NCBI GenBank assembly: GCA_030693425.1
Contig: JAUYAM010000005.1
Span: 12,950 to 76,949 of the forward strand
Length of the DNA stretch: 64,000 nucleotides
Reading direction: 5' to 3'
Origin: a bacterium
GTDB taxonomy: Bacteria; Patescibacteriota; Minisyncoccia; Minisyncoccales; GWA2-46-15
The translations under genes and the position numbers were made by a program. This document shows positions 1-64,000 of the stretch, in pieces (within the stretch, counting starts at the first letter, position 1; each line of letters starts with the position of its first letter). The notes beneath the pieces were generated by a model that did not search any database, was not told the origin of the DNA, and saw nothing but the letters and a program-made list of their open reading frames with translations.

Positions 1-86
1 TCATGTCGTTCCTAAAAGACCGGGGAATTTCCCAGAGAAAATCGGTGATCTTGATTAAATCTCTTCTAGAAAGCATTTCTGATCTT

Positions 87-512
87 CTAACTAATTATTC
101 CCGTATCAATTTTTTCGACCGTCCCCTTTTTGCATTTGGGACAAATTTGTCCGGCTGATTCTTGAACGGTCTTGATGTTTGCCCTACCACACTGAGGGCA
201 CTTTTTTCCTTCTTTAACAATGTCGAGTCGAAATTGATCCAGACAATCAAGGCAAACGCAATTTGAATCAAAGCCGGTGCGAGTGTCAATCAGTTCTTTC
301 TTTTCCGGAGTGATTTTGGCGGACTCGCGCAAAAGCCAGGCAAAAACCTCTCCCGATTCGAGGCCGAGAACTTTAGCGATGGTGAAAGCTTCGGCTGGAT
401 GGGGGCAGATTACTTTTTCGCCCTTTTCGTTTTTGACATACATTACCCCTCCCCAGCCTCGCGGAAAGACAAAATCGCACTGGTTGCATTTGAATTCAAA
501 AATCTGTGGCAT
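87..512 (-). CDS. hypothetical zinc-ribbon protein
   Basis: 141-aa ORF with several CxxC pairs (CNQC, CLDC, CPQC..CPKC). No family recognised by eye. Confidence 0.5.
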   Translation of the reverse strand: MPQIFEFKCNQCDFVFPRGWGGVMYVKNEKGEKVICPHPAEAFTIAKVLGLESGEVFAWLLRESAKITPEKKELIDTRTGFDSNCVCLDCLDQFRLDIVKEGKKCPQCGRANIKTVQESAGQICPKCKKGTVEKIDTGIIS

Positions 513-533
513 ATTTTTAGCTTAGTTTTTTAA

Positions 534-2348
534 TTAAACGTCAAAAAGAACGGTCGCCTCCCAGGAACCTTCTTGATTCTGGTGAATATCTAAACCGTGA
601 TAGGTCGCCCCCTTAATTTGTACCCCCATTTGCTTTAGCTTCCTGCCAGATAATTCTCCCTCCAGTCGTTTTTCGGATAACTGAGCCAACTCAACTCCGT
701 CATAAATTTCTTGGTTGGCTTCGCAAAGGCAAATGACTCTGCTCAGGAAATCGACTAGAAGAGTCGCTGAATCAAACGAATCGATTTCTATTTTGCGTTC
801 GACGACTTCACCGTTTTCGTCCGATTGATAATCGGCCGCAGCGAACATTCCCAGCATCGCATTCTGAAAAAGATCTTCTCTGGTTTTCCCGAAAACCCTG
901 ATCTTTAAATCCGCTTTATGCTCTAGAATCTCATACTGCTTCTCAACCTCCTCTAATACCACTTTTTGACGGCCGTTCAAAAGTGGTAGCGACGACTCTT
1001 GATATTTTTGAAGCTTCCGCATCTCTTCTCTCACTACCTGACGGTCGTCCCAGGTAATTTGTTTGCCATTGGCCAGGCACATTGATGGTTCGCAACCCTT
1101 GCCGGTAATTATCACCGTGTCGCCTGGCTGTGCTAAGCCCAAGGCCTTACTTATCGCTTGTCTCCTGTCTAAAATAACCTTTGTATCTTGTATCTGGTAT
1201 TTAGTATTTTGTATCCCTTTTTTGATATCATCTACAATTTCTTGCGGATTTTCATCGTAGGGGTCTTCGTTGGTCAAAATGATTTGGCCGCAATGTTTGG
1301 CGGCGATCTGGCCCAAAACTGGCCTTTTCCATTTATCTCTGCCGCCGCCGCAAGAACCGAGAACGCAGATTAACTTTGTATCTGGTATCTGGTATCTGGT
1401 ATCTGGTATGCGACGAGAGACAAGAGTTTGGTAAACTTTTTCTAAAGCGACTGGGGTGATGGCATAATCCACAAAAGCCTTAAAGGGCGTGAAAATAACT
1501 TCTTCCATTCTTCCCGGAACGCCCTTGAATCCTTCGAGAGCCTTGCGGCAGGCTTCTAAATCTATGCCTTGGGACCTAGCCACGGCGATGGCGGCCAAGG
1601 CATTGTAAATATTAAACTCTCCCAGAAGCCCTAAGTTAAATTCTGTATTTCCCGTAAAAAATCTGAGACCATCTATCGTTGCGCAATTTGTCGCTTCAAT
1701 AAACTTTAAGTTTTCAGTTGTGGTTTTACGCTTTGCGCTTTGCACTTTACGCTCTATACTGTATCCCCACTTCTCCCTCGCTCTGAATCGATTGAAATAA
1801 TCTATGTTTTCATCATCTAAATTCAAAATGTGGATGCCCCTGCAGGCCTTGAACAGTTTTCCTTTCACTTCCCGGTATTTCTCAAAAGAGCCGTGGCTTT
1901 CAATGTGTTCCAAGCTCAGATTGGTGAAAACCACCGCCTCAAAACCGATGAACCTATGCCGGTGCTGTGCAATTCCTTCTGAGGTGATTTCTAAAACCGC
2001 GTATTGGCAGCCGGCCTTGACCGCCCTGCTCAAAAACTGCTGGACAAAAAACCGGCCGGGCAAGGTCATGCGTTTGTTATTAACTTCTTCTTTGCCGGCA
2101 ATGCAAAATCTAATTGAGGACAAAGAGGCGACTTTAAAACCTGCCTCTTCCAGGATTGCCGCCATCATCGCCACTACGGTTGATTTTCCGCTGGTGCCGG
2201 TAACGCCGATAGTTTTAATCTTCCTGGAAGAAAACCCGTAAATTAAGGCTGCCAGAAAAGCCAGAAAGAAATGGTAAAAATCCAGCAAAAAGGCCGGTGA
2301 AACCTTTTTAAGAAAGCTTTTAAACTGGTAAAATAATGTCGATGTCAT
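534..2348 (-). CDS. murE: MurE-like Mur ligase fused to a C-terminal archease domain
   Basis: 604 aa. Mur ligase motifs: GVTGTSGKST P-loop, LEITSEGIAQHR..FTNLSLEHIESHG, GRME..VDYAITP, GGGRDKWKRP, ITGKGCE. The last ~140 aa (YEILEHKADLKIRVFGKT...IKGATYHGLDI...WEATVLFDV) fit the archease signature. Confidence 0.8.
   Translation of the reverse strand: MTSTLFYQFKSFLKKVSPAFLLDFYHFFLAFLAALIYGFSSRKIKTIGVTGTSGKSTVVAMMAAILEEAGFKVASLSSIRFCIAGKEEVNNKRMTLPGRFFVQQFLSRAVKAGCQYAVLEITSEGIAQHRHRFIGFEAVVFTNLSLEHIESHGSFEKYREVKGKLFKACRGIHILNLDDENIDYFNRFRAREKWGYSIERKVQSAKRKTTTENLKFIEATNCATIDGLRFFTGNTEFNLGLLGEFNIYNALAAIAVARSQGIDLEACRKALEGFKGVPGRMEEVIFTPFKAFVDYAITPVALEKVYQTLVSRRIPDTRYQIPDTKLICVLGSCGGGRDKWKRPVLGQIAAKHCGQIILTNEDPYDENPQEIVDDIKKGIQNTKYQIQDTKVILDRRQAISKALGLAQPGDTVIITGKGCEPSMCLANGKQITWDDRQVVREEMRKLQKYQESSLPLLNGRQKVVLEEVEKQYEILEHKADLKIRVFGKTREDLFQNAMLGMFAAADYQSDENGEVVERKIEIDSFDSATLLVDFLSRVICLCEANQEIYDGVELAQLSEKRLEGELSGRKLKQMGVQIKGATYHGLDIHQNQEGSWEATVLFDV
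1183..1215. repeat. heptanucleotide tandem array (GTATYTN x ~4.6) inside murE
   Basis: Sequence gtatctt gtatctg gtattta gtatttt gtatc. Translated on the minus strand as NTKYQIQDTK. Confidence 0.9.
1378..1410. repeat. heptanucleotide tandem array (TCTGGTA x4) inside murE
   Basis: Sequence gta tctggta tctggta tctggta tctggta tg. Translated on the minus strand as IPDTRYQIPDTK. Confidence 0.95.
1727..1754. repeat. heptanucleotide tandem array (YRCRCTT x4) inside murE
   Basis: Sequence ttacgct ttgcgct ttgcact ttacgct. Translated on the minus strand as ERKVQSAKRK. Confidence 0.8.
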
Positions 2349-2407
2349 TGTTTTATCTATTTTATCTAAAATCCGAACAATTTGCTAATTGATAATTTGA
2401 ATTAGGC

Positions 2408-2762
2408 CATGCCCCGTAGGAAATTACCTGCCCGCCGAACAAACCAAAATTTTAGGGCGAGCGGTTTAAGTTAGTTGATAATACGCGGCGCAGATTAAAT
2501 GTTCTTTAGTCTTATATCGAAATTTTGGATCGGCTTTGGCAGGCGGGAAATATTTTCGTAATCAATAGTTTAACCTTTATTATTCTATTTGCCAAAATTT
2601 AAAAGTTTTTAAGGGTTTTCTTGATAAAAACATTTTTTAGAATTATGTTTTATACCCCGTATCCAAAATTAACTAGTAGGGCTAATATGCAACAAATTAC
2701 TCCTTTTTGGTTAGGCCTTTGAGAATATGAACGTAAAACATAATCATTTCCTACGGGGCGTG
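2408..2762. repeat. MITE-like segment bounded by a 17-bp terminal inverted repeat
   Basis: CATGCCCCGTAGGAAAT (2408-2424) and ATTTCCTACGGGGCGTG (2746-2762) are reverse complements with 1 mismatch. They enclose ~320 bp of AT-rich non-coding DNA between murE and uvrB. Confidence 0.4.
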
Positions 2763-4730
2763 AATTTCAAGCTCTCTTCCCCATTCAAGCCCGCCGGCGA
2801 TCAACCGCAGTCAATAAAGAAATTGGCGGTTAATCTTGAAGCCGGCGCCAAGCACCAGGTGTTTTTGGGAGTTACCGGATCTGGCAAAAGCTATGTGATG
2901 GCCAAGGTGATTGAAAACCTTCAGAGGCCGGCTTTGATCATCGAGCCGAATAAAGTTCTGGCAGCCCAGCTCTACCAGGAATTCAAAGAGTTTTTCCCAA
3001 AAAGCCCTGTCCACTATTTTGTTTCCTATTACGACTACTACCAGCCCGAATCTTACATTCCCCAGACCGATACCTATATCGAAAAAGACGCCAGCATCAA
3101 TGAAGAAATTGACCGGCTGCGCCATCAGGCGGTCCAGGACCTGCTTTCTTTTAAGGAAGTTATTGTCGTCGCTTCCGTTTCCTGCATCTACAACTTGGGT
3201 TCGCCGGCAACCTACAGCAACATTGTTCTAGAAATAAAACCCGGGCAGGATATTTCCAGAAAAGATTTCTTGAAGCAACTGATTTTTCTGCAGTACCAGC
3301 GCAATGACATCGACTTGAAACCGGGCGCTTTCAGAGTCAGGGGAGACATTGTTGAAATTCGTCTGGTAACCGGCAGAGAAACTCTGCGGGCCGAATTCTG
3401 GAGAGACGAGATCAACAGCCTCTATGTTTCAAAGGATTCTCTGCTATCGGATTATAAGCCCTTATCCAATAGTTATCTGCTCTACCCCGCTAAGTTCTGG
3501 GTAACTCCAGAGTCAAAACTTAAAACCGCTATAGAGAATATTAAACTCGAGCTTGGAGAAAGATTAAAATTCTTGAAGAAGCAAAAGAAACTCCTCGAAG
3601 CGGAACGGCTGGATCAGAGAACCAACTTTGACCTCCAGATGATGCTGGAAACCGGCTACTGCCACGGCATTGAAAACTATTCGCGGCACCTTGAGTTCCG
3701 GAAACCCGGCCAGGCCCCTTTCAGCCTTTTGGATTATTTCCAGCTGGCCAATCCAAATTTTCTGGTCTTTATCGACGAATCCCACCTGACCTGCTCTCAG
3801 ATAAAAGCGATGTCGGTCCAGGATCGAGCCAGAAAGAAAATCCTGATCGAGTACGGCTTCAGGCTGCCGTCGGCTGTAGACAACCGCCCCCTGACCTATC
3901 AAGAGTTTGAGAACAAAGCCACCCAGATTACTTATGTCTCGGCCACTCCAGGCGACTTGGAAATAGCTAAGTCCGGTAGAAAATATTATGTCGAGCAGCT
4001 GATCAGGCCGACCGGGCTTTTAGAGCCGGAAATAGAAATTAGGCCGACGAAAAACCAAATAAAGGATTTAATTGAAGAGATAAGGCGTAGGGTCGATCAT
4101 AAACAGAGGGCCCTGGTCATCACTCTGACCAAAAGACTGGCCGAAGATCTTAACGATTTTTTCAGAGACCAAGGAATCCGCAGCCACTGGCTTCATTCAG
4201 AAACCAAAACTTTGGAAAGGCCAAAAATACTTAAAAATCTGAGGCTGGGAGAAATCGACGTCCTAGTCGGAATCAATCTGTTGAGAGAAGGCTTGGATCT
4301 TCCCGAGGTCTCTCTGGTGGCAATCCTAGACGCCGACAAAGAAGGTTTCCTGAGGTCTCAAAACACCCTGATCCAAACCATGGGCAGAGCTTCCCGGAAT
4401 CTTCAAGGGAAAGTTATCCTCTACGCCGACAAAACCACCAAGTCTATGGGCCTGGCGATCAAAGAGATAAAAAGAAGGAGAAAAATCCAGGCAAAATACA
4501 ACCTGGAGCACAAGCTGTCGCCGAGAGCAATCTCAAAAGCGGTGCGCGACTGGCCGTTTGCCATCATAGAAGAAAAACAGGTTGAAGCCGAATTTTGGGG
4601 CATTTACGACCGGCAGTTACTTGAGAAAGAAATGAAAGAGGCGGCAAACAACCTTGATTTTGAGAGAGCGGCAAAGATCAGAGATATCATCAAGAAACTC
4701 CAGAAACCCTTGTCCAAAACCGCCAAATAG
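2727..4730 (+). CDS. uvrB: excinuclease ABC subunit B
   Basis: 667 aa. Motifs: PAGDQPQSI, GVTGSGKS, YYDYYQPESY, DESH, and a C-terminal UVR motif (NLDFERAAKIRD). In-frame GTG at 2760 (MNFKLSSPF...) is a plausible alternative start. Confidence 0.95.
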   Translation: MNVKHNHFLRGVNFKLSSPFKPAGDQPQSIKKLAVNLEAGAKHQVFLGVTGSGKSYVMAKVIENLQRPALIIEPNKVLAAQLYQEFKEFFPKSPVHYFVSYYDYYQPESYIPQTDTYIEKDASINEEIDRLRHQAVQDLLSFKEVIVVASVSCIYNLGSPATYSNIVLEIKPGQDISRKDFLKQLIFLQYQRNDIDLKPGAFRVRGDIVEIRLVTGRETLRAEFWRDEINSLYVSKDSLLSDYKPLSNSYLLYPAKFWVTPESKLKTAIENIKLELGERLKFLKKQKKLLEAERLDQRTNFDLQMMLETGYCHGIENYSRHLEFRKPGQAPFSLLDYFQLANPNFLVFIDESHLTCSQIKAMSVQDRARKKILIEYGFRLPSAVDNRPLTYQEFENKATQITYVSATPGDLEIAKSGRKYYVEQLIRPTGLLEPEIEIRPTKNQIKDLIEEIRRRVDHKQRALVITLTKRLAEDLNDFFRDQGIRSHWLHSETKTLERPKILKNLRLGEIDVLVGINLLREGLDLPEVSLVAILDADKEGFLRSQNTLIQTMGRASRNLQGKVILYADKTTKSMGLAIKEIKRRRKIQAKYNLEHKLSPRAISKAVRDWPFAIIEEKQVEAEFWGIYDRQLLEKEMKEAANNLDFERAAKIRDIIKKLQKPLSKTAK

Positions 4731-4761
4731 ATTATTATAGTTCTGAAGCTAAATCCAACTT

Positions 4762-5034
4762 ATGGCTATCACCAAGTCGGCGAAAAAGGCTTTCCGCCAG
4801 AGCCAAAGGAGAAGAAGACAAAACCGGATTAACACCGAAAACATCAAGAAACTCGAAAAGAAAATCGAATCGCTTTTGGCTGAGAAAAAAACAACTGAGG
4901 CAAAGAGCCTCCTGCCCAAAATTTCAAAAGCTCTGGACAAAGCCGCCAAAAGAGGAGTCATCAAAAAAAATAAGGCCTCGAGGAAAAAATCAAGGATCAG
5001 TCAGCTGATAAAGAGATCTGAAGCTAAAACCTAG
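4762..5034 (+). CDS. rpsT: 30S ribosomal protein S20
   Basis: 90-aa basic protein. The N-terminus AITKSAKKAFRQSQRRR is typical of bS20. Confidence 0.9.
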   Translation: MAITKSAKKAFRQSQRRRRQNRINTENIKKLEKKIESLLAEKKTTEAKSLLPKISKALDKAAKRGVIKKNKASRKKSRISQLIKRSEAKT

Positions 5035-5960
5035 ATCTCGGAAATCAAGAGCTCTAAACCCTGCCGGGGAGAGATTTTCCCGGTTTTTATTTTCAGATCG
5101 ATTTCTAGAATCTTGGAATAGATTTTCTTTAATCTCGAGAAAGCAAATTTCTGGGCGAGAAAATAGCACTTCCTGGCAACAAAATCATTGAGCCCGGAAT
5201 TCCTTAAAGGCTTGCCTTTCTCTAAAAGGTCTTTGACTATCAAGAGATTCCGGAATTGGTAATTGATCATCGCCAAAAGATACGCCGGCGAATCCCCTTC
5301 GTCAAAATGCTGGCCAGTTAATTCTAGGGCTTTCCGCCGGTCCTGGGTAGCGACGGCGTCGATGGTTTTGAAAATATTGGCCGCGACCTCTGGCGTTGCC
5401 AATAGCTCAACGTCTTCTGGCTCAATCTTTTTACCTTTTTTAAAACTGGCTAGTTTTTTCAGCTCGTTCGAAAGCCTCCAAGAATCATTGCTAAAATAAA
5501 CGACCAGTTTTTCAATGGCTGATGAGCTGATTTCAGCTCCCAGTTTCTCAGCCTCTTTCTTGAGCCATTGTTTTAAAGATTGCCCGTCCAACAGCTTGAA
5601 CTCCTGGAATTTAGCGGTTTTCGTCAGAAAGCTGAAGAGACTGCCGCGACGGTCTAGATCCCCGGGTTCAAAGAAAACCAAGATGTCGTCGCCTAGATTC
5701 CGTTTGTTTTTGATCATGTAGTCCAGAAAATCCTTGCTCAAATCAGAGTTCAAAAAGACGTTCTCTAAGATGAATAGTTTTCTCTCGGCAAACATCGGAA
5801 CGGTTTCCAGCTTTTCTTTGAAAGCAAGAAATTCGTCTTCCTGGAAATCGCAGTAAAATAAATTGAGTCCGCTGCGGCGGACTTTCCGATACTGGTCAAT
5901 AATTTCATTGAGCTTTAACCTGGCCCGAAAACTATCTTGGCCGTAAAGAAAAATTATCAT
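5031..5960 (-). CDS. holA: DNA polymerase III delta subunit
   Basis: MIIFLYGQDSFR... N-terminus; size and helical C-terminal half typical of HolA. Start moved from 6041 to the internal ATG at 5960 to remove the overlap with the upstream receiver gene. Confidence 0.75.
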   Translation of the reverse strand: MIIFLYGQDSFRARLKLNEIIDQYRKVRRSGLNLFYCDFQEDEFLAFKEKLETVPMFAERKLFILENVFLNSDLSKDFLDYMIKNKRNLGDDILVFFEPGDLDRRGSLFSFLTKTAKFQEFKLLDGQSLKQWLKKEAEKLGAEISSSAIEKLVVYFSNDSWRLSNELKKLASFKKGKKIEPEDVELLATPEVAANIFKTIDAVATQDRRKALELTGQHFDEGDSPAYLLAMINYQFRNLLIVKDLLEKGKPLRNSGLNDFVARKCYFLAQKFAFSRLKKIYSKILEIDLKIKTGKISPRQGLELLISEI

Positions 5961-5994
5961 CTGTTTTATGAAGTTTTTTGGGGTGCCAAAGGTT

Positions 5995-6363
5995 CTACTT
6001 GAGAATAGCGGTGATCTTTTCAACGATTTCCCCCGGAGCAAAATGAGCCTTGATCAGATAATCGGTCGCTCCGAGCTTTAATCCCCGCTCAATGTCTTCT
6101 TTCTGGCCGAGGTTCGAGAGAATTATCACCGGGATCCCGGCCGTCTCTTGATCCTGCCTAATTCTGGTCAGGGCCTCAAAGCCGTCGATGCCGGGAAGGA
6201 TCAAATCCAATAGAACCAAGTCTGGTTTCTCAGACTTGATGGCCTTGACCCCGCTCTCGCCGTCGGTTGCCTCGGAAATTTGATAACCCTCGTTCGTTAG
6301 TTTCCTGATGATTAACTCCCTTAAGAATTTGTCATCCTCGACAATTAGAATCTTTTTAGGCAT
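5995..6363 (-). CDS. single-domain response regulator (CheY-like receiver)
   Basis: 122 aa. ILIVEDD acidic pocket, phospho-acceptor context DLVLLDLILPG, conserved LIK lysine. No output domain. Confidence 0.9.
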   Translation of the reverse strand: MPKKILIVEDDKFLRELIIRKLTNEGYQISEATDGESGVKAIKSEKPDLVLLDLILPGIDGFEALTRIRQDQETAGIPVIILSNLGQKEDIERGLKLGATDYLIKAHFAPGEIVEKITAILK

Positions 6364-6431
6364 ATTATTTAACTCTTTATTAATTCCACTTTTAAGAATT
6401 TTCGACCCCTAACATACGTTCTTATTAAGCT

Positions 6432-6800
6432 TTACTCCCCGAATAAACTCTTTACTTTTTCAGCCAACTCCTGGGGGTCAAACTCCGTCTTTATCAGCCA
6501 GTCTTTAGCTCCCAATTCCTTGATCCGGCTGATCTCCACCGGCTGGCCGGAATTGGAAATGACGATCAGGGGAATCTTTTTTAAATTATCGTCTTTTCGA
6601 ATCTCTTCCATAACCGAAAACCCGTCCATTTTGGGCATAATTAAATCCAGCAGGACCATGTCCGGCCTTTCTTCTTTCATCTTTTTCAAACCTTCCTCCC
6701 CGTCTCTCGCCAGGGAAATCTGGTAGCCACGGGCAACCAGCTTCCTTTGCAGCAGATCCAGCATAATCTCTTCATCCTCTATGATTAAGATCTTTTTCAT
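6432..6800 (-). CDS. single-domain response regulator (CheY-like receiver)
   Basis: 122 aa. ILIIEDE, DMVLLDLIMPKMDG, SNSG, LIK. Paralogue of 5995..6363. Confidence 0.9.
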   Translation of the reverse strand: MKKILIIEDEEIMLDLLQRKLVARGYQISLARDGEEGLKKMKEERPDMVLLDLIMPKMDGFSVMEEIRKDDNLKKIPLIVISNSGQPVEISRIKELGAKDWLIKTEFDPQELAEKVKSLFGE

Positions 6801-6878
6801 AAAATTAAAGTGGGGTGATTTCTTATTTAATATGGCTGTTTTAATTATAGCAGAAAACGGGCAAGGATAAAAGCTATT

Positions 6879-8441
6879 TTATTGTTTAGCCTTGGAATCC
6901 GCTTTTGGCAAAGTGAAATAGAAAGTCGTTCCCTTGTTCTGTTTTGAAGTAAAGCCGATTTTCCCGCCGTGGCTCTCGATGATATTCTTTGCCATATAAA
7001 GGCCGAGGCCGCTGCCGGCCGGCTCGGTCAGGACGGCTTCGCTGGCGCGGAAGAATTTGGTAAAAACCCTTTTTTGCTCGTTGTCGGCAATGCCAATGCC
7101 CGTGTCCTGAACTTCTGTCCTGACTTCGTTGGCCGTTTCTTTCAAGGAAACGGTGACTTTGCCTCCTTTTGGTGTGTATTTAAAAGCGTTGTCTACCAGG
7201 TTTTGGACGACCAACTTTAATTTTTCCTCGTCAGCGAAGACCCGAATGGGTTTTTTGGCCGGCTTAAGGAATTCGAGTTTTATCCCTTTATTCCTGAAAT
7301 CGCTGCCGATGAACTCGATTGTCGACTGGCAAATCTCCACCATATCGGCCAAGACCGGATTGATAACGTACTTGCCCTCTTCAATCCGCGCCAGGTTCAG
7401 AAGGTCGTTGATAAGAGTGATCATTCTTTCGTTCGATTGATAGGTTTTCTCGACGATGTCTTTCTGTTCTTTGGAAATCTCCCCGATGTCGCCGTCCAAA
7501 AGCATTCTCAAGCTCCACTTTATCGCCGAAAGAGGAGTTCTGAGCTGATGGGCGGCCAGGGAAACGAATTCCGTCTTGAGTCTTTCGATCATCTTTTCCC
7601 TGCTGACGTCGTGCAAGACCACCAGATCGCCCAAGTCGCTGGCGCCGCTTTTCATCGGTATCGCTGAAACCTCAAAGATAATCTCTTTTGTGACGGCAAA
7701 CTCCTTCCTAAAAACTTCCTCGATACTCTCTCCCAGAAAATTGATCAGAGATTTTACTTCCGGAAAACCGGCAATCTCTTTAACCAATTTGCCTATTAAT
7801 TTTTCTTTACTAATTTTAAAAAAGTCTTCAGCCTTGGGGTTTATCAGTGTCAATCGATGATTCTTATCAAAAAAAAGGAGGCCGTCGCTGAAGTTGGTAA
7901 TGACCGCCTGGGTCTTATCTTTTTCCTCTTCGGCCCCGCGTCTTGCTTCTTCAGTGTCTTCAAGGATGTTCAAAAGGGCTGCCTGAACTTTTCTTAATTC
8001 CTCCTCGGTTTTCTTGATGCCGCTCAAATTAAAAAGCCCTAAAAAGTAGCCTATTGGTCTTGACTGCTCGTCAACACGAACCCTGGTGAAAACTTGAGTG
8101 ATTATGGCGCTGCCGTCTTTTCTCAATATCGACAGCTCTTTAGCGGCAACCACCCCTTTAGAAAAAGTCTCTTTGGCTAATTTGGCAACCTCTTGTTTAT
8201 CAAAAATCTTTTCAACCGATTCGCCGATAATCTCTTCGCTGGGAAAACCAGAAACTTTTTCAAAGGCTGGGTTTGTCTCTAAGATTACCCCCAAGGGACT
8301 GACAAAACATATGGGCAAGGGGGAAAAATTTAAAAGACCATTGATATAGTCTTCTAAGGACGCTAAGTCCGTCAACAAAAGAGAAATCTTTTTGTCTTTG
8401 TCTTCTCCTCTAACCAATCTTCTAAAGTCAAAAGGGTTCAT
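6879..8441 (-). CDS. PAS-domain sensor histidine kinase
   Basis: 520 aa. Two PAS-like segments, H-box SLAAHQLRTPL, N-box VDNAFKYT, G-boxes DTGIGI and GSGLGL. Confidence 0.9.
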   Translation of the reverse strand: MNPFDFRRLVRGEDKDKKISLLLTDLASLEDYINGLLNFSPLPICFVSPLGVILETNPAFEKVSGFPSEEIIGESVEKIFDKQEVAKLAKETFSKGVVAAKELSILRKDGSAIITQVFTRVRVDEQSRPIGYFLGLFNLSGIKKTEEELRKVQAALLNILEDTEEARRGAEEEKDKTQAVITNFSDGLLFFDKNHRLTLINPKAEDFFKISKEKLIGKLVKEIAGFPEVKSLINFLGESIEEVFRKEFAVTKEIIFEVSAIPMKSGASDLGDLVVLHDVSREKMIERLKTEFVSLAAHQLRTPLSAIKWSLRMLLDGDIGEISKEQKDIVEKTYQSNERMITLINDLLNLARIEEGKYVINPVLADMVEICQSTIEFIGSDFRNKGIKLEFLKPAKKPIRVFADEEKLKLVVQNLVDNAFKYTPKGGKVTVSLKETANEVRTEVQDTGIGIADNEQKRVFTKFFRASEAVLTEPAGSGLGLYMAKNIIESHGGKIGFTSKQNKGTTFYFTLPKADSKAKQ

Positions 8442-8580
8442 TTTAAATCTTTCTCGCTAAAAGGTTATCTGAGGCCGCCTGATGAATGCTCCGCAACTTG
8501 TTGCGGAGATGAAAGGCGACAATAAAAATAATAAATACTTTGCAGAGAAGCTCCCTCGCAGATTGCTGCGATTGGGAGCT

Positions 8581-9198
8581 TCATTTCCATTTCAAAAAAT
8601 ATTCGTGGTAGTTGTCTCCCTCAAAAGTGCATTTTCTTTCTTCGGCAGTTACTTTTACTTTCATGGTCATCTCTAAAATCTTGGAAAAATAACCTAGAAG
8701 ATTATAACAGTGGATTTTATGAAGACTAAAATTCTCCAGGCGCAGAATGGCATAGCCCCTATCCATATTAAACTCAATTATTTTCAGGTCGCCGACGCTA
8801 TAATGCTTCCTCCACATTTTCGGCGCCTCTGCAACTGTCTGCTGCGGGGAAACAAAGTATTTAAGGAAAACTTTCAGGAAAATTGAGAACTTTACCGCCG
8901 TCTCGCCAATCTCAATAAAGGTATTTTTATCGTAATTGAAGAGTTCGGCAATCGCTGCCATTGAAAGAGCGTCGAGGCCTATCGGGTAAAAATCCATGGT
9001 TTTGATCTCTTCGTACTTCAGGGGGTACCCGAGTTCTGCCATCTTTTCTTCCAATCTTTTTAAACCTTCCCGGCCCTCCCTTTTCAAAATAAACTCCCAG
9101 TCAACCTTTAAAGTTACCCCCCTGGCTTCTCCAGGGATATTCATGAACTTTTGAGCTGTTGCTCTAGTTATTTTTTCTCTTTCCATGTTATAACGCAA
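8581..9198 (-). CDS. hypothetical soluble protein in the signalling cluster
   Basis: 205-aa ORF lying between the kinase and the HAMP gene on the same strand. No family recognised. Confidence 0.5.
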   Translation of the reverse strand: MRYNMEREKITRATAQKFMNIPGEARGVTLKVDWEFILKREGREGLKRLEEKMAELGYPLKYEEIKTMDFYPIGLDALSMAAIAELFNYDKNTFIEIGETAVKFSIFLKVFLKYFVSPQQTVAEAPKMWRKHYSVGDLKIIEFNMDRGYAILRLENFSLHKIHCYNLLGYFSKILEMTMKVKVTAEERKCTFEGDNYHEYFLKWK

Positions 9199-9315
9199 GG
9201 TATATCGGGCATTCTGCCCGCTATTAAAAATTGATGATAATTATCTCCATTAAAAAACACTTTGTCTCCTTAACTTTTTCCAAGGTCAATTCTTGGTTCA
9301 TTTTCTTCTTGGCAA

Positions 9316-10305
9316 TTAAGCTTTGTCTTGAGAATTATTGTCCCGGCTAGCCTCGAACGGCTGGCCAAGTTCCTCTTCTAATTTCTTAATTTCTTTTTTT
9401 AAATCGACCATTTTCAGCTCGCGGTCGACTGCCAAACGGTTAAATCTTTCGAGTTCTTTCATCTTTCCCTGAAGATCTTCTGTCCTGGCTTTTACCTGTT
9501 CTTCAAGGCTATTGGCCAAATCCTGAAGCTCCCTGGTCCTAGCCGCTACCCTGACTTCTAAAACCTCTTTCGCCTCTTCCAATTTTTGGCGAGAATCCTT
9601 GAGGTCTCCAAGCATTTCGTTAAAAGTTTCCGCCAAATCCCCAATCTCGGTTCTCGGGCTGGTTTTGATCCTGACGTCGAGATTTCCCCGCCTGACGTCC
9701 TCGCAACTGGCGGTAATCTCTCTGATCGGATCGACGACGCTTCTCAAAATGACGACCATCGCTCCCGTTCCCAAAAATAAAGCCAGCAGGACCACTAAAA
9801 GATACCGCCATAAAAGCCTGCTCATTAAAATCTGAGTCTCTCTGAAAGAAAAGCCGATCCAGATCGCCTGGTTTTCGTAGCTCGGATAGATAAGCGCCTT
9901 GATGTCTTCTCCGCGAAGAGTTTCGTCCCTAATCAGACTTTTTTCCGACTTGATGACGTTGGCAATATCTATGTCTTTAAGCTTTTTGCCGATTTCGCCT
10001 TCAAGAGTGCTCTGGTGGATTTCTCCTGTGGATTTTACGATTCTGATGAAACGAACGTCTTTGAATTTGGCCAGACCGGCGATCAGTCCTTTTTCCGAAT
10101 CTTTCAAGAGGGACATGCGGTAAAACCAGGAAGGAGAGCCGACCGTTTCCTTGATCGCCTCGGCCAGCTTTATCTTTTCCTCAATGCCTGCCTTGAAGAG
10201 ATCTTGCTGATGGCTGGTGATTGAAAAGTAAATCAAAACGCTGGCCACCAGAAAAGAGGTTGCAAAAATGCCGAAGATAATGCTGTACAGAGAGTACTTT
10301 CTCAT
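9316..10305 (-). CDS. membrane protein with extracytoplasmic domain, HAMP domain and coiled-coil tail
   Basis: 329 aa. N-terminal TM, ~130-aa loop, second TM, HAMP (PIREITASCEDVRRGNLDVRI...EIGDLAETFNEMLGDL). A heptad-rich tail follows and no output domain is visible. Confidence 0.75.
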   Translation of the reverse strand: MRKYSLYSIIFGIFATSFLVASVLIYFSITSHQQDLFKAGIEEKIKLAEAIKETVGSPSWFYRMSLLKDSEKGLIAGLAKFKDVRFIRIVKSTGEIHQSTLEGEIGKKLKDIDIANVIKSEKSLIRDETLRGEDIKALIYPSYENQAIWIGFSFRETQILMSRLLWRYLLVVLLALFLGTGAMVVILRSVVDPIREITASCEDVRRGNLDVRIKTSPRTEIGDLAETFNEMLGDLKDSRQKLEEAKEVLEVRVAARTRELQDLANSLEEQVKARTEDLQGKMKELERFNRLAVDRELKMVDLKKEIKKLEEELGQPFEASRDNNSQDKA

Positions 10306-10342
10306 ATAGCCCCTAATTATTTATCTTATACCACTCAATTGG

Positions 10343-11248
10343 CTACGGCAATTTTGACAAAAGGCTGAAAAACTGCAAATCCCGGAAATGCTCTGCAACC
10401 TTAAGGCGATCATAATCTTTCCAGCGGCAGGTTCCAAGGTTGAAATCGATTTTAACATTGCAACAGATCTCTGCCAATTTCTTGCTCAAAAAAGCTTGTT
10501 CTTTTTGGCTGACGAGTTTTTCGAAAACCGAGGCTTTTATCAACTCCTCGGTTGCTTCCTGCTCTATGAGAGAGTATAGGTTTTCCAAACTCTGAAAACT
10601 GGTGAGCAGCTCGGTGGCTGTCTTTTCACCGATCCCAAAAACCCCGGGGATGTTGTCCGAAGGGTCTCCGCGCAGGGCCTTGAAATCAACCAGCTGACCC
10701 GGGCTAAGACCCTTATATTTTTCCCGAACTGCTTTTTCGTCATAGAGGGTAGTCTGGCTGATGCCCTTTTTAAGAATCAATGCTCTGACTTTTTCGTCTA
10801 CGAGCTGAAGGACATCGTTGTCGCTGCTCAAAACAATGGTTTTCAAATCCGGAAACTCTGGGCTGTCTTTGGCAAGGGTGACAATGGTACCGATAATATC
10901 GTCGGCCTCAAAACCCTGTTTCTCAAAAATCTGCACCCCAAAAGCTCCGAGAATCTCTTTGATCGTAGGGATTTGCAAGTAAAACTCTTCTGGAGCTCTT
11001 TCTCTCTTGGCTTTATAGCCAGGAAAAGCCCGGTGGCGGAAAGTCGGAGCAGCCAAATCAAAGGCAACGGCAACAGAGTCCGGTCTTAACTCCCTCAGAG
11101 CCTTAAAGAAGACGGTGAAGAACCCGTAAACGGCGTTGACTAATCTGCCGTCTTTGGTTTTCAGCGGCGGCAAGGCATGATAAGCGCGATGGATTAGCGA
11201 GTGGGCGTCGATAACGATTAAAAGCCGGTTTTCGTCTTTTGTCTCCAT
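10343..11248 (-). CDS. 5'-3' exonuclease (FEN / Pol I N-terminal domain family)
   Basis: 301 aa. Motifs: LLIVIDAHSLIHRAYHA, GFEADDIIGT, LSSDNDVLQL, H3TH motif GDPSDNIPGVFGIGEKTA. Confidence 0.9.
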   Translation of the reverse strand: METKDENRLLIVIDAHSLIHRAYHALPPLKTKDGRLVNAVYGFFTVFFKALRELRPDSVAVAFDLAAPTFRHRAFPGYKAKRERAPEEFYLQIPTIKEILGAFGVQIFEKQGFEADDIIGTIVTLAKDSPEFPDLKTIVLSSDNDVLQLVDEKVRALILKKGISQTTLYDEKAVREKYKGLSPGQLVDFKALRGDPSDNIPGVFGIGEKTATELLTSFQSLENLYSLIEQEATEELIKASVFEKLVSQKEQAFLSKKLAEICCNVKIDFNLGTCRWKDYDRLKVAEHFRDLQFFSLLSKLP

Positions 11249-11352
11249 GAAAAACGTTGACTAATTTGTTAAACCAAGATAGAGTGAGAAAAGTGGTTTC
11301 ATAAATCGAACTTTACTGCTGTCTCTGAATTAATTCTAGCTTTTATTTAAGA

Positions 11353-12672
11353 TTGAGTCGATATCCGTCAAATATGACTGTTTCCAAAAAAATTACCGAC
11401 AAAATCGAAATCTCTCGGTCGAATCAATCGGAAAAAATTAAGAACGTTCCTGGATTTTCTAAAATCGTTTCCCAGTATTCGGACAAAAACGTCAGCCAGC
11501 TTTTGGAAATAATCTTCATCGGCGCCATTGACCTTGACGCTTCTGATGTTCATTTTGAAGTCGAGGAGAACCAGGTTAAAATCCGCCTGAGAATTGACGG
11601 CGTCCTCCAGGATCTCGTTAATATTTCCCTTGATGATTACCGATCTTTAGTCTCCCGCCTGAAGTTGGTTTCCGGAATAAAATTGAATGTCAGCGACCGA
11701 CCCCAAGATGGCCGGTTTTCTATTGTTGACGCAAATTGCGAGATCGAAGTCAGATCTTCGACTCTGCCGTCTGAATACGGAGAATCAATAGTTTTGAGGG
11801 TCTTAAACCCCAAAAGTCTGATTAGTCTTGAACAGCTCGGCCTGAGAAACGACCTCCTGGAAACTTTTCGCCGGGAAATCGCCAGGCCAAACGGAATGAT
11901 TATTGTCACCGGACCGACGGGATCCGGCAAAACGACGACTCTCTACGCTTTCCTGAAAGAAGTCCAAAATCCGGGCGTCAAGATTATTACCATCGAAGAC
12001 CCAATCGAGTATCGGCTCGAAGGCATTTCCCAAACCCAAGTCGAGCCGGATAAAGGCTACGACTTTGCCTCGGGGTTAAGAGCTATTGTCAGACAAGATC
12101 CTGACATAATCCTGGTCGGCGAGATTAGGGACCTGGAAACTGCCAACATCGCCCTGCAAGCGGCCCTGACCGGACACTTGGTTTTCTCCACTTTGCACGC
12201 CAACGACGCCGCCGGAACCGTCGCCAGGCTGATGGATTTAGGGGTCAAGCCGCCTTCGATCGCCTCGGCGATAAACTCGGTGGTCGCCCAGCGATTGGTC
12301 AGAAAAGTCTGCCCAAAGTGCAGAGAGCTAAAAGTCATCCCTTCTCAGGTACTTGAGGAAATTGACCTGTCCCTTCAGAATCTTCCGAAAGAAATCAAAA
12401 TCTCGCCGTTGGCCAAAGAAACAAAAATCCCTTTTGCCAAGGGCTGCGAAGATTGCGGTTTTACCGGTTACCGCGGAAGGTTGGGGGTTTTCGAAACTAT
12501 GACGATTGACGCGGAAATGGACAGATTTATCCAGACTAAACCGCCGACCAGCAGCGTCAAGAACTTAGCCGTCAAAAAAGGACTGATAACAATGTATCAG
12601 GACGGCCTAATCAGGGTTCTCGAAGGATTGACCACGGTTGAAGAAATCAAAAGGGTGGTCGGCGAAGGGTAA
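11353..12672 (+). CDS. GspE/PilB-family type II/IV secretion ATPase
   Basis: 439 aa. Walker A GPTGSGKTTT, Asp box, Walker B ILVGEIRD, His box TGHLVFSTLHAND, tetracysteine CPKC...CEDCGFTGYRGR. ATG at 11374 is an alternative start. Confidence 0.9.
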   Translation: MSRYPSNMTVSKKITDKIEISRSNQSEKIKNVPGFSKIVSQYSDKNVSQLLEIIFIGAIDLDASDVHFEVEENQVKIRLRIDGVLQDLVNISLDDYRSLVSRLKLVSGIKLNVSDRPQDGRFSIVDANCEIEVRSSTLPSEYGESIVLRVLNPKSLISLEQLGLRNDLLETFRREIARPNGMIIVTGPTGSGKTTTLYAFLKEVQNPGVKIITIEDPIEYRLEGISQTQVEPDKGYDFASGLRAIVRQDPDIILVGEIRDLETANIALQAALTGHLVFSTLHANDAAGTVARLMDLGVKPPSIASAINSVVAQRLVRKVCPKCRELKVIPSQVLEEIDLSLQNLPKEIKISPLAKETKIPFAKGCEDCGFTGYRGRLGVFETMTIDAEMDRFIQTKPPTSSVKNLAVKKGLITMYQDGLIRVLEGLTTVEEIKRVVGEG

Positions 12673-12875
12673 AATAAACAAGTTTGATTCTAGCGAAATA
12701 AAACCTCCTCGGGCAGGGGCATACCCGGACGCCAGTCACGAGTCTCAAATTTTCCCGAGGAAGATTCCAGGCAGAACCCGGAGTCTCCTTCAAGCAAAAT
12801 TCTCCCCGGTGAAGGGTGCCCCTACCCGAAAAGGCAATATCCCAGATTATAATAAACTATTAAGGTTTTGTCAAG

Positions 12876-13844
12876 ATGTGGCTCTTCCTGGCAGTCTGTC
12901 TTTTTCTGCCCGCCGAAGTTTTAGCTAGTCAGCCTTTGAGCGTTGTTTTTAATGAAATCGCCTGGATGGGCACAACTGCGTCTGCCAATAACGAATGGAT
13001 AGAGCTTTATAATAATACTAACACAGAAATTAACTTGGCTGGCTGGGGATTATACGAAGAAGGAGAAAAAACCCTAGTTGAACCCCTAATCGGAATAATT
13101 GGAGCAAAATCATATTATCTTGTTGAAAGAACAGATGACAATACAGTGCCGGGTATTAAAGCCAGCCAGTCTCCGACCGGCTGGGGCGGATATGGTTTAA
13201 ATAATAATGGAGAACATCTGCAACTTTTAGACAACAGTTCAAATATAATTGACGAAGTTGATTATAGCGGCGGTTGGTTTACCGGTATCGGGAAACCCGA
13301 ATATAAAACAATGGAAAGAATTAATTCCTTGGTTGGTGGCAGCGATCCTCAAAACTGGCAGACAAGCCAAAATCCCGGCGGCACACCAAAAGTAAAGAAT
13401 AGCGAACAGAATCAAGAATTAAAAATTGCAGAAGACGTTTTTCCTCTAACTTCCTTAACTAAATCCGAAAAACCTGCTGTTGACGACAGTCGTCAACGGA
13501 CCTATCCTTCGGGCATTGTTATCAACGAAATTCTTCCATCCCCCGAAGGCCCGGACGAAACCGAGGAATGGATCGAGATTTTTAATCAAAACTCCTTCCC
13601 GGTTGAGCTCTCAGGCTGGCAAATCAATGACTTTTTCGGCAAGACGAAAACGTATTCTTTCCCGCCGGGAACCGTCATCAATCCTCAAAGCTATCTGGTT
13701 GTCAAAAGGCCGGATTCCAAGATTATCCTCAACAACCAAGAAGAAAAGATTTTCTTGTCTGCCCCAGACAAACGGATAATCGACACCGTTTACTACAAGA
13801 AGGCTGTTCGCGAACAATCTCTGGCGAGATTCTCCAATGACTGA
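12876..13844 (+). CDS. secreted protein with two lamin-tail (LTD) domains, ending at an in-frame TGA
   Basis: 322 aa. Signal peptide, then two copies of the LTD pattern (FNEIAWMG..NEWIELYN..INLAGW and INEILPSP..EEWIEIFN..VELSGW). Confidence 0.8.
   Translation: MWLFLAVCLFLPAEVLASQPLSVVFNEIAWMGTTASANNEWIELYNNTNTEINLAGWGLYEEGEKTLVEPLIGIIGAKSYYLVERTDDNTVPGIKASQSPTGWGGYGLNNNGEHLQLLDNSSNIIDEVDYSGGWFTGIGKPEYKTMERINSLVGGSDPQNWQTSQNPGGTPKVKNSEQNQELKIAEDVFPLTSLTKSEKPAVDDSRQRTYPSGIVINEILPSPEGPDETEEWIEIFNQNSFPVELSGWQINDFFGKTKTYSFPPGTVINPQSYLVVKRPDSKIILNNQEEKIFLSAPDKRIIDTVYYKKAVREQSLARFSND
13480..13496. promoter_or_regulatory. 17-bp palindrome TTGACGA-CAG-TCGTCAA inside the LTD gene
   Basis: Perfect 7-3-7 inverted repeat. 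Same consensus as three sites at 63310, 63663 and 63690. Confidence 0.4.
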
Positions 13845-14102
13845 TCCTGGACAAAAACGCCGACTCCCGGTAATCTAAATACTCAGGGTAATCAGGAAAA
13901 CAAACCTCCAGACGTTACTGCGCAAAAAGATTTTGAGAAAACTCTACCGCTGGCGGCGAGCGCCGTTCAGACGAAGACCGAAAACACTGAGAAAAATTAT
14001 TCTTCGTTTTTGGAAACCGGGGGGCTGGCAATCTTGATCGCCGCCATTTCAGGAATAACGGTTTTAATGTTAAAAAGGTTAATAGAAAAAGATATCTCTT
14101 AA
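13845..14102 (+). pseudogene. in-frame continuation of the LTD gene after TGA (PTPG motif, spacer, C-terminal TM anchor)
   Basis: The same frame stays open for 85 codons after TGA 13842-13844: SWTKTPTPGNLN...GGLAILIAAISGITVLMLKRL. It has no start codon of its own. Confidence 0.55.
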
Positions 14103-14107
14103 ATAAT

Positions 14108-14845
14108 ATGTCAGGCCACAGCCACGCGAAAACTATAAAGCATGCCAAAAATATTACTGACCAGAAAAGGGGGCAGATTTTCTCAAAAATGGTCCGGCTG
14201 ATCGCAATCGCCGTCAAGGACGCCGGCCCGAACGCAGAAACCAATTCGAAACTGAAAGCCGCCGTCGAAAGAGCAAAATCCTTAAACGTACCGAATGACA
14301 ACATTGAACGAGCTATCAAGCAGGCGACCGGAGGCCTGGGAGGGAAAGACTTGAACGAATTCTTGTTCGAGGGCTACGGCCCGGGCGGAATCGCCCTGAT
14401 AATCGAAGGGATAACCGATAATAAAAACCGCATCTTGGGAGAAATAAAACAAACTTTAACCCAATACGGCGGAAAATTAGCCCAGGAAGGATCAGTTCGC
14501 TGGATGTTCGAGAGAAAAGGAGTAATCGCCGTTTCCCTTGAGGACCAACTAGACAACTGGAAGAACAAGGAGTCTCTGGAGCTAAAGGCGATCGAAGCCG
14601 GGGCTCAAGACTTTATCTGGCGCCAGGGAGACCTGCTCGAAATCTATGCGTCGGGAGACGGCCTTCAGTCTTTAAAAGAAAATCTTGAAAGGGAGAATAT
14701 TAAAATAGATTCTGCTTCTGCCGACTGGGTGGCCAAAGACGAGATTCCGACTGACGAACTTTCAGAAAATCAGGCTCTCAAGCTTTTTGACTCTCTTGAC
14801 GAGAACAGCGACGTCCAGGACGTTTATTCAAATCTTAAAAGCTAA
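14108..14845 (+). CDS. yebC: YebC/PmpR-family transcriptional regulator
   Basis: 245 aa. The N-terminus MSGHSHAKTIKHAK..KRG..F.K is diagnostic for this family. Confidence 0.9.
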   Translation: MSGHSHAKTIKHAKNITDQKRGQIFSKMVRLIAIAVKDAGPNAETNSKLKAAVERAKSLNVPNDNIERAIKQATGGLGGKDLNEFLFEGYGPGGIALIIEGITDNKNRILGEIKQTLTQYGGKLAQEGSVRWMFERKGVIAVSLEDQLDNWKNKESLELKAIEAGAQDFIWRQGDLLEIYASGDGLQSLKENLERENIKIDSASADWVAKDEIPTDELSENQALKLFDSLDENSDVQDVYSNLKS

Positions 14846-14850
14846 TCGAG

Positions 14851-15363
14851 ATGACGATTCTTGGTATTGATCCGGGAACGGCAACTATCGGTTACGGTAT
14901 TTTAGAAACCAAAGTCTCAAAAGGCCAGAAGTCAAAGATAAGTTGCCTGGGCTTTGGCTTAATCGAAACCTCGCCGACTCAATCTTTTCCGGCGCGCCTC
15001 AAGAGAATCAGCCTTGAGCTGGACGCTTTGATCAGAAAACACCGTCCGGGGTTAATCGCTATTGAAAGCGTCTTCTTCTTTAGGAACTTAAAGACCTTTG
15101 TTCCCGTCAGCCGAGCCACCGGAGTGATTATTCTTGGAGCGGCAAAGAGAAAAATCCCTTTAGTTGAATTCACTCCCCTGCAGGTGAAAGTCAGAGTGGC
15201 CAACGACGGCCGCGCCGAGAAAAAAGAGGTCCAGAACAAAATCAAAAAAATACTTGGCCTGAAAGAGATTCCCAAACCAGACGACATCGCCGACGCCCTG
15301 GGAGTCGCCCTTTGCGGCGCCTTTGCCATTTTGAAAAGCGGGGGTATTGACAAGATTTCTTGA
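14851..15363 (+). CDS. ruvC: crossover junction endodeoxyribonuclease RuvC
   Basis: 170 aa. ILGIDPGTATIGYGI catalytic start, LIAIESVFF, DDIADALGVALC. Confidence 0.9.
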   Translation: MTILGIDPGTATIGYGILETKVSKGQKSKISCLGFGLIETSPTQSFPARLKRISLELDALIRKHRPGLIAIESVFFFRNLKTFVPVSRATGVIILGAAKRKIPLVEFTPLQVKVRVANDGRAEKKEVQNKIKKILGLKEIPKPDDIADALGVALCGAFAILKSGGIDKIS

Positions 15364-15441
15364 AAAACTAAAATTGCTAATAGATATAACAAACATAAAG
15401 GTCGGCCGAAAAACCTATCTGTAAGAAACCTATTAAAAATC

Positions 15442-15621
15442 ATGCTTTTGGACAAAGAGATTTCATCCATCCTGAACAATCAGAATGAGTGGGAAGGAGC
15501 CATGGATTATGAGGGCGACGAAGAGCCCGCAGAGAAAGAGCCCGCAGAAAAGGAGGAAGAAGAAGAGGAAGAAGAGAAAGAAGAGTCGGATGATTCAGAC
15601 GTAGAAGAAGAGATCGAGTAG
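15442..15621 (+). CDS. possible small acidic protein (59 aa)
   Basis: ATG-initiated ORF below the track cutoff, with a poly-Glu/Asp tail. A hairpin terminator follows ~45 nt downstream. Confidence 0.3.
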   Translation: MLLDKEISSILNNQNEWEGAMDYEGDEEPAEKEPAEKEEEEEEEEKEESDDSDVEEEIE

Positions 15622-15665
15622 CAATCTTCGTTTAACTAGAATTCCTGCTTAGAAAATGATAAAAG

Positions 15666-15684
15666 CCCGGCCTGCCGGGTTTTT
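15666..15684 (+). terminator. rho-independent terminator candidate
   Basis: aaaaGCCCGGCCTGCCGGGTTTTT: GC stem followed by a T5 run, preceded by A4. Confidence 0.55.
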
Positions 15685-15758
15685 GTCGTAAAGTTCTCCA
15701 ATATTGAGTTACGCCGCAAATTAGCTAGAATGGATGCAGACAACTTTTCAAGAGCATT

Positions 15759-17699
15759 ATGGCTGAGAGAAAATTCTACCGCAAAGTCTACGGGAAAACC
15801 AGAAAAAGGAAGTGGTTTTTTTCGTTGCTAAAGTTTTTCGCATTGTCTGTGCTGGTTCTTTTTGCCATCGGCCTGATATTTGTCATCAACTATGCCAAGG
15901 ACCTGCCCCGCCCGGAAAAATTCACCGAAAAAGAAACTTACCAATCGACCAAAATCTATGACAGAAAAGGAGAAATCGTTCTTTACGAAATTTACGGCGA
16001 GGAAAAAAGGACAATCGTTCCTTTGGGGCAGATCTCCAGCTATCTTAAAGAGGCAGTCCTGGCTGCCGAAGATGCTGATTTCTACCGTCACCGCGGCATA
16101 AGTCCAAAAGGAGTCGCTAGGGCCATCCTGGCCGATTTGAGAATCTTCCAGCCGGTTCAGGGAGCCTCGACCATCTCCCAGCAGCTGATCAGGTCCTCGT
16201 ATCTTGGATTGGAAAAAACCGGAGCCAGAAAAACCAGAGAGGTAATCCTCACCCTCGAACTCGAAAGACGCTACTCCAAAGACCAGATTCTGGAATTCTA
16301 TTTGAACCAGATTCCCTTCGGGCAGAACGCTTATGGCGCCCAGGCCGCCGCTCAATCTTATTTTCAGAAAAACGCCAAGGACCTTTCTCTGGCAGAAGCC
16401 GCTCTCCTGGCCTCCCTGATCAAAGCTCCCAGCTATCTTTCTCCCTACGGCCCCAATCAAGAAAAGCTTTTCATTAGAAGAGACTATGTCTTACAGCGAA
16501 TGGCTGATTTGTATTTTATTACTCCCGAGGCGAAAGAGGCCGCTGAAAGCGAGGTTCTAAAATTCGCCAAAATCAGCCAAGCGATCAAAGCTCCCCATTT
16601 TGTCATCTGGATCAAAGGCCTTTTGGAAGAAAAGTACGGCGAAAACTTCCTAAAAGAGAAAGGGTTGAAAGTCTATACGACTTTAGACTGGGATCTTCAG
16701 GAAGCGGCCGAAAAAATCGTCGAGGAAAGAGTTAAGATAAATCAGGGCAACCGTTCTTTTAACGCCGCTGCCGTTGTCATCGACCCGAGAACCGGACAGA
16801 TATTGGCCATGGTTGGCTCCAAAGACTTTTTTGCCGATCCTTACCCGGCAGACTGCCTGTCCGGGAAAAACTGCCTTTTTGAACCTCAATTCAACGTTGC
16901 TCTGGCCAGCCGTCAGCCGGGCTCATCGTTTAAGCCCTTCGTTTATGCAACTGCTTTTAAAAAGGGCTTTGACGACAAGACCGTCGTCATCGATGAGCAG
17001 ACTAATTTCGGCAATTGGGGAGGAGAGGATTACATCCCTCGGAATTACGACGGCACTTTTAGAGGCGCGGTCACTCTTAGGCAGGCGCTGGCCCAGTCAT
17101 TGAATATCCCCTCAATCAAGGTTCTCATGAAAATGGGGGGCTTAGAAGATAGCGTCCAAACTGCCAGAGATCTGGGAATTACCACTCTAAAATCCCCTTT
17201 TGGGCCCGCGATAGTTCTCGGCGGCCATGAGGTTAAACTTCTAGAAATAACATCTGCTTACGGCGCCTTTGCCAACAACGGCCTCTGGGCAAAACCGACC
17301 CCCATCTTAAGAATCGAGGACACTGATGGGCAAATTGTCGAGGAAAGCAAAACTTCTCCCAGACGGGTTCTTGAGACAAAAGTGACCGCCCTGATTAATG
17401 ACATCTTGTCGGACAACGCTGCCAGGACCCCGATTTTCGGGCCAAGATCGACTCTGTTTTTTGAGAACTATCAGGTGGCAGTCAAAACCGGCACCACTCA
17501 GGATTACCGCGACGGCTGGACGATCGGCTACACCCCGTCGATTTCTATTGGGGTCTGGACCGGAAATAACGATAACTCGCCGATGCAAAAAGAGCCGGGG
17601 ATAGTTTTCGCCGGCCCAATCTTTCATCAGATAATGGAAAAAGCTTTTTCCCGAGAACTGCCAGAGCCTTTCCCGAAAACAGACAATCTAAACCCTTAA
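15759..17699 (+). CDS. bifunctional class A penicillin-binding protein (glycosyltransferase/transpeptidase)
   Basis: 646 aa. N-terminal TM; GT51 motifs EDADFYRHRG and GASTISQQL; transpeptidase motifs SSFKP, KTGTT. Confidence 0.9.
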   Translation: MAERKFYRKVYGKTRKRKWFFSLLKFFALSVLVLFAIGLIFVINYAKDLPRPEKFTEKETYQSTKIYDRKGEIVLYEIYGEEKRTIVPLGQISSYLKEAVLAAEDADFYRHRGISPKGVARAILADLRIFQPVQGASTISQQLIRSSYLGLEKTGARKTREVILTLELERRYSKDQILEFYLNQIPFGQNAYGAQAAAQSYFQKNAKDLSLAEAALLASLIKAPSYLSPYGPNQEKLFIRRDYVLQRMADLYFITPEAKEAAESEVLKFAKISQAIKAPHFVIWIKGLLEEKYGENFLKEKGLKVYTTLDWDLQEAAEKIVEERVKINQGNRSFNAAAVVIDPRTGQILAMVGSKDFFADPYPADCLSGKNCLFEPQFNVALASRQPGSSFKPFVYATAFKKGFDDKTVVIDEQTNFGNWGGEDYIPRNYDGTFRGAVTLRQALAQSLNIPSIKVLMKMGGLEDSVQTARDLGITTLKSPFGPAIVLGGHEVKLLEITSAYGAFANNGLWAKPTPILRIEDTDGQIVEESKTSPRRVLETKVTALINDILSDNAARTPIFGPRSTLFFENYQVAVKTGTTQDYRDGWTIGYTPSISIGVWTGNNDNSPMQKEPGIVFAGPIFHQIMEKAFSRELPEPFPKTDNLNP

Positions 17700-18812
17700 A
17701 GGCATTAGCAGATACAGGTAGCTGGAATCTTGCTCCGGCCTTAAAACCGCCGGGTCTTCGTCTTTGCTCAAAGCAAAAATGAAATCTTTTTCTCTGATCT
17801 GATTCAGACCGTCGACTAAGAATCTCCAATTGAAAGAAACTTCCATTTCCTCTCCCTTTTCGATTTTGACTGCCAGAGCGCTAGTTGACTGGCCGACTTC
17901 CGGATTCTGTCCCTCGATCTCAATTTCCTGCTTTTCCGGTTTAACCCTGATTTTTATCTCGTTGATTTTATTGCTGAAAAGGCTGACTGCCTTGAGGCGC
18001 TGAAGGAAAACGTCTTTCTTGACCAAGGCCCTGAAACGGAACTCCGTCGGGATAATCTCTCGATAATCAGGGTACCCTCCTTCGATTAATCTAGAGAAAA
18101 ACTGGATTTTGGGATGGGAGGTTTCCTCCATCAGCATTTCCAGAAGAATCTGATTCGAAGAAAGGTAGAATTTCAAATCGCCGCCTCTGTCTTCAAAAAT
18201 ATTGATTATCTCCCGACAGGCTTTCTGGGGCAGGATGAAAGAGATTTCCTTGCTCATTTTTTCGCCCAGAGAAAGGGTTTTTTCGGCTAAACGGAAACTG
18301 TCGGTTGCCACCATTTTTAGGTTGCTGTCAAGAAACTGGAAATAGACTCCGGATATTTCCGGCTTGATGAGGGAAACTGCTGCCATTTCTACTACCCGAG
18401 ACAGCCCCTCGACAAACTCCGGAGCTTTTAAGGAAAACGTCTCTTTCGAATCCGGCTCGGGAATAATGGGAAACTCTTCCGCGTCCAGTCCGTTGATCTG
18501 GGCTTGGAATTCTTCCGCTTCCAGCAATATTCTTTTCTCCTCTGCTTTTAAGACTATTTTTTCCGCCGAAAGGTTATCGACCAGTCCTTGAAGAATCCTT
18601 AAAGGGCAGGCGATTTTCCCTTCTTTCTCAACTTTGGAAAGAATCCACCATTTTATCCCCATTTCCAGGTCCGTGGCTTTTAAGCAGGTAAAGCTTTTTT
18701 CGCAGGATATTAAAACCGAGTTTAGAATCGGCAGGGAAAGATTTTTTTGAGCGATTCTGCCGACGGCATTGAGGCCTTCTCTTAAATTTTCTCTGAGGAT
18801 GGTCGTCTTCAT
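17688..18812 (-). CDS. dnaN: DNA polymerase III beta sliding clamp
   Basis: 374 aa. Three-domain clamp pattern (MKTTILRENL...LPILNSVLI...ATDLE), located directly downstream of dnaA. Confidence 0.9.
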   Translation of the reverse strand: MKTTILRENLREGLNAVGRIAQKNLSLPILNSVLISCEKSFTCLKATDLEMGIKWWILSKVEKEGKIACPLRILQGLVDNLSAEKIVLKAEEKRILLEAEEFQAQINGLDAEEFPIIPEPDSKETFSLKAPEFVEGLSRVVEMAAVSLIKPEISGVYFQFLDSNLKMVATDSFRLAEKTLSLGEKMSKEISFILPQKACREIINIFEDRGGDLKFYLSSNQILLEMLMEETSHPKIQFFSRLIEGGYPDYREIIPTEFRFRALVKKDVFLQRLKAVSLFSNKINEIKIRVKPEKQEIEIEGQNPEVGQSTSALAVKIEKGEEMEVSFNWRFLVDGLNQIREKDFIFALSKDEDPAVLRPEQDSSYLYLLMPLRV

Positions 18813-19017
18813 AGTATTTAGTAAATTACTTAATATATACTTGTTGTTGTTGTTGGCAGTCTTTGATCCGTCGGATTTTCCTGTAAAACAGCTTTTAATA
18901 AAATGTTATTTCTTTTGGCAAAAAGGCGGGCAAAACTGTGAAAAAGGTGTTCTTTAAAATTTGTTCAGTTTCCAAAGCCTTTTATTTGGGTCTAGATTTC
19001 ATCAGGTTTCCCCGCCC

Positions 19018-19026
19018 TTTTCCACA
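19018..19026 (+). promoter_or_regulatory. DnaA-box-like site TTTTCCACA
   Basis: One mismatch to TTATCCACA. Lies in the dnaN-dnaA intergenic region. Confidence 0.4.
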
Positions 19027-19053
19027 GGATTTTGACAGTTTTTGCCAAGGGGA

Positions 19054-20406
19054 TCACAAGCCGTAGAGTTTTTTTCTAATCAGGCTGATTTCTTCCAAAA
19101 AATCCTCATCCCTTTCGATTTCTCCCTTGATTTTCTTAAAAGCGTGGATAGCGGTGGTGTGGTCTTTGCCCTTGAACATTCTGCCGATGGCCGGAAAAGA
19201 ATATTTCAACTCCTCCCTCAAGAAGAACATTATTATCTGCCGCGGTTTCACTATCTCCTTTTTTCTAGTGACGTCGAAAACTTCCTTTTCTCTCAGATCG
19301 TAAAAATCGCTGACCGTTTGGACGATTTTTTTCGGAGAAGAGATTCTCGGAAGGTTGACCGTAAAACTCCCGAGCACCTCTTTTGCCACCTCGATAGTCA
19401 GAGGTTTTCCGTAAATCTTTTGATGGGTTGCCAAGCGGTTCAAAGCTCCTTCCAGCTCGCGGATGTTTTTCTGGATATTGCTGGCGATATAATTTAAAAT
19501 GTCTTCGTTAAACTCGATTTTCTTTTCCGAGGCCTTGGTTTTCAAAATGGCGATTCTCGTTTCCAGGTCCGGCAGGCTAATGTCGGCGATCATTCCCCCT
19601 TCGAAACGGGACCTCAGTCTTTCGGCGAGGGAAGAAATGGCTTTTGGCGGGCGGTCGGAGGAAAGAACGATTTGCTTGTCTTTTTCGTAGAGAGCGTTGA
19701 AGAGATGGAAAAACTCTTCTTGGGTTTTTTCTTTCCCAGCCAGAAACTGGACGTCGTCGACAATCAACAAATCGATCCTCTGGAATTTTTGCTTTAATGA
19801 TTCGATCTGGTGGTTTCTGATAGCCCCGACGATTTCCGAGGTGAATCTTTCTGCGGGCAGATATTTGATGTTTTTCTTGCCATGAGTTTTATTGACTTCG
19901 TTGCCGATTGCCTGCAAAAGATGAGTTTTGCCCAAACCCACTCCGCCGTAGACGAACAAAGGATTGTAGGCGCGCCCGGGGTCTTTGACGATCGCCGTTG
20001 CCGCGGCGTGAGCCAGCTCGTTAAAAGAGCCGACGATAAAGTTTTCAAAAAGATAACGGGGATTGAGATTGGTTTCCCTGTCTACTTTCAACTCCTGAAA
20101 ATCGAGTTGTTCTGCGGCGACGGCTTGATTGGTTTTCTTTTCCAGAGGCGTCGGCGGCGAGGAATAGCCGACGATGTATTTTATTTCCCTCAAACCGTTG
20201 TCCTGATCGTTGATGATTTTGGCAATCAGTTTGTGGTATTTGTTTTTCAGCCATTCCCTAGAGAAAGAGTTGGGAACGGAAATAGTCACCTCTCCGTTTC
20301 CGTGGGAAATAATTGAGGTTTGCCTGAACCAGGTGGCGAAATTCGCCGGGGAGATGACTAGTTGAATTTGGGCAAGGACAGTTTGCCAGAGTTCTTCGTT
20401 CGTCAT
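19054..20406 (-). CDS. dnaA: chromosomal replication initiator DnaA
   Basis: 450 aa. AAA+ Walker A GGVGLGKTHL, Walker B LLIVDDVQF, C-terminal DNA-binding motif (HTTAIHA). Confidence 0.97.
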   Translation of the reverse strand: MTNEELWQTVLAQIQLVISPANFATWFRQTSIISHGNGEVTISVPNSFSREWLKNKYHKLIAKIINDQDNGLREIKYIVGYSSPPTPLEKKTNQAVAAEQLDFQELKVDRETNLNPRYLFENFIVGSFNELAHAAATAIVKDPGRAYNPLFVYGGVGLGKTHLLQAIGNEVNKTHGKKNIKYLPAERFTSEIVGAIRNHQIESLKQKFQRIDLLIVDDVQFLAGKEKTQEEFFHLFNALYEKDKQIVLSSDRPPKAISSLAERLRSRFEGGMIADISLPDLETRIAILKTKASEKKIEFNEDILNYIASNIQKNIRELEGALNRLATHQKIYGKPLTIEVAKEVLGSFTVNLPRISSPKKIVQTVSDFYDLREKEVFDVTRKKEIVKPRQIIMFFLREELKYSFPAIGRMFKGKDHTTAIHAFKKIKGEIERDEDFLEEISLIRKKLYGL

Positions 20407-20456
20407 ACGAATTCTACGAATTACGAATTTATACGAATATACCTTTTCGTAAATTA
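20405..20456. repeat. TTCGTA/ACGAAT word array abutting the dnaA start codon
   Basis: Sequence atacgaattctacgaattacgaatttatacgaatat...ttcgtaaatt. A related array lies at 30091-30120 in front of the virB4-like gene. Confidence 0.85.
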
Positions 20457-20521
20457 TAGAGATATGTTTTGAGATGATCTATTATATCTTTTGGCAAGCA
20501 AAAACGCAAAAAGAGATTAAG

Positions 20522-20552
20522 TTTTCCACATCCATTGATAAACTGTGGATAA
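20522..20552. promoter_or_regulatory. convergent pair of DnaA boxes
   Basis: TTTTCCACA (20522-20530) and TGTGGATAA (20544-20552). The second is the perfect reverse complement of TTATCCACA. Confidence 0.65.
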
Positions 20553-20626
20553 AGGGTGGAACAACAGAGAACAAACTTAGTCATATATTATCGCAATCTG
20601 CGCGTCTCGTTGGTATTTTACCAAAT

Positions 20627-20646
20627 TTACACGATCGTGGATTTTT
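20627..20646. repeat. CACGATCGTGG palindrome family, copy P1
   Basis: ttaCACGATCGTGGattttt with a central CGATCG. Related copies at 20697, 43292 and 43917. Confidence 0.8.
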
Positions 20647-20696
20647 CGTAAGCTTTTGTTCAGGAAATATCGTTTTCAAATGAGACTTTACGAATT

Positions 20697-20716
20697 TTAC
20701 ACGATCGTAGATTTTT
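20697..20716. repeat. CACGATCGTGG palindrome family, copy P2 (1 mismatch)
   Basis: ttaCACGATCGTAGattttt, 70 bp after P1 with the same flanks. Confidence 0.75.
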
Positions 20717-20921
20717 GGCAATCTTCCTGATCCTAAATTTTCTATGTCACAGGCACATTAGTTTTACTACAATTTCCCGTCTCGCAAGTCGTGCACGTCT
20801 TTTTTTAAACGATTTAACCACCTCTTCTGTGATCAGATTTTAGATGATTTAATACGGAGAGTTGTTTTGCGGAGTAAAACCTGCTAGACTGATTGATGAA
20901 ACTTTGTTATTAATTTTCGCC

Positions 20922-21056
20922 ATGTCCATTACCTACAAGCCAAAGAGAAAAAAGAGAAAAAGAACCCACGGTTTTTTGATAAGAAGCAGAACCGTCGGCG
21001 GGAGAAGAATTCTTGCCCGCCGGCGCCGGAAGAAAAGAACTAAACTCACCGTCTAA
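20922..21056 (+). CDS. rpmH: 50S ribosomal protein L34
   Basis: 44 aa: [44 protein letters not shown]. Start taken at the internal ATG of ORF 20862..21056. Confidence 0.9.
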
Positions 21057-21058
21057 AA

Positions 21059-21421
21059 ATGCTTCCTAGACTCTACCGCCTTAAAAAAGAAAGCGATTTC
21101 GATCGCCTCTTTAAAAAAGGGATGGTTAAAAGCGGCGAGTTTTTGACCATCAGGTTTATTGACAACGGCCGGGGAACCAGCCGTTTCGGATTCGTAGTCG
21201 GTAGTAAAAGTTTCAAAAAAGCCAGCTTGAGAAACAAGCTCAAGAGAAAGCTGAGAGAGGCGGTCAAGGGAAATCTAGCCCTTATTGAACCCGGAAAAGA
21301 CGTGGCTTTTGCCGCAAAAACCGGCGCAATCGACAAAAGCGTCAAAGAGACAGGAGAACATATCTTTTCTCTTTTAAATCAGGCAGGTCTCATTAAAAAA
21401 CAACAGACCCCGCAGCAATGA
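21059..21421 (+). CDS. rnpA: ribonuclease P protein component
   Basis: 120-aa basic protein directly after rpmH. Contains the RNR-like motif (SLRNKLKRKLRE). Confidence 0.85.
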   Translation: MLPRLYRLKKESDFDRLFKKGMVKSGEFLTIRFIDNGRGTSRFGFVVGSKSFKKASLRNKLKRKLREAVKGNLALIEPGKDVAFAAKTGAIDKSVKETGEHIFSLLNQAGLIKKQQTPQQ

Positions 21422-22161
21422 GTTCTAATATTCTTGGCCAGTTTTTCCAAGTTTTTTTATACCAGCCGCTTTTCAACGCCCTGATCCTTATCTACAACCT
21501 GCTGCCCGGGCACGATTTGGGCGTGGCTGTAATTATCCTCACCGCGGTCATCAAGGGCCTGACCTGGCCCTTGAACACCAAGGCATTCAGGGCCCAGCAG
21601 GCGATGGCCAAAGTCCAGCCCCGGATCAAAGAAGCCCAGCAAAAATACAAAAACAATCCCGGAGAGCAGGCAAAAGTGGTTTCAGAAATATTCAAAAAGG
21701 AAAAAGTCAGCCCTTTCAGCTCGCTGGTTCCGATTCTGATTCAACTGCCGGTTTTGATCGCCTTGTACCAGCTTTTCTTAAAAGGCCTTTGGGCGGAAAA
21801 CAACTATCTTTACAGTTTTGTCTCTAGGCCCGGGGCTTTGAGCCCGACGTTTTTAGGAATTATCAATCTTTCTCAACCGAGTTTTTTATTGGCCGTCTTG
21901 GCGGGTTTGGCCCAATTAGTTCAATCCTTAATGATGCCGAACCCAGCCGGCCAAGCCGGCAATTCCGATCCCGGGCAGAAAATGGCGCAAATGATGCAAA
22001 AACAAATGACGTTTTTATTTCCGATACTGACGGTTTTCATCTTGGCCAAGCTGCCGTCGGTCCTCGGGCTTTACTGGCTGGCAACATCAGTTTTCACGAT
22101 TTTGCAGCAATATATTTTAAACAAAAAACATGATTTCAAGGGAACAACGGGAAACAATTAA
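21418..22161 (+). CDS. yidC: membrane protein insertase YidC (short form)
   Basis: 247 aa, polytopic. Motifs PLFNAL..., QPRIKEAQQKYKNNP, LYWLATSVFTILQQ. ATGA overlap with rnpA. Confidence 0.9.
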   Translation: MSSNILGQFFQVFLYQPLFNALILIYNLLPGHDLGVAVIILTAVIKGLTWPLNTKAFRAQQAMAKVQPRIKEAQQKYKNNPGEQAKVVSEIFKKEKVSPFSSLVPILIQLPVLIALYQLFLKGLWAENNYLYSFVSRPGALSPTFLGIINLSQPSFLLAVLAGLAQLVQSLMMPNPAGQAGNSDPGQKMAQMMQKQMTFLFPILTVFILAKLPSVLGLYWLATSVFTILQQYILNKKHDFKGTTGNN

Positions 22162-22588
22162 AGAGATTATCAGGAATTTCTTTGATAAGGCGACAATCGA
22201 GGTTGAAATCAAAGAGGAAACGGTCGATGAAGACACTTTTAGGATCAATCTGGAGACTGAGTCTCCCCAGCTGCTGATCGGAGAAGGCGGGCAGACTTTG
22301 AGCGAAATCCAGCATCTCTTAAGGCTGATTTGTCGAAAAAAGATCGGCCCCGGTTTTTACTTGGACATCGATGTCAGTAATTACAAGAAGAAAAAAGCGG
22401 TCTATTTGGAGGAATTAGCCAAGACCGCTGCCGACGAAGTCGCTTTGACCAAAAAAGATAGAGAACTTTTGCCGATGTCTTCGCAAGACAGAAGAATCAT
22501 TCATCTAGTTCTCAGTCAGAGGGCAGATGTTATTGCCGAAAGCAAGGGCGAGGATCCGGACAGAAGAGTGATTATCAGGCCGGCCTAG
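22130..22588 (+). CDS. jag: Jag/KhpB-like KH + R3H RNA-binding protein
   Basis: 152 aa. KH-like LLIGEGGQTLSEIQHL and R3H-like MSSQDRRIIHLVL, in the canonical position after yidC. Confidence 0.8.
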   Translation: MISREQRETIKEIIRNFFDKATIEVEIKEETVDEDTFRINLETESPQLLIGEGGQTLSEIQHLLRLICRKKIGPGFYLDIDVSNYKKKKAVYLEELAKTAADEVALTKKDRELLPMSSQDRRIIHLVLSQRADVIAESKGEDPDRRVIIRPA

Positions 22589-23889
22589 GGCAATGTCGGG
22601 TAAACTATGAAGGAAGAGGCGCAGGGCCTGAGACAGGGAGCGCACCATCCCAAAGCAGGAATGCAAGGGCAGGGCCAGGGCGCGATGGCGCTACACCTGC
22701 CTATAGGATTATCGATCAGGTTGCTATCACTTCTGGTGAAGGTTTCGCAGCCGCCCTCAAAATCTTCGTCTCTGAAAAGAATGACAATATAGTTTCCGTT
22801 CATCTCGATACTGTTAATCATATTATCAAAATCCAAGCTGTCCACTTCGCTAACCTCTATGTCTCGGTAAATGCTTCCGAGAGAGTTTCCGTCTTTGTCG
22901 TAAAACTTGACTCCGTCTGTAGTTGAACTCGCCGGCCGGGTCCTGTCTCCTTTAAATACGGTAATAGACGATGTCTGCCTTAGGCCAATGTATTTGGCGT
23001 CTAAATTGCTCACGCTTGAGAGAATCACGCTGCATCTGCCTAGAAGATTCTCGTCTGAGTGGAGAACTGCGGCAAAGCCTTTTCCGGCTTTTCCGAATTT
23101 GGCAGCGCTGTTCTTCAATTTTACTGATTCGGCCTCATCATTAAAATCAGGCATGCTTCCTTGGGATGATATATAAAGCCTGTAGCTGTCCTCATAGTCA
23201 ATGTCTTTAAAAAGGTAGACCCCGGGCAATTTCCATTGAATGCTGATTGACCTGGCCGGACCGCCCAAACTCAAGGCGATGGTGTCGTCGTTATTGCCTT
23301 CGACTTCCTCCCAGGCGCCGGTGTCGTCGTAATTAGGCTTTAGATAAGCTCTGATATCAACCTCGTCAGAGTTAGTGCCAATGAACTGAACGCTGATCGC
23401 TCCCCCTTCAAAGAGCAGGAGATCGGCAACGCTCGTCTTGAGATTTGTGTTTCCGCCGATGCCATTATAGATTTTTATGGCTCTGTCGATTTTGATCCCA
23501 GACGGATTCATAATCGTCAGTTTGGGGTTAATAGTGTTGAGAAGAAGGTAAGAAGAAAGGAGAATAATCGCCCCCAAAAAAGAGGACATCATCCTGTCTA
23601 AGCTGTCTTTAAGGGCGGCGGGGTTGCCCATGGATGTCAGATAGCTGAATCCGGCAAAAAGCATTGATCCGAAGACAATTACTCCGGCCGACACCAAAGC
23701 AAAAACAAAAACATATCTGAAATAAACGGGCAGAAGGGTAGTTGTCGTCGTTGGGATGTCGGTCGACGGCATGGCCGGATAGGCTGTTTCGAGCTTTCTC
23801 CCTGAGGCCTGACCGGCTAGCAGCAGAGCCGTAAGCATTATTAAGAAAGCCGAGACTGTAACGATTTTTCTCATTGTTTTTGTGGTCAT
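22585..23889 (-). CDS. pilin-like two-TM module fused to a large Cys-terminated extracellular domain
   Basis: 434 aa. Signal/TM, YPAMP, hydrophobic hairpin ...VIVFGSMLFAGFSYLTSMGNP...LLSSYLLLNTINPKL, then ~300 aa beta-rich (possible beta/gamma-crystallin-like repeat YIVILFRDEDFEGGCETF). The C-terminus is CxC-rich. Confidence 0.6.
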   Translation of the reverse strand: MTTKTMRKIVTVSAFLIMLTALLLAGQASGRKLETAYPAMPSTDIPTTTTTLLPVYFRYVFVFALVSAGVIVFGSMLFAGFSYLTSMGNPAALKDSLDRMMSSFLGAIILLSSYLLLNTINPKLTIMNPSGIKIDRAIKIYNGIGGNTNLKTSVADLLLFEGGAISVQFIGTNSDEVDIRAYLKPNYDDTGAWEEVEGNNDDTIALSLGGPARSISIQWKLPGVYLFKDIDYEDSYRLYISSQGSMPDFNDEAESVKLKNSAAKFGKAGKGFAAVLHSDENLLGRCSVILSSVSNLDAKYIGLRQTSSITVFKGDRTRPASSTTDGVKFYDKDGNSLGSIYRDIEVSEVDSLDFDNMINSIEMNGNYIVILFRDEDFEGGCETFTRSDSNLIDNPIGRCSAIAPWPCPCIPALGWCAPCLRPCASSFIVYPTLP

Positions 23890-23892
23890 GTT

Positions 23893-24972
23893 TTACTGGC
23901 AGCAAAAGTAATTATTTGGATAACATTTTTCAATAGCTTCGCCCATTATTTCCTGGCAGGGCAAAAGTATTTTTCCGGTTTTTCCCTGCAGCAATTCTAA
24001 TTCTAGTTCAAATTTTGAGGTTCGGCAATCGCGCACATTGTCTATGCTTTTTTCGAGGAGATCGGCCAAGATTTCAGGCTCCGGCTTGCCGCCAATCAGG
24101 CAGAGGAGTTTTAAAATAGGGACGTCGCAAATAGTCCAGGAAGCGTCTTTGACCAAAAGCGGCATTTCCGGATAGCCGGTAATCCTTTTTTCGAGAATGT
24201 CGACGAGTCTTTGAAAAGCTCCGACAATAATGCCGTGGCTGCTGGAAATCAACTGATTGGCGCTATCTATTGCCGCAAACGGGCAGGCGTCGCCTGTGCA
24301 ATCTTCCTCGTCGCAGACCTCTCTTGGACATTGATCAGGTTCTTCCGGGTAGCAGGTTGTCCCGTCGGGGCAAGTTCCTGTTGGCGGGCCCCAAAAAGCG
24401 CCGTAAGGCGGATTAGATGTATTCCAAATACAATTACCAATGCCGCCAGCTGGAGCATAGTTAACCCAGCAATTCCTTGGCCCGTCAGCATTGTATTGAC
24501 AGAGGGGTAGGCTGGAAGTCATGCTCGTATTGCACCAAGCCAGACACTGTGCCCAGTTCGAAACATCATAAGAAACAGTCAAAGCAATGCCGCCATGATT
24601 GCTGCACCAAGAATCGGTTGGCGGAAATGGCGTACAGGTATCATATTCAGTACGAGGGTCGCAGTCAGAATCGCAGTTTTCCGTCTTGCACTGCGTGCTT
24701 AATGTAACCAGTATTTTCCCGGCCCTGTATTCTTGATTTGCCGCCAGAATCATGTTTTTAAGTTCGGTCAGAATTTTATTGGCAGTATAGACCGACTGGT
24801 CGCACAACTGGCCGACAGGCACTTCTTTTTCTGCCGGGCAGGCGAGAGGCTTTTCCTGATCCTTATATTGGGGCGGGGTTTCTCCTCGGACGTAATTATC
24901 AACAAAAACTAAACCGCAAAATAAAGCGATGAGAGAGATTATAAGGATTTTTTTTCTATGGATCAAAGGCAT
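23893..24972 (-). CDS. secreted cysteine-rich protein
   Basis: 359 aa. N-terminal signal/TM and many cysteines in clusters (CKTENCDSDCD, CDEEDCTGDAC, C-terminal FCCQ). No family recognised. Confidence 0.55.
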   Translation of the reverse strand: MPLIHRKKILIISLIALFCGLVFVDNYVRGETPPQYKDQEKPLACPAEKEVPVGQLCDQSVYTANKILTELKNMILAANQEYRAGKILVTLSTQCKTENCDSDCDPRTEYDTCTPFPPTDSWCSNHGGIALTVSYDVSNWAQCLAWCNTSMTSSLPLCQYNADGPRNCWVNYAPAGGIGNCIWNTSNPPYGAFWGPPTGTCPDGTTCYPEEPDQCPREVCDEEDCTGDACPFAAIDSANQLISSSHGIIVGAFQRLVDILEKRITGYPEMPLLVKDASWTICDVPILKLLCLIGGKPEPEILADLLEKSIDNVRDCRTSKFELELELLQGKTGKILLPCQEIMGEAIEKCYPNNYFCCQ

Positions 24973-24999
24973 TGGGAGCCATTTAGTTTAAGGTTTTGT

Positions 25000-25776
25000 C
25001 TAGGGGTTACAGGCCAGTTGGTCGGCGGGAGCTGTGCAATAAACAGGACTGCCCTCGCTGTAATTGTAGGCTGGCGGCGGGAGATAACAGAGAGGATTGA
25101 CTGTGTGTGATAACAGGATGACGCTGTAGGGAATCTCAGGCGTTAATAAGAGCGCAAAATGAAGATGGGCGTGCGCTCCGCCGCCGGCTCCGGAATTACC
25201 CATGCCGCCAATTAGCGTTTGACCAGGAATGTCAGCTCCTGGTGCCGCCGTAGAAATTTCGCTAGAGATGGAATCTAAGTGGGCATAGAAACTGGCGAGC
25301 TTTGTGTTATCCGGCAACGTATGTTCAATCTCTACCCAATCGCCATAATTAGTTTCATAGCCGGTGCCTACTAACTTGCCAGGCCCTATGCTATAAATCG
25401 GGGCCCCGGTTGGATTTCCGTGAAGTCCGTAATCAACGCCGTCGTGGCAGTATGTAGCCGTTCGTTGGATTGCCCACTTGCTTGTCAGGACAGCATTATT
25501 CATCGGCAGACTAAAGAAACCTATCGGCGGAGGAGGCGGTCCCGGCGGTATTGGGCTGGAGCCATCGTCAAGGAGAGACGTGTACAGCTGGCTGGCGCCC
25601 ATGGCAAAATCGGCTAAGGCATTGACAATGTAGTCTTCTTCTAATTGGACGTAAAAAGTCAGCGGATCCCGACTTTCTTCAGCAACGGTATTCTTTACCC
25701 GGACCTGCGTGGCCATGACAAGGACCAAACCGCCCAAGATAAAGATGATTTTTATTGTTTTCAGAAATCTGTTCAT
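25000..25776 (-). CDS. secreted M23-family metallopeptidase
   Basis: 258 aa. Signal peptide; HDGVDYG (HxxxD); FYAHLDS; GNSG..AHAHLHFAL (HxH). Confidence 0.8.
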   Translation of the reverse strand: MNRFLKTIKIIFILGGLVLVMATQVRVKNTVAEESRDPLTFYVQLEEDYIVNALADFAMGASQLYTSLLDDGSSPIPPGPPPPPIGFFSLPMNNAVLTSKWAIQRTATYCHDGVDYGLHGNPTGAPIYSIGPGKLVGTGYETNYGDWVEIEHTLPDNTKLASFYAHLDSISSEISTAAPGADIPGQTLIGGMGNSGAGGGAHAHLHFALLLTPEIPYSVILLSHTVNPLCYLPPPAYNYSEGSPVYCTAPADQLACNP

Positions 25777-25788
25777 GTCTGCGCCGCG

Positions 25789-27495
25789 CTATTTATAAAA
25801 GTTGGTTACAGACCAAATGCAATACGGATGGCTGCTGCACCAGCCGCCTGGCCCGGTGAAGCAATCATGGTAGTGTTCGCACTGGTCGTCAATGGGACAT
25901 TTCGCCGCCATTCCTCCTCCTCCCGCGCAACCCCCGGTCTTAGAAAGACAGACGTCAACCAGATACCCGCTTTCCCAGACTTTAATGGCGGTTTGGAAGT
26001 CTCTTTGATCCCATGAGCAGTCAGTGGTGTGGACGCTGTGGCCGGCATTGAGCGGTATGCCAAAACAGCTCGTGCCGGTAAAGTCATAGCCCGGGTCTTT
26101 TGAGCCCAATGCCCCCCGGCTTAGATGTTTGGCAACAGCAAAGGTTGCATCCAAAAGATTACATGGGTTTGGCACTCTGCCGGGCGCGACTTCATTTACA
26201 GCGCCTTTAAGGCTATTCCATATATACTCTGCCTGAAAAGGAACGATTCCTTGCGAAGGAAAAACGCTAGGATCGCAGTTAGGCATTCCTCCGCCTTCGC
26301 AGCTCCAGTTTTCAATATTTTCGTTGGTCCAAGTGTATCTGCCGGGATTAAAAGCTCCCTCGCCATACATAACTCCAAGCATGAGCGACGGCGGAACGTG
26401 AAAAGTTTCGGCGGCCGCTTCCACTATTGCCTGAAAAGTAGGTAAATCGCTTAACCTCGGTACTGACCAGAATGTCACACCAGCATTTGAAAGTTTACAA
26501 GATCCGCTTGCAGGAGGGAGGCTGATCGGACTCGGAGAACCAGAACAAATCAAGGAACCGCTCCCTGAACCTGGCCCCCATATCTTTTTGACCACGACGT
26601 TCATTTCGTCTTTAATGCTCTGGAAAGTGTAAAAATCGATTCCGTGACCTTGGGAGTTTTCCAGAAAGTTTTTGGCTAACCCGAGCTTCCCCGATTCTTT
26701 ATACAGAGCCATCAAAGCCATAATGACTGCCAGGCGTTTTGCTTTCAAAACTTCAAGGGCGGCAGAAAGTTCTAACCGTTTCGAGTCGATCTGCGCTTTT
26801 TTAGGGCAGAGTTCCTCAAAAGTGCCCTCGCAGTCAGGAGCGGCAACGCAGTCGTCGTCGCATTCTGAATCCAACCGAGAGCACTTACAGGTGTCTAAAA
26901 GGTCTTTAAGCTCCTGGCTTTTTTCGGTCACTATTATTGAAGCCTCTTTCAGGGCTTCGGCCGGGGCTTTGGTCTGTTTCATCTTTTCTATAACCGAAAT
27001 TTCGATCGTGCCGATCGGCAGTTCCCAGAAAACAGCGGGTTTTTCCAGATTGATGCTGGGCAAGGGACCCATAGAAGGGCTCGGATGGCTGACGGCAGAC
27101 AGTCTCATAAAGAGCAGGCTGGGGTTGATGACTTTCAAAAGCATAAAAGAACAGAGTAGCAGCAAAAGGCCGGTAAGGGCGGAAGTCATCTGATCCCTGG
27201 CGGCGACAGTTCTGCCGATATTGGCGCCGGCAGTCAAGTAAAGGACCCCGCCAAAGACAATGGCACAGCCGGCGATGAGCGAGCCTAAGATCAAAGCAAG
27301 GCCGTAAAAGTATTTGACGAACAAAGGCACGGCGTATTCGCTGGGATATATCTTGGCTTTGATCTTGGGCATAAACTCCTGGGGAGATTCCATTCCCGGA
27401 ACGTCCGGATAAACGATTTCCAAAGCAAGGGCTTGGGGAGCGAACCCTAAAAGCAAAATTGATATTAAAAAGATTAAAAACGCTTTGTTATTCAT
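25789..27495 (-). CDS. pilin-like two-TM module fused to a Cys-rich and lysozyme/SLT-like domain
   Basis: 568 aa. Signal peptide, YPDVP, hairpin ...AIVFGGVLYLTAGAN...LLCSFMLLKVINPSL that is paralogous to 22585..23889. The C-terminal part has VPPSLMLGVMYGEGAFN, reminiscent of lytic transglycosylase catalytic-Glu regions. Confidence 0.55.
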   Translation of the reverse strand: MNNKAFLIFLISILLLGFAPQALALEIVYPDVPGMESPQEFMPKIKAKIYPSEYAVPLFVKYFYGLALILGSLIAGCAIVFGGVLYLTAGANIGRTVAARDQMTSALTGLLLLLCSFMLLKVINPSLLFMRLSAVSHPSPSMGPLPSINLEKPAVFWELPIGTIEISVIEKMKQTKAPAEALKEASIIVTEKSQELKDLLDTCKCSRLDSECDDDCVAAPDCEGTFEELCPKKAQIDSKRLELSAALEVLKAKRLAVIMALMALYKESGKLGLAKNFLENSQGHGIDFYTFQSIKDEMNVVVKKIWGPGSGSGSLICSGSPSPISLPPASGSCKLSNAGVTFWSVPRLSDLPTFQAIVEAAAETFHVPPSLMLGVMYGEGAFNPGRYTWTNENIENWSCEGGGMPNCDPSVFPSQGIVPFQAEYIWNSLKGAVNEVAPGRVPNPCNLLDATFAVAKHLSRGALGSKDPGYDFTGTSCFGIPLNAGHSVHTTDCSWDQRDFQTAIKVWESGYLVDVCLSKTGGCAGGGGMAAKCPIDDQCEHYHDCFTGPGGWCSSHPYCIWSVTNFYK

Positions 27496-28285
27496 TTGAA
27501 GGCGGCGAACTAGTCAGTTCCATGTAAACGGAAATCGTCCAAAAGGGCAAAGCGCCAATAAGAGGAACAATTTCGCCGATAAAGGCGAGAACTACTCTCA
27601 AGACTCTGGCGCCGACTTTGACGGCTTTGCCTCCGGCTTTGGCGGCTTTGGCGGCTTTGGCGGCAGCCTGTTTCGTTTTTTTCCCGATCGCCTCAACCGC
27701 TTGTTTTCTCTGCGCGTGCTGTTCAACTACCCCCTCTGCATATTCTTCAGAGCTAAACTGCTTTCCCATAATCATAGCCCTTAGCATGATCAGTCCGCCG
27801 ATGACTATCAGCCCGACGATATCTGAAATCCAGGAAAAAATTTCACCAAGGCCGTAAGCGACGTCGAGCACGGTAAAAAGTATGCCGGCAAAATCAATGA
27901 TCAAAGCCGTGCCTATCAGAAAAATTCCCCAGGGAGTCAGAAGCTCCAGGTATTTGCTGCCCGTAGAGGTTTCGGTTTCCTCGTCCGATTCCTCCTCCTC
28001 CTCATCATCATCATCATCCTCTTCCTCACCTTCTTCTTCCCCTTCCTCCTCTTCGGTTCTCTCTGTCGTTTCTTCTCGCTCGATTTTTTCCGAACCAAAA
28101 TCTTTTTCGGCTTTCTCTTCTGTAGAAGAAGGACTTTCTGCTCTTGGCCCGCCCGGTTTTTCGATTTCAGGGGAAGGAATGTTGTCCGGCGCCGGCGCGC
28201 CGGGTTTTTCCATTCCCGAAGAAGGAGGTTTCCCCGCCGGAGGAGTCTTTATTGGCACTGGTTTTGGCACAGTTCCTCCTGCCAT
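27488..28285 (-). CDS. membrane protein with Pro/Glu-rich disordered N-terminus
   Basis: 265 aa. A poly-E/D tract (EEEEGEEEGEEEDDDDDEEEE) followed by 3-4 predicted TM helices. Confidence 0.55.
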   Translation of the reverse strand: MAGGTVPKPVPIKTPPAGKPPSSGMEKPGAPAPDNIPSPEIEKPGGPRAESPSSTEEKAEKDFGSEKIEREETTERTEEEEGEEEGEEEDDDDDEEEEESDEETETSTGSKYLELLTPWGIFLIGTALIIDFAGILFTVLDVAYGLGEIFSWISDIVGLIVIGGLIMLRAMIMGKQFSSEEYAEGVVEQHAQRKQAVEAIGKKTKQAAAKAAKAAKAGGKAVKVGARVLRVVLAFIGEIVPLIGALPFWTISVYMELTSSPPSNE

Positions 28286-28297
28286 GGTATTTATTAT

Positions 28298-30085
28298 TTA
28301 CTCTTCTGATTCTTGTTTAGCTCTTCTAATTTTCAAAACTTCTTCTGGAGAAGTGGTAATAATTTGGTCTTCGGCGTAAGAAGCGACAATGCGGATGGCA
28401 ACGTGTTTTTGGCCGGCGATGAACACTCCCTCGCCGATGCCAGATTGCAAAAGGAGCATTTTTTCCTCCTCGGTCAGGTTGAAAGTTTTTTGGACTTGGT
28501 TGACTATGGCCGGGCTTTGCTTCAAGAGAAGCTGGAGCGAGGAGTTGGCGACAATGGCCAAACCGTAGCTTGATCCCAGGAAGTCGCCGACGTCCTGAGT
28601 GATAGTTGTTAATCCCAGCCAGTATTTTCTCGCTCTTTTGGCCACGCCAAAAAGAAAAGAGGCGCCATCGTTAGACTGCATCAGCCACCAGGCCTCATCG
28701 ATCAAGAGCATCCTTTTTTTGAGCTGGGAGCGGATCTTGTTCCAGATATACCTCATAACTACGAACATCGCCATTGGCCGAAGTTCATCCTCCATATCTC
28801 TGATGCCGAAAACGACCATGTTTTTGTCCAGAGAAAGATTGCTCGGCTGGTTGAAAAAGTTGGCAAAAGTCCCCTGGGTGAACTTTCTCAATCTTCTTAC
28901 CAAAGAATCCCCTCCCTCCATGGTTTCGAGAACCGATTCCAAATCGGACATAAGGGGGATGTTTTCCTGCCACTTTAAGGGATCGGATTCCGGGGTAATG
29001 TCTTTGGCGGCATAGGTTTCGGCTATGGCCCGGTCGATAATGGCGTCTTCTTCTGCGGTTAAACCGCCGAGCATAAGTCGCAAGAGCCCCACGAGGTTAA
29101 TGACGTTAGATCTAAGAACGTCTTCGGGATCTTCATCTTCCCGGGGCAGAGGCAGGTCAAAAGGGTTTATATGGTTTTCCGAGCTCAGGGAAATGTTGAA
29201 GAACGATCCACCGACGGCATCAACCAGGAACTTATATTCGTTCTCCGGGTCGATGACAATCGTGTCGACCCCGGTCATCAGAGACCTTAGGATTTCAACT
29301 TTCGCGAAGTAGCTTTTACCCCCACCCGATTTACTGAAAATTAAGAGGTTCGCATTCTCTAAACTAAAGCGGTCAAAAAGAATCAGGGAATTATTGTGCC
29401 GGTTGATGCCGTAAAGAGTCCCTTCGTTTGAACTTAAGTCAAAAGAAATGAAGGGAAAAGTTGAAGAAAGCGGGCTGGTGTTCATCGGCGTGTGGATGTC
29501 TAACAAATCCAGACCGTAAGGAGAAGTAGAAATGAATCCTTGTTTTTGTTGGAAAAGGGCGGGCTTGATGAAAATCAGTTTTCCCTCGAGGATTGATCTC
29601 AAGGTCAGCTCGACGTCGCGGAGTTGTTTTTCCGTGTCAGCGTAAATAGTAATATAGAGGCCGAACCTGAACATTTTTTCCTGGGCGGTTTGCAATCCGT
29701 CCCTCAAAGCTTCCATGTCTTGGAAAGCGGTTTCCAGGACAGGATCTCGGATGAGTCCTTTTTCCTGCCGGTCAATCAGCTCCGCTTGGACCTCGGTCAC
29801 TTTTTTTCTCAATAATTTCAAGATCAAGCCGGTATCAATCGGGTGGATGAAAAAACTAATGTCCATCGGCGTTTCGAGGTTGATGATGGGCGAAAACCAG
29901 CCGGTGGAAAGGTACCGGGGATAAGAAAAGGCGAAAAAGGATTTGGCGAGTTTTTCCCCGATCTTCAAAAAGCTCTGCTGGATTTCAATCGAAGACGGGG
30001 CGATAAAATCCCTGACGTTGAGAATCTCGGCTTCGAAGATTTTTTCCGGCAAACCCCGGTTTTTTTTAAAAAAGGGAATGTTCAT
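28298..30085 (-). CDS. VirB4/TraC/TrsE-like type IV secretion ATPase
   Basis: 595 aa. P-loop FSKSGGGKSYFAK, VIDPENEYKFL, INPFDL, Walker B MLLIDEAWWLM, and an N-terminal YPRYLSTGW-type VirB4 domain. Confidence 0.8.
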   Translation of the reverse strand: MNIPFFKKNRGLPEKIFEAEILNVRDFIAPSSIEIQQSFLKIGEKLAKSFFAFSYPRYLSTGWFSPIINLETPMDISFFIHPIDTGLILKLLRKKVTEVQAELIDRQEKGLIRDPVLETAFQDMEALRDGLQTAQEKMFRFGLYITIYADTEKQLRDVELTLRSILEGKLIFIKPALFQQKQGFISTSPYGLDLLDIHTPMNTSPLSSTFPFISFDLSSNEGTLYGINRHNNSLILFDRFSLENANLLIFSKSGGGKSYFAKVEILRSLMTGVDTIVIDPENEYKFLVDAVGGSFFNISLSSENHINPFDLPLPREDEDPEDVLRSNVINLVGLLRLMLGGLTAEEDAIIDRAIAETYAAKDITPESDPLKWQENIPLMSDLESVLETMEGGDSLVRRLRKFTQGTFANFFNQPSNLSLDKNMVVFGIRDMEDELRPMAMFVVMRYIWNKIRSQLKKRMLLIDEAWWLMQSNDGASFLFGVAKRARKYWLGLTTITQDVGDFLGSSYGLAIVANSSLQLLLKQSPAIVNQVQKTFNLTEEEKMLLLQSGIGEGVFIAGQKHVAIRIVASYAEDQIITTSPEEVLKIRRAKQESEE

Positions 30086-30090
30086 TGTTC

Positions 30091-30120
30091 TACGAATATA
30101 CGAATACGCTAATATGCTAA
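30091..30120. repeat. TTCGTA/ACGAAT word array abutting the virB4-like start codon
   Basis: tacgaatatacgaatacgctaatatgctaa. On the sense (minus) strand it reads TATTCGTATATTCGTAGAACA-ATG. Compare TATTCGTATAAATTCGTAATTCGTAGAATTCGT-ATG in front of dnaA. Confidence 0.8.
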
Positions 30121-30131
30121 CAGCTAAAATA

Positions 30132-30791
30132 CTAAAAGCTCGTTGGTTTTTCTTGGGTGAGTTCAGGAGGAATTTCGGGGTAATAGCCGACTTCGGCTTC
30201 GCTTGGATGGTGGATGGCCCAGAAAAACTCGATCAATTCCGGAGTCGCCAGAGGAACGACCTGCAGCTCCATTCTTTTTAATCCCAAAGCCAAAAATTCC
30301 ATTCTTTGCCAGAGCTGGGACTTGCATCTCTGGAACTGGTCTTCGGTCAAAGTCGGGAATTTAGGCATTTTAAAAAGGCTGCCTGAAGCGGACACTCCCT
30401 GGGCTTCCAAGATAGTGTAGGGGATGACCATAAAAAAAGTTTTGCTCATAATCGTTCCTCCCTCGACCAATCCCTTGATGAAATCATAGTAGCTGGCGGT
30501 TTGGGTTTTCATCAGCTCGCCGAGCTGAAGGTCCTCCAAACGTTTTATCTGGTCCAGATAGCCGGTAATGTTCAGTTTTCTCGATTGGACAATGATCTGG
30601 ACGGAAAAATCCAGGGAGTTTATAAAGCTCTGGAATTGGTAGATGATCGCCTGCTGCTCTTCGTCCGACTTCAAAGCAAAGTTCAGGGAGGAGATCATCA
30701 TTACTCCCCGGAGGCCCTTATTCTTTAGAATAATCATCCCCTCCCTAATCTGATCAATCTCTAAAAAGTCTTGAGTTGAAGATTTGGCCAT
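30132..30791 (-). CDS. stand-alone VirB4 N-terminal-domain-like protein
   Basis: 219 aa. SSLNFALKSDEEQQAIIYQFQSFINSLDFSVQIIVQS resembles, from memory, the first ~200 aa of Gram-positive conjugative VirB4 homologues. It has no P-loop. Confidence 0.45.
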   Translation of the reverse strand: MAKSSTQDFLEIDQIREGMIILKNKGLRGVMMISSLNFALKSDEEQQAIIYQFQSFINSLDFSVQIIVQSRKLNITGYLDQIKRLEDLQLGELMKTQTASYYDFIKGLVEGGTIMSKTFFMVIPYTILEAQGVSASGSLFKMPKFPTLTEDQFQRCKSQLWQRMEFLALGLKRMELQVVPLATPELIEFFWAIHHPSEAEVGYYPEIPPELTQEKPTSF

Positions 30792-30794
30792 AAT

Positions 30795-31220
30795 TTATCT
30801 TTGGGTGTCGACTCGGTTCGACATTTCTTTTAAGCGGCTTCTGCCGATCACTTTCAGTTCGGGCGAAATTATCTTCGGTTTGACTACCCTGCTTAAATCT
30901 TCCGTTTTTTTCCAGACAATTCTCGGCGGCAGCTCTTTTTTCTTCCAGAGATAGATTCTTGAGGAAACAAAAAAACCGAAGAAATTTCCGAGGATGACAG
31001 GAAACGACCTTCCCTCGACTCTTAAAAAGGCCAGGGCGGCGGTGACGAGGGCGATGACGCCGCTGGCCAGGAGAAAGAGAAAGAAATTGGTTTTTGCTAC
31101 GGAAAGATAGACAAAACCGATAAAAGCCCCTCCGATCGCCAGCAAGATAAACTGCTTGAAAGTGAAGGGACCGGCAATCTTTGTCTCTTGGTCAATGAAT
31201 TGAGGAACTTGAAACCGCAT
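30795..31220 (-). CDS. PrgI/VirB3-like small membrane protein
   Basis: 141 aa. MRFQVPQFIDQETKIAGPFTFKQFILL start plus two TM helices, located just upstream of virB4-like genes. Confidence 0.6.
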   Translation of the reverse strand: MRFQVPQFIDQETKIAGPFTFKQFILLAIGGAFIGFVYLSVAKTNFFLFLLASGVIALVTAALAFLRVEGRSFPVILGNFFGFFVSSRIYLWKKKELPPRIVWKKTEDLSRVVKPKIISPELKVIGRSRLKEMSNRVDTQR

Positions 31221-31230
31221 TTCTTAGTTG

Positions 31231-31255
31231 GCTAGCGGCTAGCGTCTAGCGGCTA
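31231..31255. repeat. heptamer array (GCTAGCG x3.5) flanking the four-helix-bundle gene
   Basis: gctagcg gctagcg tctagcg gctag. It contains CTAGCGTCTAG, whose reverse complement recurs at 31638-31648. Confidence 0.85.
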
Positions 31256-31617
31256 GTTTTTAATTCCAATTTTTTAATAAGAGTATTTAACATTTTTTGG
31301 ACTTCTTCGAGAAGATTTTCTGCTCTTGCGTAATTATTCTCGCGATATAAGTCTCCGGCGATTATAAGCTGGGTTTCTAATTCGGCCGAAGAGCCATAAG
31401 CAATATGCAAGAATTGTAAAAACTCTTTTAAGGTTCTTCTCAAATGTCCCTCGGCGATATTAGAAGGAATCGAAACGGCTGCTCTCCTCATTTGAATAGA
31501 CAACCCATAAACCTCAGCATTCGGGAACTTGCCGGTAAGAATATAAATTTCTTTTACCAGCTCGATCGCCCTGTTCCATACCGTCAGTTCTTTATAAGAC
31601 TTTAAATACATACGCAA
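31246..31617 (-). CDS. four-helix-bundle protein (23S rRNA intervening-sequence protein family)
   Basis: 123 aa. YKELTVWNRAIELVKEIY...FPNAEVYGLSIQMRRAAVSIPSNIAEG...GSSAELETQL is the classic signature of this family. Confidence 0.85.
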   Translation of the reverse strand: MRMYLKSYKELTVWNRAIELVKEIYILTGKFPNAEVYGLSIQMRRAAVSIPSNIAEGHLRRTLKEFLQFLHIAYGSSAELETQLIIAGDLYRENNYARAENLLEEVQKMLNTLIKKLELKTSR

Positions 31618-31623
31618 AAGGAT

Positions 31624-31648
31624 CTAGACGCTAATCCCTAGACGCTAG
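31624..31648. repeat. CTAGACGCTA(G) repeats flanking the four-helix-bundle gene (inverted relative to 31231-31255)
   Basis: ctagacgcta atcc ctagacgctag. Confidence 0.8.
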
Positions 31649-31654
31649 TCGCTG

Positions 31655-32071
31655 TTATTCAATAGGTTCTCGGTAAGCGTCTGGTTTTGCTGGCGGCTTG
31701 GGAACCGTTTCTGTTTTTTCCGTCGCTTCTTCTCCTGCGCCAGCGTCAGTTTTATGGAGGCTGGCCAGGCTTCTTTTTATCGGAGCAAAGATAAAGCGGT
31801 TTATTTCTTGAGAGATTGTTTTGGCGGTTTCTTCTTCCAAGGTTACCTCCTTTTCCAGAGACGGCAGAAATTCTCCCGGTGGCAAGAGCCCGTAAAGAAC
31901 GTCTCTGACCAATGCGGAAATTTTAGTCGCCCTTTCGTCAAAGATTTTGTTGTTGTCAAAAATCTGCTCAAGGGCGTTGAGATTTTCCTCGGAGTCAATT
32001 GCTTGCTTGATGTCTTCCGGCAGCTGAGAATAAAGCTTCATTATCTGCTCTCGAGTGTATTTTTTGATCAC
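31655..32071 (-). CDS. hypothetical protein in the T4SS-like operon
   Basis: 138-aa soluble ORF with an acidic/Pro-rich tail. No family recognised. Confidence 0.5.
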   Translation of the reverse strand: MIKKYTREQIMKLYSQLPEDIKQAIDSEENLNALEQIFDNNKIFDERATKISALVRDVLYGLLPPGEFLPSLEKEVTLEEETAKTISQEINRFIFAPIKRSLASLHKTDAGAGEEATEKTETVPKPPAKPDAYREPIE

Positions 32072-32114
32072 GGCAGTTTATTTTAATAAAATAATCGCAT
32101 TCCGATTAATCCGG

Positions 32115-35042
32115 CTATGCTAATCTCCTTAACACGCCTTTTTCTATTCTGTATCTTCCTCCCCTAATGCGATCCTTGATATCCAGAGTGTCGGTGTCTT
32201 TACGGACAATGCCTGCATCGTATTTTACCCGGATCGGCCTGCCTTGGCGCGTCGTATCCTTTAGGAACATGGGGGGGGCTTTCTCGTCTTTTGCCCTAAT
32301 TCTTTCCTGTCCGGACATCGGGCTGGGGTATCTTTCATAAGGAGAATTTGTTCCGTCTTCCCATTTCAGGGTAGTTGCCCCCTTGACCGTGCCGGCAACC
32401 TCGACCCCTGGTTTAAGCGAATGAGGATCTAACTGTTGCCGTGGATCGTTTGTGGCAGGAGAGAACGATGAAGGGCCTGTCGCTGGCGGTTGGGGGCTAG
32501 TCGGCGGTTGTGTCCCGATAGGAGGAATTGGCGGCGTTCCGCTAACAAATTTTCCGCCCGTTGGAGTTTTTATAGGCTTTATTCCAGAGGGAACCGCTGG
32601 GACCGCTAATCCGGACGGGGTTGTTACGTAACCAGTAGTCGCTCCAGAAACTGGCGTTGGAGGTGCCACAGGCGGGACAACAGGCGGAGGCGGTGTCGGC
32701 GGCGGAGGTACATACGGCGGTCCTCCAGCTCCGCAGCGCGGGCACGGTATTCCTGAAGGAGTTGTCCCCCCACAAAACGGACAAGTGGTTATCGTATGCA
32801 ACCAGTCTGGCTTGGCGATTTTGCCGTTAGCGAAATTTACATATTCATTAAGTTTGCCACGATCATTTAGCAATACTGGCTGCATGTTTTCATTAACAAA
32901 CGGCTGGTTATTTTGATCTTTCGCTACCTGGAATCCATACATATCCTGGTTGTGATTGATTGTGTCTCTTAACACTTGGGAATTTCTCTTTGCCATGTTC
33001 CAGCTGCCGTTGCCCTCGACCCAGGCGGCGAGCTTGCCTCCTCGCTCCGGGCCGAATTTTTCATAAAAAGCTTTGATGTGACTTGAACCTCTGAAGCGGG
33101 CTATTTTTGACAAAATTAGAGGATCGTCCGCCGATTCTCCCGACAACTGGCGTATGGCTTCTTGGTCTAAGCCCTTGACCGTTCTATCAAGAGACCAGGT
33201 TTGGGCAATGGCCTGGTAAAGAGGATCAGTTTTTCCGGCGGTGATAACTTGGTCGATAGTTTGGCTTAAGTCGGCCAATCGGGTAGTTCGCCATCCGGAA
33301 AACTCTTTATCCAGATACGCAACTGTCGCTTTTTCGTCGTCGGTTTGGTTTGCCACCGCTTTTGTTGATAATTCCCGAAACTCTTTTAAGACGGAATCCA
33401 TTTCGTCCTTATGTTCTTTCTTTGACGGATCGAGAAAGGTATCCCAGACGACTTTCTCTCTTGACAGCTGGATTACATCAGAAGTCGTTTCCCTAAGATG
33501 TCTTCTGGAGTATTTAGCCTGGGCGGTCAACCCCTTTTTCCTTAATTCTTCAAGAGCGGCATCCCCGGGCTTAAACAGGCCAGCCTCTCCTTTTTTCTTG
33601 GAAATCAAAGCAGTCGCCCCCGCCGCCCATAGATCTCTTTCTAGAGGTAAGAACCTGCCTTGATTTACGAGTAGTTTGGCTCCGGTATAATCTTCCTGGT
33701 CGACTAGCTGGTTGAGAGTTTTATCTTCCATAATTTTATCAATTTGGGTAGGAACGTCAGCTTTCTGTTTTTTCGCCTCAAGGGCGCCCCTTTTAGCCAG
33801 CCATGTCAAGCCCTTGCCGGGCAGGCTTTTGCCAAAATCCGCTTTCTCCGCGCCCTCAATAATACTAGTTGCGGTTTTAGTCGAGAGAATTTCTCTTTTA
33901 AGGCGTTCGGTTCCCCTGCCAATCACCTCTTTGCCTTTTGCGGTGCCTTTTTTAATGCCTTTCATGGCTAGGCCTTGTACGCCCCTGGCCGCGCTCGGGC
34001 CAAAGCGTTTGGCCGTAGACATGATGGCGCTGGCGCCGATAGCGCCGCTTGACAGACTGCCAAAAAAGCCAAAAGCAAGCAGAGCCTGGACAACCACATA
34101 CCTCATGATCGTGTTAAAGTCAATGACCGGCAGGAGCCCGAGAGTGAGAGCGCTTATCCCGGCGGGAATGGGCGGGATTGTCGGGTCGGTATCCACCAGC
34201 ACGAGCAGCTGTTCGGCCAGATAAAGGAAAAAAGCGGCGGAAACGCCGACAAACGACCATTGGAGAAACTGGTTCCACCAGGCGGAAAAGTATTTCCTAG
34301 TCGTCGGTAAGACATTAGCGAAGAAAGCCAGCGGAGAAAGAATGACCAAAATCCAGATGGCGACATAGCGCATTATGAAAAGGAAAGAGTAAAGAACCAG
34401 AAATAGGGCGGTAACGGTATTGAAGAAACCCATGGCCATGCTTCTGAAGATTATATCTATATGACCGGTCAGGTAACCGGGGAGGCTGGTAAAAGAGTTT
34501 TTGAGAGCGGCGTATTGAGAGACAGAGATCTCGACCAATGTATCAAAACTGGAAACGCCCTCGATAAAGAAATTCATGACAATATTGGCAGCGTCGACAA
34601 TCAGGCCGCAGATGGCCGGGGTGAAGTTCACCAAAAGGATCATCGCTATCAGCAATGGCAGGGTTTTTTTGGCGTGATATTCTCCTAATCTCAAGGCAGT
34701 CGCCAAGCCAATGACAACCAAGGCGAAAATGAATCCCATATTAGCCAGGTCCCTGGTGATCGCCCAGCCAGGAGCGACAATGCCGCCGGAAGTGTAAGGA
34801 AGAGTGATAAAGTACGGGCTGCTGACCAGTTGAAACAACAGGTTGGCGAATAATACAACCACCAAGCTGACGCCGACAAAAAACTGGAGGCTCATGGCGA
34901 GAATCGAACCGCCGATGGCTGCGGCTAAGACTCCGAAATAGGCCTGGCCCTGACTAAGAGGAATAGCCAGCCCGAACAGGACTAAGGCTAGCAAAGAGAC
35001 TTTTGTTGATAGCGAAACTTTTTTAAATAAAGAGTTTTTCAT
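32115..35042 (-). CDS. giant polytopic VirB6/TrbL-like membrane protein with zinc ribbon and poly-proline C-terminal region
   Basis: 975 aa. About 8 TM helices in the first ~370 aa, a ~330-aa helical soluble region, CPFCGG..CPRCG, then PPYVPPPPTPPPPVVPPVAPPTP and a ~150-aa C-terminal domain. Confidence 0.6.
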   Translation of the reverse strand: MKNSLFKKVSLSTKVSLLALVLFGLAIPLSQGQAYFGVLAAAIGGSILAMSLQFFVGVSLVVVLFANLLFQLVSSPYFITLPYTSGGIVAPGWAITRDLANMGFIFALVVIGLATALRLGEYHAKKTLPLLIAMILLVNFTPAICGLIVDAANIVMNFFIEGVSSFDTLVEISVSQYAALKNSFTSLPGYLTGHIDIIFRSMAMGFFNTVTALFLVLYSFLFIMRYVAIWILVILSPLAFFANVLPTTRKYFSAWWNQFLQWSFVGVSAAFFLYLAEQLLVLVDTDPTIPPIPAGISALTLGLLPVIDFNTIMRYVVVQALLAFGFFGSLSSGAIGASAIMSTAKRFGPSAARGVQGLAMKGIKKGTAKGKEVIGRGTERLKREILSTKTATSIIEGAEKADFGKSLPGKGLTWLAKRGALEAKKQKADVPTQIDKIMEDKTLNQLVDQEDYTGAKLLVNQGRFLPLERDLWAAGATALISKKKGEAGLFKPGDAALEELRKKGLTAQAKYSRRHLRETTSDVIQLSREKVVWDTFLDPSKKEHKDEMDSVLKEFRELSTKAVANQTDDEKATVAYLDKEFSGWRTTRLADLSQTIDQVITAGKTDPLYQAIAQTWSLDRTVKGLDQEAIRQLSGESADDPLILSKIARFRGSSHIKAFYEKFGPERGGKLAAWVEGNGSWNMAKRNSQVLRDTINHNQDMYGFQVAKDQNNQPFVNENMQPVLLNDRGKLNEYVNFANGKIAKPDWLHTITTCPFCGGTTPSGIPCPRCGAGGPPYVPPPPTPPPPVVPPVAPPTPVSGATTGYVTTPSGLAVPAVPSGIKPIKTPTGGKFVSGTPPIPPIGTQPPTSPQPPATGPSSFSPATNDPRQQLDPHSLKPGVEVAGTVKGATTLKWEDGTNSPYERYPSPMSGQERIRAKDEKAPPMFLKDTTRQGRPIRVKYDAGIVRKDTDTLDIKDRIRGGRYRIEKGVLRRLA

Positions 35043-35075
35043 CTTATATTATCTTTTAAATTAAAACTCGATTCT

Positions 35076-36119
35076 TCATTCTAGCACAAAAGTTTTAGTC
35101 AAAGCCAGCCAGTTTTCAAGGCTGAGGGATTCAGCCCTGGCATTTGGTTCCAGCTTGTTTCCTAAAAGCCAATTCTTAATCTGACTTTTTGGCAACCCAA
35201 GTCCGGAGGCCAAGTTGTTAACTAGCTGTTTTCTCGGCTGGGAAAACCCAGCCTTCACAATTTTAAAAAATAATCTTTTGTTCTTCTCATTGAGAAAACA
35301 GTTATTTGTTCGGGTAATCTGTATGCCTTTTTCACGACCGTGAGATTCTTGCACCGATTGTTTTTGCCATTTTTGCGGAGTGATCTTTATAATAGCCGAG
35401 TCTACCTTGGGCTTTGGCCAAAAAGCGTTTTTAGAGACATAGCTGATAATTTTTGCCTCTGCGTAAAATTGAACCGAAATTGCCAGGAGATTCATTTTGG
35501 GCTTGGCACCCCGTCCTGAGCCCGTCGAAGGACAAATTCTTTGAGCCACTTCTTTTTGGACCATTAAGACCATCAGCTCGGGCGGGCAAGGCAATTCAAG
35601 CAAACAACGGATAATATGAGTAGCGGCATAGTAGGGCAAATTCGCCACGACCTTGTATTTAGTATCTGGTATCTTGTCCCTCGATTTCACTCGGGACAAC
35701 CCTGAGCTTGTCGAAGGGTTGTATCTAGTATTCGACGGCGATCGTATATTTTTCATACTAGATACTAAATACTCAATACTAGATACTAGTTCGCGGGCGT
35801 CGCCTTCAACAATTTCCACGTTTCTATTATCTTTAAACTTTTCTTTGAGCAAAGGTATCAGCCGGGGGTCTTTCTCTATGGTGACCACCCGACCCGCTTT
35901 TTGAGCCAGTTTTTCGGTCAAAACCCCCAAGCCCGGGCCGATTTCCAGGACCAGGTCGCCGGTTTTCAAGTCGGCAGCCTCGATTATCTTGTTCAAGACG
36001 CTTTTTTGGCGGAGAAAATGCTGACCAAGGTGCTTTTTGGGTTTAAGAACTCGACCAGCCTCGCTGGTATAGAGCTGGAGAACCTGTGGATGGCTGATTT
36101 GACTAGGCGGTTTTCTCAT
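35076..36119 (-). CDS. rsmA: 16S rRNA (adenine1518/1519-N6)-dimethyltransferase with two in-frame repeat insertions
   Basis: 347 aa (typical length ~260-290). Motifs LGQHFL, LEIGPGLGVLT, VANLPYY. The extra 45-aa and ~8-aa segments coincide with the repeat elements. Confidence 0.9.
   Translation of the reverse strand: MRKPPSQISHPQVLQLYTSEAGRVLKPKKHLGQHFLRQKSVLNKIIEAADLKTGDLVLEIGPGLGVLTEKLAQKAGRVVTIEKDPRLIPLLKEKFKDNRNVEIVEGDARELVSSIEYLVSSMKNIRSPSNTRYNPSTSSGLSRVKSRDKIPDTKYKVVANLPYYAATHIIRCLLELPCPPELMVLMVQKEVAQRICPSTGSGRGAKPKMNLLAISVQFYAEAKIISYVSKNAFWPKPKVDSAIIKITPQKWQKQSVQESHGREKGIQITRTNNCFLNEKNKRLFFKIVKAGFSQPRKQLVNNLASGLGLPKSQIKNWLLGNKLEPNARAESLSLENWLALTKTFVLE
35505..35531. repeat. short GC-rich element inserted in-frame in ksgA
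   Basis: ggcaccccgtcctgagcccgtcgaagg, encoding PSTGSGRGA on the minus strand. It shares the CTGAGC..GTCGAAGG core with the 35655-35789 element. Confidence 0.6.
35655..35789. mobile_element. 135-bp MITE-like insertion in-frame in ksgA (inverted heptamer arrays flanking two hairpins)
   Basis: Left arm gtattta gtatctg gtatctt. Core GTCCCTCGAtttcacTCGGGAC plus AACCCTgagcttgtcgaAGGGTT. Right arm catacta gatacta aatactc aatacta gatactag, the inverted heptamers. 135 nt equals 45 codons. Confidence 0.75.
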
Positions 36120-36214
36120 GATATTCTAATAGATTAAAAAGAGATTGTATTATTTTACGCTTTTTTAAGAAAATCCCCAACTTTTCGCTGGGGAAGCAAA
36201 TAGCCAGTCATATT

Positions 36215-37261
36215 TTGGGATCTCGGCAGGACCCCTTGATTTATTTGGGGAGCGTCGCCTTTGTTTTGTTATTGGCGATCCCCCTTTTGCCAGGACTGCC
36301 CGGAGATTCCTTTTCCGCCAGCTTGCCTAGAACTTCTCCCAATGCCGGAATTAATCAGGACTTTACCATCGGCCCTTCAGCCGGGGTTTTCCAATCGCCG
36401 GATTTCTATCTGATACAGAAAAACAGCCTTAAAGCCGTTTCGCCGGCAGGAACGATCAATCCCCAGGTTTTGGCCACCCTTTTGGATAGCGTAGAAGGAA
36501 CCGAGGACGACCGAAGCGGCATTGTTGAATACTTAGTCAAAGAAGGTGATACTCTGTCGTCAATCGCCGAACAATTCCAGATTTCTCTGGAAACGGTTTT
36601 ATGGGCCAACAACTTGAATAAGAATTCGGCCATCTCTACCGGCAAAAAGCTGGTGATTTTGCCTGTCTCCGGAGTCATGCATCTGGTCAAGCCGGGAGAA
36701 ACCCTGGGAGAGATAGCCAAAAAGTACAAAGCAGACGTAAAGAAAGCGATCGATTTCAACGAAATGAAGGACGAGAACGAGGTTTTTACCGGCGATATCG
36801 TTATTGTTCCCGACGGCATTCTTCCCCCGCCTCCAATAGCCTCGTCTCCTGTTAAACTGGCGCCTTTGGTCGCCGGCTATTTCATCTGTCCGATTTCAGC
36901 TCCCTGCCGGATTACCCAGGGGTTGCATTGGTATAACGCCATTGATTTCAGCCACGGCAAGTGCTATGAACCGATTTTTGCGGCGGCCTCTGGCAAAGTC
37001 CAAAAAGTTAAGCTGACCGCTTCGGCGTCCCGCTGGGCCTTTAATGGAGCCGGCAATCATCTGACGATTTTGCATCCCAACGGAGTCGTCAGTTTTTATG
37101 GGCATATCGCCAGCGCCACGGTTTATCCAGGTCAAGAAGTTTCCCAGGGGCAGATCGTCGGCTATGTCGGCGGAGCCTATGGCATGGCTGGATCGGGCTT
37201 GTCAACTGGCTGCCACTTGCATTTCCAGGTAACGGGAGCTAAAAATCCTTTTACCAAATAG
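36215..37261 (+). CDS. LysM-domain M23 peptidase
   Basis: 348 aa. Two LysM repeats (YLVKEGDTLSSIAEQF; HLVKPGETLGEIAKKY) and M23 motifs (AIDFSHG, FYGHI, GCHLHFQV). Non-ATG (TTG) start in the track. Confidence 0.85.
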   Translation: MGSRQDPLIYLGSVAFVLLLAIPLLPGLPGDSFSASLPRTSPNAGINQDFTIGPSAGVFQSPDFYLIQKNSLKAVSPAGTINPQVLATLLDSVEGTEDDRSGIVEYLVKEGDTLSSIAEQFQISLETVLWANNLNKNSAISTGKKLVILPVSGVMHLVKPGETLGEIAKKYKADVKKAIDFNEMKDENEVFTGDIVIVPDGILPPPPIASSPVKLAPLVAGYFICPISAPCRITQGLHWYNAIDFSHGKCYEPIFAAASGKVQKVKLTASASRWAFNGAGNHLTILHPNGVVSFYGHIASATVYPGQEVSQGQIVGYVGGAYGMAGSGLSTGCHLHFQVTGAKNPFTK

Positions 37262-37325
37262 GAATACCTGTTTGCTGACGATTCCGCGGAACGAGAGCGA
37301 TACCTGCTCCCGTTTTTGTTTTCAA

Positions 37326-37358
37326 TAAAAACCCCCTTAGCTCTTTTGAGGGGTTTTG
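37326..37358. terminator. bidirectional hairpin terminator candidate between convergent genes
   Basis: aataaaaaCCCCCttagctcttttgaGGGGttttga: the G/C stem is flanked by an A-run and a T-run. Confidence 0.5.
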
Positions 37359-37383
37359 ATTGAGAGATTTTGGGTTCGCGGTC

Positions 37384-37743
37384 TTAGCTTTTGCACTTTC
37401 TACAGATCGCAGCTTCCGGTATAGCCTCCAGCCTTTCCCGGCCGATTTCCTTGTTGCAGATCTTGCAAATGCCGTATTGGCCGCCTTTTATCTTTTCTAA
37501 GGCAGTATTGATTTGAGTCAGCCTGGTTTCCAAAGCTCTTTCTATCGGCAGGAGGTTTCCGTATTCTTCAACTTCGTCGGCTTCTTCTTCAAGACTTCCC
37601 CCCTTGAAATTGGGGAAAAAAGTATCCCAGTCGCCTTTAAGTGATCTGTCTTTCTTGGCAAAGTTCTCCAGCTCTTTTTCAAGATTCTTTTTTTCCTGCT
37701 CCAGGCGGCTTCTCATTTGTTCGACAAAAGTTTTCTCAAACAT
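37384..37743 (-). CDS. DksA/TraR-family C4 zinc-finger protein
   Basis: 119 aa. Coiled-coil N-terminus and C-terminal CKICNKEI..(x)..CRKC. Confidence 0.8.
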   Translation of the reverse strand: MFEKTFVEQMRSRLEQEKKNLEKELENFAKKDRSLKGDWDTFFPNFKGGSLEEEADEVEEYGNLLPIERALETRLTQINTALEKIKGGQYGICKICNKEIGRERLEAIPEAAICRKCKS

Positions 37744-37755
37744 AGTCTCTCTTAA

Positions 37756-38736
37756 TTAGTTAGTTTCCGCCGGATTTGTTTTCAAAAAGTCGATTGTCTT
37801 CATTATGCTTTCTCCGGAAGAGGTGATAATCAGATAATCTTTGTAGATCGCCCAGCAGATCCCGAGATTTTTTTCTTGGAAAGAAAGATAACGAAAAAAG
37901 GTGCCGCCGTAGCTCGTTTGCTTAAAAATAGAACCCGTGGCGGAAGCTTCTTTGCCGAGGGCGCCAAAGAAATTAGCAAAATCTTTGACCATAGTCTTTT
38001 CCCAGGTTCTGACTGCCTGGTCGGCAGACTCCTTGTCTTTGAGTTTTACTATCAATCCCAACCCCTTATTGCTTTTGCCCCTGGCATAGAGGAAAAAGTC
38101 GAAATCTTCAGTTTTGTCAGAGGCAGACTTGAACAGGCTTTCAGGAGACTTTAAACCAAGGCCGTCAGAAAAATCTTTTAAATTGAAATAGCGATTGTCT
38201 TTTTCCGGCAGTAGTTCAAAAAACTCTGGGCTATTCTCGCTTACGAGAACGGCTTTTATAGTTTCAGAAAGCTGGGTTTTGAGATCGCTTTCGGGGACAA
38301 TTCTGACAATCTTTATTTCCTTGACCGAGATGATTGGCGAGGGGGGAATCAGGGGATTGGCCGATTCTGAAGGGGTCGGGCTGGGCGACGGGCTAGATAA
38401 AGGACTAGGTGATGGCGAAGGCTGGGGCCGACTCCTTTTTATCACCAAGAACCAATAACTAAAAGAAACTAAGAATAGGAATCCCAAAAAAACCAGGACA
38501 ACGAGGACGCGAATGAGAGCTTTCTTCCAAGGAGGAGATCTTTTGATTTTCGGCGGCAGAGGGATTCCTTCATAATCTTTATTTTCGAGGACGGGCTCTG
38601 GGACAATTGTTTGCGAGATTCTTTCTCTTTCAAAAGGCGCTTGCCTAGGCCCTTCCTCGGCTTTGTTAATGCCGGTGATTCGCTGTCTTTCCTTGATCGC
38701 TTCTTCTTCTTGAAGGAGGGCGAGGTCCTTGGCCAT
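37756..38736 (-). CDS. hypothetical membrane-anchored protein with Ser/Pro linker
   Basis: One TM, PSPSPSPLSSPSPSPTPS linker, ~190-aa C-terminal domain. Start moved to ATG 38736 (MAKDLALL) to avoid overlapping the pnp stop. Confidence 0.55.
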   Translation of the reverse strand: MAKDLALLQEEEAIKERQRITGINKAEEGPRQAPFERERISQTIVPEPVLENKDYEGIPLPPKIKRSPPWKKALIRVLVVLVFLGFLFLVSFSYWFLVIKRSRPQPSPSPSPLSSPSPSPTPSESANPLIPPSPIISVKEIKIVRIVPESDLKTQLSETIKAVLVSENSPEFFELLPEKDNRYFNLKDFSDGLGLKSPESLFKSASDKTEDFDFFLYARGKSNKGLGLIVKLKDKESADQAVRTWEKTMVKDFANFFGALGKEASATGSIFKQTSYGGTFFRYLSFQEKNLGICWAIYKDYLIITSSGESIMKTIDFLKTNPAETN

Positions 38737-38740
38737 TGTC

Positions 38741-40882
38741 CTAATCTCTCCTCTTTTGAGGAAAACGAGTTTCTCCTTCATGGTTTTCTTGTTTTAACAT
38801 TGCTTTCAGAGATAGATTGGTTCTCCCCTGCTGGTCAATGCCGATCACTTTTACGGGGACGACGTCTCCGATCTTAACGATGTCTTCCACTTTTCCCACC
38901 CGGTAGTGAGCCAATTCGGAAATGTGGATCAGCCCTTCCTGGTTTGGCAGAAATTCCACCATGGCTCCGAAATCAAAGATCCGGCTGACTCTGCCCTTGA
39001 AAGTTTCGCCAACCTTGGCTTCGTGGGTGATGTTTCCGATCCACTCAAAAGCTTTTTTAGCAGCGTCTTCGGTTTCAGCAGTTATGAAAATAAGGCCGGT
39101 TTGCTGAATGTCGATTGCCGCTCCGGTTTGGGCGATGATTTCATTGATGATTTTCCCCCCGGGGCCGACGACGTCGCGGATCTTGTCTGGATTTATCTGC
39201 AAAGTTAAGATGCGCGGAGCAAAAGGTGAAAGTTCTTTTCTGGGCTCGGCAATGGTCTTTTCCGTAACGTCTAAAATTTCGTTTCTCGCTTTCTTGGCTT
39301 TTTCTAAAGCCTCGGCCATGATTTTCTGGGTGACGCCAGTTGTCTTAACGTCCATTTGCAGGGCGGTAATTCCGAGTCTCGTGCCAGCCACTTTAAAATC
39401 CATATCGCCGTGATGGTCTTCTGGCCCCTGGATGTCGGTCAAGAGAACGTATTTCCCGCTATTTTCGTCCATGATCATGCCAATGGAAATGCCGGCGGCT
39501 TGCCGCTTAATCGGCACGCCAGCGTCCATTAAAGCCAGAGAAGAGCCGGAAACCGAGGCCATTGAGGTCGAGCCGTTGGAAGACAGAATTTCTGAAACCA
39601 CCCTGATAGTGTAGGGAAACTCTTCAAAACCGGGAATGAGGGGCAAAAGAGCGCGCTCCGCCAGCATGCCGTGGCCAATTTCTCTTCTTCCGGGGCCCCT
39701 CATGGGCTTGACTTCACCCACAGAGTAGGGAGGGAAATTATAATGATGCATATACCTTTTTTTACCCGTGATTTCCATGCCCTCGAGTATCTGCTGGTCG
39801 CCGGGCGCTCCCAGAGTCAGGATAGACAAAGCTTTTGTTTGGCCGCGGCAGAAGAGTCCCGATCCATGGGTTCTCGGCAGCAAGCCGACCTCGCAAGAAA
39901 TTTCCCTGACTTGGTCAAGCCGCCTGTTGTCCGAGCGAATCCCTTTTTCCAATATATTTTCCGTTAGGACGCGGTCTATTTCTTCGTCGAAGATCAGAGA
40001 AAGATTGACATTGCTTTCGGGGTATTTTTCTTTGACAAAATCGGCCAGTTCCTGCTTAAGGCTTTCTTCCGCCAGCTGCTTTAAAGCCCTGTTGTTTTGA
40101 GCTAGCAAGAGTTTTATTTTTTCATTAAGGAATTCCCTGGCCGCTTGTTTCAAGTCATTGTTTTCCGGCCTTGTCTCCAGCTTTGTTTTGGCGATCTTTG
40201 AAGCGATTTGTTTTTGCAAATCAATAATTTGCTTCAGGTAAGGTTTGGCGAATTCAACCGCGTCGAGAACCGAATCCTCATTAGCTTCTGCTCCTTCGCC
40301 CTCAAGCATGTTCACGATCAATTCCTCTCCTTTAAAATCGCCGGAAATCACCATCTGAAACTTGATTTTTTCTTCAACGTCGCTGGTTGGGTTTAAGACG
40401 TATTCATTTTCAATCTGTCCCACCCTAACCGCGGCTAACGGTCCTTGCCAAGGAATATTAGAAGTCGTTAAAGCCGTAGAGGCGGCAATAATGCCTAAAG
40501 TATCTGGGTCATTTTGTCCGTCCCAGGATAGGACAGTGGTCACTACCTGGACTTCGTGGCCGAAATTATTCGGGAAACGCGGCCTAATAGTGCGATCAAT
40601 GAGCCGGGCGTTGAGAATGGCTTTGTCTGAAGGACGGCTTTCTCTTTTGATATATCTCGGCCCCTTGATCTTTCCGGCGGCGTAATACCTTTCTTCGTAT
40701 TCCACGGTCAAGGGAAAAAATCCTTGAGAGCCAGATTGGTTCGTGGAAGCGACGGCCGTGGCCAACACCAAAGTATCGCCGTATCTGACAAAAGCGCTGC
40801 CCGAAGCTTGTTCGGCAATGTCGCTGATTTCAATTACGAGTTTTCTATTTGCCAAATCTAATTCAAACTTTTGTGATTTCAT
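38741..40882 (-). CDS. pnp: polyribonucleotide nucleotidyltransferase (PNPase)
   Basis: 713 aa. Two RNase PH domains, KH (VVGPGGKIINEI) and S1 (GRVSRIFDFGAMVEF). Confidence 0.97.
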   Translation of the reverse strand: MKSQKFELDLANRKLVIEISDIAEQASGSAFVRYGDTLVLATAVASTNQSGSQGFFPLTVEYEERYYAAGKIKGPRYIKRESRPSDKAILNARLIDRTIRPRFPNNFGHEVQVVTTVLSWDGQNDPDTLGIIAASTALTTSNIPWQGPLAAVRVGQIENEYVLNPTSDVEEKIKFQMVISGDFKGEELIVNMLEGEGAEANEDSVLDAVEFAKPYLKQIIDLQKQIASKIAKTKLETRPENNDLKQAAREFLNEKIKLLLAQNNRALKQLAEESLKQELADFVKEKYPESNVNLSLIFDEEIDRVLTENILEKGIRSDNRRLDQVREISCEVGLLPRTHGSGLFCRGQTKALSILTLGAPGDQQILEGMEITGKKRYMHHYNFPPYSVGEVKPMRGPGRREIGHGMLAERALLPLIPGFEEFPYTIRVVSEILSSNGSTSMASVSGSSLALMDAGVPIKRQAAGISIGMIMDENSGKYVLLTDIQGPEDHHGDMDFKVAGTRLGITALQMDVKTTGVTQKIMAEALEKAKKARNEILDVTEKTIAEPRKELSPFAPRILTLQINPDKIRDVVGPGGKIINEIIAQTGAAIDIQQTGLIFITAETEDAAKKAFEWIGNITHEAKVGETFKGRVSRIFDFGAMVEFLPNQEGLIHISELAHYRVGKVEDIVKIGDVVPVKVIGIDQQGRTNLSLKAMLKQENHEGETRFPQKRRD

Positions 40883-40920
40883 TGAAAATTAATTTATTTT
40901 CTTAATAAGAACCTGCCTCG

Positions 40921-41523
40921 CTAACGCTCGACAGAACCTTGATTCCTCGCTTTGCTCGGAATTAGGTAAACGCGAGGAGAGGCTTCTAGGTCAATGAATC
41001 CGTCGGCCGATTCTTTTAATTTTGCCGAGGCAGATCGGCTAAAAGCCAGCACTTCCACCCTTTTGCCTTGGTTTTTTAAGTATTCTACCAGCGGGATAAA
41101 ATCGCCGTCGCCGGAGCAAAGGCAAACGACGTCGCAGCTGGGCGCGGTTCTGACCGCGTCAATGACAATACCGACGTCCCAGTCAGCTTTTTTCAGGCCG
41201 CCGTAAAACTCCTGAAGGTCTTTGACCCTGGTTTCGATTCCCAGTTTTGCCAAGGCTTCGAAAAACGGCTTTTCCTCTCCGGTTTTGGTCCTAACGACGT
41301 AGCCGAAAGCCCGGATCAGCTTTCTGCCGGCGACAGCGGTTTTCAAGATCTCGGCAAAGTTGACCCTGGCTCCGTAAAGGTTCTTGGCAGAATGGTAGAG
41401 GTTCTGGATATCAAAAAAAACCAGAACCCGCTGTTCCTTGTGTTTTAACGAGATTTCCGGCAAGGGAGGAGACTCACTTTCCCAGTCCGACCTTCTTTGA
41501 GATTTCGTTGTATCTTTTTTCAT
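40921..41523 (-). CDS. NYN/LabA-like domain protein
   Basis: 200 aa. [53 protein letters not shown]. The annotated start overlaps the rpsO 3' end by 50 nt. Confidence 0.75.
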
Positions 41524-41740
41524 CTTCGTTCTTTAGATAGTTAAGAAGCGTTTTTCTCTTGGAAACCATTTTCAAAAGGCCCCTTTTTGAGGCGAAATCC
41601 TTTGAAAACTTCTTCAGGTGCAAAATCAACCGGTTAATCTCTTCAGAAAGAATGGCGATTTGGGCTTCGGGAGAGCCGGTGTCTTTTTCGTGAAGCTTGG
41701 CTTTTTCGATAGCCTTTCGTTTTTCTTCAGGAGTTAGCAT
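41474..41740 (-). CDS. rpsO: 30S ribosomal protein S15
   Basis: 88 aa from the internal ATG ([40 protein letters not shown].. DF.S.RGLL). Confidence 0.9.
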
Positions 41741-41937
41741 ATGTTTATTATAGCATAAAATGATATATCGAGCGTCTCGCCCGCTATAACTTATCAGCCC
41801 CTTCTTTAGAAAGGGGTCAATCAATATTCCCTTCTTATATTATTATGATCAATTAGTCAAACCCCCGCGCCAATAAATTTATCTTTCCATTAAATCTGTT
41901 AGAATGATAAAGAGTCGTTTATCAAAGAATAAGAAAA

Positions 41938-43272
41938 ATGAATAAAACATATTCGATTATCACCTACGGTTGCGCCATGAACCGGTCGGACTCGGAAAGA
42001 ATCGTCACGGTTTTAGAAAAGGCCGGCTACCGGAAAGTTTGCAGGAGTCGGACTCCTGATATTTTGGTTTTTAACGCTTGTTCGGTCAGGCAATCAGCCA
42101 TTGACCGGATTTACGGCCAGATGGAAAAGTTTTCTGAGCTGAAAAGAAGAAACCCGCATTTTAAAGTTATTGCCACTGGCTGCATTTTGCCTCGGGATAG
42201 ACAAAGGTTTTTCAAGGAGCTTGATTTAATTTTTAACATCAAAGATTTGACAAACCTGCCCCGGTTCTTGAAAAAACTCAACAAAGATGAAAGAATTCTG
42301 CCTCCCTTGCCGATTTTGGCAGGAAGCAAAGGCTTAAGCCTGAAAGAAATCAGCTACTTTAAGACTAAACCCGGCCGCCAGAGCAAGTTTTCGGCTCTAG
42401 TGCCCATTTCTTTCGGCTGCAACAGATTTTGCGCTTATTGCGCTGTTCCCTATACCAGGGGCTTGGAAATTAACCGTCCCGGTGCCGATATTCTTGCCGA
42501 AGTTGCTAACCTCGTCTCGCACGGATACAAGGAAATCTGGCTTTTGGGGCAGACGGTTTCCAGCTGGCGCGACCCGCAGAACAAGCAGTATAAATTCGTT
42601 GACCTTTTGCGAGATATTGAGCAAATCCCGGGGAAATTCTGGGTCAGATTTGAATCATCTTATATTTTGGACTTCGGCAATGAACTGATTGATTTTTTGG
42701 CGAAAGCTAAAAAAGTGAACAACTACTTGAATCTGCCCCTGCAGTCAGGGTCCGATAGAATTCTTAAGAAAATGAACCGCAAATACGCGGTTAAACAGTA
42801 CTCGGAGATCTTAAAAAAAATGAAAGCGAAAATTCCCGATTTTAGTTTCTCTACCGACATTATCATCGGCTTTTGCGGGGAGATGGAAAAAGATTTTCAG
42901 GATACTTACAATGTTTTCAAGAAAATCCAACCAACTATGGCCTATATCGCTCAATACTCTTCTCGACCGGGAACGGTTGCCGAAAGGCTAATGAAAGACA
43001 ATGTCCTAAAAAAACTGAAAGAGGCCAGATTTGAAAAACTAACCAGGCTTTTGAGAAAAACCGCTAAAGAAAACCTTGGAAAAGAAATCGGCAAAACCCT
43101 TGAAGTTTTAGTTGATACTTATTTGCCTAAAAGGAAAGAATGTCTGGGCAGATCCAGGAATTTTAAAACTGTCAGATTTAAATCTCAAAAGAATCTTTGC
43201 GGGAAATTCGCCAATGTCAAAATCCTCAAAGCCCGCGAGTTTGAACTCGAAGGAAGGCCAGAAAAGTCTTAA
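41938..43272 (+). CDS. miaB: MiaB-family radical-SAM methylthiotransferase
   Basis: 444 aa. N-terminal YGCAMNRSDSE, radical-SAM CNRFCAYC, C-terminal TRAM-like domain. Confidence 0.85.
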   Translation: MNKTYSIITYGCAMNRSDSERIVTVLEKAGYRKVCRSRTPDILVFNACSVRQSAIDRIYGQMEKFSELKRRNPHFKVIATGCILPRDRQRFFKELDLIFNIKDLTNLPRFLKKLNKDERILPPLPILAGSKGLSLKEISYFKTKPGRQSKFSALVPISFGCNRFCAYCAVPYTRGLEINRPGADILAEVANLVSHGYKEIWLLGQTVSSWRDPQNKQYKFVDLLRDIEQIPGKFWVRFESSYILDFGNELIDFLAKAKKVNNYLNLPLQSGSDRILKKMNRKYAVKQYSEILKKMKAKIPDFSFSTDIIIGFCGEMEKDFQDTYNVFKKIQPTMAYIAQYSSRPGTVAERLMKDNVLKKLKEARFEKLTRLLRKTAKENLGKEIGKTLEVLVDTYLPKRKECLGRSRNFKTVRFKSQKNLCGKFANVKILKAREFELEGRPEKS

Positions 43273-43291
43273 CTCTCCCCAACCTATTACC

Positions 43292-43315
43292 AAAAATCCA
43301 CGATCGTGGATTTTT
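43292..43315. repeat. CACGATCGTGG palindrome family, copy P3 (perfect 24-bp palindrome)
   Basis: AAAAATCCACGATCGTGGATTTTT, 20 nt after the miaB stop. It could act as a bidirectional terminator. Confidence 0.85.
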
Positions 43316-43352
43316 GGTTGTCGGTTAGTTTATTCTGAGATATAATGGAAAA

Positions 43353-43901
43353 ATGGTTAAACTTAATACTTTAACGAAAAAAGTTTTACTTTTATTGGCT
43401 GGCGGATTAGCGCTTGGTTGTACTTATCATCCTGGCAGACAGTGGAAAATTATAAGGTCGGTTAATCGAGAATGGAAAAAAATTAATGAAAAAGAGCTTT
43501 GGCGCGAAATAAGGAAACTTTATCGTTCTAGGCTGGTGGAGAAGAAAGAAAATCCGGATGGCAGCCTTACTTTTGTTTTAAGCACGAAGGGGAAAATTAA
43601 AACCTTGAATTTCCGGTTTGAAAAAATTTGCTTGCAAAGGGAAAACTGGGATAAAAAATGGCGCTTGGTGATTTTTGATATCCCCGAGAGATTAAGGCAG
43701 GCAAGAGATGCTTTAAGGGAAAAGTTAAAACAACTTGGTTTTTACGAGCTCCAAAAAAGCGTTTTCGTTTTTCCTTATGAATGCGAAGACGAAATTGATT
43801 TTGTGATTGAATTTTTTGAGATGCGTCAATATGTCAGAACTATTTTGGCAGAGAAAATCGATAACGAGCTTCATCTGAAAAAAATATTTGACCTGATTTA
43901 A
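43353..43901 (+). CDS. PaaX-like / Cas2-fold regulator-like protein
   Basis: 182 aa. WDKKWRLVIFDIPERLRQARDALREKLKQLGFYELQKSVFVFPY matches the PaaX middle-domain pattern (W.G.W..V.F.IPE..R..R..L...L...GF). Confidence 0.5.
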   Translation: MVKLNTLTKKVLLLLAGGLALGCTYHPGRQWKIIRSVNREWKKINEKELWREIRKLYRSRLVEKKENPDGSLTFVLSTKGKIKTLNFRFEKICLQRENWDKKWRLVIFDIPERLRQARDALREKLKQLGFYELQKSVFVFPYECEDEIDFVIEFFEMRQYVRTILAEKIDNELHLKKIFDLI

Positions 43902-43916
43902 AATAACCGATGACGG

Positions 43917-43938
43917 AATTTCCACGATCGTGGAAATT
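43917..43938. repeat. CACGATCGTGG palindrome family, copy P4 (perfect 22-bp palindrome)
   Basis: AATTTCCACGATCGTGGAAATT, lying between convergent genes. Confidence 0.85.
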
Positions 43939-43973
43939 TCGTAATGGGTGACCGGGAAGAAATGAGTTTTCGG

Positions 43974-44678
43974 CTAGAAAATTTCGTAATCGCCGTTGCT
44001 TTCGATCGAGCAGTAATTTTTTAGGCCGAAAGAACATAGTAGTTCGTCAAAAGAAAAGATTCCTTTAAAAATGATCTTACCTTCAGAGACGGTGACTTCC
44101 TGGAGTGCTAGGTCTTTCATTCTTGCGGCGATTCCATTGATTTCCTGCTGGGCAATATTTTCCAGCTGGGCAGTGGTTTCCAGAGAAACTGGCTGGCTAT
44201 CAAGCAAGACTTTTTCAAATTTAACGTCAACATTTCTTTCATTTCTCAAAGCAAGCGTTCCCTCGACCTCAATGTTCCCTTGGAGCGGTTTTAGCAGCCG
44301 AGCCTTTGCTAAGTATTTGCTATCGCTAAATTTGATCTTAAAATCGCGAAAATACTGGCAAGGCAGGACAATTGTTTCTGGTTGAACTGGCGCTGGTTCT
44401 TTGCCGCCGGTCAGATTTTTCACGAAATTCACTCCTTGGATTATTGGATTGCCCAAGCCGCATAATAAATCCAAGCCGGCATTAACTTCTTCTTCGGTTA
44501 GTTCCAGGGTTGTGGGCACTGGTGGATAAGCTTGGATTCCGCTTTGGCCGGCAGCGATTTTTACTAGCAGACCCTTGACGATGACGGCATTTTTAGCGGT
44601 TCTGACTGCGCCCTTAACAATAAAAACTGTCCCGATCAAAACGAGGATTAAGATTGCCAGAAGAATTTTCTTTTTCAT
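43974..44678 (-). CDS. hypothetical membrane-anchored/secreted protein
   Basis: 234 aa. N-terminal MKKKILLAILILVLIGTVFIV anchor. No family recognised. Confidence 0.5.
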   Translation of the reverse strand: MKKKILLAILILVLIGTVFIVKGAVRTAKNAVIVKGLLVKIAAGQSGIQAYPPVPTTLELTEEEVNAGLDLLCGLGNPIIQGVNFVKNLTGGKEPAPVQPETIVLPCQYFRDFKIKFSDSKYLAKARLLKPLQGNIEVEGTLALRNERNVDVKFEKVLLDSQPVSLETTAQLENIAQQEINGIAARMKDLALQEVTVSEGKIIFKGIFSFDELLCSFGLKNYCSIESNGDYEIF

Positions 44679-44783
44679 ATTAATAAAGCTTCGTTAATTT
44701 ATAATTTTTTGTTTTGCGAAGCCGAATAGCGCTTTTTGAATTTATTTGCCGCCACCGCCAGGAATCATTTTTCTATTATTCGT

Positions 44784-46478
44784 TTAAGGCGTGATTTTCT
44801 TATAATAATCGCTCTTTCCCTTATTGACTTGTTGTCTTATTGCTCCACTGTTAAAATTTAGATTAATTATTCCCTGGTAATTTCTTAATTGGGAAATAGC
44901 AAAGGTGCCATTAGTTACGATTGCTCGGTAGCTTCCACTCGGAGTTAAAGCGACCAGGGTACCGTTTTGTAAGGGGGCAAGAATTCCAAACAGGCCATTG
45001 GCTGTCTGAAGAGGGGCATAGGTGGTATCGGTTATGCCGCCATATGTGCCTGTTACCACTGCATAATCATTGACGGGAGACGGGTTAAAAAGAAGATAGG
45101 CAAACCCGTTTTCATCGGTCGTGAGCACGCGGCCATTACAATTTGGTAGGGGCTGACTATTACTAGCTTTTTTACAAGAAAGACTTATCGGGGCATTGGG
45201 AATAGGGACGTCACCTTCAAAGGTTTCTACGTAAGCCAGCGCCGCGATTCCCCTGAAAGTTATCCCTGCATAGGAAAAACTGCCATAGCTAAGGTAAATC
45301 GTTGTACCTTGTTGGGGATCGTTCCGGAGAATATATTGGCCGTTTATCCATGCGGGAATGTGTTTTCCCTCAAGAGTAAGAGAGGGGGTTAGGCTTTCTA
45401 CTCTCTGGCGCAATAGGTTGTAGTCTTTTAGGATTTCCGGTTCGGTTAGGCCGATACCGTAAAAAAGCAGATTCATGTCTTTAAATAATCTAGGATATTC
45501 AAAATAGGCCTTGCCCCAAGCATAAGCCCCCATCATATAACGCACGCTGGCCAACGGTCTAAATCCATGGAAAGAACCGTTTCTGGGGGTAATTTGGGAT
45601 TTATTAAGATTTTCATACCACGTCATTAAACGGAAATTCAAATTTGGTTCTGTTGCCAGATTGATTTGCGAATGGACAATAATTTTTAGGGCCTCGGTCA
45701 TACTTTCGGAAAATTGGTCGGGATAAGGTATAAGATCATCCTGAAAAGCGTGGCCAATCTCGTGTGTCAGCACGACAAGATAAAGAGAAGGTATGGGAGC
45801 CAAGTAGATTGTATTCGTCGAAGAATTGTACATTCCAAAAATACCCTCTTCTATCAACCAGGAGCTTTTAACAATATTAACAGAAATATCAAAAAGCGGC
45901 GGACCAGCAATTTGTTTCATTCTCGGATAGACTGAATTTATACGATTGGTTATTGCTTGTTTCTCCGCTGCTGTCCAGGGTTCGTCCGGCGAGTTGAAAG
46001 TAAAGTGCAAATCGTTATTTATTGTCGTCGAAATCCCATTTTTCTTGGCCTTCTCTAAATCAGGCCTTAGATCTTTGTTATTGTAGGTTTCTACCACTAC
46101 CAGATCCCGATTTACTGGCAGAGGCGAAAGATTAAGGACAAAGTCTTTCGGCAATTTTTTGGTTCGAAAGCTCTTTAACCCTTGTTTGACCTCGGCAAAA
46201 TTTGCCTTCTGGGAAGAAACGGGAATCCTGATGACTGTGCCGGATGTATTCTGGCTAGCCGTTTTAGGCATTGCTCCGCTTGAAGGTTTTTGAATCAAAA
46301 AGTTGTTCCCGTTGGAAACAGCCGACTGGAGATATCGGTAAATCGCCACGAGATAATTATTCCCCTTTTCCGCCTGCTGGGAGCCGCCAGTCCGGCTATC
46401 CAAGGCGACTTTGACCAGAATGGTTGCTCCGACCGCCAAAACCGCTAATAACGAGAAGATAAGAATTTTCTTTTTCAT
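44784..46478 (-). CDS. secreted protein with HExxH zinc-metalloprotease motif
   Basis: 564 aa. Signal peptide; LVVLTHEIGHAFQD. Otherwise unrecognised. Confidence 0.5.
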   Translation of the reverse strand: MKKKILIFSLLAVLAVGATILVKVALDSRTGGSQQAEKGNNYLVAIYRYLQSAVSNGNNFLIQKPSSGAMPKTASQNTSGTVIRIPVSSQKANFAEVKQGLKSFRTKKLPKDFVLNLSPLPVNRDLVVVETYNNKDLRPDLEKAKKNGISTTINNDLHFTFNSPDEPWTAAEKQAITNRINSVYPRMKQIAGPPLFDISVNIVKSSWLIEEGIFGMYNSSTNTIYLAPIPSLYLVVLTHEIGHAFQDDLIPYPDQFSESMTEALKIIVHSQINLATEPNLNFRLMTWYENLNKSQITPRNGSFHGFRPLASVRYMMGAYAWGKAYFEYPRLFKDMNLLFYGIGLTEPEILKDYNLLRQRVESLTPSLTLEGKHIPAWINGQYILRNDPQQGTTIYLSYGSFSYAGITFRGIAALAYVETFEGDVPIPNAPISLSCKKASNSQPLPNCNGRVLTTDENGFAYLLFNPSPVNDYAVVTGTYGGITDTTYAPLQTANGLFGILAPLQNGTLVALTPSGSYRAIVTNGTFAISQLRNYQGIINLNFNSGAIRQQVNKGKSDYYKKITP

Positions 46479-46537
46479 GTTTTTAATTGTCTAATTTTTT
46501 AATTTTTCTTCTTTACTTTTTAATTTGAACGAAGCGA

Positions 46538-46567
46538 TTGTGTCCCCACCAGGATTCGGACATGGAT
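46538..46567 (-). repeat. degenerate copy of the 3'-terminal 30 nt of tRNA-Lys
   Basis: By my hand alignment, 24 of 30 positions match plus-strand 48063-48092 (ttgtgtccccaccaggattcggacatggat versus tggtgcccccaccaggactcgaacctggag). Confidence 0.6.
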
Positions 46568-46663
46568 AGTTAGAAGGGTGGTTTTTCTTGCCGTTGGACC
46601 GAAAGAGCCTCGCCAATCCTTAACTTATTCGTTCGGAAACAGAAAAATTTCTTAACAACCATC

Positions 46664-48040
46664 TTATTTTTCCGATGAGACAACTTTGATTTGAGTTAGC
46701 TCTTGGAAGCCGTGCTTGCCGTGTTCGCGTCCCATTCCGGATTCCTTATATCCCCCAAAGGGATTACAGGCTAGCCAGTGATTGGCATTGTTGATTTCCA
46801 CCGTCCCCGATTGTATTTGCGAAGCCACTCGGAGCGCCCTCTTGCTGTCTTTGGTAAATATCAGCGAGCCCAGACCGTACTTACTGTCATTGGCCAATTC
46901 CACCGCCTCTTTCTCCGTTTTAAACGGCACGATCGCTAAAACCGGACCAAAAGTTTCTTCCTGCCAAACTCTCATGTTACGTTTGATATTGGTTAAAATG
47001 GTCGGCAGATAATAAGCGCCCTTTAGCCCCATTGGCCTTTTGCCGCCGGTGATAACCTTGGCGCCTTTTTTGACAGCGTCGTTAACTTGCGCTTCCAACA
47101 AATCCAGCTGTCTTTGGGCCACTAAGCTGCCGATGTCCGTTTTGGAATTTTCTGGATCGCCAACGATTTTCGTTTCTACCACCCTTTTTATCTTTTCCAC
47201 GACCTCGTCAAACAAAGACCGATGAACAATCAGTCTTTTCAAAGCGTCGCAGGTTTGCCCGCAGTTCCTAAATCTTTTGGTATAGATTTTATCAATGAAC
47301 TTATCAACATCCGCGTCGTCAAAAATAATTCCCGGGTTTGAACCGCCCATTTCCAAAACCACTTTAATGAATTTATCGGCAGCGATTTTATAGATGGCTT
47401 TTCCCGCTTTAGAACTGCCGGTGAACCAAATCAAATCAATGTTTTGGCGGAGCAGCATCTCGCCAATTCTGCCGTCGCCATAGATTTCAGAAAAAACTCC
47501 TGGCGGTAAACGGCAATCATTAACCAATTTTTCTATAAGTCTTCCGGTTAGTGGACATTCCTCCGAATGTTTTAAAATGACGGGGTTGCCGGCGATTAAA
47601 TTCGGAATTACTCCCCAGACAAACATGCCGTAAGGCTGATTCCACGGGATAATGACAGCTGTTACCCCAAGCGGTTCATATATGATTTTATGAACGGATT
47701 TACCGTCTTCATAAGTTATTTCGTCTGCCAACGATTTTTCGCCGTTTTCCAGGAACCAGCGGAAGGTTTTCGCATATCGGTCCATTTCCGATTCAACGTC
47801 ATCCTTTGCCTTACCGGTTTCTTTAATGACAATATCCCGGATCTCTTTTCTTCCTTTCAATAATCTTTCATGAACCGGCCATAGAAGTTTGGTTCTTTTG
47901 GCTATGCCCAATTTTTTCCAAGCGGTTTTAACTTTCTGCGCCGCGGTAACCTTCTTTTCTATTTCTTCTGCGGTCGAAATATTGATCGAGCCGACTATTT
48001 CGTAATTTTTTGCGGGATTAGTAGAAGTAAGTTTGACCAT
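46664..48040 (-). CDS. NAD(P)-dependent aldehyde dehydrogenase family protein
   Basis: 458 aa. FTGSSKAGK, VLEMGGSNP, catalytic-Cys context FRNCGQTCDALKR, EETFGPV. Confidence 0.85.
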   Translation of the reverse strand: MVKLTSTNPAKNYEIVGSINISTAEEIEKKVTAAQKVKTAWKKLGIAKRTKLLWPVHERLLKGRKEIRDIVIKETGKAKDDVESEMDRYAKTFRWFLENGEKSLADEITYEDGKSVHKIIYEPLGVTAVIIPWNQPYGMFVWGVIPNLIAGNPVILKHSEECPLTGRLIEKLVNDCRLPPGVFSEIYGDGRIGEMLLRQNIDLIWFTGSSKAGKAIYKIAADKFIKVVLEMGGSNPGIIFDDADVDKFIDKIYTKRFRNCGQTCDALKRLIVHRSLFDEVVEKIKRVVETKIVGDPENSKTDIGSLVAQRQLDLLEAQVNDAVKKGAKVITGGKRPMGLKGAYYLPTILTNIKRNMRVWQEETFGPVLAIVPFKTEKEAVELANDSKYGLGSLIFTKDSKRALRVASQIQSGTVEINNANHWLACNPFGGYKESGMGREHGKHGFQELTQIKVVSSEK

Positions 48041-48062
48041 AATTTCTTGAATGGTTTAATTC

Positions 48063-48137
48063 TGGTGCCCCCACCAGGACTCGAACCTGGAGTCATCTTC
48101 TTAAGAGGAAGTTGCTTTACCATTAAGCTATGGGGGC
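48063..48137 (-). tRNA. tRNA-Lys (anticodon CUU), CCA encoded
   Basis: Hand-folded cloverleaf: GCCCCCA/TGGGGGC acceptor, anticodon loop CTCTTAA, T-arm CCAGG-TTCGAGT-CCTGG, then ACCA. Confidence 0.9.
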
Positions 48138-48210
48138 TCTATACAAAGATTCTTCTAAGAATCTTTGTCGAGCCCGACAGAAACTTTCTAAAAAGTTTCT
48201 GTATAGGGCC
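48135..48210. ncRNA. tRNA-abutting nested-hairpin element, copy A
   Basis: GGCTCTAT-[ACAAAGATTC ttctaa GAATCTTTGT]-CGAGCCCG-[ACAGAAACTT tctaaa AAGTTTCTGT]-ATAGGGCC. The outer 8-bp stem overlaps the tRNA-Lys 5' end by 3 nt. Confidence 0.6.
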
Positions 48211-48720
48211 CTATAATCTTTCCACCAATTTTAATTCCAATTTATCGGTTTCAGTATCATAAACTGCAAAAGTGGCTTTGCTGAACATTCCAGATAAAGT
48301 TCCCGGATTGACTAGGCGGCACTCTCCCATCCTTTTCTCCCAGGGTTGGTGAGTGTGGCCAAAGAAAACTAAATCATATTTCTTGCCTCGGGTCAATTTT
48401 TCCGCGACTGCCGGCTCATGAACGAAAGCCAATCTTTTGCCGTCGATTTTCAGCTCGCCGGTCTTGCCGTAGAACTTCACGTTTTTTATGCCGAGCTCTT
48501 TTATTCTGAAAGGGTCTTTTGCGATTCCCACCGGGCCGATATTGCCCAAAATTAGATGAATCGCGCCCTTAAACGATTTGCTTATTTCTTTGAGCGTTCC
48601 GGGAGCGCAAACATCGCCGCAGTGAATCAGCGTTGTGATTTTGTTGCGGTTTATCCAAGCAAGAGCTTTTTTAATAGTCGCTAAGTTGTCGTGGCTGTCA
48701 GAAACAATGGCAATTTTCAT
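48211..48720 (-). CDS. YfcE/MJ0936-family metallophosphoesterase
   Basis: 169 aa. MKIAIVSDSHDN, IHCGDV, GNIG, FGHTHQP. Confidence 0.85.
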   Translation of the reverse strand: MKIAIVSDSHDNLATIKKALAWINRNKITTLIHCGDVCAPGTLKEISKSFKGAIHLILGNIGPVGIAKDPFRIKELGIKNVKFYGKTGELKIDGKRLAFVHEPAVAEKLTRGKKYDLVFFGHTHQPWEKRMGECRLVNPGTLSGMFSKATFAVYDTETDKLELKLVERL

Positions 48721-48729
48721 ACTCGCATC

Positions 48730-49287
48730 TTAGGGTGCGCAGGGAAAAACAAACCAGTCTTGAATCCTTTGTCCGAGAATGCTGGCGGTCTGCAAGCCGA
48801 TGACAACGAAGAAAAGATTGACAAAAACCCAGGCGCCGTAAACAATCAACAGACCCATGGCAACGGAACCAATGATTGATTTCCCTTTTGTGATATAGGT
48901 TGGATTATAGCCGGAACCGATAATGAAGTAAGCTCCGCCGATGACGGTCAGCAAAATGGCTACTGGCGGGATGATCGTGAGCAGAAAGAAGTCAATAATA
49001 CCCTTGGCCATGACGAAAAAATGGCAGAGCTTGCAACGGTATTCACAATCTGGTGGATTGACCGGCATGCAGTCATATTTAACGGGGTCTGAAACTTCCG
49101 ATGGGTCGCAGCATCTTCCCAATCTGCCGCCGACGCCTCTGCCGGTGCCGCCGCCGCAGGGAACCAGGCCGTCAGCTGAAACCCAGGAAGCGATGGCTAG
49201 CAATATCAGCGAAATAATGACGATTTTTTTCATATATTTATTAATGTAGCTTATTAAATTAATATTTTCAACATGTCCCTGGCTCAT
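48730..49287 (-). CDS. Cys-containing TrbC/VirB2-like (T4SS-pilin-like) protein
   Basis: 185 aa. Signal peptide, Cys-rich stretch ending CKLCHFF, then two TM helices separated by GGAYFIIGSGYNP. Confidence 0.5.
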   Translation of the reverse strand: MSQGHVENINLISYINKYMKKIVIISLILLAIASWVSADGLVPCGGGTGRGVGGRLGRCCDPSEVSDPVKYDCMPVNPPDCEYRCKLCHFFVMAKGIIDFFLLTIIPPVAILLTVIGGAYFIIGSGYNPTYITKGKSIIGSVAMGLLIVYGAWVFVNLFFVVIGLQTASILGQRIQDWFVFPCAP

Positions 49288-49288
49288 G

Positions 49289-49360
49289 TGCCCCCGGGAA
49301 GACTCGAACTTCCATTACTGGTTCCGAAGACCAGGACTTTGTCCATTAAGCTACGGGGGC
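49289..49360 (-). tRNA. tRNA-Arg (anticodon UCG)
   Basis: Hand-folded cloverleaf: GCCCCCG/CGGGGGC acceptor, anticodon arm CTGGT-CTTCGGA-ACCAG, T-arm GGAAG-TTCGAGT-CTTCC. CCA is not encoded. Confidence 0.9.
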
Positions 49361-49415
49361 TCTATGCGCCCGAAGGGCGCCGAGCCCGGTCAAAACATGG
49401 TTTTGACATAGGGCC
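49358..49415. ncRNA. tRNA-abutting nested-hairpin element, copy B
   Basis: GGCTCTAT-[GCGCCC gaa GGGCGC]-CGAGCCCG-[GTCAAAAC atg GTTTTGAC]-ATAGGGCC. It overlaps the tRNA-Arg 5' end by 3 nt. Confidence 0.6.
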
Positions 49416-49501
49416 TTTACTTAATCTCACGATAACCCAATTATTTTAGAAAATCAATTGAAAAAAACCTGATTTTAAGATACCATAAAGCCAATAAGCC
49501 A

Positions 49502-51010
49502 ATGACAATTCCCAAAGAAGTAAAAAAGGTGATTTTGAGCCTAGAAAAAGCCGGATTTAAGGCTTATGTTGTCGGCGGTTGCACCAGGGATTTTTTGCAG
49601 GATATCGAGCCCAATGATTGGGATATTGCCACTTCAGCCCGTCCAGAGGAAATTCAGAAGATCTTCCCTGACAATTTTTACGAAAACGCTTTTTTGACGG
49701 TTACGATTCTGACAAAAAACAGGAACCCGCGGCTTAAAGAGATCGAGATCACTACTTTTAGATCTGAAGCCAAGTATACGGATAAAAGGCATCCCGACGA
49801 GATTAGATTCGCCAAGACTTTAAAAGAGGATTTGGCGAGAAGGGACTTTACTATCAACGCCATCGCCCTGAAAATACCAGATACTAGATACCCTCCTTCG
49901 CCAAAGCTTCGGAGGGCAGGCAAGATACTAGATACTAAATACTCGGTTAATGATCCCTTTAACGGACAAAAGGATTTAAAAGATAGAATTATTAGGGCGG
50001 TCGGCGACCCGAACGAAAGGTTTAATGAAGACGCTTTGCGCCTGATGAGAGCGGCCCGGTTGGCAACGGCTTTGAACTTTAAGATCGAACCGAAAACCAA
50101 GCAGGCGATTATCAAGAATGCCAGCTTACTGAAACTAATTTCTAAAGAGAGAATCCGCGACGAGTTTATCAAGACGATTATGACCGCAGAAGCGGCCAAA
50201 GGAATAGAACTTCTCCACGAACTCGGGCTTTTAGAGTTCGTGGCGCCGGAACTGGAAGAGGGCATCAACGTCAGCCAAAACAAACATCACACCTATAACT
50301 GCTGGGACCACAACGTTCTTTCCCTGGATTATGCGGCCAAGAAAGGATTCGGCCTTGAAGTTAGGCTGGCCAGCCTGTTTCACGACATCGGCAAGCCTCG
50401 CGCCAAACGCGGCCAAGGGCCCAACGCCACTTTCTACAACCATGAAGTTATCGGCGCGAGAATGGCCCAAGAAATTCTAGAGCGCCTGAAATTTCCCCGA
50501 GAACTGGCAGGAAAAATCGTTCTCCTGGTCAGATACCACCTTTTCTACTACAACGTCGGCGAGGTCGGCGAGAGCTCGGTTAGACGCCTGGTCAGAAACG
50601 TCGGTCTGGAGAATTTTCAGCAATTGCTTGAGGTGAGAATGTCAGATAGAATCGGATCAGGAGTTCCCAAAGCCGAGCCTTATAAGCTGCGACATTTGAA
50701 GTATATGGCAGAAAAGGTGTCCCAAGATCCCCTGTCTGCCAAGATGCTTAAAGTTGACGGCAACGACGTTATGGAGGCCCTAAAGATTAAGCCTGGACCT
50801 AAGGTTGGCCAGGTTCTATCCGTGCTCTTGGAATTAGTGATCGAAGATCCCAAGAACAACAAAAAGGATTATTTGAAAAAAGAAATCAGTCGGTTGGGCG
50901 CTTTATCCGATAAAGAATTGGGGCGGCTGGCAGAGAAGGCGGAAAGAGAAGTTCAGGATATAGAGCAGAAAAAAGACGAGATGACGAAAGAGAAATATTG
51001 GGTCACATAA
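49502..51010 (+). CDS. cca: CCA-adding enzyme / poly(A) polymerase family with HD domain, carrying an in-frame repeat insertion
   Basis: 502 aa. GGCTRDFL, NDWDIAT, RRDFTINAIA, HD domain (HDIGKP). Confidence 0.9.
   Translation: MTIPKEVKKVILSLEKAGFKAYVVGGCTRDFLQDIEPNDWDIATSARPEEIQKIFPDNFYENAFLTVTILTKNRNPRLKEIEITTFRSEAKYTDKRHPDEIRFAKTLKEDLARRDFTINAIALKIPDTRYPPSPKLRRAGKILDTKYSVNDPFNGQKDLKDRIIRAVGDPNERFNEDALRLMRAARLATALNFKIEPKTKQAIIKNASLLKLISKERIRDEFIKTIMTAEAAKGIELLHELGLLEFVAPELEEGINVSQNKHHTYNCWDHNVLSLDYAAKKGFGLEVRLASLFHDIGKPRAKRGQGPNATFYNHEVIGARMAQEILERLKFPRELAGKIVLLVRYHLFYYNVGEVGESSVRRLVRNVGLENFQQLLEVRMSDRIGSGVPKAEPYKLRHLKYMAEKVSQDPLSAKMLKVDGNDVMEALKIKPGPKVGQVLSVLLELVIEDPKNNKKDYLKKEISRLGALSDKELGRLAEKAEREVQDIEQKKDEMTKEKYWVT
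49877..49945. mobile_element. ~69-bp heptamer-flanked hairpin insertion in-frame in cca
   Basis: ccagatactagatac-CCCTCCttcgccaaagcttcGGAGGG-caggcaagatactagatactaaatact. It encodes PDTRYPPSPKLRRAGKILDTKYS between the conserved INAIA and DPFNG. Confidence 0.7.
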
Positions 51011-51018
51011 ATTAGTTA

Positions 51019-51094
51019 CGGGGCGTGGTGTAATGGTAACATGCACCCTTCGGGAGGGTGAGATTTCTGGGTTCAAATCCCAGCGCCCCGACCA
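51019..51094 (+). tRNA. tRNA-Pro (anticodon CGG), CCA encoded
   Basis: Hand-folded cloverleaf: C1-G72 acceptor CGGGGCG/CGCCCCG, anticodon arm CACCC-TTCGGGA-GGGTG (G37), T-arm CTGGG-TTCAAAT-CCCAG, then ACCA. Confidence 0.9.
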
Positions 51095-51999
51095 ACACCA
51101 CCATTTATAAAATTTTTGAATTTCCTTTTTAGATTATCTTCTAGAAGGTTTTTAGGGTAAAGATCTCGAGGGTAGATTGCTATTAGAAAGATTTTGTTTT
51201 TCTGACAAAGTTTCCTTTTCTCCTTTATAGTTCGATCGTATCTAGGGCTATCATTCGCTAATCCAAAATACTCGACAAATACCTTTTTGTCTCCAGTTGA
51301 GATTACCCAATCTGCTTTGTGATTCGTTTCAGGGTAACAAGCATCTCTTTCGTGCAAAATATTGTTTTTATGAAACCAATTGTCAATCAAAAGTTCCGAA
51401 ATAGAATCGCATAAGTGACCATCTAAGGATTTAGCGTTAGATCGTTTATACATCCTATTATCATGAGATCTGTTTGGAATAAATCCTGCCGCAGAAACTG
51501 CTTTATTCCAAGAGCCAAAAAATCTAACACATGCTTTATCTATCCCTCCTAAAAACTCACGCTTAGTTGGCACCCTCCTCAATTTTTTAGCAGTATTTTT
51601 TATAATTTCTAAAAGTTTTTCTTTGTTGTATAATTTTGCTTTTGCGAAACAATCCATCGAGCAATATTTTTTATTGCCCACAATCCATCTTTTAAATTCT
51701 TTTCCACAATTCTTGCATTTTATCTTTTTAGCGTTTCTTTCTGGCCGTTTTTTATTATTTACTATTGCTCCGCAAGATTGTGAACAATAATTATGAGGAG
51801 AAATCGCATGAGGAGACCTCTGAAGATGCTTGCCACAATTTTCACAGGATAATAATTGCCTCCTGTTTTTATGCTGATATTCGCATTTTCGTGAACAATA
51901 AACCTTCCAGCCGAGTTTTTGGTTTTCATTCATTCGCCCGCGGCTTCGGAAAGTTGATTTGCCGCACTGGATGCAGCCGATTTTAATAAGTTTCGCCAT
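51073..51999 (-). CDS. multi-zinc-finger protein with homing-endonuclease-associated repeat and PD-(D/E)xK-like nuclease C-terminus
   Basis: 308 aa. Three CxxCGK...(Y/F)CSxxC fingers; LLEIIKNTAKKLRRVPTKREF...FGSWNKAVSAAGF; C-terminal SISELLIDNWF...ADWVI...VFVEYFGL. The 3' end overlaps tRNA-Pro by 22 nt. Confidence 0.55.
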   Translation of the reverse strand: MAKLIKIGCIQCGKSTFRSRGRMNENQKLGWKVYCSRKCEYQHKNRRQLLSCENCGKHLQRSPHAISPHNYCSQSCGAIVNNKKRPERNAKKIKCKNCGKEFKRWIVGNKKYCSMDCFAKAKLYNKEKLLEIIKNTAKKLRRVPTKREFLGGIDKACVRFFGSWNKAVSAAGFIPNRSHDNRMYKRSNAKSLDGHLCDSISELLIDNWFHKNNILHERDACYPETNHKADWVISTGDKKVFVEYFGLANDSPRYDRTIKEKRKLCQKNKIFLIAIYPRDLYPKNLLEDNLKRKFKNFINGGVGRGAGI

Positions 52000-52049
52000 T
52001 GGTATAGACTTATTGTTCTCTATAGATTTATTTTATACTAAGCGCTATA

Positions 52050-52289
52050 TTGGAACAAGAGCTAATTGTGGATAACTTTATGCGCAGCGAGATTAAAAAA
52101 TTCGGCAAGAGAATTAGGGAAATTCGCTTGAAGAAGAAGATGTCGCAAGGCGATGTGGCAGAGATTTTAGGAGTTCACCGAACATATATTAGTAGTATGG
52201 AAAGAGGCTTGAGAAATCCATCTCTTTTGACGATTAAGAAATTTGCTCAGGCGTTCGGTATAAAAACAAAAGATATGCTTAATTTTTGA
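52050..52289 (+). CDS. XRE-family helix-turn-helix regulator
   Basis: 79 aa. MSQGDVAEILGVHRTYISSMERGLRNPSLLTIKKFAQAF. ATG at 52080 is an alternative start. Confidence 0.85.
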   Translation: MEQELIVDNFMRSEIKKFGKRIREIRLKKKMSQGDVAEILGVHRTYISSMERGLRNPSLLTIKKFAQAFGIKTKDMLNF

Positions 52290-52316
52290 TTAATTAGGAA
52301 CTAAGGGCAAAATATT

Positions 52317-52763
52317 ATGGTTGGTCAAAATAATAATTTGAGGAAGGTCGAAACCAGAATTAACCAACACCTTTTCGTCATTTGCTCGATCGTCACCCTG
52401 GCGACGATGGCTCTGATGGCGATCGATTTTTTCACCCGGGGCAGTTTTTTGCCAGCGCAGTTTAACCTTTTTTATCTGGCGGTCGTTTTGGTCTATTCTT
52501 TGCACAAAGAACTCTTGAGGTGGTTGGGCGATAAACAAGAAAAGCGCCAGGGAGAAATTTTTGTCTACGGCTGGATTTTGTTGACGACCCTGCTATATGT
52601 AGCCAATTTTTTCAGCAAGGGATATTATAGTTTTTCAAAAGAAGGGTATCCGGTCGGCACCTTGAGGGACATTTCTCTTTTGACGGTGGAAATCCTGATT
52701 GTTTTTATCCTGACGCGGTTTTTGAAACTATTGGAAGTTATTCGGCATAGAAAAAAGCCCTAA
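52317..52763 (+). CDS. hypothetical integral membrane protein
   Basis: 148 aa with ~4 hydrophobic helices. No family recognised. Confidence 0.5.
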   Translation: MVGQNNNLRKVETRINQHLFVICSIVTLATMALMAIDFFTRGSFLPAQFNLFYLAVVLVYSLHKELLRWLGDKQEKRQGEIFVYGWILLTTLLYVANFFSKGYYSFSKEGYPVGTLRDISLLTVEILIVFILTRFLKLLEVIRHRKKP

Positions 52764-52774
52764 ACGCTTACGCG

Positions 52775-52882
52775 TCGGGCTCGGCAGAAATCCGTCAAAG
52801 GATTTCTGCATAGAGGGCTCTATACGCAAACCATAGGGGTTTGCGTCGAGCCCGACAGAAATTTCATTTCTGTTTAGGGGCC
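52775..52882. ncRNA. tRNA-abutting nested-hairpin element, copy C (three-hairpin version)
   Basis: TCGGGCTCG-[GCAGAAATCC gtcaaa GGATTTCTGC]-ATAGAGGGCTCTAT-[ACGCAAACC atagg GGTTTGCGT]-CGAGCCCGA-[ACAGAAAT ttc ATTTCTGT]-TTAGGGGCC. It overlaps the tRNA-Ala 5' end. Confidence 0.6.
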
Positions 52883-52948
52883 CATGGTCCAGTGGTAAGA
52901 CGCCACATTCGCATTGTGGAAACGGCAGTTCGAGTCTGCCTGGGTCCA
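52878..52948 (+). tRNA. tRNA-Ala (anticodon CGC)
   Basis: Hand-folded cloverleaf: GGGCCCA/TGGGTCC acceptor with a G3:U70 pair, anticodon arm CCACA-TTCGCAT-TGTGG, T-arm GGCAG-TTCGAGT-CTGCC. CCA is not encoded. Confidence 0.85.
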
Positions 52949-53096
52949 CAACGAAATAAGTTTGCAAAGCAAATTTAAACGTTGTAAGAACGTAAAAATT
53001 GTCAAACAATTTCGTACGTTCCACCAAAACTATCGGGACATGGCGGGGGCAAGTTCGACCTACCCCGTAGCTCCGCCAGGGGCGGATGCTTCGGGG

Positions 53097-53168
53097 TTCT
53101 GGCTGGGTCCATAAAATAACGGAGGCGGGTTGTAGAGGCGGGAATTCAATTCTCCCCGGGTCCACAAC
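53097..53168 (+). repeat. two partial copies of the tRNA-Ala 3' end
   Basis: CTGGGTCCA (53103-53111) and GGGTCCACAAC (53158-53168) repeat 52941-52952. The second is preceded by a degenerate T-arm-like GGGAATTCAATTCTCCCC. Confidence 0.6.
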
Positions 53169-53182
53169 ATATTTTTTGTTTA

Positions 53183-53965
53183 TTGAATGCGGCGCCAATC
53201 ATGAATTTACCAAATCATATTGTTATTATGCCCGACGGCAACCGGCGTTGGGCAAGAAAGAAGGGGTTGCCTCCTTTTTTTGGTCATCGCCAAGGGGCCA
53301 AGACACTTGAGAAAATTTTAAAGGCTGTTTTAGAATTAAAGATTCCTTATTTTACTTTTTGGGGAACCTCGCTTGATAATGTTACCAAAAGGTCATCTTC
53401 GGAAGTTAATTTTTTATTCAAGCTTTTTGAGCAGCATTTTAAAAAATTGGCCAGGAGCAAAGAAGTCCATCAAAATAAAATTAAGATCAATGTTATCGGC
53501 CGTTGGAGAGAATTATTTCCTGAAAGTGTAAAGCGGGTGATGGAAGAAGCGATTTTAAAAACCAAAGATTATAAAAATTATCAATTAACCTTTTTAATGG
53601 CTTACAGCGGGATTGATGAAATGACGAGTGCAATCCAGAGGATTGCTAAAATCAAGAATCAATTCTTCGATAAACTTAGAATTAATCCCGAGCAAAGTCG
53701 AGTGGGTCAAAAATCAAAATTCAAAATTGATGAAAAATTGATTAAGAACAATCTCTGGACAAAAGATTTGCCGGCGGTTGATTTAGTCATTCGTACTGGC
53801 AGCGAACAGGATAATTGGTCCCATTTATCATCAGGAGTGATGATGTGGGACGTGGCTGACGCTCAGATATATTTTACTAAAACTCTTTATCCTGATTTTT
53901 CCGTGGCGGAATTTAAAAAAGCCGTAGAGCAATATAGCCAAACAGAAAGAAGAATGGGAAAGTAG
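53183..53965 (+). CDS. uppS: isoprenyl transferase (undecaprenyl-diphosphate synthase family) with degenerate in-frame repeat insertion
   Basis: 260 aa. HIVIMPDGNRRWA, FWGTSLDN, LVIRTGSEQ. The first ATG is at 53201. Confidence 0.9.
   Translation: MNAAPIMNLPNHIVIMPDGNRRWARKKGLPPFFGHRQGAKTLEKILKAVLELKIPYFTFWGTSLDNVTKRSSSEVNFLFKLFEQHFKKLARSKEVHQNKIKINVIGRWRELFPESVKRVMEEAILKTKDYKNYQLTFLMAYSGIDEMTSAIQRIAKIKNQFFDKLRINPEQSRVGQKSKFKIDEKLIKNNLWTKDLPAVDLVIRTGSEQDNWSHLSSGVMMWDVADAQIYFTKTLYPDFSVAEFKKAVEQYSQTERRMGK
53654..53728. repeat. degenerate heptamer-flanked insertion in-frame in uppS
   Basis: aagaatcaattc-ttcgataaacttagaattaatcccgagcaaagtcgagtggg-tcaaaaa tcaaaat tcaaaat. It encodes KNQFFDKLRINPEQSRVGQKSKFK. 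Confidence 0.55.
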
Positions 53966-54010
53966 GGCCTATGGTTTAGTGGCATTATCGGAGCGATTCT
54001 CCCCGGGCCC
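53965..54010 (+). repeat. tRNA-Ala-derived mini-tRNA-like unit lacking an anticodon arm
   Basis: GGGCCTATGGTTTAGTGGCATTATCGG resembles the tRNA-Ala 5' half (~20/27 by hand). AGCGATTCTCCCCGGGCCC shares ATTCTCCCCGGG(T/C)CC with 53146-53163. Confidence 0.5.
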
Positions 54011-54117
54011 GTCCGATCGTTCAAGCATTGGCGCAATATTGATAATTTCTCATCTCTCTGCTATTCTGAATCAATTACTATTTAGACCTTTAATTTAGAA
54101 GGTTTTTCTATTCTATT

Positions 54118-55410
54118 ATGGACTTAAAATCGTTTACAATCGCCATCAATCAGATTTCCGAAGAAAGGGGCATACCTAGAGAAAAAGTTATTGAAACCAT
54201 TGAACAAGCTCTAGCCTCGGCTTATAAAAAGGATTACGGCAAAAAAGGCCAGATGCTTAAGGCAAAGCTGGATTTAGACACCGGCGAAATCAAGGTTTGG
54301 CAGGTGAAGTTGGTCGTCGACGACAAGATGATTTATTCCGAGAAAGAGTTGGAGGAGATGAAAAACTTGCCGAGGTTAGAACCCTTTGGTTCGAGAGAGG
54401 AAATCGAAGCCGAAAAAAAAGTCAGGTTTAATCCCGAAAGGCATTTGCTGATCGCCGAAGCCAAAAAGATAAAAAAGGGAGTAAAAGCCGGAGAAGAATT
54501 AGAGTTCCCTTTGGAGACGAAAGGAGCTTCGTCTTTCGGAAGGATCGCCGCCCAGACGGCAAAACAAGTGGTCTTGCAGAAGATCAAGGAGATTGAGAAG
54601 GAAACGGTTTTCTTCGAGTTCCAGGCAAAGGAAGGCGAGGCGATTTCCGGAATCATCCAACGGATCGAAGGCAGAAACATTTTTTTGAATATCGGCAAAG
54701 CCTTAGGAATTCTAACCAGGGAAGAGCAGGTGCCCGGAGAGTTTTACCGGCTCGGCCAGAGGCTGAAAGTCTATCTTCTGAAAACCGAGAGCACTCCCCG
54801 CGGGCCGGTTATTTTTCTTTCCAGATCCCATCCGAAACTGATTTCCAAGCTCTTTGAATTGGAGGTTCCGGAAATTGCCTCCGGCCAGGTCCAAATAAAA
54901 TCAATCGCCAGGGAAGCCGGTTCCCGATCGAAGATCGCCGTAGTTTCAAACGACGACAGAATCGATCCGATCGGCGCCACTGTCGGCCAGAGAGGCACTA
55001 GAGTGATGACGGTCATCAGCGAGCTCGGCGGAGAGAAAATCGACATTGTCCATTGGTCGGAAGACCCTCAAGAGCTGATTGCCAACGCTCTCAGTCCGGC
55101 CAAGGTTTTGGAAGTAAAAATCAAAGAAAAAAATACGGCTCTCGCAATTGTTCCTGAAGACCAGCTGTCTTTGGCTATCGGCAAAGACGGCCAGAACGTC
55201 AGGCTGGCAGCCAAGCTGTCCGGCTGGAAAATCGACATTAGGAACGAAGCCGAAGTCGGAGGAGAGCCAGAATCGGACAAAGACGAAGAGGTAAAGCCTG
55301 AAGGAAAAGAAGCTAAAGTGAAAGAAAAGAAACCGGAAAAGACAATTTCAAAGAAAGCCAAAACTTCTTCTGAAAAAGAGGAGAAAAAAGTAAAAAACAA
55401 TAATTCATAA
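54118..55410 (+). CDS. nusA: transcription termination/antitermination factor NusA with Lys/Glu-rich tail
   Basis: 430 aa. N-terminal domain, S1 ([21 protein letters not shown]), two KH domains ([15 protein letters not shown]; [15 protein letters not shown]). Confidence 0.95.
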
Positions 55411-55411
55411 T

Positions 55412-57445
55412 ATGCTAGCCATTCCAATCGTTATCTCCTTTTTAGCCCTAGGCTTTGCCTTTTATCTGACTCTCTGGGTTAAAAAATGTTCCCAGGGAAC
55501 AGACAAAATGAGGGAGATCTTTGAAATTATCAAGCAAGGGGCAAATGCTTTTCTGAAAACACAATATCAGACCATTGCTGCAATCGCCGGCCTGCTAGCC
55601 TTGATTTTATTAGCGGCTTACGGCTTTAGCGGAAACTGGATTTACGGTTTTCAGGTTTCGGCAGCTTTCATATTCGGAGCCGCTTGTTCTCTTTTTTCAG
55701 GATTTATCGGCATGTGGATTGCCGTCAGGTCTAACGTTCGGGTCGCCAGCGCGGCTCAAACCAGTTTTTCTAAAGCCTTAACCATTGCTCTTAGGGGAGG
55801 GGCGGTTTCTGGAATAACAATTGTGGCGATGAGCCTTTTAGGAATCAGCAGCCTTTACCTCATCTATGATTTTTTTGGCTACGAGGTAGTCAGCATCCCC
55901 TCTTTGATTGTCGGTTTTGGATTTGGAGCTTCTTTGGTTGCTCTTTTTGCCCAATTGGGAGGAGGAATTTACACCAAGGCCGCCGATGTCGGCGCCGACC
56001 TGGTGGGAAAGATCGAAGCCGGCATTCCCGAAGACGATCCCAGAAATCCGGCGGTCATTGCTGACCTGGTCGGAGACAATGTTGGCGACTGCGCCGGCAG
56101 AGGGGCTGATCTTTTTGAGTCAACGGCTGCTGAAAATATCGGCGCCATGATTCTAGGAGTAGTTTTATTCCCCCATTTTGGAATCAACGGCATCCTTTTT
56201 CCCCTGGTGGTGCGCGCCTTTGGTCTTCTTTGCAGCATTGTCGGCATTCTGGCGGCTAAGGCCAAAGAAACCGACGAGCCGATGAAAGCTTTGAATAAGG
56301 GCTATTTTGTGACGAGCTTTTTATCTGCCATAGCTTTTTATTTTGTGACCATGGAGATGCTGGGAAATGTTTTGTTTTTCTATGCAGGATTGGTGGGCAT
56401 TTTAGCCAGCCTTGCCTTTGTTTTTATCACCCAATATTATACCGAAGCAAAGTACCGGCCGGTAAGAGAAATTGCCCGGGCTTCTGAAACCGGCCACGCC
56501 ACCAATATTATCACTGGATTTTCAGTCGGGTTAGAGTGCACGGCCGCTACCGTAGTTACTATTTCCTTGGCTCTTATGGGGTCTTTCAAATTAGGAGCCA
56601 TGACCGGTTTTGAGGGAGGAGGGCTTTATGGCACCGCTGTTGCCACTATGGGAATGTTAGCCACGGCTGCCTATATCTTGGCCATGGATACTTTTGGCCC
56701 GATCACCGATAATGCCGGAGGCATTGTCGAAATGTCAGGAGTGCCTCAAGAAGCTCGAAAGATTACCGATAAGTTAGACTCTGCCGGGAATACGACAAAA
56801 GCTCTGACAAAAGGCTATGCCATGGGAAGCGCCGCTTTAGCAGCCTTTTTGCTTTTCTCGGCATACTTGGAAGAAGCAAAATTAACGATCGTGGATTTAA
56901 CCAAGGTAGAAGTTTTTGTAGGCGGATTTATAGGAGCAATGCTGATTTTTCTTTTCAGTTCTCTCGCCATCAGGGCTGTCGGCAGAGCCGCTTTTCTCAT
57001 AGTCAACGAAGTTCGCCGGCAGTTCAAAGAAGATCCCGGGATTATGGCGGGAAAGAGCAAGCCAGATTATTCTAAATGCATAGACATTACCACCAGAGGG
57101 GCTTTAAAAGAAATGATTTTGCCAGGATTATTAGCTGCCGGCATTCCGGTGGCAGTTGGCTTGATTTTAGGAGCAGAAGCCGTGGCCGGCCTGATAATGA
57201 TAGGAACAATTGTTGGCGTTCTTTTGGCAACGGTAATGAATAATGCCGGCGGGGCCTGGGACAATGCCAAAAAATTCATCGAGGCCGGAAACTTGGGCGG
57301 GAAAAAATCCTTTGCCCATCAGGCGGCAGTTACCGGAGACACCGTCGGAGATCCTTTTAAGGATACGGCCGGTCCGTCTCTGCACGTTCTGATCAAGTTG
57401 TTGGGAACTTTGACCTTGGCTCTGGCGACTTTGTTTGTCAGGTAA
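55412..57445 (+). CDS. hppA: membrane-bound ion-translocating pyrophosphatase
   Basis: 677 aa. [85 protein letters not shown]. Confidence 0.95.
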
Positions 57446-57451
57446 CAACTC

Positions 57452-59344
57452 ATGCTTTATTTTCCTATAGTCGTCTCGTTTTTCAGTTTGGTTTTCGTCT
57501 TTTTTCTGATCAGGCAAGTTCGGAAGATTTCTGCTAAAGCAGATCCAAAAGTTGGGTTTTTTCAGAACGTCTGGGAGGAAACTTTTCTGAAAAGAGAGTA
57601 TCGAATGATCGCCGTCGTCGCTCCCCTGTTTTTTTTAATTCTCTGGACGGCATTCGGTTTTAAATCCGGACTCGGTTTTTTAGTCGGAGTTTTGGCTGCG
57701 GTCATAGTCGGACTTTTGGGGAAAGCGGCTCTCTATGGCAGTGATTTTAGAGGAATAGAAACAGCGGGAAAATCCCTAAAAACCTCTTTCAAAAGCAGCT
57801 TGGCGCTCGGGCTTTCAGTCGTCGGCATCGGTCTTTTGGCTGTTTCGGTCTTTTGTTTTTTTACTCACGACTTAAAAGTTTTAGTTTCATTGTCTCTGGG
57901 AGGAAATCTGATTTCGGCTTTCGGCAGGATCATTTCAGGAATCTATTTCGGAACGGTCAGCATCAGAAAAGATCTGGCCGACAATCCCGAAAAAGAAACT
58001 CTTGAAGATAATCTTAAGAAGACCGGGGCCGGCAGCGGGATTAACAGATCTATTGCCGCGGCGGTGGATCTCTTTGGGACTTATGTTATTGTTCTGGTTT
58101 CGGCGGTGATTCTGGCTGAGACTTTATTTCCGGGAAATGCATCGCTGGCGTTTTTGCCGATTCTTCTGGCGGCGATAACGATTCTTGCCGCCGTCGTCGG
58201 CAGCTTTTTTGTCGGCTTTGGCGAAAACCGAGAGATAATCGGAACTTTTCACAAATGGCTGGGCGTGTCTATTCCAATAGCAGCCATCGGTTTTTATCTG
58301 GCGATCAGGAAAATTGATTTGCCGGCGTCTCTTCCGATTTCAGGAAGCGGGCTTTATCTTGCTTCGCTGGCCGGGTTGGCGGTTGCCGTCGGCATTTTCA
58401 TTGCCGCCATTTACTTTGCTTCGACAAAGCGGAAACCGGTGAAAACGGTCGCTTCGGCTTCACAAATCGGTCAGGACGCAAACATTATTGTAGGTTTAGC
58501 GGTCGGGATACAGTCAACGATTGCGCCGGCAGCCTTGGTTTTCTTAGGAGTTTTTCTTTCTTTCTTGGCAGCCGGGATTTACGGAGTTGCCCTGGCAGCC
58601 GCATCCGTGATTTCTTGGGCCGCAATCGCAGTTTCTATCAGCGTCTTTTGCCGCCTTAGAGATAATTTTGCGGGTTTTTCCGGAACTGCCGAGACTATTG
58701 AGGCTATGGCCGGGACTTATGCTGTTGTTTCAGCGAGTCTGGCTGCTCTAATTCTTTTTTTCGCCTTCAACCAGGAATTAATTTCTTCCGGGGCCAGATT
58801 TCAAATTTTTCTGGATGAGCCAAAAATTATTGCAGGGTTATTTTTAGGCAGTCTGCTTCCCTGCGCTTTTACTTTTTTACTCGTAAGCTTTATTGGCAGG
58901 ACGGCCGGCAAAGTTACAGATGAATTTAAGAATTTTTCTTACGAAACCAAAGAGCAGGAAAAGCCGGAATTTAGAAAGTTAGCAGAGGCGATTGCCACGG
59001 TTGTATTCAGGCAGGTGCCCGTTTTCGGCTTGTTGCCGGTTTTTCTCCCGGTCGCTGCCGGCCTTATCTTCGGCCCGTTGGTTTTAGCCGGGGTTTTGAT
59101 CGGCTGTCTTGTTGCCGGCCTGCTTCTGGCAATTTCTATGATTTTAGGAGGAGCCGTCTGGAATAATGCCAGAGGGTATATTGAGCAAGGCAATTACGGC
59201 GGCAAAGGAAGCCCAGCTTGCCAAGCGGCAATCACCGGCGCCGCCGCAGGCAATTTCTATAAAGATGCGGTCGGGCCGGCCTTGAGCTCAATGATCAAGA
59301 TTGTCAACATCGTCGCTCTGCTAATCGTTAACTTTTTGGTTTAG
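57452..59344 (+). CDS. divergent M-PPase paralogue lacking most catalytic acidic residues
   Basis: 630 aa and colinear with hppA (IYFASTKRKPVKTVASASQIGQDANIIVG versus [29 protein letters not shown]). The signature motifs read SGIYFGTVSIRKDLADN, GAVWNNARGYIE and GAAAGNFYKDAVGPA. Confidence 0.8.
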   Translation: MLYFPIVVSFFSLVFVFFLIRQVRKISAKADPKVGFFQNVWEETFLKREYRMIAVVAPLFFLILWTAFGFKSGLGFLVGVLAAVIVGLLGKAALYGSDFRGIETAGKSLKTSFKSSLALGLSVVGIGLLAVSVFCFFTHDLKVLVSLSLGGNLISAFGRIISGIYFGTVSIRKDLADNPEKETLEDNLKKTGAGSGINRSIAAAVDLFGTYVIVLVSAVILAETLFPGNASLAFLPILLAAITILAAVVGSFFVGFGENREIIGTFHKWLGVSIPIAAIGFYLAIRKIDLPASLPISGSGLYLASLAGLAVAVGIFIAAIYFASTKRKPVKTVASASQIGQDANIIVGLAVGIQSTIAPAALVFLGVFLSFLAAGIYGVALAAASVISWAAIAVSISVFCRLRDNFAGFSGTAETIEAMAGTYAVVSASLAALILFFAFNQELISSGARFQIFLDEPKIIAGLFLGSLLPCAFTFLLVSFIGRTAGKVTDEFKNFSYETKEQEKPEFRKLAEAIATVVFRQVPVFGLLPVFLPVAAGLIFGPLVLAGVLIGCLVAGLLLAISMILGGAVWNNARGYIEQGNYGGKGSPACQAAITGAAAGNFYKDAVGPALSSMIKIVNIVALLIVNFLV

Positions 59345-59393
59345 AGCATCCCACGGCCTTTACTAAAAGGCAAATTTTTGCTATATTGTTTTT

Positions 59394-59978
59394 ATGAATC
59401 TCATTCCAACCGTAATTGAAAAATCTCAATTTGGCGAAAGAGCCTATGACATCTATTCAAGGCTTTTAAAAGAAAGGATTATATTTTTAGTCGGGCCGAT
59501 CAGCGACGTTTTGGCAAATTCAATCATTGCCCAAATGTTATTTTTGGATTCCAAAGACTCGGGTAAGGACATTCAGCTTTACATCAATACCCCGGGAGGA
59601 TCGGTGACAGCTGGCTTGGCGATCTATGACACCATTCAGTATATAAAAGCCGATGTCTCGACTGTCTGTCTCGGGATAGCGGCTTCGATGGGAGCAACCT
59701 TGCTGGCGGCGGGAAAGAAAGGCAAAAGATTTGCCCTTCCCAACTGCGAAATCCTGCTGCATCAGGTAGCCGGCGGGGTCAGCGGCCAAGCTGTTGAAAT
59801 TGAGATAACCGCCAGGCAGATTCTTAAGATAAGGGAAAAGCTGAATGAGATTCTATCAAAACATACCGGTCAGCCGTTGGCGAAGATTGAGAAAGACACC
59901 GATCGCGATTTTTATCTTTCCGCCGAAGAGGCGCAAACCTACGGTTTGATCGATAAAGTCATTAAAACCAAGGTTTAA
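59394..59978 (+). CDS. clpP: ATP-dependent Clp protease proteolytic subunit
   Basis: 194 aa. [19 protein letters not shown], catalytic [14 protein letters not shown]. Confidence 0.95.
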
Positions 59979-60021
59979 AAAGCAAACCAGTTTGGTGCAG
60001 CAGACTTAGGTTGCCCAAAAT

Positions 60022-61551
60022 ATGGAACAATTACTCTATATTATTGTCGCGGCTTTGGCTTTAGCCGCAGGCGCGGTCTTGGGGTATTTCGCCCGCCAGT
60101 CGATCGCCAAGAGGAAACTCGGCACCATCGAGGAGAAACTCGGCAAGATGATTTCCCAGGCAAAGGCCGAGGCGGAAACGATCCTGGCCGAATCCAGAGT
60201 TAAAGCTCAAAAGCTGCTCGAGACGACCCAGAAAGAAACGGAAACCCGCCACCAGCAGATCTTTAGGGCGGAAGGCCTGCTTTTGAAAAGAGAAAATCTT
60301 TTGGAAGAAAGAATAGACCAGATCGAGGAGCGCGAACAAGACTTCATCGAAAAGGTGGAAAAGCTGAAGGCGGTGAAAAAGAGCATCGAAGAATTGGAAG
60401 CCAAGACAAAAGCCGAACTGGAAAGAGTCGCTGGCCTTTCGGGCGCAGAAGCCAAAGAAGAGCTGTTGAAAAAAGTGGAAGCCGAGTCTCAGCGGGAAAT
60501 TCTCGAGAGAATGAGAAAGCTCGAGGAGAACGGCCGCGACCAGTTCGAAAAGAAGGCCAAGGAGATTCTGGCTGTGGCTATCCAAAAACAGGCTCTTTCC
60601 CAGGTCCAGGAGATTACGACAACCACGGTTGCCCTTCCCAACGACGAACTCAAAGGCAGAATTATCGGCAAGGAAGGAAGGAATATCAGAACCCTGGAAA
60701 AGCTGACCGGAGTCGAGGTGATCATTGACGAAACTCCTCAAGTTCTGGTCATTTCCGGGTTTGATCCGGTCCGCCGACAGATCGCCAAGACCGCTCTTGA
60801 AAAGCTGATTCAAGACGGAAGAATCCAGCCGGCCAGAATAGAGGATGAAGTCGCCAGAGCAGAATCTGAAATTTCCAAGCAAGTTAGGGACGCCGGAGAA
60901 GCCGCCATTTACGAAGTCGGCATCGTCGGCCTAGACCCGAAATTAGTTCAGCTTTTGGGCAGGTTAAAGTTCAGAACCAGTTACGGCCAGAACGTCCTTT
61001 TGCACTCGATCGAAGTTTCTCATTTGGCAACCGCTTTGGCTGATGAAGTCGGAGCCAACGCCCAGGTAGCCAAAAAGGCCGGCCTTTTGCACGATATCGG
61101 CAAAGCAGTCGACCAGCAGATTGAAGGTTCTCACGTCGATATCGGCGTCAAGATTTTGGAGAAGTTTGGCGCCGAAAAAGAAGTGATTTCAGCCATGAAA
61201 TCCCACCACGAAGATTATCCCTACGAAAATCTGGAAGCCTTATTGGTCCAGGCGGCAGACCAGATTTCCGGAGCCAGGCCCGGAGCCAGGAAAGATACGG
61301 CCGAAAATTACTTAAAGAGATTAGGGGATTTAGAAAAGATCGCCACCAGTTTTCCCGGAGTTGAAAAAGCTTGGGCTTTGCAAGCCGGAAGAGAAATCAG
61401 GGTTTTTGTCAAGCCGGAAGAAATTGACGATCTGACCGCCAAAAAAATGGCCAAAGAAATCGCCCAAAGGATCCAGGAAGAATTAAGGTATCCCGGGGAA
61501 ATAAAAGTCAGCTTAATCAGGGAATTAAGAATAGTTGAACACGCCAGGTAG
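60022..61551 (+). CDS. rny: ribonuclease Y
   Basis: 509 aa. N-terminal TM, coiled coil, KH (GRIIGKEGRNIRTLE), HD (HSIEVSHLA..LLHDIGK). Confidence 0.95.
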   Translation: MEQLLYIIVAALALAAGAVLGYFARQSIAKRKLGTIEEKLGKMISQAKAEAETILAESRVKAQKLLETTQKETETRHQQIFRAEGLLLKRENLLEERIDQIEEREQDFIEKVEKLKAVKKSIEELEAKTKAELERVAGLSGAEAKEELLKKVEAESQREILERMRKLEENGRDQFEKKAKEILAVAIQKQALSQVQEITTTTVALPNDELKGRIIGKEGRNIRTLEKLTGVEVIIDETPQVLVISGFDPVRRQIAKTALEKLIQDGRIQPARIEDEVARAESEISKQVRDAGEAAIYEVGIVGLDPKLVQLLGRLKFRTSYGQNVLLHSIEVSHLATALADEVGANAQVAKKAGLLHDIGKAVDQQIEGSHVDIGVKILEKFGAEKEVISAMKSHHEDYPYENLEALLVQAADQISGARPGARKDTAENYLKRLGDLEKIATSFPGVEKAWALQAGREIRVFVKPEEIDDLTAKKMAKEIAQRIQEELRYPGEIKVSLIRELRIVEHAR

Positions 61552-61552
61552 T

Positions 61553-61654
61553 ATGTTAAAAAATCTTTTAGGCAACAAAAAAACAGCCTATATATTGGCC
61601 GCGATTGCTTCGGTCCTGGTTGTCATTGCTGTCTGGTATTTATTCGGCAGATAA
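61553..61654 (+). CDS. possible 33-aa single-TM micro-protein
   Basis: MLKNLLGNKKTAYILAAIASVLVVIAVWYLFGR. Starts 2 nt after the rny stop and is followed by a strong terminator. Confidence 0.3.
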   Translation: MLKNLLGNKKTAYILAAIASVLVVIAVWYLFGR

Positions 61655-61676
61655 GTTTTGTTTTTGAAAAAAACAA

Positions 61677-61707
61677 AAAGCAGCTTCTTTTGAAAGCTGC
61701 TTTTTGC
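61677..61707 (+). terminator. rho-independent terminator
   Basis: AAAGCAGCTT-cttttga-AAGCTGCTTT: a 10-bp stem running into TTTTT. Confidence 0.8.
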
Positions 61708-61890
61708 ATCAGCGAAGCTGAGTTCAAGAAGCTAACGCAATAATCAAATCTAGTTTAAGATGATAGACATGAACAAAACATACAAGAGTTTAGCTCTAAT
61801 ATTTAACTCCTGGGGTTGCAATGGATACTTAGAAAGATTCAACCAAATTCTCCAAGAAGAATGCCTTTCTCGATTTACAGGACATTTATA

Positions 61891-61947
61891 GGACATGCGA
61901 TGTCCAATATTTCCACTTATTTTACCTCAGTCAGACATGCGATGTCC
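61891..61947. promoter_or_regulatory. pair of GGACAT-GCG-ATGTCC operator-like palindromes
   Basis: GGACATGCGATGTCC (61891-61905) and AGACATGCGATGTCC (61933-61947), 42 bp apart and 55-110 bp upstream of a TTGACA box. Confidence 0.45.
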
Positions 61948-62000
61948 GATTTACCAGATTTGATCGTTGCATTGGAAACTTGAATCCAACGAAGAACTAG

Positions 62001-62029
62001 TTGACATTTCTTTTGGGTTAAGATATTTG
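62001..62029 (+). promoter_or_regulatory. sigma70-like promoter candidate
   Basis: Perfect -35 TTGACA (62001-62006). Weak -10 candidates (GATATT/TATTTG) lie 15-17 nt downstream. The gene at 62093 carries a strong GGAAGGAGG SD. Confidence 0.35.
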
Positions 62030-62092
62030 TAAACATAGAAGAACCTTTAACAGTTCTCAGAACAAACAGATACAGAAAGGAAGGAGGAAGAA

Positions 62093-62974
62093 ATGGCTCT
62101 GAAGAAAGGGTTGCTCGCCATTCGAGCAGCTTGGCTGTGGGAGTGGCAGGAAAAAGGAATTCTCGAGGTAGCCTCCCTTTTCGGAACAAGAGTGCTTATT
62201 GTTGCCGAGAATGCCCGCCTAAGAAGGACCTGTTATCAAAAAGGAGGTAAAGTCTCAACTCGCTACTGGCTTGGAAAGGGAACCATTCTTGTTCCTCGGT
62301 GGGATCCATTGAAATTTCATTATGATCTTGTTGCCGACAAGAGAGTAGAAATCATGAGCCCCGAAGAACAAAGGGAAAGAGGTTTTTATCGCCTAGACAA
62401 TGGAGACCTCTTAGTGCTTATCTATCAGCACCTTGAGGATGCGCTGCACTTTCAGCGTCAGCAATGGCACATATTGCTTGAAAGTTATCCTCAAGAACTC
62501 CAAGGGATTTCCAACAATCTCGCCAAAATCGAAGAAAGGGCGTTGGAACACAGTGGCGATAGACTCAGCGGTTTGGGATACGATTATCGGCGTCGAAGAG
62601 AAGAAATCCACCGCATCATTACACGCTTAGCAGGGAGAGAAAAAGCAGCGGCAATTCTCTTGAAAGTTCTCAACGAAGAGATTGCCCTTGCTCAGAAAAG
62701 TCTCCTTTTTGCCCTTTCCAGCCAGCCGGTAAAAGATTTACTGAAAGGCATTTCAGTAAACGACCAAGGATTGAGGGCTTATCTGGTTAGAGTTTATCTG
62801 AATCTTAGCCAGATGAGGGTTCGACCGGTGGTGAAATCGCTTGCCCGGGCACAGTCAAATTTACGAGCAGCTCTGGGGAGTCTCGCTGTCGGGGAAGCAA
62901 GCAGGATGGTTCATTGCATAAAACTGGCGATCAAAAATTTAGAGGAGGCGAAAAAAAACCTTCAACAGTCGTAA
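62093..62974 (+). CDS. hypothetical helical protein, unknown family
   Basis: 293-aa ORF with a strong Shine-Dalgarno (AGGAGG 7 nt upstream) and a hairpin terminator downstream. No motif recognised. Confidence 0.6.
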   Translation: MALKKGLLAIRAAWLWEWQEKGILEVASLFGTRVLIVAENARLRRTCYQKGGKVSTRYWLGKGTILVPRWDPLKFHYDLVADKRVEIMSPEEQRERGFYRLDNGDLLVLIYQHLEDALHFQRQQWHILLESYPQELQGISNNLAKIEERALEHSGDRLSGLGYDYRRRREEIHRIITRLAGREKAAAILLKVLNEEIALAQKSLLFALSSQPVKDLLKGISVNDQGLRAYLVRVYLNLSQMRVRPVVKSLARAQSNLRAALGSLAVGEASRMVHCIKLAIKNLEEAKKNLQQS

Positions 62975-62994
62975 GGTTCACAATTCCTAAACAG

Positions 62995-63031
62995 TTGGGT
63001 TATCCTAAACAAGATAACCCAATTTGTTTTT
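62995..63031 (+). terminator. rho-independent terminator
   Basis: TTGGGTTATC-ctaaacaa-GATAACCCAA followed by TTTGTTTTT, 20 nt after the stop codon. Confidence 0.8.
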
Positions 63032-63041
63032 ATGACAAAAT

Positions 63042-63075
63042 GAAGCTCCCTGCGGCGAGACCGCAGGGTATCTTC
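63042..63075. ncRNA. hairpin alpha (CCCTGCGG-CGAGA-CCGCAGGG core)
   Basis: GAAG-ct-CCCTGCGG-cgaga-CCGCAGGG-tat-CTTC. Confidence 0.4.
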
Positions 63076-63102
63076 TCTCCCAATGTATTTTTATTATTAA
63101 TT

Positions 63103-63147
63103 GCCGCTTTTCATCCCCGCGGCAAGACCACGGGGTATTCAAGCGGC
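63103..63147. ncRNA. hairpin beta (CCCCGCGG-CAAGA-CCACGGGG core)
   Basis: GCCGCTT-ttcat-CCCCGCGG-caaga-CCACGGGG-tattc-AAGCGGC. One T-A to C-G compensatory change relative to alpha. Confidence 0.4.
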
Positions 63148-63240
63148 TTTGAGATAAAGAAAACACGGATTCATCCGCAGGGACTCTGTTTTAAGCAAAT
63201 TTTAATGAAGAAAAACAAACGAGAAAAAAGCGTTTTGAGG

Positions 63241-63282
63241 GTTGACGTCTTAAAACTGCTATAGCAATGATAAGTCGTCAAC
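63241..63282. ncRNA. hairpin with conserved loop ACTGCTATAGCAATGA
   Basis: GTTGACGTCTTA-aaactgctatagcaatga-TAAGTCGTCAAC: a 12-bp stem with 1 mismatch. Confidence 0.45.
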
Positions 63283-63309
63283 GAGAACGGGGTGTAACAT
63301 TAGCCAACA

Positions 63310-63326
63310 TTGACGACTATCGTCAA
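63310..63326. promoter_or_regulatory. palindrome TTGACGA-CTA-TCGTCAA
   Basis: Perfect 7-3-7 inverted repeat, flanked by CA..CG like the copies at 63663 and 63690. Confidence 0.45.
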
Positions 63327-63339
63327 CGAAAGGGAAGTG

Positions 63340-63377
63340 CAACATTTAGAACAGACGGTCGTCTCTCTTAAATGTTG
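63340..63377. ncRNA. nested hairpin CAACATTTA...AGACG-gt-CGTCT...TAAATGTTG
   Basis: A 9-bp outer stem and a 5-bp inner stem, read directly from the sequence. Confidence 0.4.
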
Positions 63378-63604
63378 TAGTAAGTTTTTCTTAGGCGGCT
63401 GCCGGCTTTGCGGTTGACGCCGGATTTGTCCTGGTTTGAGATGTAAGACACTTGCCGCTTTGAAAAAGTCAGGTATAAGACAGGCGCTTGACTCGGGTGC
63501 TTAACCTGGTTAAGCAACCGGCAAGAAAATGAAAAATAGTCAATAGAAATTAGTGATTATTTTCTATTTTCCAATTTCCATAACTATTTTCCAAGTTCAC
63601 CGCC

Positions 63605-63640
63605 CCGTAGAATTACTGCGATAGCAATGATTCTACGGGA
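63605..63640. ncRNA. hairpin with conserved loop ACTGCGATAGCAATG
   Basis: CCCGTAGAAT-tactgcgatagcaatg-ATTCTACGGG: a perfect 10-bp stem. The loop is ~15/16 identical to the 63253-63270 loop, while the stem sequence is unrelated. Confidence 0.45.
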
Positions 63641-63662
63641 CAACAATGTAAAATAAGTCCAT

Positions 63663-63706
63663 TGATGACTGTCGTCAATTCTAGTTCATTGATGACTGTC
63701 GTCAAC
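63663..63706. promoter_or_regulatory. two tandem palindromes TTGATGA-CTG-TCGTCAA
   Basis: Identical 17-mers at 63663-63679 and 63690-63706 (27-bp spacing), each preceded by CA. Confidence 0.5.
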
Positions 63707-63715
63707 GAAGCTGAT

Positions 63716-64000
63716 TTACTTTCCTCCCGGTTTTCCTCCTGGCTTTGTTGGAGAAGCATTGAAATAATTAATCAATCCTATATAGAGAGCATCGGCTTCT
63801 TGATTTACTCTATCTCCATTAAGAACGAATTTAGCAGATCCGTCAGAATTAGAACAAACTTGGGTTGATGTTCCGTTTAGATATTGTTGAGCCTCCCAGT
63901 CATTGGTGATGTAATAAGCTTCAGTTAAAGCAGAAACCAAATGGCCATAAACCGTCATTCCGTAACCGCCGTTGTCTAAACCTTCGTCTTTATAAACATT
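63716..64000 (-). CDS. C-terminal part of a hypothetical (probably secreted) protein; gene continues beyond the window
   Basis: The frame is open from the window edge to stop 63716, ending ...ASPTKPGGKPGGK. No family recognised. Confidence 0.45.
   Translation of the reverse strand, partial: NVYKDEGLDNGGYGMTVYGHLVSALTEAYYITNDWEAQQYLNGTSTQVCSNSDGSAKFVLNGDRVNQEADALYIGLINYFNASPTKPGGKPGGK

Follow-up and report, generated by a model that had tools for sequence, protein, structure and literature searches.

A probable nest of two repeat systems within ksgA in an uncultured, ultra-small member of the CPR bacteria

Analysis of a 64,000-nt (64-kb) stretch of CPR/Patescibacteria DNA, referred to here as the window, suggests that an insert of 45 codons in the ksgA (rsmA) gene is probably a nest of two unrelated selfish or neutral repeat systems, namely inverted heptamer arrays and a hairpin doublet, which are lodged in a tolerant linker of the KsgA protein and translated with it. 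The window KsgA is 100% identical to NCBI entry MDP3093852.1, and its gene has the following anatomy, in which the four inserts are numbered as sites 0 to 3.

35076-36119, minus strand: ksgA/rsmA coding sequence, a 347-aa open reading frame (Pfam RrnaAD, E=3.9e-53) with four lineage-variable inserts
36048-36080, minus strand: site 0, an N-terminal insert of 33 nt read as LQLYTSEAGRV, with the hairpin ACCAGC-GAG-GCTGGT
35655-35789, minus strand: site 1, the composite insert of 45 codons (residues 111-155) in the linker that joins the GD and NLPYY motifs
35754-35789, minus strand: left heptamer array of site 1, about 5 units of the AGTATCT/CTAGTAT type, coding for LVSSIEYLVSSM
35733-35753, minus strand: spacer AAAAATATACGATCGCCGTCG, also found in relative L001 and not in L002 or L006
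35721-35732, minus strand: inner units of the right-hand array, AATACTAGATAC, two units inverted with respect to the left array
35676-35720, minus strand: hairpin doublet of 45 nt (hairpins A and B), not found at site 1 of L001, L002 or L006
35698-35720, minus strand: hairpin A, AACCCT-TCGACAAGCTC-AGGGTT
35676-35697, minus strand: hairpin B, GTCCC-GAGTGAAATCGAG-GGGAC
35655-35675, minus strand: outer units of the right-hand array, AAGATACCAGATACTAAATAC, an inverted array coding for KIPDTKY
35513-35533, minus strand: site 2, a single hairpin of the doublet family, GTCCT-GAGCCCGTCGA-AGGAC, the loop also being written TCGACGGGCTC (22.5 bits with the covariance model)
35274-35375, minus strand: site 3, an insert of 34 aa where the two domains meet, common to P0002 and P0011 (pLDDT <50)

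A first-pass annotation of this DNA had claimed that exactly 45 codons stand between GDARE and KVVANLPYY, that they consist of inverted GTATCTR heptamer arrays around two GC-rich hairpins, and that a further element encoding PSTGSGRGA lies about 120 bp away. All of this agrees with the anatomy above: the peptide LVSSIEYLVSSMKNIRSPSNTRYNPSTSSGLSRVKSRDKIPDTKY occupies residues 111-155, and the site 2 hairpin sits in the extra codons PSTGSGRGA (35505-35531). Not noted there were the inserts at sites 0 and 3, the age and exchange of the arrays at the linker, and the resemblance of the arrays to the ends of four-helix-bundle gene cassettes, all of which are described in this text. Because the native linker already measures 11-17 residues in all KsgA proteins (minimum 11), the net gain at site 1 is about 30 residues rather than 45. 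All insert lengths that were checked (135, 45, 33 and 27 nt) are divisible by three. One codon of the left array would be TAG if the array were perfect; it reads GAG in the window and GAA, GAG or TTG in relatives (four lineages). The arms of the inverted arrays at site 1 are 18-33 nt long and 73-94% complementary, and the RNA of the 45-codon insert is predicted to fold into one long branched stem (-56.6 kcal/mol, z = -6.1). GC-rich hairpins number five in ksgA, two of which code for conserved motifs and were hence dismissed.

The same annotation had taken the 135 bp for a single MITE-like element, a claim that is not supported by comparison with related genomes. A transposase would have inserted such an element as a unit, the heptamer arrays serving as terminal inverted repeats, and the complementarity of the inverted arms (81-94%), the folding of the whole segment as one stem and a length divisible by three would all be in keeping with it. 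Against it, relatives with KsgA proteins of 52-63% identity hold GTATCTR inverted arrays at site 1 without hairpins; L001, L002 and L006 all lack the doublet there, and the latter two lack the spacer as well. Conversely, the doublet stands alone in uppS and in other phyla. Further evidence against unitary insertion comes from the window itself, in which the 135-bp unit has no second copy and no transposase was found among the roughly 58 open reading frames scanned against Pfam, while inspection of the outer borders of the insert by eye showed no clear target-site duplication; ACAA is present on both sides of the doublet, yet is also part of the doublet stem. Since the inverted arrays occur in relatives that lack the hairpins, the 135 bp are better described as a nested composite than as one MITE, and insertion as a single unit is quite improbable.

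Site 1 is also variable in ways that reach beyond the doublet. Arrays built of other heptamers occupy it in L003, L004 and L005, and across 120 CPR homologues of KsgA it is between 11 and 53 aa long and made up of unrelated peptides, which upholds the earlier expectation that the extra codons are not a conserved feature of KsgA. Within these 120 homologues, lag-7 identities at site 1 amount to 280 as compared with 125.7 +/- 11.5 in shuffles, and the same two or three KsgA loops are refilled repeatedly with unrelated repeats. L001 and L004 are close relatives with neighbouring proteins that are 90-97% identical (VirB4 97%, TraC 97%, PrgI 91%), yet in ksgA the whole site 1 array has been replaced and a 33-nt hairpin segment, equivalent to the site 0 insert, is cleanly present in one and absent from the other. 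At site 2, the hairpin is found at the same position in L002 and L005 and is missing from L001, L003, L004 and L006, and at site 3 of L001 and L004 the TTTRCGC family of units is present. An assembly artefact was considered and rejected, as site 1 arrays occur in independent NCBI, JGI, ENA and Logan assemblies. Taken together, comparison of the related sequences shows that the inverted arrays, as judged from their distribution, are older than the doublet and have been exchanged at the KsgA linker.

Neither component is confined to ksgA. Recurrence of the building blocks in murE, cca and uppS had been proposed at the outset and is evident in the features below, together with arrays at the start codons of two further genes and around a small gene cassette.

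1181-1214, minus strand: GTATCTN array in murE, IQNTKYQIQDTK
1376-1409, minus strand: GTATCTG array in murE, RIPDTRYQIPDTK, perfect (4.6 copies, 100% matches)
1723-1748, minus strand: TTTRCGC heptamer array in murE
20406-20438, minus strand: ATTCGTA heptamer array directly next to the start codon of dnaA
30086-30110, minus strand: ATTCGTA-type heptamer units immediately upstream of the start codon of a virB4-like gene
31230-31653, minus strand: four-helix-bundle gene cassette, with its gene at 31246-31617 (Pfam 23S_rRNA_IVP 5.7e-35; TIGR02436 2.3e-35)
31230-31256 and 31624-31653, minus strand: end arrays of the cassette, respectively of GGCTAGC/GTCTAGC units and of inverse CTAGACG units
49872-49943, plus strand: cca insert, direct AGATACY arrays (49872-49891 and 49921-49943) with the hairpin CCCTCC..GGAGGG (49891-49916) between them
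53650-53728, plus strand: uppS insert, AATCAAN heptamers flanking a decayed doublet copy (53660-53712), read as FFDKLRINPEQSRVG

These arrays exceed chance expectation. A 13-mer of two heptamers occurs 17 times in the window against 0.46 expected, and the window has 6 arrays with a period of 7 and 3 or more copies, as opposed to 0 in shuffles, with none at periods 5, 8, 10 or 11. At a looser threshold 16 period-7 arrays are found (3.2 expected from shuffles), 11 of which lie inside genes. The ATTCGTA array at virB4 is fuller in L004, and L001, a close relative, has nothing at this position. The hairpin region of cca folds no better than shuffles (z = 0.15), and the N-terminal insertion of NusA, considered as a further repeat insert, was rejected as not repeat-like.

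Heptamer DNA is unusually suited to coding regions, since three heptamers make 21 nt and the same 7-aa repeat is therefore encoded in every frame. Units of the GTATCTG type are stop-free in all six frames; likewise, the doublet sequence found in ksgA has two stop-free frames out of three on its own strand, and the core of hairpin A has two out of three on the other. It is this scarcity of stops in alternative frames, combined with the 21-nt periodicity, that would allow heptamer and doublet DNA to survive within genes. The arrays could also be regarded as contingency loci, in which slippage by 7 nt would shift the reading frame and switch a gene off and on. Units that are not multiples of three, the perfect 4.6-copy GTATCTG array in murE and the variation in array length among relatives are what such a switch would call for. 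The host genes murE, cca and uppS, however, are normally essential, and most arrays within genes are imperfect, so that slippage would be suppressed; the chance that these are contingency loci is accordingly judged to be very slim indeed.

The hairpin doublet belongs to a family with fixed loops (TCGACAAGCTC and GAGCnnnGTCGAG) and covarying stems, copies of which are present in many bacterial phyla; it is the loops, rather than the stems, that are conserved across phyla. An initial scan of a genome collection with the pattern TCGACAAGCTCAN{4,12}CCCGAG proved too permissive, gaps of 8 or more representing chance matches in GC-rich coding DNA, and copies were kept where the gap was about 4-8 and a second hairpin was present. 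For the 46 copies from other phyla obtained in this manner, 93% of cells are paired and double-sided stem changes number 53, as compared with 15.9 +/- 6.2 in shuffles. A covariance model of the doublet scores the uppS doublet, which lay outside the training alignment, at 31.4 bits (E=6.4e-6), and the ksgA doublet, itself part of that alignment, at 62 bits. Two doublets and one half are found in the 64 kb. Taken by itself, the 11-nt loop motif shows no enrichment in the window (3 matches, 3.56 expected); only the full hairpin or the covariance model makes the doublet significant. Overall, GC-rich hairpins are only modestly enriched (71 against 31-58 in shuffles). Rfam searches recovered no family in 18 of the other-phyla doublet loci and only four tRNAs in the window. 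Because the uppS copy is read in a frame different from that of the ksgA copy, the doublet is best viewed as a DNA element and not as a protein module. Heptamer flanks are found around a minority of doublets in other phyla (2 of 26 at a strict threshold, compared with 1 of 466 controls); among these doublets, those of L103 and L114 are flanked by GGGATTC/GAATCCC arrays.

Structure prediction bears upon the fate of the inserts in the protein. The AF2 model of KsgA has a core with pLDDT >90 and values <50 for most insert residues, and its fold resembles that of solved KsgA structures with TM scores of 0.74-0.86 (Foldseek). Similarly, in alignments to solved KsgA, CCA, MurE and UppS proteins the inserts fall opposite gaps, one of about 19 aa for the CCA enzyme 6ibp and others for the UppS structure 3wyi. 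The first-pass annotation had asked whether the insert maps to a surface loop; in this model the inserts lie in low-confidence peripheral loops with the KsgA fold otherwise intact. For intron- or intein-like behaviour, which had been raised as something to exclude, the sequence gave no signal: Pfam searches of KsgA return methyltransferase families only, 45 codons are too short for a canonical intein, and the insert has no Rfam match to an intron or other RNA family even at E<=10. The ksgA inserts are most likely translated, as loops predicted to be peripheral and of low confidence. Part of the site 1 insert may nevertheless now be structurally needed, because its first half is predicted as a helix replacing the native one: residues 108-126 form a predicted helix standing where the native helix is, while insert residues 126-151 have pLDDT <50.

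This predicted helix is also an argument for an adaptive explanation, according to which the insert is a lineage-specific extension of KsgA, for example one touching ribosome features specific to the CPR, and the repeats are an incidental means of encoding it. Retention of the peptide VSSIEYLVSS..NTKYKIPDTKY at site 1 in several of the lineages with 52-63% identity points in the same direction. What weighs against adaptation is, firstly, that these units of DNA turn up again in murE and cca, at the start codons of other genes and around the cassette gene; secondly, that close relatives have an unrelated array at site 1, where length and peptide vary as described above; and thirdly, that the ksgA and uppS doublets are read in different frames and that the second half of the site 1 insert is modelled with low confidence. 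An adaptive extension is therefore considered unlikely, and tolerated repeat DNA is preferred as the explanation.

The cassette in the window provides a context for the inverted arrays. Genes of the 23S_rRNA_IVP type are known from rRNA intervening sequences, including those of the CPR (PMC11270868). Period-7 arrays lie within 90 nt of a four-helix-bundle gene of this type at 37 of 71 metagenome loci and at 9 of 226 controls, and array density reaches 4.18 per kb near the ends of these genes as opposed to 0.23 per kb elsewhere. In L001, the ends of the cassette match those of the ksgA array at 26 of 38 and 31 of 39 positions, and the ATG and stop codon of the cassette gene fall within the arrays. 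It is only in L001 that cassette and ksgA have a heptamer unit in common; the window cassette unit, GTCTAGC, differs from the GTATCTR of the ksgA array. The four-helix-bundle cassettes of L001 and L004 are unrelated, and the flanks are identical up to the neighbouring genes. The four-helix-bundle protein is not known to have any DNA-processing activity, and the literature searched yielded no link between it and repeats or tandem heptamers at gene ends, no description of inverse-oriented heptamer arrays paired around a cargo, and nothing relevant on the hairpin sequence, on heptamers combined with hairpins, or on MITEs or Rickettsia palindromic elements (RPE) in the CPR. Because the hairpin-loop motif was not found beside four-helix-bundle genes, the doublet and the cassettes are regarded as independent systems.

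A relationship to rRNA intervening sequences invites the alternative that the arrays pair in the transcript and that an enzyme such as RNase III cleaves the stem, with the result that ksgA is down-regulated or the insert removed. The great predicted stability of the stem and the same inverted-array architecture around 23S_rRNA_IVP-family genes are consistent with such a role. Cutting by RNase III, however, leaves the mRNA unjoined, and since the cut message is not rejoined the reading frame cannot be restored. An open frame of 45 codons, lengths in multiples of three and a would-be stop mutated in four lineages would be expected only if the segment is translated and, like the absence of any match to an intron or other Rfam family, count against cleavage, which we consider improbable.

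The preferred reading, that of a translated nest of two repeat systems, can be laid out as a series of steps. GTATCTR inverted arrays were in the linker before the window lineage split from its relatives of 52-63% identity, and the CPR linker holds many different heptamer arrays that differ even among close relatives. At the loci compared, such inverted arrays are the usual ends of small TIGR02436/23S-rRNA-IVS gene cassettes, and a four-helix-bundle cassette of this kind is swapped whole between close relatives; on the basis of the common architecture, the ksgA element may be a miniature version of one that has no gene. The 45-nt doublet, with its hairpins inversely oriented, entered the right-hand array later and in the window lineage only. 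It follows from the sequence that repeat DNA persists at any place in a protein where a loop is tolerated, provided that the nucleotides added are divisible by three in number. No splicing would be involved, and the fold would be kept, with the inserts forming a helix extension and floppy loops. Weighing against this reading are the low copy number of the doublet in the 64 kb, the small share of doublets in other phyla that have heptamer flanks, the lack of a transposase among the roughly 58 open reading frames scanned, the difference between the cassette and ksgA units of the window, and the predicted helix in the first half of the site 1 insert. Candidate means of movement include single-strand transposition directed by the hairpins and recombination or template switching between arrays.

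Extending this reading, inverted heptamer arrays could represent an undescribed class of exchangeable bacterial cassette, the usual cargo of which is a four-helix-bundle (Avd-like, 23S-rRNA-IVS) protein that binds or maintains the arrays, while gene-less miniatures, colonised by the pan-bacterial doublet, settle in the loops of essential CPR proteins as a main source of variable loop insertions. This broader proposal is tentative and, on present evidence, rather doubtful. The association between arrays and four-helix-bundle genes gives a testable handle on the function of 23S-rRNA-IVS/Avd-like proteins and on the origin of bacterial heptanucleotide repeats. The repeated filling of the same KsgA loops implies that repeats could explain part of the odd loop insertions of CPR proteins, and repeats within loops can mislead alignment, annotation and structure prediction.

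Several known systems resemble parts of the ksgA insert. STRR of heterocystous cyanobacteria and the GGGNATC repeats of Xanthomonas and Nostoc are dispersed 7-nt tandem arrays, typically of 3-5 copies, and heptanucleotide repeats of the STRR type are over-represented in non-coding and under-represented in coding regions (PMC4692102). The arrays found here are likewise dispersed tandem copies, 3-5 in number, of a 7-nt unit, with period 7 over-represented in the window, but most of those in the window lie in genes (11 of 16) and their unit sequences differ. REPINs, which are doublets of short GC-rich imperfect palindromes in inverse orientation (PMC3116915), are matched by the 45-nt doublet in its inverted arrangement, its dispersal in several copies and its covarying stems. 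REP super-families are described as having a GTAG or CGTC head (PMC3733652), and neither of these heads stands next to the doublet stems. The doublets described here differ, moreover, in lying inside genes rather than in extragenic DNA, at 2.5 copies in 64 kb, and the window contains no RAYT or IS200/IS605 gene. With MITEs the ksgA element shares terminal inverted repeats and the lack of a transposase gene, for which 135 bp leave no room; it differs in that the sole partner found with similar ends carries a four-helix-bundle gene instead of a transposase. The 23S rRNA intervening sequences (PF05635/TIGR02436) have in common with it inverted repeats, a long stem and a small cargo, whereas the ksgA element is gene-less and stands in a protein-coding gene, where cutting of the stem would destroy the message. 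The small dispersed repeats (SDR) of Nostoc are reportedly hairpins, 21-27 nt long, whose targets are other repeats and now and then genes, much as a hairpin is nested in an array here, though sequences and host phylum differ; this comparison serves as a lead.

The closest analogue is found in RPE, which are palindromic repeats of about 100-150 bp that lie in frame within unrelated housekeeping genes, are translated and are tolerated (PMC10969869). The parallel was drawn in the first-pass annotation and is fair as a functional analogy, the ksgA insert being 135 bp long, in frame, open and compatible with the host fold. The differences are that the host belongs to the CPR/Patescibacteria and not to Rickettsia, that a nest of two repeat systems takes the place of a single family, and that there is, unlike in RPE, no conserved element-encoded peptide, because the reading frame of the element changes from ksgA to uppS. 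In-frame selfish repeats in housekeeping genes have been documented at such frequency mainly in Rickettsia. The CPR, an unrelated genome-reduced lineage, would have arrived at the same outcome with different repeats, in at least four housekeeping genes within 64 kb, and ksgA thereby illustrates how selfish repeats may settle in the tolerant protein loops of an uncultured, ultra-small bacterium.

The minus-strand open reading frame at 35076..36119 encodes a 347-residue KsgA/RsmA (Pfam RrnaAD, 3.9e-53) that matches MDP3093852.1, an NCBI entry derived from an unclassified MAG, at 100% and has its closest relatives among proteins of the Parcubacteria group (CPR/Patescibacteria). The 45 extra codons reported in the first-pass annotation are present at residues 111-155 (window 35655-35789); their components, and two further inserts of the same protein, are as follows:

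36048-36080, minus strand: fourth insert of this KsgA, near the N-terminus
35754-35789, minus strand: left array, about five CTAGTAT-type heptamers
minus strand: spacer of 21 nt between the left array and the inverse units
35721-35732, minus strand: two inverse heptamer units
minus strand: hairpin A, AACCCT/TCGACAAGCTC/AGGGTT
minus strand: hairpin B, GTCCC/GAGTGAAATCGAG/GGGAC
35655-35675, minus strand: three further inverse heptamer units
35513-35533, minus strand: second element, a single hairpin, GTCCT/TCGACGGGCTC/AGGAC

Hairpins A and B, hereafter the doublet, jointly occupy exactly 45 nt (35676-35720).

The 45-codon insert is not a feature of KsgA itself. Alignments of 24 and later 120 homologues showed lengths of 11-53 residues (median 21.5 across the 120) for the linker that joins the GD motif to YKVVANLPYY (site 1), of 4-28 for the second loop (site 2) and of 9-102 for the two-domain junction (site 3); all three variable sites are filled by inserts in the window protein. 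Relative to solved KsgA, the insert sites are gaps or the native 16-residue linker, and the inserts of cca, murE and uppS are likewise gaps against solved homologues. An AlphaFold model combines a confident core (170 residues with pLDDT above 90; target-normalised TM of 0.74-0.86 against solved KsgA structures) with pLDDT below 50 at residues 1-16, 126-151, 201-204 and 254-274. Across the 120 homologues, identities seven residues apart at site 1 number 280, compared with 125.7 +/- 11.5 in shuffles. Because three 7-nt units equal seven codons, this spacing is the signature of a heptamer array, and the excess therefore indicates that such arrays are a general habit of the group at this site. In further homologues these sites hold unrelated peptides of the GC-palindrome type; in other CPR lineages, seen as protein only, a single KsgA may hold one such peptide in two loops (homologues P0037, P0083, P0078 and P0019/P0041), as with LPLCKRGIKGDLEQNKILPASPAGGP, found at site 1 and repeated at site 3.

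Within the window the heptamer signal greatly exceeds chance: a 13-mer of two heptamers has 17 matches (0.46 expected), and six period-7 arrays of at least three copies are found versus none in shuffles; the same scan returned no arrays of at least three copies at periods 5, 8, 10 or 11. GTATCTR arrays also sit in frame at two positions of murE and around another GC hairpin in cca, while uppS contains a decayed doublet copy between AATCAAN heptamers; in ksgA, cca and uppS alike, the hairpins lie between heptamer units of one orientation. The previously proposed recurrence of these building blocks in cca, uppS and murE is thus borne out for all three genes. By its sequence, a heptamer array encodes an identical seven-residue repeat whichever frame is read. 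All six frames of GTATCTG are free of stop codons; with GTATCTA one would recur every 21 nt, and at this would-be stop codon four lineages have GAG, GAA, GAG or TTG, a substitution that, as read from sequence, argues for selection for an open, translated frame.

The murE gene, normally essential, contains a perfect 4.6-copy GTATCTG array (window 1376-1409), where a one-unit slip would alter the reading frame. Its product (window 534-2348, minus strand) is itself an unusual domain combination, with a C-terminal archease domain (PF01951, 6.4e-29) at residues 472-604. An ATTCGTA array (20406-20438) adjoins the start codon of dnaA in the replication-origin region, marked by dnaN, dnaA, rnpA, yidC and jag/KhpB (window 17688-22588; intergenic 20407-21058).

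Codon-by-codon comparison of the sites at six related loci (L001-L006) shows how the insert was assembled. At site 1, L001, L002 and L006, whose KsgA proteins are 52-56% identical by BLAST, carry inverted GTATCTR arrays without hairpins, so the arrays preceded the doublet; the spacer is also missing in L002 and L006. Elsewhere, site 1 holds CTAGACG arrays (L004), AAATTCC arrays (L005) or AGCTACC units (L003). The doublet entered the right-hand array in the window lineage only, and the 135 bp are a nest of repeats rather than a single unit. The window shares its site-2 hairpin with L002 and L005; L001, L003, L004 and L006 have none.

Recent turnover is evident between the close relatives L001 and L004, which share 97% identity in VirB4 and in the TraC-like protein, 91% in PrgI and 90% in the M23 peptidase. 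Their ksgA genes, approximately 85% identical in DNA, display two clean differences: firstly, an N-terminal 33-nt hairpin insert in L004 only and, secondly, complete replacement of the site-1 array. In addition, L004 has a heptamer array upstream of virB4 that L001 lacks, and the window retains a shorter remnant of the L004 unit at this position. These comparisons show that close relatives differ through exchange or insertion of repeats. The type-IV-secretion-like cluster concerned (window 28298-35042) directly adjoins ksgA, comprises a VirB4/TraG-type ATPase, TraC-like and PrgI proteins and a 975-residue TrbL-like membrane protein whose tail is proline-rich, and is syntenic in L001, L003 and L004.

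A scan for the doublet using one genome per species yielded, among many chance matches, 46 clear two-hairpin copies, located in Verrucomicrobiota/Opitutales, Acidobacteriota/Vicinamibacterales, Planctomycetota, Desulfobacterota, Dehalococcoidia, Omnitrophota and one Kerfeldbacteria (CPR) MAG. The loops are fixed as TCGACAAGCTC and GAGCnnnGTCGAG, the latter the inverse form of the former. Covariation is evident in the stems, where 93.3% of cells pair; double-sided changes number 53, compared with 15.9 +/- 6.2 for shuffled controls and no more than 11 with slid partners. A covariance model built from the clear copies recovers the uppS copy (31.4 bits, E=6.4e-6, compensated stems), matches the site-2 ksgA hairpin as a half, and picks up the corresponding hairpins in L002 and L005 as well. 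The doublet encodes NPSTSSGLSRVKSRD in ksgA and FFDKLRINPEQSRVG in uppS, on the same strand and in different reading frames, and is therefore a DNA-level element. Direct heptamer arrays flank a few copies in other phyla (L103, L114, L015) and most copies lack them. The doublet was not found alongside four-helix-bundle genes, and its sequence is absent from Rfam and from the searchable literature. Across phyla its length is 45-50 nt (for example L015 4746-4796, L084 2770-2820 and L016 4889-4939), and one Verrucomicrobiae MAG holds several copies.

Window gene 31246..31617 encodes a 123-residue four-helix-bundle protein (TIGR02436, 2.3e-35; PF05635, 5.7e-35) and is bordered by a GGCTAGC/GTCTAGC array and its inverse, forming a cassette at 31230-31653. 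The syntenic genes lie between inverted arrays of GTATTTN in L001 (cassette 7489-7922) and CTAATTA in L004 (14040-14510), with start and stop codons within the arrays. Between flanks that are nearly identical up to the neighbouring genes, the L001 and L004 proteins share no detectable similarity, which shows that the cassette was exchanged as a whole. In L003 the syntenic slot (6698-6811) is gene-free and holds four tandem units, each about 23 nt long (AAGCTTGATTCTAACGAAATAAAC).

An alignment of the three proteins, used to scan metagenome contigs, retrieved 80 loci of 30 to 64% GC, 71 of them with both flanks. A period-7 array lies within 90 nt of the gene at 37/71 loci (9/226 controls), and exact inverted matches of at least 10 nt link the flanks at 42/71 (7/226 controls). 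Arrays number 4.18 per kb close to gene ends and 0.23 per kb elsewhere; the heptamer unit varies by locus, mostly with 3-5 copies per array. No description of this association was found in the searchable literature. The ends of the L001 cassette and of the ksgA array belong to one heptamer family (26/38 and 31/39 positions identical). The ksgA element thus bears the end arrays of this kind of cassette but lacks its gene. In this sense the original term "MITE-like" is defensible; the 135 bp are no single unit, and among the window ORFs scanned against Pfam, about 58 in number, there is no transposase. Two other window proteins, one with a homing-endonuclease-associated repeat (PF18780; 51073-51999) and one with a PaaX_M/Cas2-like domain (43353-43901), were not linked to the repeats. 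Two tandem H+-pyrophosphatase genes (55412-59344) differ in fit to the Pfam model, the second being far more divergent (2.9e-95 vs 2e-260).

Taken together, two repeat systems are nested in variable loops of KsgA with frames kept open. The inserts are presumably translated and tolerated; only frame-keeping insertions in tolerant loops would survive, which would account for the repeated hits on the same loops. The insert RNA is predicted to fold into a branched stem of very high stability (z = -6.1); an RNA-level effect, such as RNase III cutting as in rRNA intervening sequences, may occur as a side effect, but could not restore a reading frame.

No earlier description is known, as far as checked, of the nesting, of frame-neutral heptamer arrays, of a pan-bacterial doublet or of the link to four-helix-bundle cassettes; each of the four can be tested. 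The first-pass observation holds and its interpretation is supported in part: the likening of the insert to in-frame Rickettsia palindromic elements stands, with a nest replacing the single MITE-like unit. These elements are the closest functional analogue (PMC10969869); the ksgA insert is not a family member, and the in-frame insertion itself is a similar phenomenon in a new lineage. The doublet resembles REPINs in form and differs in location and in having no head motif or, at least locally, RAYT gene. The arrays are similar to cyanobacterial and Xanthomonas heptamer repeats (PMC4692102), with the distinction that those described here lie mostly inside genes. Finally, the overall architecture, minus the ORF, resembles that of rRNA intervening sequences with a four-helix-bundle ORF (PMC11270868), and a possibly new cassette class comes attached to these in-frame selfish repeats.

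Follow-up and report, generated by a model that had tools for sequence, protein, structure and literature searches.

A palindromic intergenic element at tRNA gene starts in CPR/Parcubacteria

Element copies and their neighbours in the window

CPR bacteria are ultra-small, and their genomes are tiny and tightly packed. We analysed a window of 64,000 nucleotides (64 kb) from a CPR bacterium of the Parcubacteria type; named relatives of its CCA-adding enzyme belong to Wildermuthbacteria, Nealsonbacteria and Staskawiczbacteria. An element of 50–80 bases occurs four times in the window, as copies A, B and C and the inverted copy D, at the genes of tRNA-Lys, tRNA-Arg and tRNA-Ala (Table 1). The architecture of the element is GGCTCTAT-hairpin-CGAGCCCG-hairpin-ATAGGGCC, with the linkers termed S1, S2 and S3, or in degenerate form GGCNCTAT-hairpin-CGNGCNCG-hairpin-ATAGNGCC. 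The initial annotation had described three copies of this architecture, each overlapping its tRNA by 3–5 nt. The overlaps are indeed 3, 3 and 5 nt and copies A, B and C are real; copy D had been overlooked.

The hairpins of copy A have 11 bp each, and the stems of copy B have 6 and 8 bp. On the minus strand, the order at copy A is metallophosphoesterase ORF, element, tRNA-Lys, and the TAG stop codon of the ORF (48213-48211) directly adjoins the element. Copy D reads on the plus strand as AGCCCTAA, hairpin, CGGGCTCG, hairpin, ATAGAGGGCT; it overlaps copy C by 4 nt, so that GGCT is common to both, and the TAA stop codon of ORF 52317-52763 falls within it. The tRNA-Pro(cgg) gene of the window carries no element. 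Its 3′ end is overlapped on the opposite strand by the last ~7 codons of a gene (51073-51999, minus strand) for a 308-aa Zn-ribbon/HNH_repeat (homing-endonuclease-associated) protein, whose orthologue at two other loci (L036 and L039) stops 4–11 nt clear of the tRNA.

Table 1. Coordinates of the element copies, tRNA genes and related features of the window
Feature	Position	Strand	Remarks
rnpA (RNase P protein subunit)	21059..21421	+	PF00825, E 3.5e-20; context, outside the repeat
tRNA-Lys(ctt)	48063..48137	-	ARAGORN and Rfam; linker S1 of copy A is made complete by GCC, the first 3 nt
Copy A	48135..48210	+ (in element polarity; minus strand for the transcript in tRNA sense)	Covariance model 89.5 bits, E 1e-19
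Copy A, parts	S1 GGCTCTAT 48135-42; hairpin 48143-68; S2 CGAGCCCG 48169-76; hairpin 48177-202; S3 ATAGGGCC 48203-10		
Metallophosphoesterase ORF	48211..48720	-	Orthologues with Pfam Metallophos_2
tRNA-Arg(tcg)	49288..49360	-	ARAGORN and Rfam; first 3 nt overlap copy B
Copy B	49358..49415	+	Covariance model 53.1 bits
Copy B, parts	S1 49358-65; hairpin 49366-80; S2 49381-88; hairpin 49389-407; S3 49408-15		
tRNA-Pro(cgg)	51019-51094	+	ARAGORN and Rfam; fourth tRNA gene of the window
Copy D (inverted)	52756..52819	-	Covariance model 33.1 bits
Copy C	52816..52882	+	Covariance model 55.7 bits
Copy C, parts	S1 52816-23; hairpin 52824-46; S2 52847-54; hairpin 52855-73; S3 variant TTAGGGGCC 52874-82		
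tRNA-Ala(cgc)	52878..52949	+	ARAGORN and Rfam; first 5 nt complete S3 of copy C

A covariance model, a test of the tRNA association and an Rfam search had been named as checks in the initial annotation. The model, made from 15 relatives, found the four window copies with E-values of 1e-10 to 1e-19 and gave no match in the 64 kb beyond copies A–D. Shuffled sequences folded far worse than the window copies (z -3.7 to -7.5). From these folding scores and model matches we conclude that the element is real and beyond chance. The palindromic hexamer GRGCYC, which occurs in all three linkers, is under-represented in the window (43 sites against 72±7 expected), and 10 of the 43 sites lie inside the four elements. 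GRGCYC was considered as a restriction-type motif and set aside.

Elsewhere, the replication-origin neighbourhood (17688-22588) carries dnaN and dnaA on the minus strand, followed on the plus strand by rnpA, yidC and a KhpB/Jag-like gene; cumulative GC skew reaches its minimum at ~16-20 kb of the window. As the window has dnaA, dnaN and rnpA, RNase P in this bacterium is of the ordinary RNA-based kind. The RNase P RNA of the CPR lineage is divergent (PMC8172020). The gene at 534-2348 unusually joins a Mur-ligase (middle and C-terminal domains) to an archease domain at the C-terminus. Two further regions (28298-31617 and 43353-43901) hold a TraG/VirB4-like ATPase with a PrgI-like gene beside a 23S-rRNA-IVP family protein and, apart from these, a PaaX_M/Cas2-like protein; no CRISPR array was noticed.

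Anatomy, pairing and strand symmetry

The element consists of two imperfect palindromes, arranged head to head, with a common central 8-mer, and the whole is thus palindromic about CGAG|CCCG. In each palindrome, a 3x1 internal loop (TAT opposite C) separates the lower stem (GGCNC/GNGCC) from the upper one; the lower stem and the loop are conserved, and the upper stem varies. All copies have the flanks ATAG/CTAT and CGAG/CCCG, and the termini of the element form an 8-bp imperfect inverted repeat. Stem length ranges from 4 to 13 bp and hairpin loops have 3–6 nt; the linkers are invariant. The minimal copy (L014, 48 nt) folds as one 22-bp hairpin, evidence that the whole element is palindromic about the centre of CGAGCCCG.

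We observed strong covariation in the stems: 98.9% of cells were paired, changes occurred on both sides in 13 of 16 hairpin pairs, and none of 500 shuffles paired as well. Nearly all changes were full Watson-Crick swaps (38 double against 3 single-side). Selection had been proposed to act on structure rather than on sequence. The stems do covary, but they are not arbitrary: 65 of 67 start RC...GY and most fit the A-rich consensus RCARAAAYTT.

Linker variants bear on how the 8-mers pair. In L016b and L044, S1 changes at position 4 (U to G) together with S2 at position 3 (A to C), whereas the S3 partner remains G; in L033, S1 (CGCTC) and an enlarged S2 (GAGCG...CGCCC) have changed together. These sequences support base pairs between the central 8-mer and each of the outer ones, not one continuous outer helix. 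Such pairing would form the lower stem of each hairpin, with the conserved TAT/C internal loop. The continuous outer stem of the initial annotation is broken by the L016b and L044 variants, which keep the S1:S2 pair. The terminal outer pair covaries in L017b (A-T) and L033 (C-G) and is mismatched in L034-Arg, L041 and L043. A K-turn reading of the UAU/C loops was rejected, as the required tandem G·A positions are absent.

As tRNA-Lys and tRNA-Arg are encoded on the minus strand, their leader RNA would be the reverse complement of the sequence first annotated. In this RNA, the G-U described for the outer stem is a C·A mismatch. Likewise, the nested fold gives way for these two tRNAs to a predicted minus-strand fold with a hairpin closed by S1:S2, then the second hairpin and a free AUAGA tail. 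When whole precursors were folded, the acceptor stem was kept for tRNA-Arg and tRNA-Ala, and the tRNA-Lys 5′ strand at copy A was predicted to be captured by the central 8-mer. The suggested competition with the acceptor stem is thus predicted for copy A and not for B or C.

We looked for a transcribed-strand signature in the stems, loops and tetraloops of the collected copies and found no G·U excess and no clear bias. Among several hundred stem pairs there were ~10 transition mismatches, 4 G·U against 6 A·C on the inferred transcribed strand, a small tally that depends on the inferred direction of transcription. Loop composition was balanced (203 purines, 200 pyrimidines), and GNRA loops numbered 3 against 1 on the two strands by script, or 3 against 2 with L043 added by eye. 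Both strands score with the covariance model, and both fold as DNA equally well (z -3.5 to -8.2).

Distribution, tRNA association and turnover

A strict 24-base linker pattern occurred at four places among 185,579 species genomes, all of them CPR/Patescibacteria, and in 25 metagenome contigs, of which one (L011) lacked hairpins and was a chance match and two were duplicates. Three looser-pattern matches in viral contigs were dismissed as chance, being G+C-rich coding sequence without hairpins. In total, ~40 copies were collected. Rfam 15, searched with the window and the non-tRNA loci at the gathering score and also at E<=10, placed no family on the element; the best matches at E<=10, sroE (17.9 bits, E 1.7) and GlsR24 (E 4.6), were judged to be chance. 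Literature searched by topic and by the 8-mer strings yielded primers and unrelated work only, with no description of the element. This agrees with the claim that the motif was undescribed: the CPR/Parcubacteria element is previously uncatalogued.

Among the pattern matches in genomes and metagenomes, 21 of 29 adjoin a tRNA 5′ end with an overlap of 3–5 nt; among the ~40 collected copies, 29 adjoin the first 3–5 bases of tRNAs. The latter serve tRNA-Lys(ttt) (9 of 9), tRNA-Lys(ctt) (4 of 6), tRNA-Glu, tRNA-Arg(tcg), tRNA-Ala and tRNA-Met, and all 29 tRNAs start GCCC, GGCCC or GGGCC, with the single exception of GCCGG. None of 33 tRNAs of other identities in the element-bearing loci (Leu, Pro, Ser, Thr, Ile, Asp, Arg-gcg, Phe, Gly, Cys) carries the element. 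The first bases of the tRNA complete the terminal motif as ATAGA|GCC, ATAG|GGCC or ATA|GGGCC, and the second hairpin ends at a constant 3–5 nt before tRNA +1.

Two samples were chosen without reference to the element, eight loci with CCA-enzyme homologues and four distinct loci with a small GIY-YIG protein before tRNA-Lys(ttt). The element was present in 4/4 of the latter. Among the CCA-enzyme orthologous loci, one of eight (L034, 71% identity) has it at Lys, Arg and Ala as in the window, and the closest relative (L033, 81%) and six others (L035–L040) have none at tRNA-Lys, tRNA-Arg and tRNA-Ala. In the element-bearing loci free of selection bias (the window, L034 and L041–L045), every copy lies at a tRNA 5′ end. 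The element is thus tightly and non-randomly tied to tRNA 5′ ends, and the initial annotation was right on this association.

A UPF0213-like GIY-YIG gene (75–112 aa) lies directly before the element and tRNA-Lys(ttt) in L003, L008, L013, L017, L021 and L041–L045. It follows dnaJ where the locus reaches that far (L017, L041–L045), and its stop codon is the TAG of the element-flanking ATAG in several loci, for example L003, L013, L017 and L021. We take its presence upstream of every tRNA-Lys(ttt) copy examined as a lead and not as evidence of function. Separately, tRNA 5′-half-like fragments and long inserts directly precede called tRNAs in L009 (~6830-6938), at tRNA-Leu in L025 and L026, and at tRNA-Pro in L037 and L040. 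They are probably intron-bearing or duplicated tRNA genes, as reported for Patescibacteria (PMC13011429).

The element occurs in either orientation at the same tRNA. At tRNA-Arg, the window copy is opposite to the L034 and L024 copies, and the hairpins of the window and L034 copies are unrelated; at tRNA-Lys(ttt), the L045 and L017 copies are opposite to those of L041, L043 and L044. A replication-linked orientation was considered: copies A, B and C have the same polarity on the right replichore, but the GC skew of the other loci (6 against 9) showed no trend. Tandem arrays were found as direct repeats in L017, a 77-nt duplication in L024, a cluster with one degenerate unit in L044 and the D and C pair of the window, and array units have common junctions such as ATAGGGCTCTAT.

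Copies also occur away from tRNA starts. At seven syntenic loci the element lies at the valS 3′ end: the ValS frame runs into it (...EKWPYTKTLK*), in L022 the frame passes through the whole element, and the next gene begins 8 nt after it. We searched beside the non-tRNA copies for tmRNA, SRP RNA or another RNase P substrate and found none. In L033, a copy follows tRNA-Arg and sits in a T-loop that belongs to a duplicated tRNA 3′ half. There (9780-9934), the tRNA-Arg has an unusual T-loop (TCCGACT), 3 nt on lie a second T-arm and acceptor 3′ half, and this second T-loop (TTCG|AATC) is interrupted by the variant copy; the arrangement resembles a tRNA 3′ end that was repaired or duplicated.

At the empty sites of relatives, the upstream stop codon is just 3–6 nt from tRNA-Lys, or the upstream ORF overlaps tRNA-Ala; these tRNAs thus evidently cope without the element. 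Where orthologous copies exist, stem identity is ~90–100% (window A and window C, each against L034), compared with 71% for the neighbouring CCA-adding enzyme. This strong conservation implies purifying selection, possibly for a host function.

Interpretation and comparison with known systems

The element is real, lineage-specific and undescribed; its anatomy had been rightly drawn, and the nested-leader mechanism is only partly supported. We read it as a CPR/Parcubacteria-specific modular palindromic DNA repeat that works like REP/BIME with a preference for tRNA starts, and put the probability of this reading at about 0.45. The complementarity would be kept in the DNA and on either strand, for instance by way of hairpins in single-stranded DNA or of a cruciform, and not for one specific RNA. 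Copies reside within transcription units, by far most of them at the 5′ boundary of GCCC, GGCCC or GGGCC tRNA genes. The first bases of the tRNA complete a terminal GRGCC, which suggests that insertion or recombination there may be directed by sequence.

A promoter within the element was discarded: its TATAG(A/G) box lies too near +1, and promoter calling placed none between element and tRNA. As there is no room for a separate promoter before the downstream tRNA, transcription would have to read through the element. It would be transcribed as a pre-tRNA leader or intercistronic spacer, and both this position and the presence of rnpA in the window are consistent with a leader. RNase P would cut the element off 3–5 nt past the second hairpin; by this trimming the tRNA would be unharmed, and the upstream transcript would keep a structured, exonuclease-resistant 3′ end.

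The resemblance to REP/BIME rests on the palindromy of both strands, the occurrence in either orientation, the arrays, the patchiness, the sites at stop codons, the tolerance of the element at ORF ends and the lack of an RNA-strand signature. Several observations speak against it. Four copies with differing stems in 64 kb are unlike recently mobile repeats, the constant spacing of 3–5 nt to tRNA +1 is also expected of a role in RNA processing, the conserved orthologous copies imply purifying selection, and the tally of mismatches is small. No mobilising enzyme for the element was found among the 40 ORFs of the window, or by phmmer with Y1/RAYT queries over the collected loci, and no direct repeat that could be a target-site duplication flanks the copies examined.

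An RNA-level module is a possible alternative that we hold to be less probable. The pseudo-symmetric junction, with two variable hairpins on conserved lower stems with a UAU/C internal loop, would then be recognised in the transcript by a dimeric or structure-specific RNA-binding protein or RNase, and would control pre-tRNA 5′ maturation and/or the 3′ end and stability of the upstream RNA. Every copy seen is part of a transcription unit and has a functional RNA or cistron on each side, and promoter-like -10 boxes precede the element by 9–17 nt at tRNA-Glu loci; invariant linkers with stems of 4–13 bp are found in many RNA motifs, and S1 and S2 covary from U-A to G-C (L016b, L044) and from G-C to C-G (L033). 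The predicted capture of the tRNA 5′ strand in the copy A precursor fits as well. The initial annotation had likewise seen a tRNA-leader RNA motif, and a conserved family tied to tRNA 5′ ends does exist; its orientation, arrays, non-tRNA sites and patchiness agree less well with that view. Since both strands present the same motif, its orientation by itself is no bar to an RNA module. The transcribed strand, however, lacks a G·U excess and a loop bias, close relatives that have these tRNAs in the same gene order dispense with the element, tandem duplications and degenerate copies occur, the element is tolerated inside the valS coding end, and no ribozyme or leader family of Rfam matches even at E<=10. 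The RNA module remains the main rival because orthologous copies are highly conserved and the RNase P spacing is constant.

Movement as folded single-stranded DNA, in the manner of attC or of IS200/IS605-derived PATEs, with insertion at GRGCC-like tRNA starts possibly through the upstream GIY-YIG nuclease, appears unlikely. Conserved lower stems with unpaired bases and a variable tip resemble a folded attC, and both orientations, arrays with common junctions (ATAGGGCTCTAT) and polymorphic presence would be in line with mobility, as would the GIY-YIG gene before the element at five pattern-selected and 4/4 protein-selected distinct loci. This gene may nevertheless reflect plain synteny (dnaK-dnaJ-GIY-YIG-tRNA-Lys) within one clade, and we found no associated recombinase or transposase and no identical copies at different sites; target duplications were likewise absent, and viral contigs held no copy. 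In a wider formulation, which we advance tentatively, the element is a functional pseudo-symmetric junction at the GCCC-type tRNA 5′ boundary, either a mobile element that targets tRNA starts as folded single-stranded DNA (perhaps through GIY-YIG) or a leader RNA bound by a dedicated factor, which would gate RNase P processing of tRNA-Lys, Glu, Arg, Ala and Met in CPR bacteria. Very improbable is a degenerate tRNA-derived structure, or an ordinary pair of terminator or attenuator hairpins, placed before tRNAs by chance. S1 (GGCCCTAT or GGCTCTAT) does resemble a tRNA 5′ end, tRNA-Glu in L001 and L032 starts GGCCCTAT, CGAGCCC resembles T-loop/T-stem sequence and a stop codon often lies just before the element; but the hairpin loops have 3–6 nt, there is no cloverleaf, no tRNA or tRNA-like Rfam family matches the element, and none of the four window copies has a U-tract or a terminator call.

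If the element is a selfish palindromic repeat, RNase P trimming would offer its insertions a safe harbour; to our knowledge, no other such repeat prefers tRNA 5′ ends with nucleotide precision. Were it an RNA module, CPR would have a pre-tRNA leader signal of a new class. In either case, a conserved non-coding module of 50–80 nt at exact tRNA starts calls for explanation in genomes this compact. For annotation, the element gives stop codons and C-terminal tails to upstream genes (valS, ORF 52317-52763) and can confuse the calling of tRNA/ORF boundaries in metagenome-assembled genomes.

Among known systems, intrinsic terminators differ in that the element hairpins run into ATAGGGCC or CGAGCCCG with no U-tract. 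Structured pre-tRNA leaders and intercistronic processing hairpins of the phage T7 type, which RNase P or RNase III cleaves to leave a protective 3′ hairpin, likewise separate the 5′ end of a mature RNA from the cistron or promoter before it, and cleavage of the element at +1 would leave a hairpin with a 3–5-nt tail on the upstream RNA. Unlike these, the element has no RNA-strand signature. We considered it as an RNase III substrate and rejected this, as minimal copies (4-bp stems) stack just ~12 bp, too short for RNase III. We know of no pre-tRNA leaders that are conserved modules common to different tRNAs across genera.

TIGR arrays, found in phage and parasitic bacteria, alternate 8–12-nt repeats with non-palindromic guide spacers of 9–12 nt in 5–15 units beside a Nop-domain Tas gene (PMC12045711). 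The element similarly has two alternating short conserved linkers (8 and 12 nt) split by variable segments. These segments, in contrast, are self-complementary hairpins of 11–32 nt in only 1–3 units, and among the element neighbours there is no Nop-domain protein, nor are there UG/CCA box motifs; the palindromic segments, the unit number and the lack of a Tas gene rule out a TIGR array. Compared with MITEs, the element has the 8-bp imperfect terminal inverted repeat and lacks a target-site duplication, and it is not counted among them.

With integron attC sites and the hairpin ends of IS200/IS605, the element has in common a structure conserved over sequence and a conserved paired base with unpaired bases under a terminal stem-loop of variable length. 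It differs from attC in lacking the R''/R' cores (RYYYAAC/GTTRRRY) and gene cassettes, and from both systems in that no integrase or TnpA adjoins its copies, its two hairpins are fused via the common 8-mer and its target is a tRNA start. In L041, a phage_integrase-family gene lies 4.5 kb from the copy and has no element beside it.

The closest parallel is with the REP/BIME of Proteobacteria, including REPINs. Both are imperfect palindromes of ~25–40 nt, against ~20–40 nt in the definition of REP/BIME, with a conserved base and an adjacent tetranucleotide, arranged in inverted pairs (in the element with the common 8-mer) and in tandem clusters (L017, L024, L044 and window D and C). Both lie outside ORFs and inside transcription units, often just past stop codons, in both orientations, patchily among relatives and at similar density, ~one hairpin per 8 kb in the window. 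One end of a REP palindrome bears the tetranucleotide GTAG or CGTC as a tag (PMC3733652), whereas the element has ATAG/CTAT and neither of these tags. Linkers and stem bases are invariant and tips variable in the element, the reverse of BIMEs; its copies in one genome are not near-identical, with four in 64 kb, all at tRNAs, and are placed with nucleotide precision where a subset of tRNA genes begins. The 40 ORFs of the window and the collected loci yielded no cognate RAYT. A RAYT-like Y1 transposase gene does occur in L043 (12560-13520; 234 aa, HIH and YIHTN motifs; NCBIfam REP_Tyr_transpos 46.9 bits, below cut-off), between flanking copies of a hairpin repeat of its own, AAAACGGAGAACAGTTCTCCGTT, which is unrelated in sequence to the tRNA-start element; this suggests a REP/RAYT-like system in a CPR genome. 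Given the missing GTAG/CGTC tag, the few non-identical copies and the failure to find a cognate RAYT in these sequences, we describe the element as REP/BIME-like without counting it among REP/BIME. Most probably it is a so far undescribed variant of the palindromic intergenic repeats, set apart by its unusual specificity for tRNA starts.

Follow-up and report, generated by a model that had tools for sequence, protein, structure and literature searches.

What is a second membrane pyrophosphatase (M-PPase) doing directly behind an intact one, if it lacks most of the residues that bind Mg-PPi? The question is raised by two adjacent genes in a 64,000-nucleotide stretch of patescibacterial DNA (the window). 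Re-reading of the sequence confirmed the coordinates and layout of the preliminary description: ORF1 (677 aa) occupies positions 55412–57445 and ORF2 (630 aa) positions 57452–59344, both on the + strand, with a 6-nt spacer (CAACTC, 57446–57451) between the TAA stop of ORF1 and the ATG start of ORF2. A weak AGG lies 10–12 nt 5' of this ATG, within the 3' end of ORF1, and no terminator-like site was found between the two ORFs. The pair belongs to a conserved nusA–PPase–clpP–rny block, which in the ORF list is encoded entirely on the + strand. The first gene, nusA, spans 54118–55410, and ORF1 starts 1 nt past its end; clpP (59394–59978) and rny (60022–61551) follow downstream. This synteny recurs in loci L002, L004, L011, L094, L096 and L175, and according to Pfam labels nusA is directly 5' of the M-PPase gene in most of the Patescibacteria loci that were fetched.

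ORF1 encodes a complete M-PPase, here termed type A. It matches the Pfam H_PPase profile from end to end (866.4 bits), scores 1006 against a cutoff of 783 for NCBIfam model NF001953, also passes NF001960 and TIGR01104, and contains all 18 of the hydrolytic-centre residues considered below. K463 (K12.46) and T466 (T12.49) form the signature of the K+-independent subfamily, and the protein also carries E6.53 and a Gln at 5.50. Comparison with the K+-independent H+-PPase of Pyrobaculum aerophilum (PDB ID: 8B37) gives an E value of 2.7e-153, as for a full member of the family. ORF1 is presumed to be an active PPi-driven H+ pump.

ORF2 had been described as full length and colinear with ORF1, and this is borne out by an alignment of ORF1 residues 23–676 with ORF2 residues 23–630 (28% identity, E = 3e-62). 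The protein matches Pfam PF03030 (H_PPase) over profile positions 2–645 of 645 with 320.7 bits (cutoff 29.7) and falls below the equivalog cutoff of all 12 NCBIfam models that it matched (NF0019xx, TIGR01104; best score 365.8 versus 859). In an AF2 model (pLDDT 84, pTM 0.88), confidence drops below 50 at residues 179–194. All 36 Foldseek matches of this model in the PDB with E ≤ 0.001 are M-PPases (TMq 0.83–0.91), and the TM-score to TmPPase is about 0.9. ORF2 is thus predicted to keep the 16-helix, two-ring membrane fold of the solved M-PPases from P. aerophilum (8B37), Thermotoga maritima (4AV3) and Vigna radiata (4A01).

The hydrolytic centre of M-PPases comprises the acidic residues D5.61, D5.65, E5.76, D5.77, D6.35, D6.39, D6.43, D11.57, D15.61, D16.31, D16.35 and D16.39, together with K5.58, K15.64, K16.38 and a helix-12 Asn (PMC6882861). 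The check, in Vigna numbering, covered 18 hydrolytic-centre positions, each of them 100% conserved across 70 active type A and type B relatives. In ORF2, 12 of the 18 are replaced or deleted (K5.58G, D5.61S, K5.69N, D6.26N, D6.35 deleted, D6.39S, D6.43R, N12.43E, D15.61N, K15.64R, D16.31A and D16.35N), and D5.65, E5.76, D5.77, D11.57, K16.38 and D16.39 are kept. The earlier phrase "stripped of catalytic aspartates" is consequently right in substance and slightly overstated. The four motif substitutions reported at the same time are all correct. The 18-residue motif at ORF1 183–200 corresponds to ORF2 162–178, SGIYFGTVSIRKDLADN, and GDNVGD of ORF1 corresponds to GSGINR. Both lie in ORF2 162–211 (57935–58084, +), a stretch aligned with the helix-5 motif, the 5–6 lid loop and the helix-6 DNVGD region, in which K5.58, D5.61, K5.69, D6.35, D6.39 and D6.43 are missing and D206 (D6.50) is kept at the very end. 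Retention of the acidic residues at shifted positions had been named as an outcome that would overturn the assignment; residues 187–205 of ORF2 contain no acidic residue at all, so the three helix-6 aspartates are not rescued by any shift of the alignment. In the cytoplasmic segment of helices 11–12 (ORF2 400–425; 58649–58726, +), a deletion of ~17 residues takes out the GNTTKA region, and N12.43 and K12.50 are lost while D11.57 is kept. The helix-15 motif GGAWDNAKK of ORF1 becomes GAVWNNARG (567–575) within GGAVWNNARG (566–575; 59147–59176, +), which accounts for D15.61N and K15.64R. Finally, the 11-residue helix-16 motif aligns with GAAAGNFYKDA (596–606) and is followed by the gate lysine K616 (K16.50) in the segment 596–619 (59237–59308, +).

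Residues of the coupling funnel and ion gate are partly preserved. R159, D206, K604, D605 and K616 are kept, and the R5.50–D6.50–K16.50 gate triad of the solved enzymes is present, whereas D11.50, K12.50, E6.53 and S5.43 are replaced by Ser, Gly, Gly and Asn, respectively. The hydrophobic gate is still hydrophobic, which argues against an open channel. In contrast to the solved M-PPases, ORF2 has no Mg-PPi cage, lid loop, D11.50 or K12.50, and the binding-change or pumping-before-hydrolysis cycle (PMC6882861, PMC10897367) would therefore not be usable. As judged from these residues, ORF2 is almost certainly incapable of PPi hydrolysis by the known mechanism, in keeping with the initial expectation for a full-length homologue from which most Mg-PPi-binding residues are gone. 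That a rearranged active site still lets ORF2 hydrolyse PPi or pump ions is scarcely credible. Such a site could draw on the six remaining hydrolytic-centre residues and an intact ion gate, but it would have to work with Arg in place of the general base D6.43, with no acidic residue in 187–205, without D15.61, D16.31, D16.35, K5.58 and K12.50, and with ~17 residues of the helix 11–12 active-site wall deleted, at positions that are invariant in the 70 active enzymes. Moreover, the orthologues of ORF2 differ at these positions, as they could not if they shared a conserved alternative site. D5.61, D6.39, D6.43, D11.50 and K12.50 are absent from all five degenerate orthologues, so inactivation was ancestral to the clade, and the loss of catalysis is older than the divergence of at least four genomes. 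The K+-independent signature is gone from ORF2 itself (Glu at 12.46, Ala at 12.49); in its orthologues, K12.46 is still found in all four and T12.49 in three of four (Ala in L003), which points to descent from a K+-independent enzyme.

The word "paralogue", as first applied to ORF2, holds in the sense of a homologue of ORF1 and fails in the sense of its duplicate. An origin of ORF2 as a copy of ORF1 was rejected, because ORF1 lies in a separate, anciently diverged subfamily and the A/B split is recovered in 100 of 100 bootstraps; active type A and active type B enzymes share about 48% identity. ORF2, its three orthologues and protein P0121 are monophyletic (99 of 100 bootstraps), and this degenerate clade is nested in type B beside loci L004 and L011. 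NusA, ClpP and RNase Y of these two loci are 78–86% identical to those of the window, as close as in the tandem genomes, and each locus has one fully catalytic type B gene (P0003 on L004) in the same genomic slot and gene order as ORF2. The type B termini match those of ORF2 (start MLYFPI..VS.FSL.FVFFL, end NIVALLIV.FLV), and the L004 and L011 proteins are its closest relatives outside the degenerate clade (40–45% identity). They differ in having all 18 hydrolytic-centre residues, compared with 6 of 18 in ORF2, and a dN/dS of about 0.07. Taken together, ORF2 appears to be a degenerate descendant of the resident type B M-PPase, which in Patescibacteria normally stands alone between nusA and clpP, and ORF1 a separate, highly conserved type A enzyme. 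The relatives form a replacement series: B only (L004–L067), A with a frameshifted B in which 16 of 17 catalytic residues are intact (L175), A with a degenerate B (the window, L001, L002 and L003), and A only (L095–L097). As to the recurrence of active/degenerate pairs, the same tandem layout is present in L001, L002 and L003. At least four tandem contigs with a degenerate B, including the window, were recovered, and none is found among the best 80 GTDB species-representative loci listed.

A further alternative raised at the outset, that ORF2 is a decaying pseudogene, was rejected on the absence of stop codons, the in-frame indels and an upper 95% bound of 0.36 on dN/dS; the gene is likewise intact and under purifying selection in at least three further contigs that share the tandem layout. 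NG86 estimates of dN/dS between ORF2 orthologues are 0.21–0.29 (bootstrap 95% range 0.16–0.36, always <1), and YN00 estimates are higher (0.38–0.64). The corresponding values are 0.04–0.065 for ORF1, whose orthologues in L001, L002 and L003 are 92–93% identical, and about 0.07 for active type B, so that selection on ORF2 is relaxed 3–5-fold. No stops separate the ORF2 orthologues, compared with 12–23 per pair under neutral simulation, where none of 2000 runs was stop-free, and every one of the 9–12 indel events that separate a pair of tandem orthologues preserves the reading frame. Most of the decay falls in the catalytic loops on the cytoplasmic side. Pairwise identity of the degenerate orthologues in loops 5–6, 11–12 and 13–14 is 0.09–0.14 versus 0.7–0.9 in active enzymes (loop 5–6: 0.11 versus 0.93 in active type B), whereas TM1, TM7 and TM9 match active enzymes in their degree of conservation, pairwise identity in loop 15–16 (IE.GNYGG) is 0.74 and the membrane core has a dN/dS of about 0.2. 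Catalytic losses differ between orthologues and loop deletions are independent, with P0006 reduced to just 527 aa. Of 340 type B-conserved columns, 170 are lost and merely 26 are shifted and then conserved, mostly by conservative changes, which gives no clear signature of a new function. With its fold kept, catalytic residues lost, and purifying selection and conservation in relatives, ORF2 has the profile of a pseudoenzyme, a catalytically dead homologue retained by selection.

About 17 other degenerate M-PPase clusters were found, one of them stable and located in the complete genome of the named methanotroph Ca. Methylospira mobilis. This homologue (WP_315700353.1, P0147) is a full-length member of the H_PPase family that, like ORF2, is degenerate, with 10 of 17 catalytic positions replaced and R5.50, D6.50, K16.38, D16.39 and K16.50 kept, and it is still annotated as a pyrophosphatase. 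Three proteins of this lineage (82–85% identity) have eight of the ten substitutions in common and, at the other two positions, each carries a replacement as well; the closest canonical relatives are 48–49% identical to them. Unlike ORF2, WP_315700353.1 arose independently, within the methanotroph M-PPase clade of the Gammaproteobacteria, and is encoded by a solo gene that adjoins one for phosphofructokinase, the nearest 8 kb containing no further M-PPase.

These observations are probably best explained if ORF2 is the original type B M-PPase of the locus, made redundant by the type A enzyme and since deprived of hydrolysis and energised pumping. A second M-PPase, ORF1, would have taken the slot just 5' of the K+-independent type B gene in the nusA–PPase–clpP–rny block. 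The older gene, redundant once ORF1 was in place, would then have stopped hydrolysing PPi and so have lost the energy for pumping ions. It has since been kept intact by purifying selection that is relaxed yet real and acts mainly on the membrane core. The ORF2 protein is likely still produced, from a transcript shared with ORF1 and probably with coupled translation, and may act as a non-catalytic membrane protein. By judgement rather than computation, a selected non-catalytic role is considered rather likely, and one independent of ORF1, for which the solo degenerate homologues are the reason, somewhat short of an even chance, a mixed dimer with ORF1 being less likely. The A-only genomes and the frameshifted B of L175 indicate that a genome with A can do without B. 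They also suit the reading of ORF2 as a functionless relic, part-way through a slow gene replacement and heading for deletion, whose frame and foldability persist only because stops or misfolded fragments would be harmful (through polarity on clpP and rny, or a toxic truncated membrane protein). The heterogeneous, drift-like lesions, the relaxed selection and the loss of half of the type B-conserved columns fit this reading as well. Nevertheless, it is considered unlikely. For a functionless protein, the membrane core evolves slowly (dN/dS about 0.2), and exact conservation includes non-hydrophobic sites (loop 15–16, K16.38/D16.39 and the gate triad). Since its inactivation the gene has persisted in at least four lineages over a synonymous divergence of about 1, and in the independent Methylospira lineage the degenerate pattern is fixed. 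A promoter-like site just 5' of clpP (59359–59387) also suggests that polarity may not matter.

A selected role need not be an autonomous one. M-PPases are homodimers for which inter-subunit communication and half-of-the-sites reactivity are documented (PMC10897367, PMC6882861), and ORF2 could be a permanently "off" subunit paired with ORF1 through helices 10, 13 and 15 in an obligate or regulatory heterodimer. A built-in asymmetric dimer would fit the half-of-the-sites model, the genes are adjacent and co-oriented (6 nt apart here, no spacer in L003, 23 nt in L001), the A plus degenerate B pair co-occurs in four contigs, and the interface helices are retained (pairwise identity 0.48–0.67). 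The pairing is nonetheless doubtful, although the evidence is indirect. Types A and B are anciently diverged, and neither of two interface comparisons supports a heterodimer. At published interface positions the ORF2 orthologues mostly carry the type B residues L10.44, A10.45, F13.21, Y13.40 and F15.48, where type A has F, S, V, F and L; ORF2 of the window departs from this in part, with I at 13.21, C at 13.40 and the type A residue L at 15.48. The tandem-clade type A enzymes have just six clade-specific substitutions, none at these interface positions. In addition, type A is the sole M-PPase within 6-kb flanks in L095–L097, and in L090 and L094 a degenerate type B homologue stands without a neighbouring M-PPase. 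The channel and sensor roles suggested at the outset likewise gained no support. Pseudoenzyme subunits beside active paralogues are familiar from the non-catalytic alpha subunits of F1-ATPase and from heterodimeric ABC exporters with one degenerate ATP site. ORF2 resembles these in being an impaired homologue kept beside an active one, with which it may form a complex; in those systems, however, the hetero-oligomer is an established fact and the degenerate site itself is conserved, whereas the altered positions of ORF2 vary between orthologues.

The M-PPase family is taken to be catalytic throughout, and all checked hydrolytic-centre residues are indeed invariant in the 70 active enzymes. No literature on inactive M-PPase homologues was found, and a conserved non-catalytic form of the family was not found described. 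Databases label the degenerate proteins "sodium/proton-translocating pyrophosphatase". With a conserved non-catalytic member and about 17 more degenerate clusters, metabolic reconstructions that count an H_PPase match as PPi-driven energy conservation can be misled, especially in Patescibacteria. The locus further offers a rare stepwise view of in-place subfamily replacement, from B only through A with a near-intact B and A with a dead B to A only. A bolder and rather improbable extension is that pseudo-M-PPases are a recurrent, unrecognised class, derived time and again from active pumps and kept for a non-hydrolytic role, here as the silent subunit of a mixed dimer with ORF1. If true, the mixed dimer would be a natural single-active-site M-PPase and a direct test of the half-of-the-sites and inter-subunit-communication model; a dead copy dimerising with a live one would be a natural system for asking why M-PPases need dimers.

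The two membrane pyrophosphatase (M-PPase) homologues are encoded on the plus strand by ORF1 (55412-57445, 677 residues, stop codon TAA) and ORF2 (57452-59344, 630 residues, start codon ATG). As the preliminary description had stated, the genes are co-oriented and separated by 6 nt (CAACTC). In the window, nusA ends 1 nt before ORF1, and ORF2 is followed by clpP and then rny. The claimed full-length colinearity is borne out by an end-to-end alignment of the two proteins (28% identity, E = 3e-62), and both cover the whole Pfam H_PPase profile, at 866 bits for ORF1 and 321 bits for ORF2. ORF1 scores above the NCBIfam equivalog cutoffs; ORF2 falls under the cutoff in every model matched. Farther upstream, the window carries genes for tRNA-Ala(CGC) (52878-52949) and tRNA-Pro(CGG) (51019-51094), both upstream of uppS. 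A 156-aa minus-strand ORF (52728-53198) that overlaps the tRNA-Ala gene is probably spurious.

To describe the active site, Vigna radiata numbering was reconstructed from HMMER alignments, with the Ballesteros-Weinstein table and residue lists taken from PMC6882861. The 18 hydrolytic-centre positions scored are all 100% conserved across 70 active relatives (7 of type A and 63 of type B, the two M-PPase subfamilies). A residue-by-residue comparison shows that 12 of these 18 are lost in ORF2: K5.58G, D5.61S, K5.69N, D6.26N, D6.35 (deleted), D6.39S and D6.43R in helices 5-6, and N12.43E, D15.61N, K15.64R, D16.31A and D16.35N in helices 12-16. The six that are kept are D5.65, E5.76, D5.77, D11.57, K16.38 and D16.39. 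Beyond the 18, D11.50, K12.50, E6.53 and S5.43 are also lost, R5.50, D6.50 and K16.50 are retained, and the helix 11-12 cytoplasmic wall is shortened by a deletion of ~17 residues. All four motif comparisons of the preliminary description are correct. The possibility that the acidic residues persist at shifted positions is rejected, since ORF2 has neither Asp nor Glu at residues 187-205 and lacks the helix 11-12 segment, so that no alignment shift can restore the active site. The fold of ORF2 is nevertheless predicted to be intact: its AF2 model has a pLDDT of 84 and a pTM of 0.88, with low confidence limited to residues 101-104, 179-194 and 497-499, and a Foldseek search with this model (E <= 0.001) returned only M-PPases, with query-normalised TM-scores of 0.83-0.91.

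The closest database matches of ORF2 fall into two groups. The degenerate group (P0002, P0004 and P0006; 44-48% identity) is encoded in each case just 3' of an ORF1 orthologue, with the complete order nusA-A-B-clpP-rny at one locus (L002) and nusA-A-B at two others (L001 and L003). The catalytic group consists of the 660-aa proteins P0003, P0005 and P0007 (38-42% identity), each the sole M-PPase between nusA and clpP in its own genome. In NusA, ClpP and RNase Y, two loci with a single catalytic type B (L004 and L011) have 78-86% identity to the window and are as near to it as the tandem genomes. In a neighbour-joining tree, five degenerate sequences form one clade (99/100 bootstraps) inside type B, beside L004 and L011. 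ORF1 and its relatives, including non-Patescibacteria at 55-65% identity, form the type-A clade, and the split between A and B is recovered in 100/100 bootstraps. A recent tandem duplication of ORF1 is rejected on the basis of this split and of the identity of ORF2 to ORF1 (28%) versus single-copy type B (38-45%). Together, the database matches, genomic context and tree identify ORF2 as the lineage's resident enzyme rather than a copy of ORF1. The preliminary description of a dead, conserved paralogue is supported with respect to inactivity and conservation, but not as a duplicate of ORF1: ORF2 is a displaced resident enzyme. At L001 (8049-9461), the degenerate M-PPase is followed, in place of clpP, by an RVT_1 reverse transcriptase gene on the minus strand and a bAvd-family gene, a pairing typical of a diversity-generating retroelement.

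The best-supported reading is that ORF2 is a pseudoenzyme left behind when type A replaced type B in place. Present-day loci can be arranged in a series: B only (many loci, L004-L067); A with a B that has 16 of 17 catalytic residues, one frameshift and substitutions in otherwise conserved motifs (L175); A with a heavily degenerate B in an intact ORF (the window, L001, L002 and L003, so that the active/degenerate pair does recur); and A only (L095-L097, where type A directly follows nusA and is the only M-PPase there). Type A is widespread in Patescibacteria (72-93% identity), and 11 type-A proteins are at least 92% identical to ORF1. In the simplest reading, type A would have entered the nusA-B locus, making B redundant, after which B would decay and eventually be lost. 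The same states are expected under an alternative history, in which the A-B tandem is ancestral and its genes were lost differentially. When further tandem pairs were sought in GTDB species-representative genomes, the best 80 of the loci listed all carried a single, intact M-PPase, and among the matches listed in a metagenome scan with ORF1, three close type-A loci were all A-only. At L175 (9072-11073 of a 516-kb contig, ERZ25039515), a more distant relative whose NusA is 67% identical to that of the window, the type B downstream of type A is cut into ORFs of 216 and 458 aa. The one frameshift responsible lies at a TTTT run behind GDNVGDC and reflects either the onset of decay or a homopolymer error of long-read sequencing. 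A separate non-Patescibacteria contig (L158) carries adjacent M-PPase genes (5953-8136 and 8254-10803) for a 727-aa type-A-like protein and a divergent 849-aa form. The catalytic motifs are intact in both, so tandems with two apparently active copies also exist.

Among the four tandem contigs, orthologue identity is 92-93% for ORF1, 48-70% for ORF2 and 76-81% for the flanking genes. The NG86 dN/dS is 0.04-0.065 for ORF1 and 0.21-0.29 for ORF2 (bootstrap 95% range 0.16-0.36, no replicate reaching 1; 0.38-0.64 by YN00), and 0.07-0.10 for active type B (L004 versus L011). Tandem orthologues of ORF2 differ by 9-12 indel events per pair, every one in frame. When one ORF2 orthologue was mutated randomly up to the observed nucleotide divergence, 12-23 stop codons accumulated and 0 of 2000 runs remained stop-free. 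A decaying pseudogene, considered in the preliminary description, is at odds with these results, and ORF2 is not one. Decay in ORF2 is regional. In loops 5-6, 11-12 and 13-14, pairwise identity drops to 0.09-0.14 in degenerate B (0.7-0.9 in active B). Conservation in TM1, TM7, TM9 and loop 9-10 equals or exceeds that of active enzymes, and dN/dS is 0.31-0.46 in catalytic-side segments and 0.18-0.26 elsewhere. In the best-supported reading, the membrane scaffold of ORF2 is still under purifying selection. Since D5.61, D6.39, D6.43, D11.50 and K12.50 are absent from all five degenerate orthologues, inactivation is placed before their divergence (synonymous distance ~0.9-1.4). Between the tandem genomes (the window, L001, L002 and L003), dS is 0.7-1.4 for the M-PPase genes and saturated (>2) for nusA, clpP and rny; the lower values may reflect either constrained codon usage or exchange of the A-B cassette between tandem genomes after divergence.

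Communication between subunits and half-of-the-sites reactivity are documented for M-PPase homodimers (PMC10897367, PMC6882861), which makes a dead partner conceptually attractive. In ORF2 orthologues, published interface positions mostly hold the type-B residue and not the type-A one, with a partial exception in the window ORF2 (I at 13.21, C at 13.40 and L at 15.48, of which only 15.48 matches type A). Of 340 columns conserved in type B, degenerate B has kept 144, lost 170 and shifted 26 to a newly conserved residue, mostly through conservative changes. Six substitutions are specific to type A of the tandem clade, and no listed interface position is among them; type A appears to function alone in the A-only genomes. 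No clear signal of interface remodelling towards ORF1 was seen in these three comparisons, which thus lend no support to a mixed ORF1:ORF2 dimer. ORF1 has Gln at position 5.50 (Q181, window 55946-55966; Vigna R242), one of the coupling-funnel residues (PMC6882861), where all type-B enzymes examined and all solved structures have Arg. Complementation of this Gln by the Arg retained in ORF2 is rejected, because Q5.50 is a type-A family trait (7/7 sequences, A-only genomes included) and conservation of R5.50 across the family reaches only 86% (review table, PMC6882861). An open channel is disfavoured, since the hydrophobic gate remains hydrophobic at 5.40, 12.64 and 16.54, with A6.61S as the sole change. 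ORF1 carries the labels 'sodium-translocating' or 'K(+)-stimulated' in NCBIfam and the source annotations. Against these labels, the K12.46/T12.49 signature of ORF1 and 8B37, its best solved relative, point to a K+-independent, H+-pumping type. The earlier observation is confirmed; ORF2 may act by itself, may pair with ORF1 or may simply be tolerated.

Degenerate M-PPases are rare: every catalytic residue is present in 168 of the 180 M-PPase ORFs of all fetched loci, and no description of inactive, paralogous or pseudoenzyme M-PPases was found among open-access papers and preprints. A profile built from four degenerate sequences and searched against 1.84 billion representative proteins recovered ~17 more clusters of full-length proteins in which 5 or more of 14 catalytic positions are replaced; the representative H_PPase hits with E <= 1e-10 number 5,656. 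Several of the degenerate clusters are solo genes, located between nusA and tig (L090, 126-2126), between nusA and clpP-rny (L094, 8001-9977; P0132, in which gate residues D6.50 and K16.50 are lost too), between gyrB and gyrA (L093, 8001-9986) and near nif genes (L092, 8001-10043); at none of these four loci do the fetched flanks contain another M-PPase. In the complete genome of Ca. Methylospira mobilis (CP135727.1; L091, 8001-10130), a 709-aa homologue encoded directly after a PFK-family (phosphofructokinase) gene has 10 of 17 catalytic positions replaced. Two relatives at 82-85% identity carry eight of these ten substitutions unchanged, and the closest canonical enzymes, from Methylococcaceae, share 48-49% identity. 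The additional clusters, the solo genes and the Methylospira pattern show that dead M-PPase homologues arise repeatedly and can be stable.
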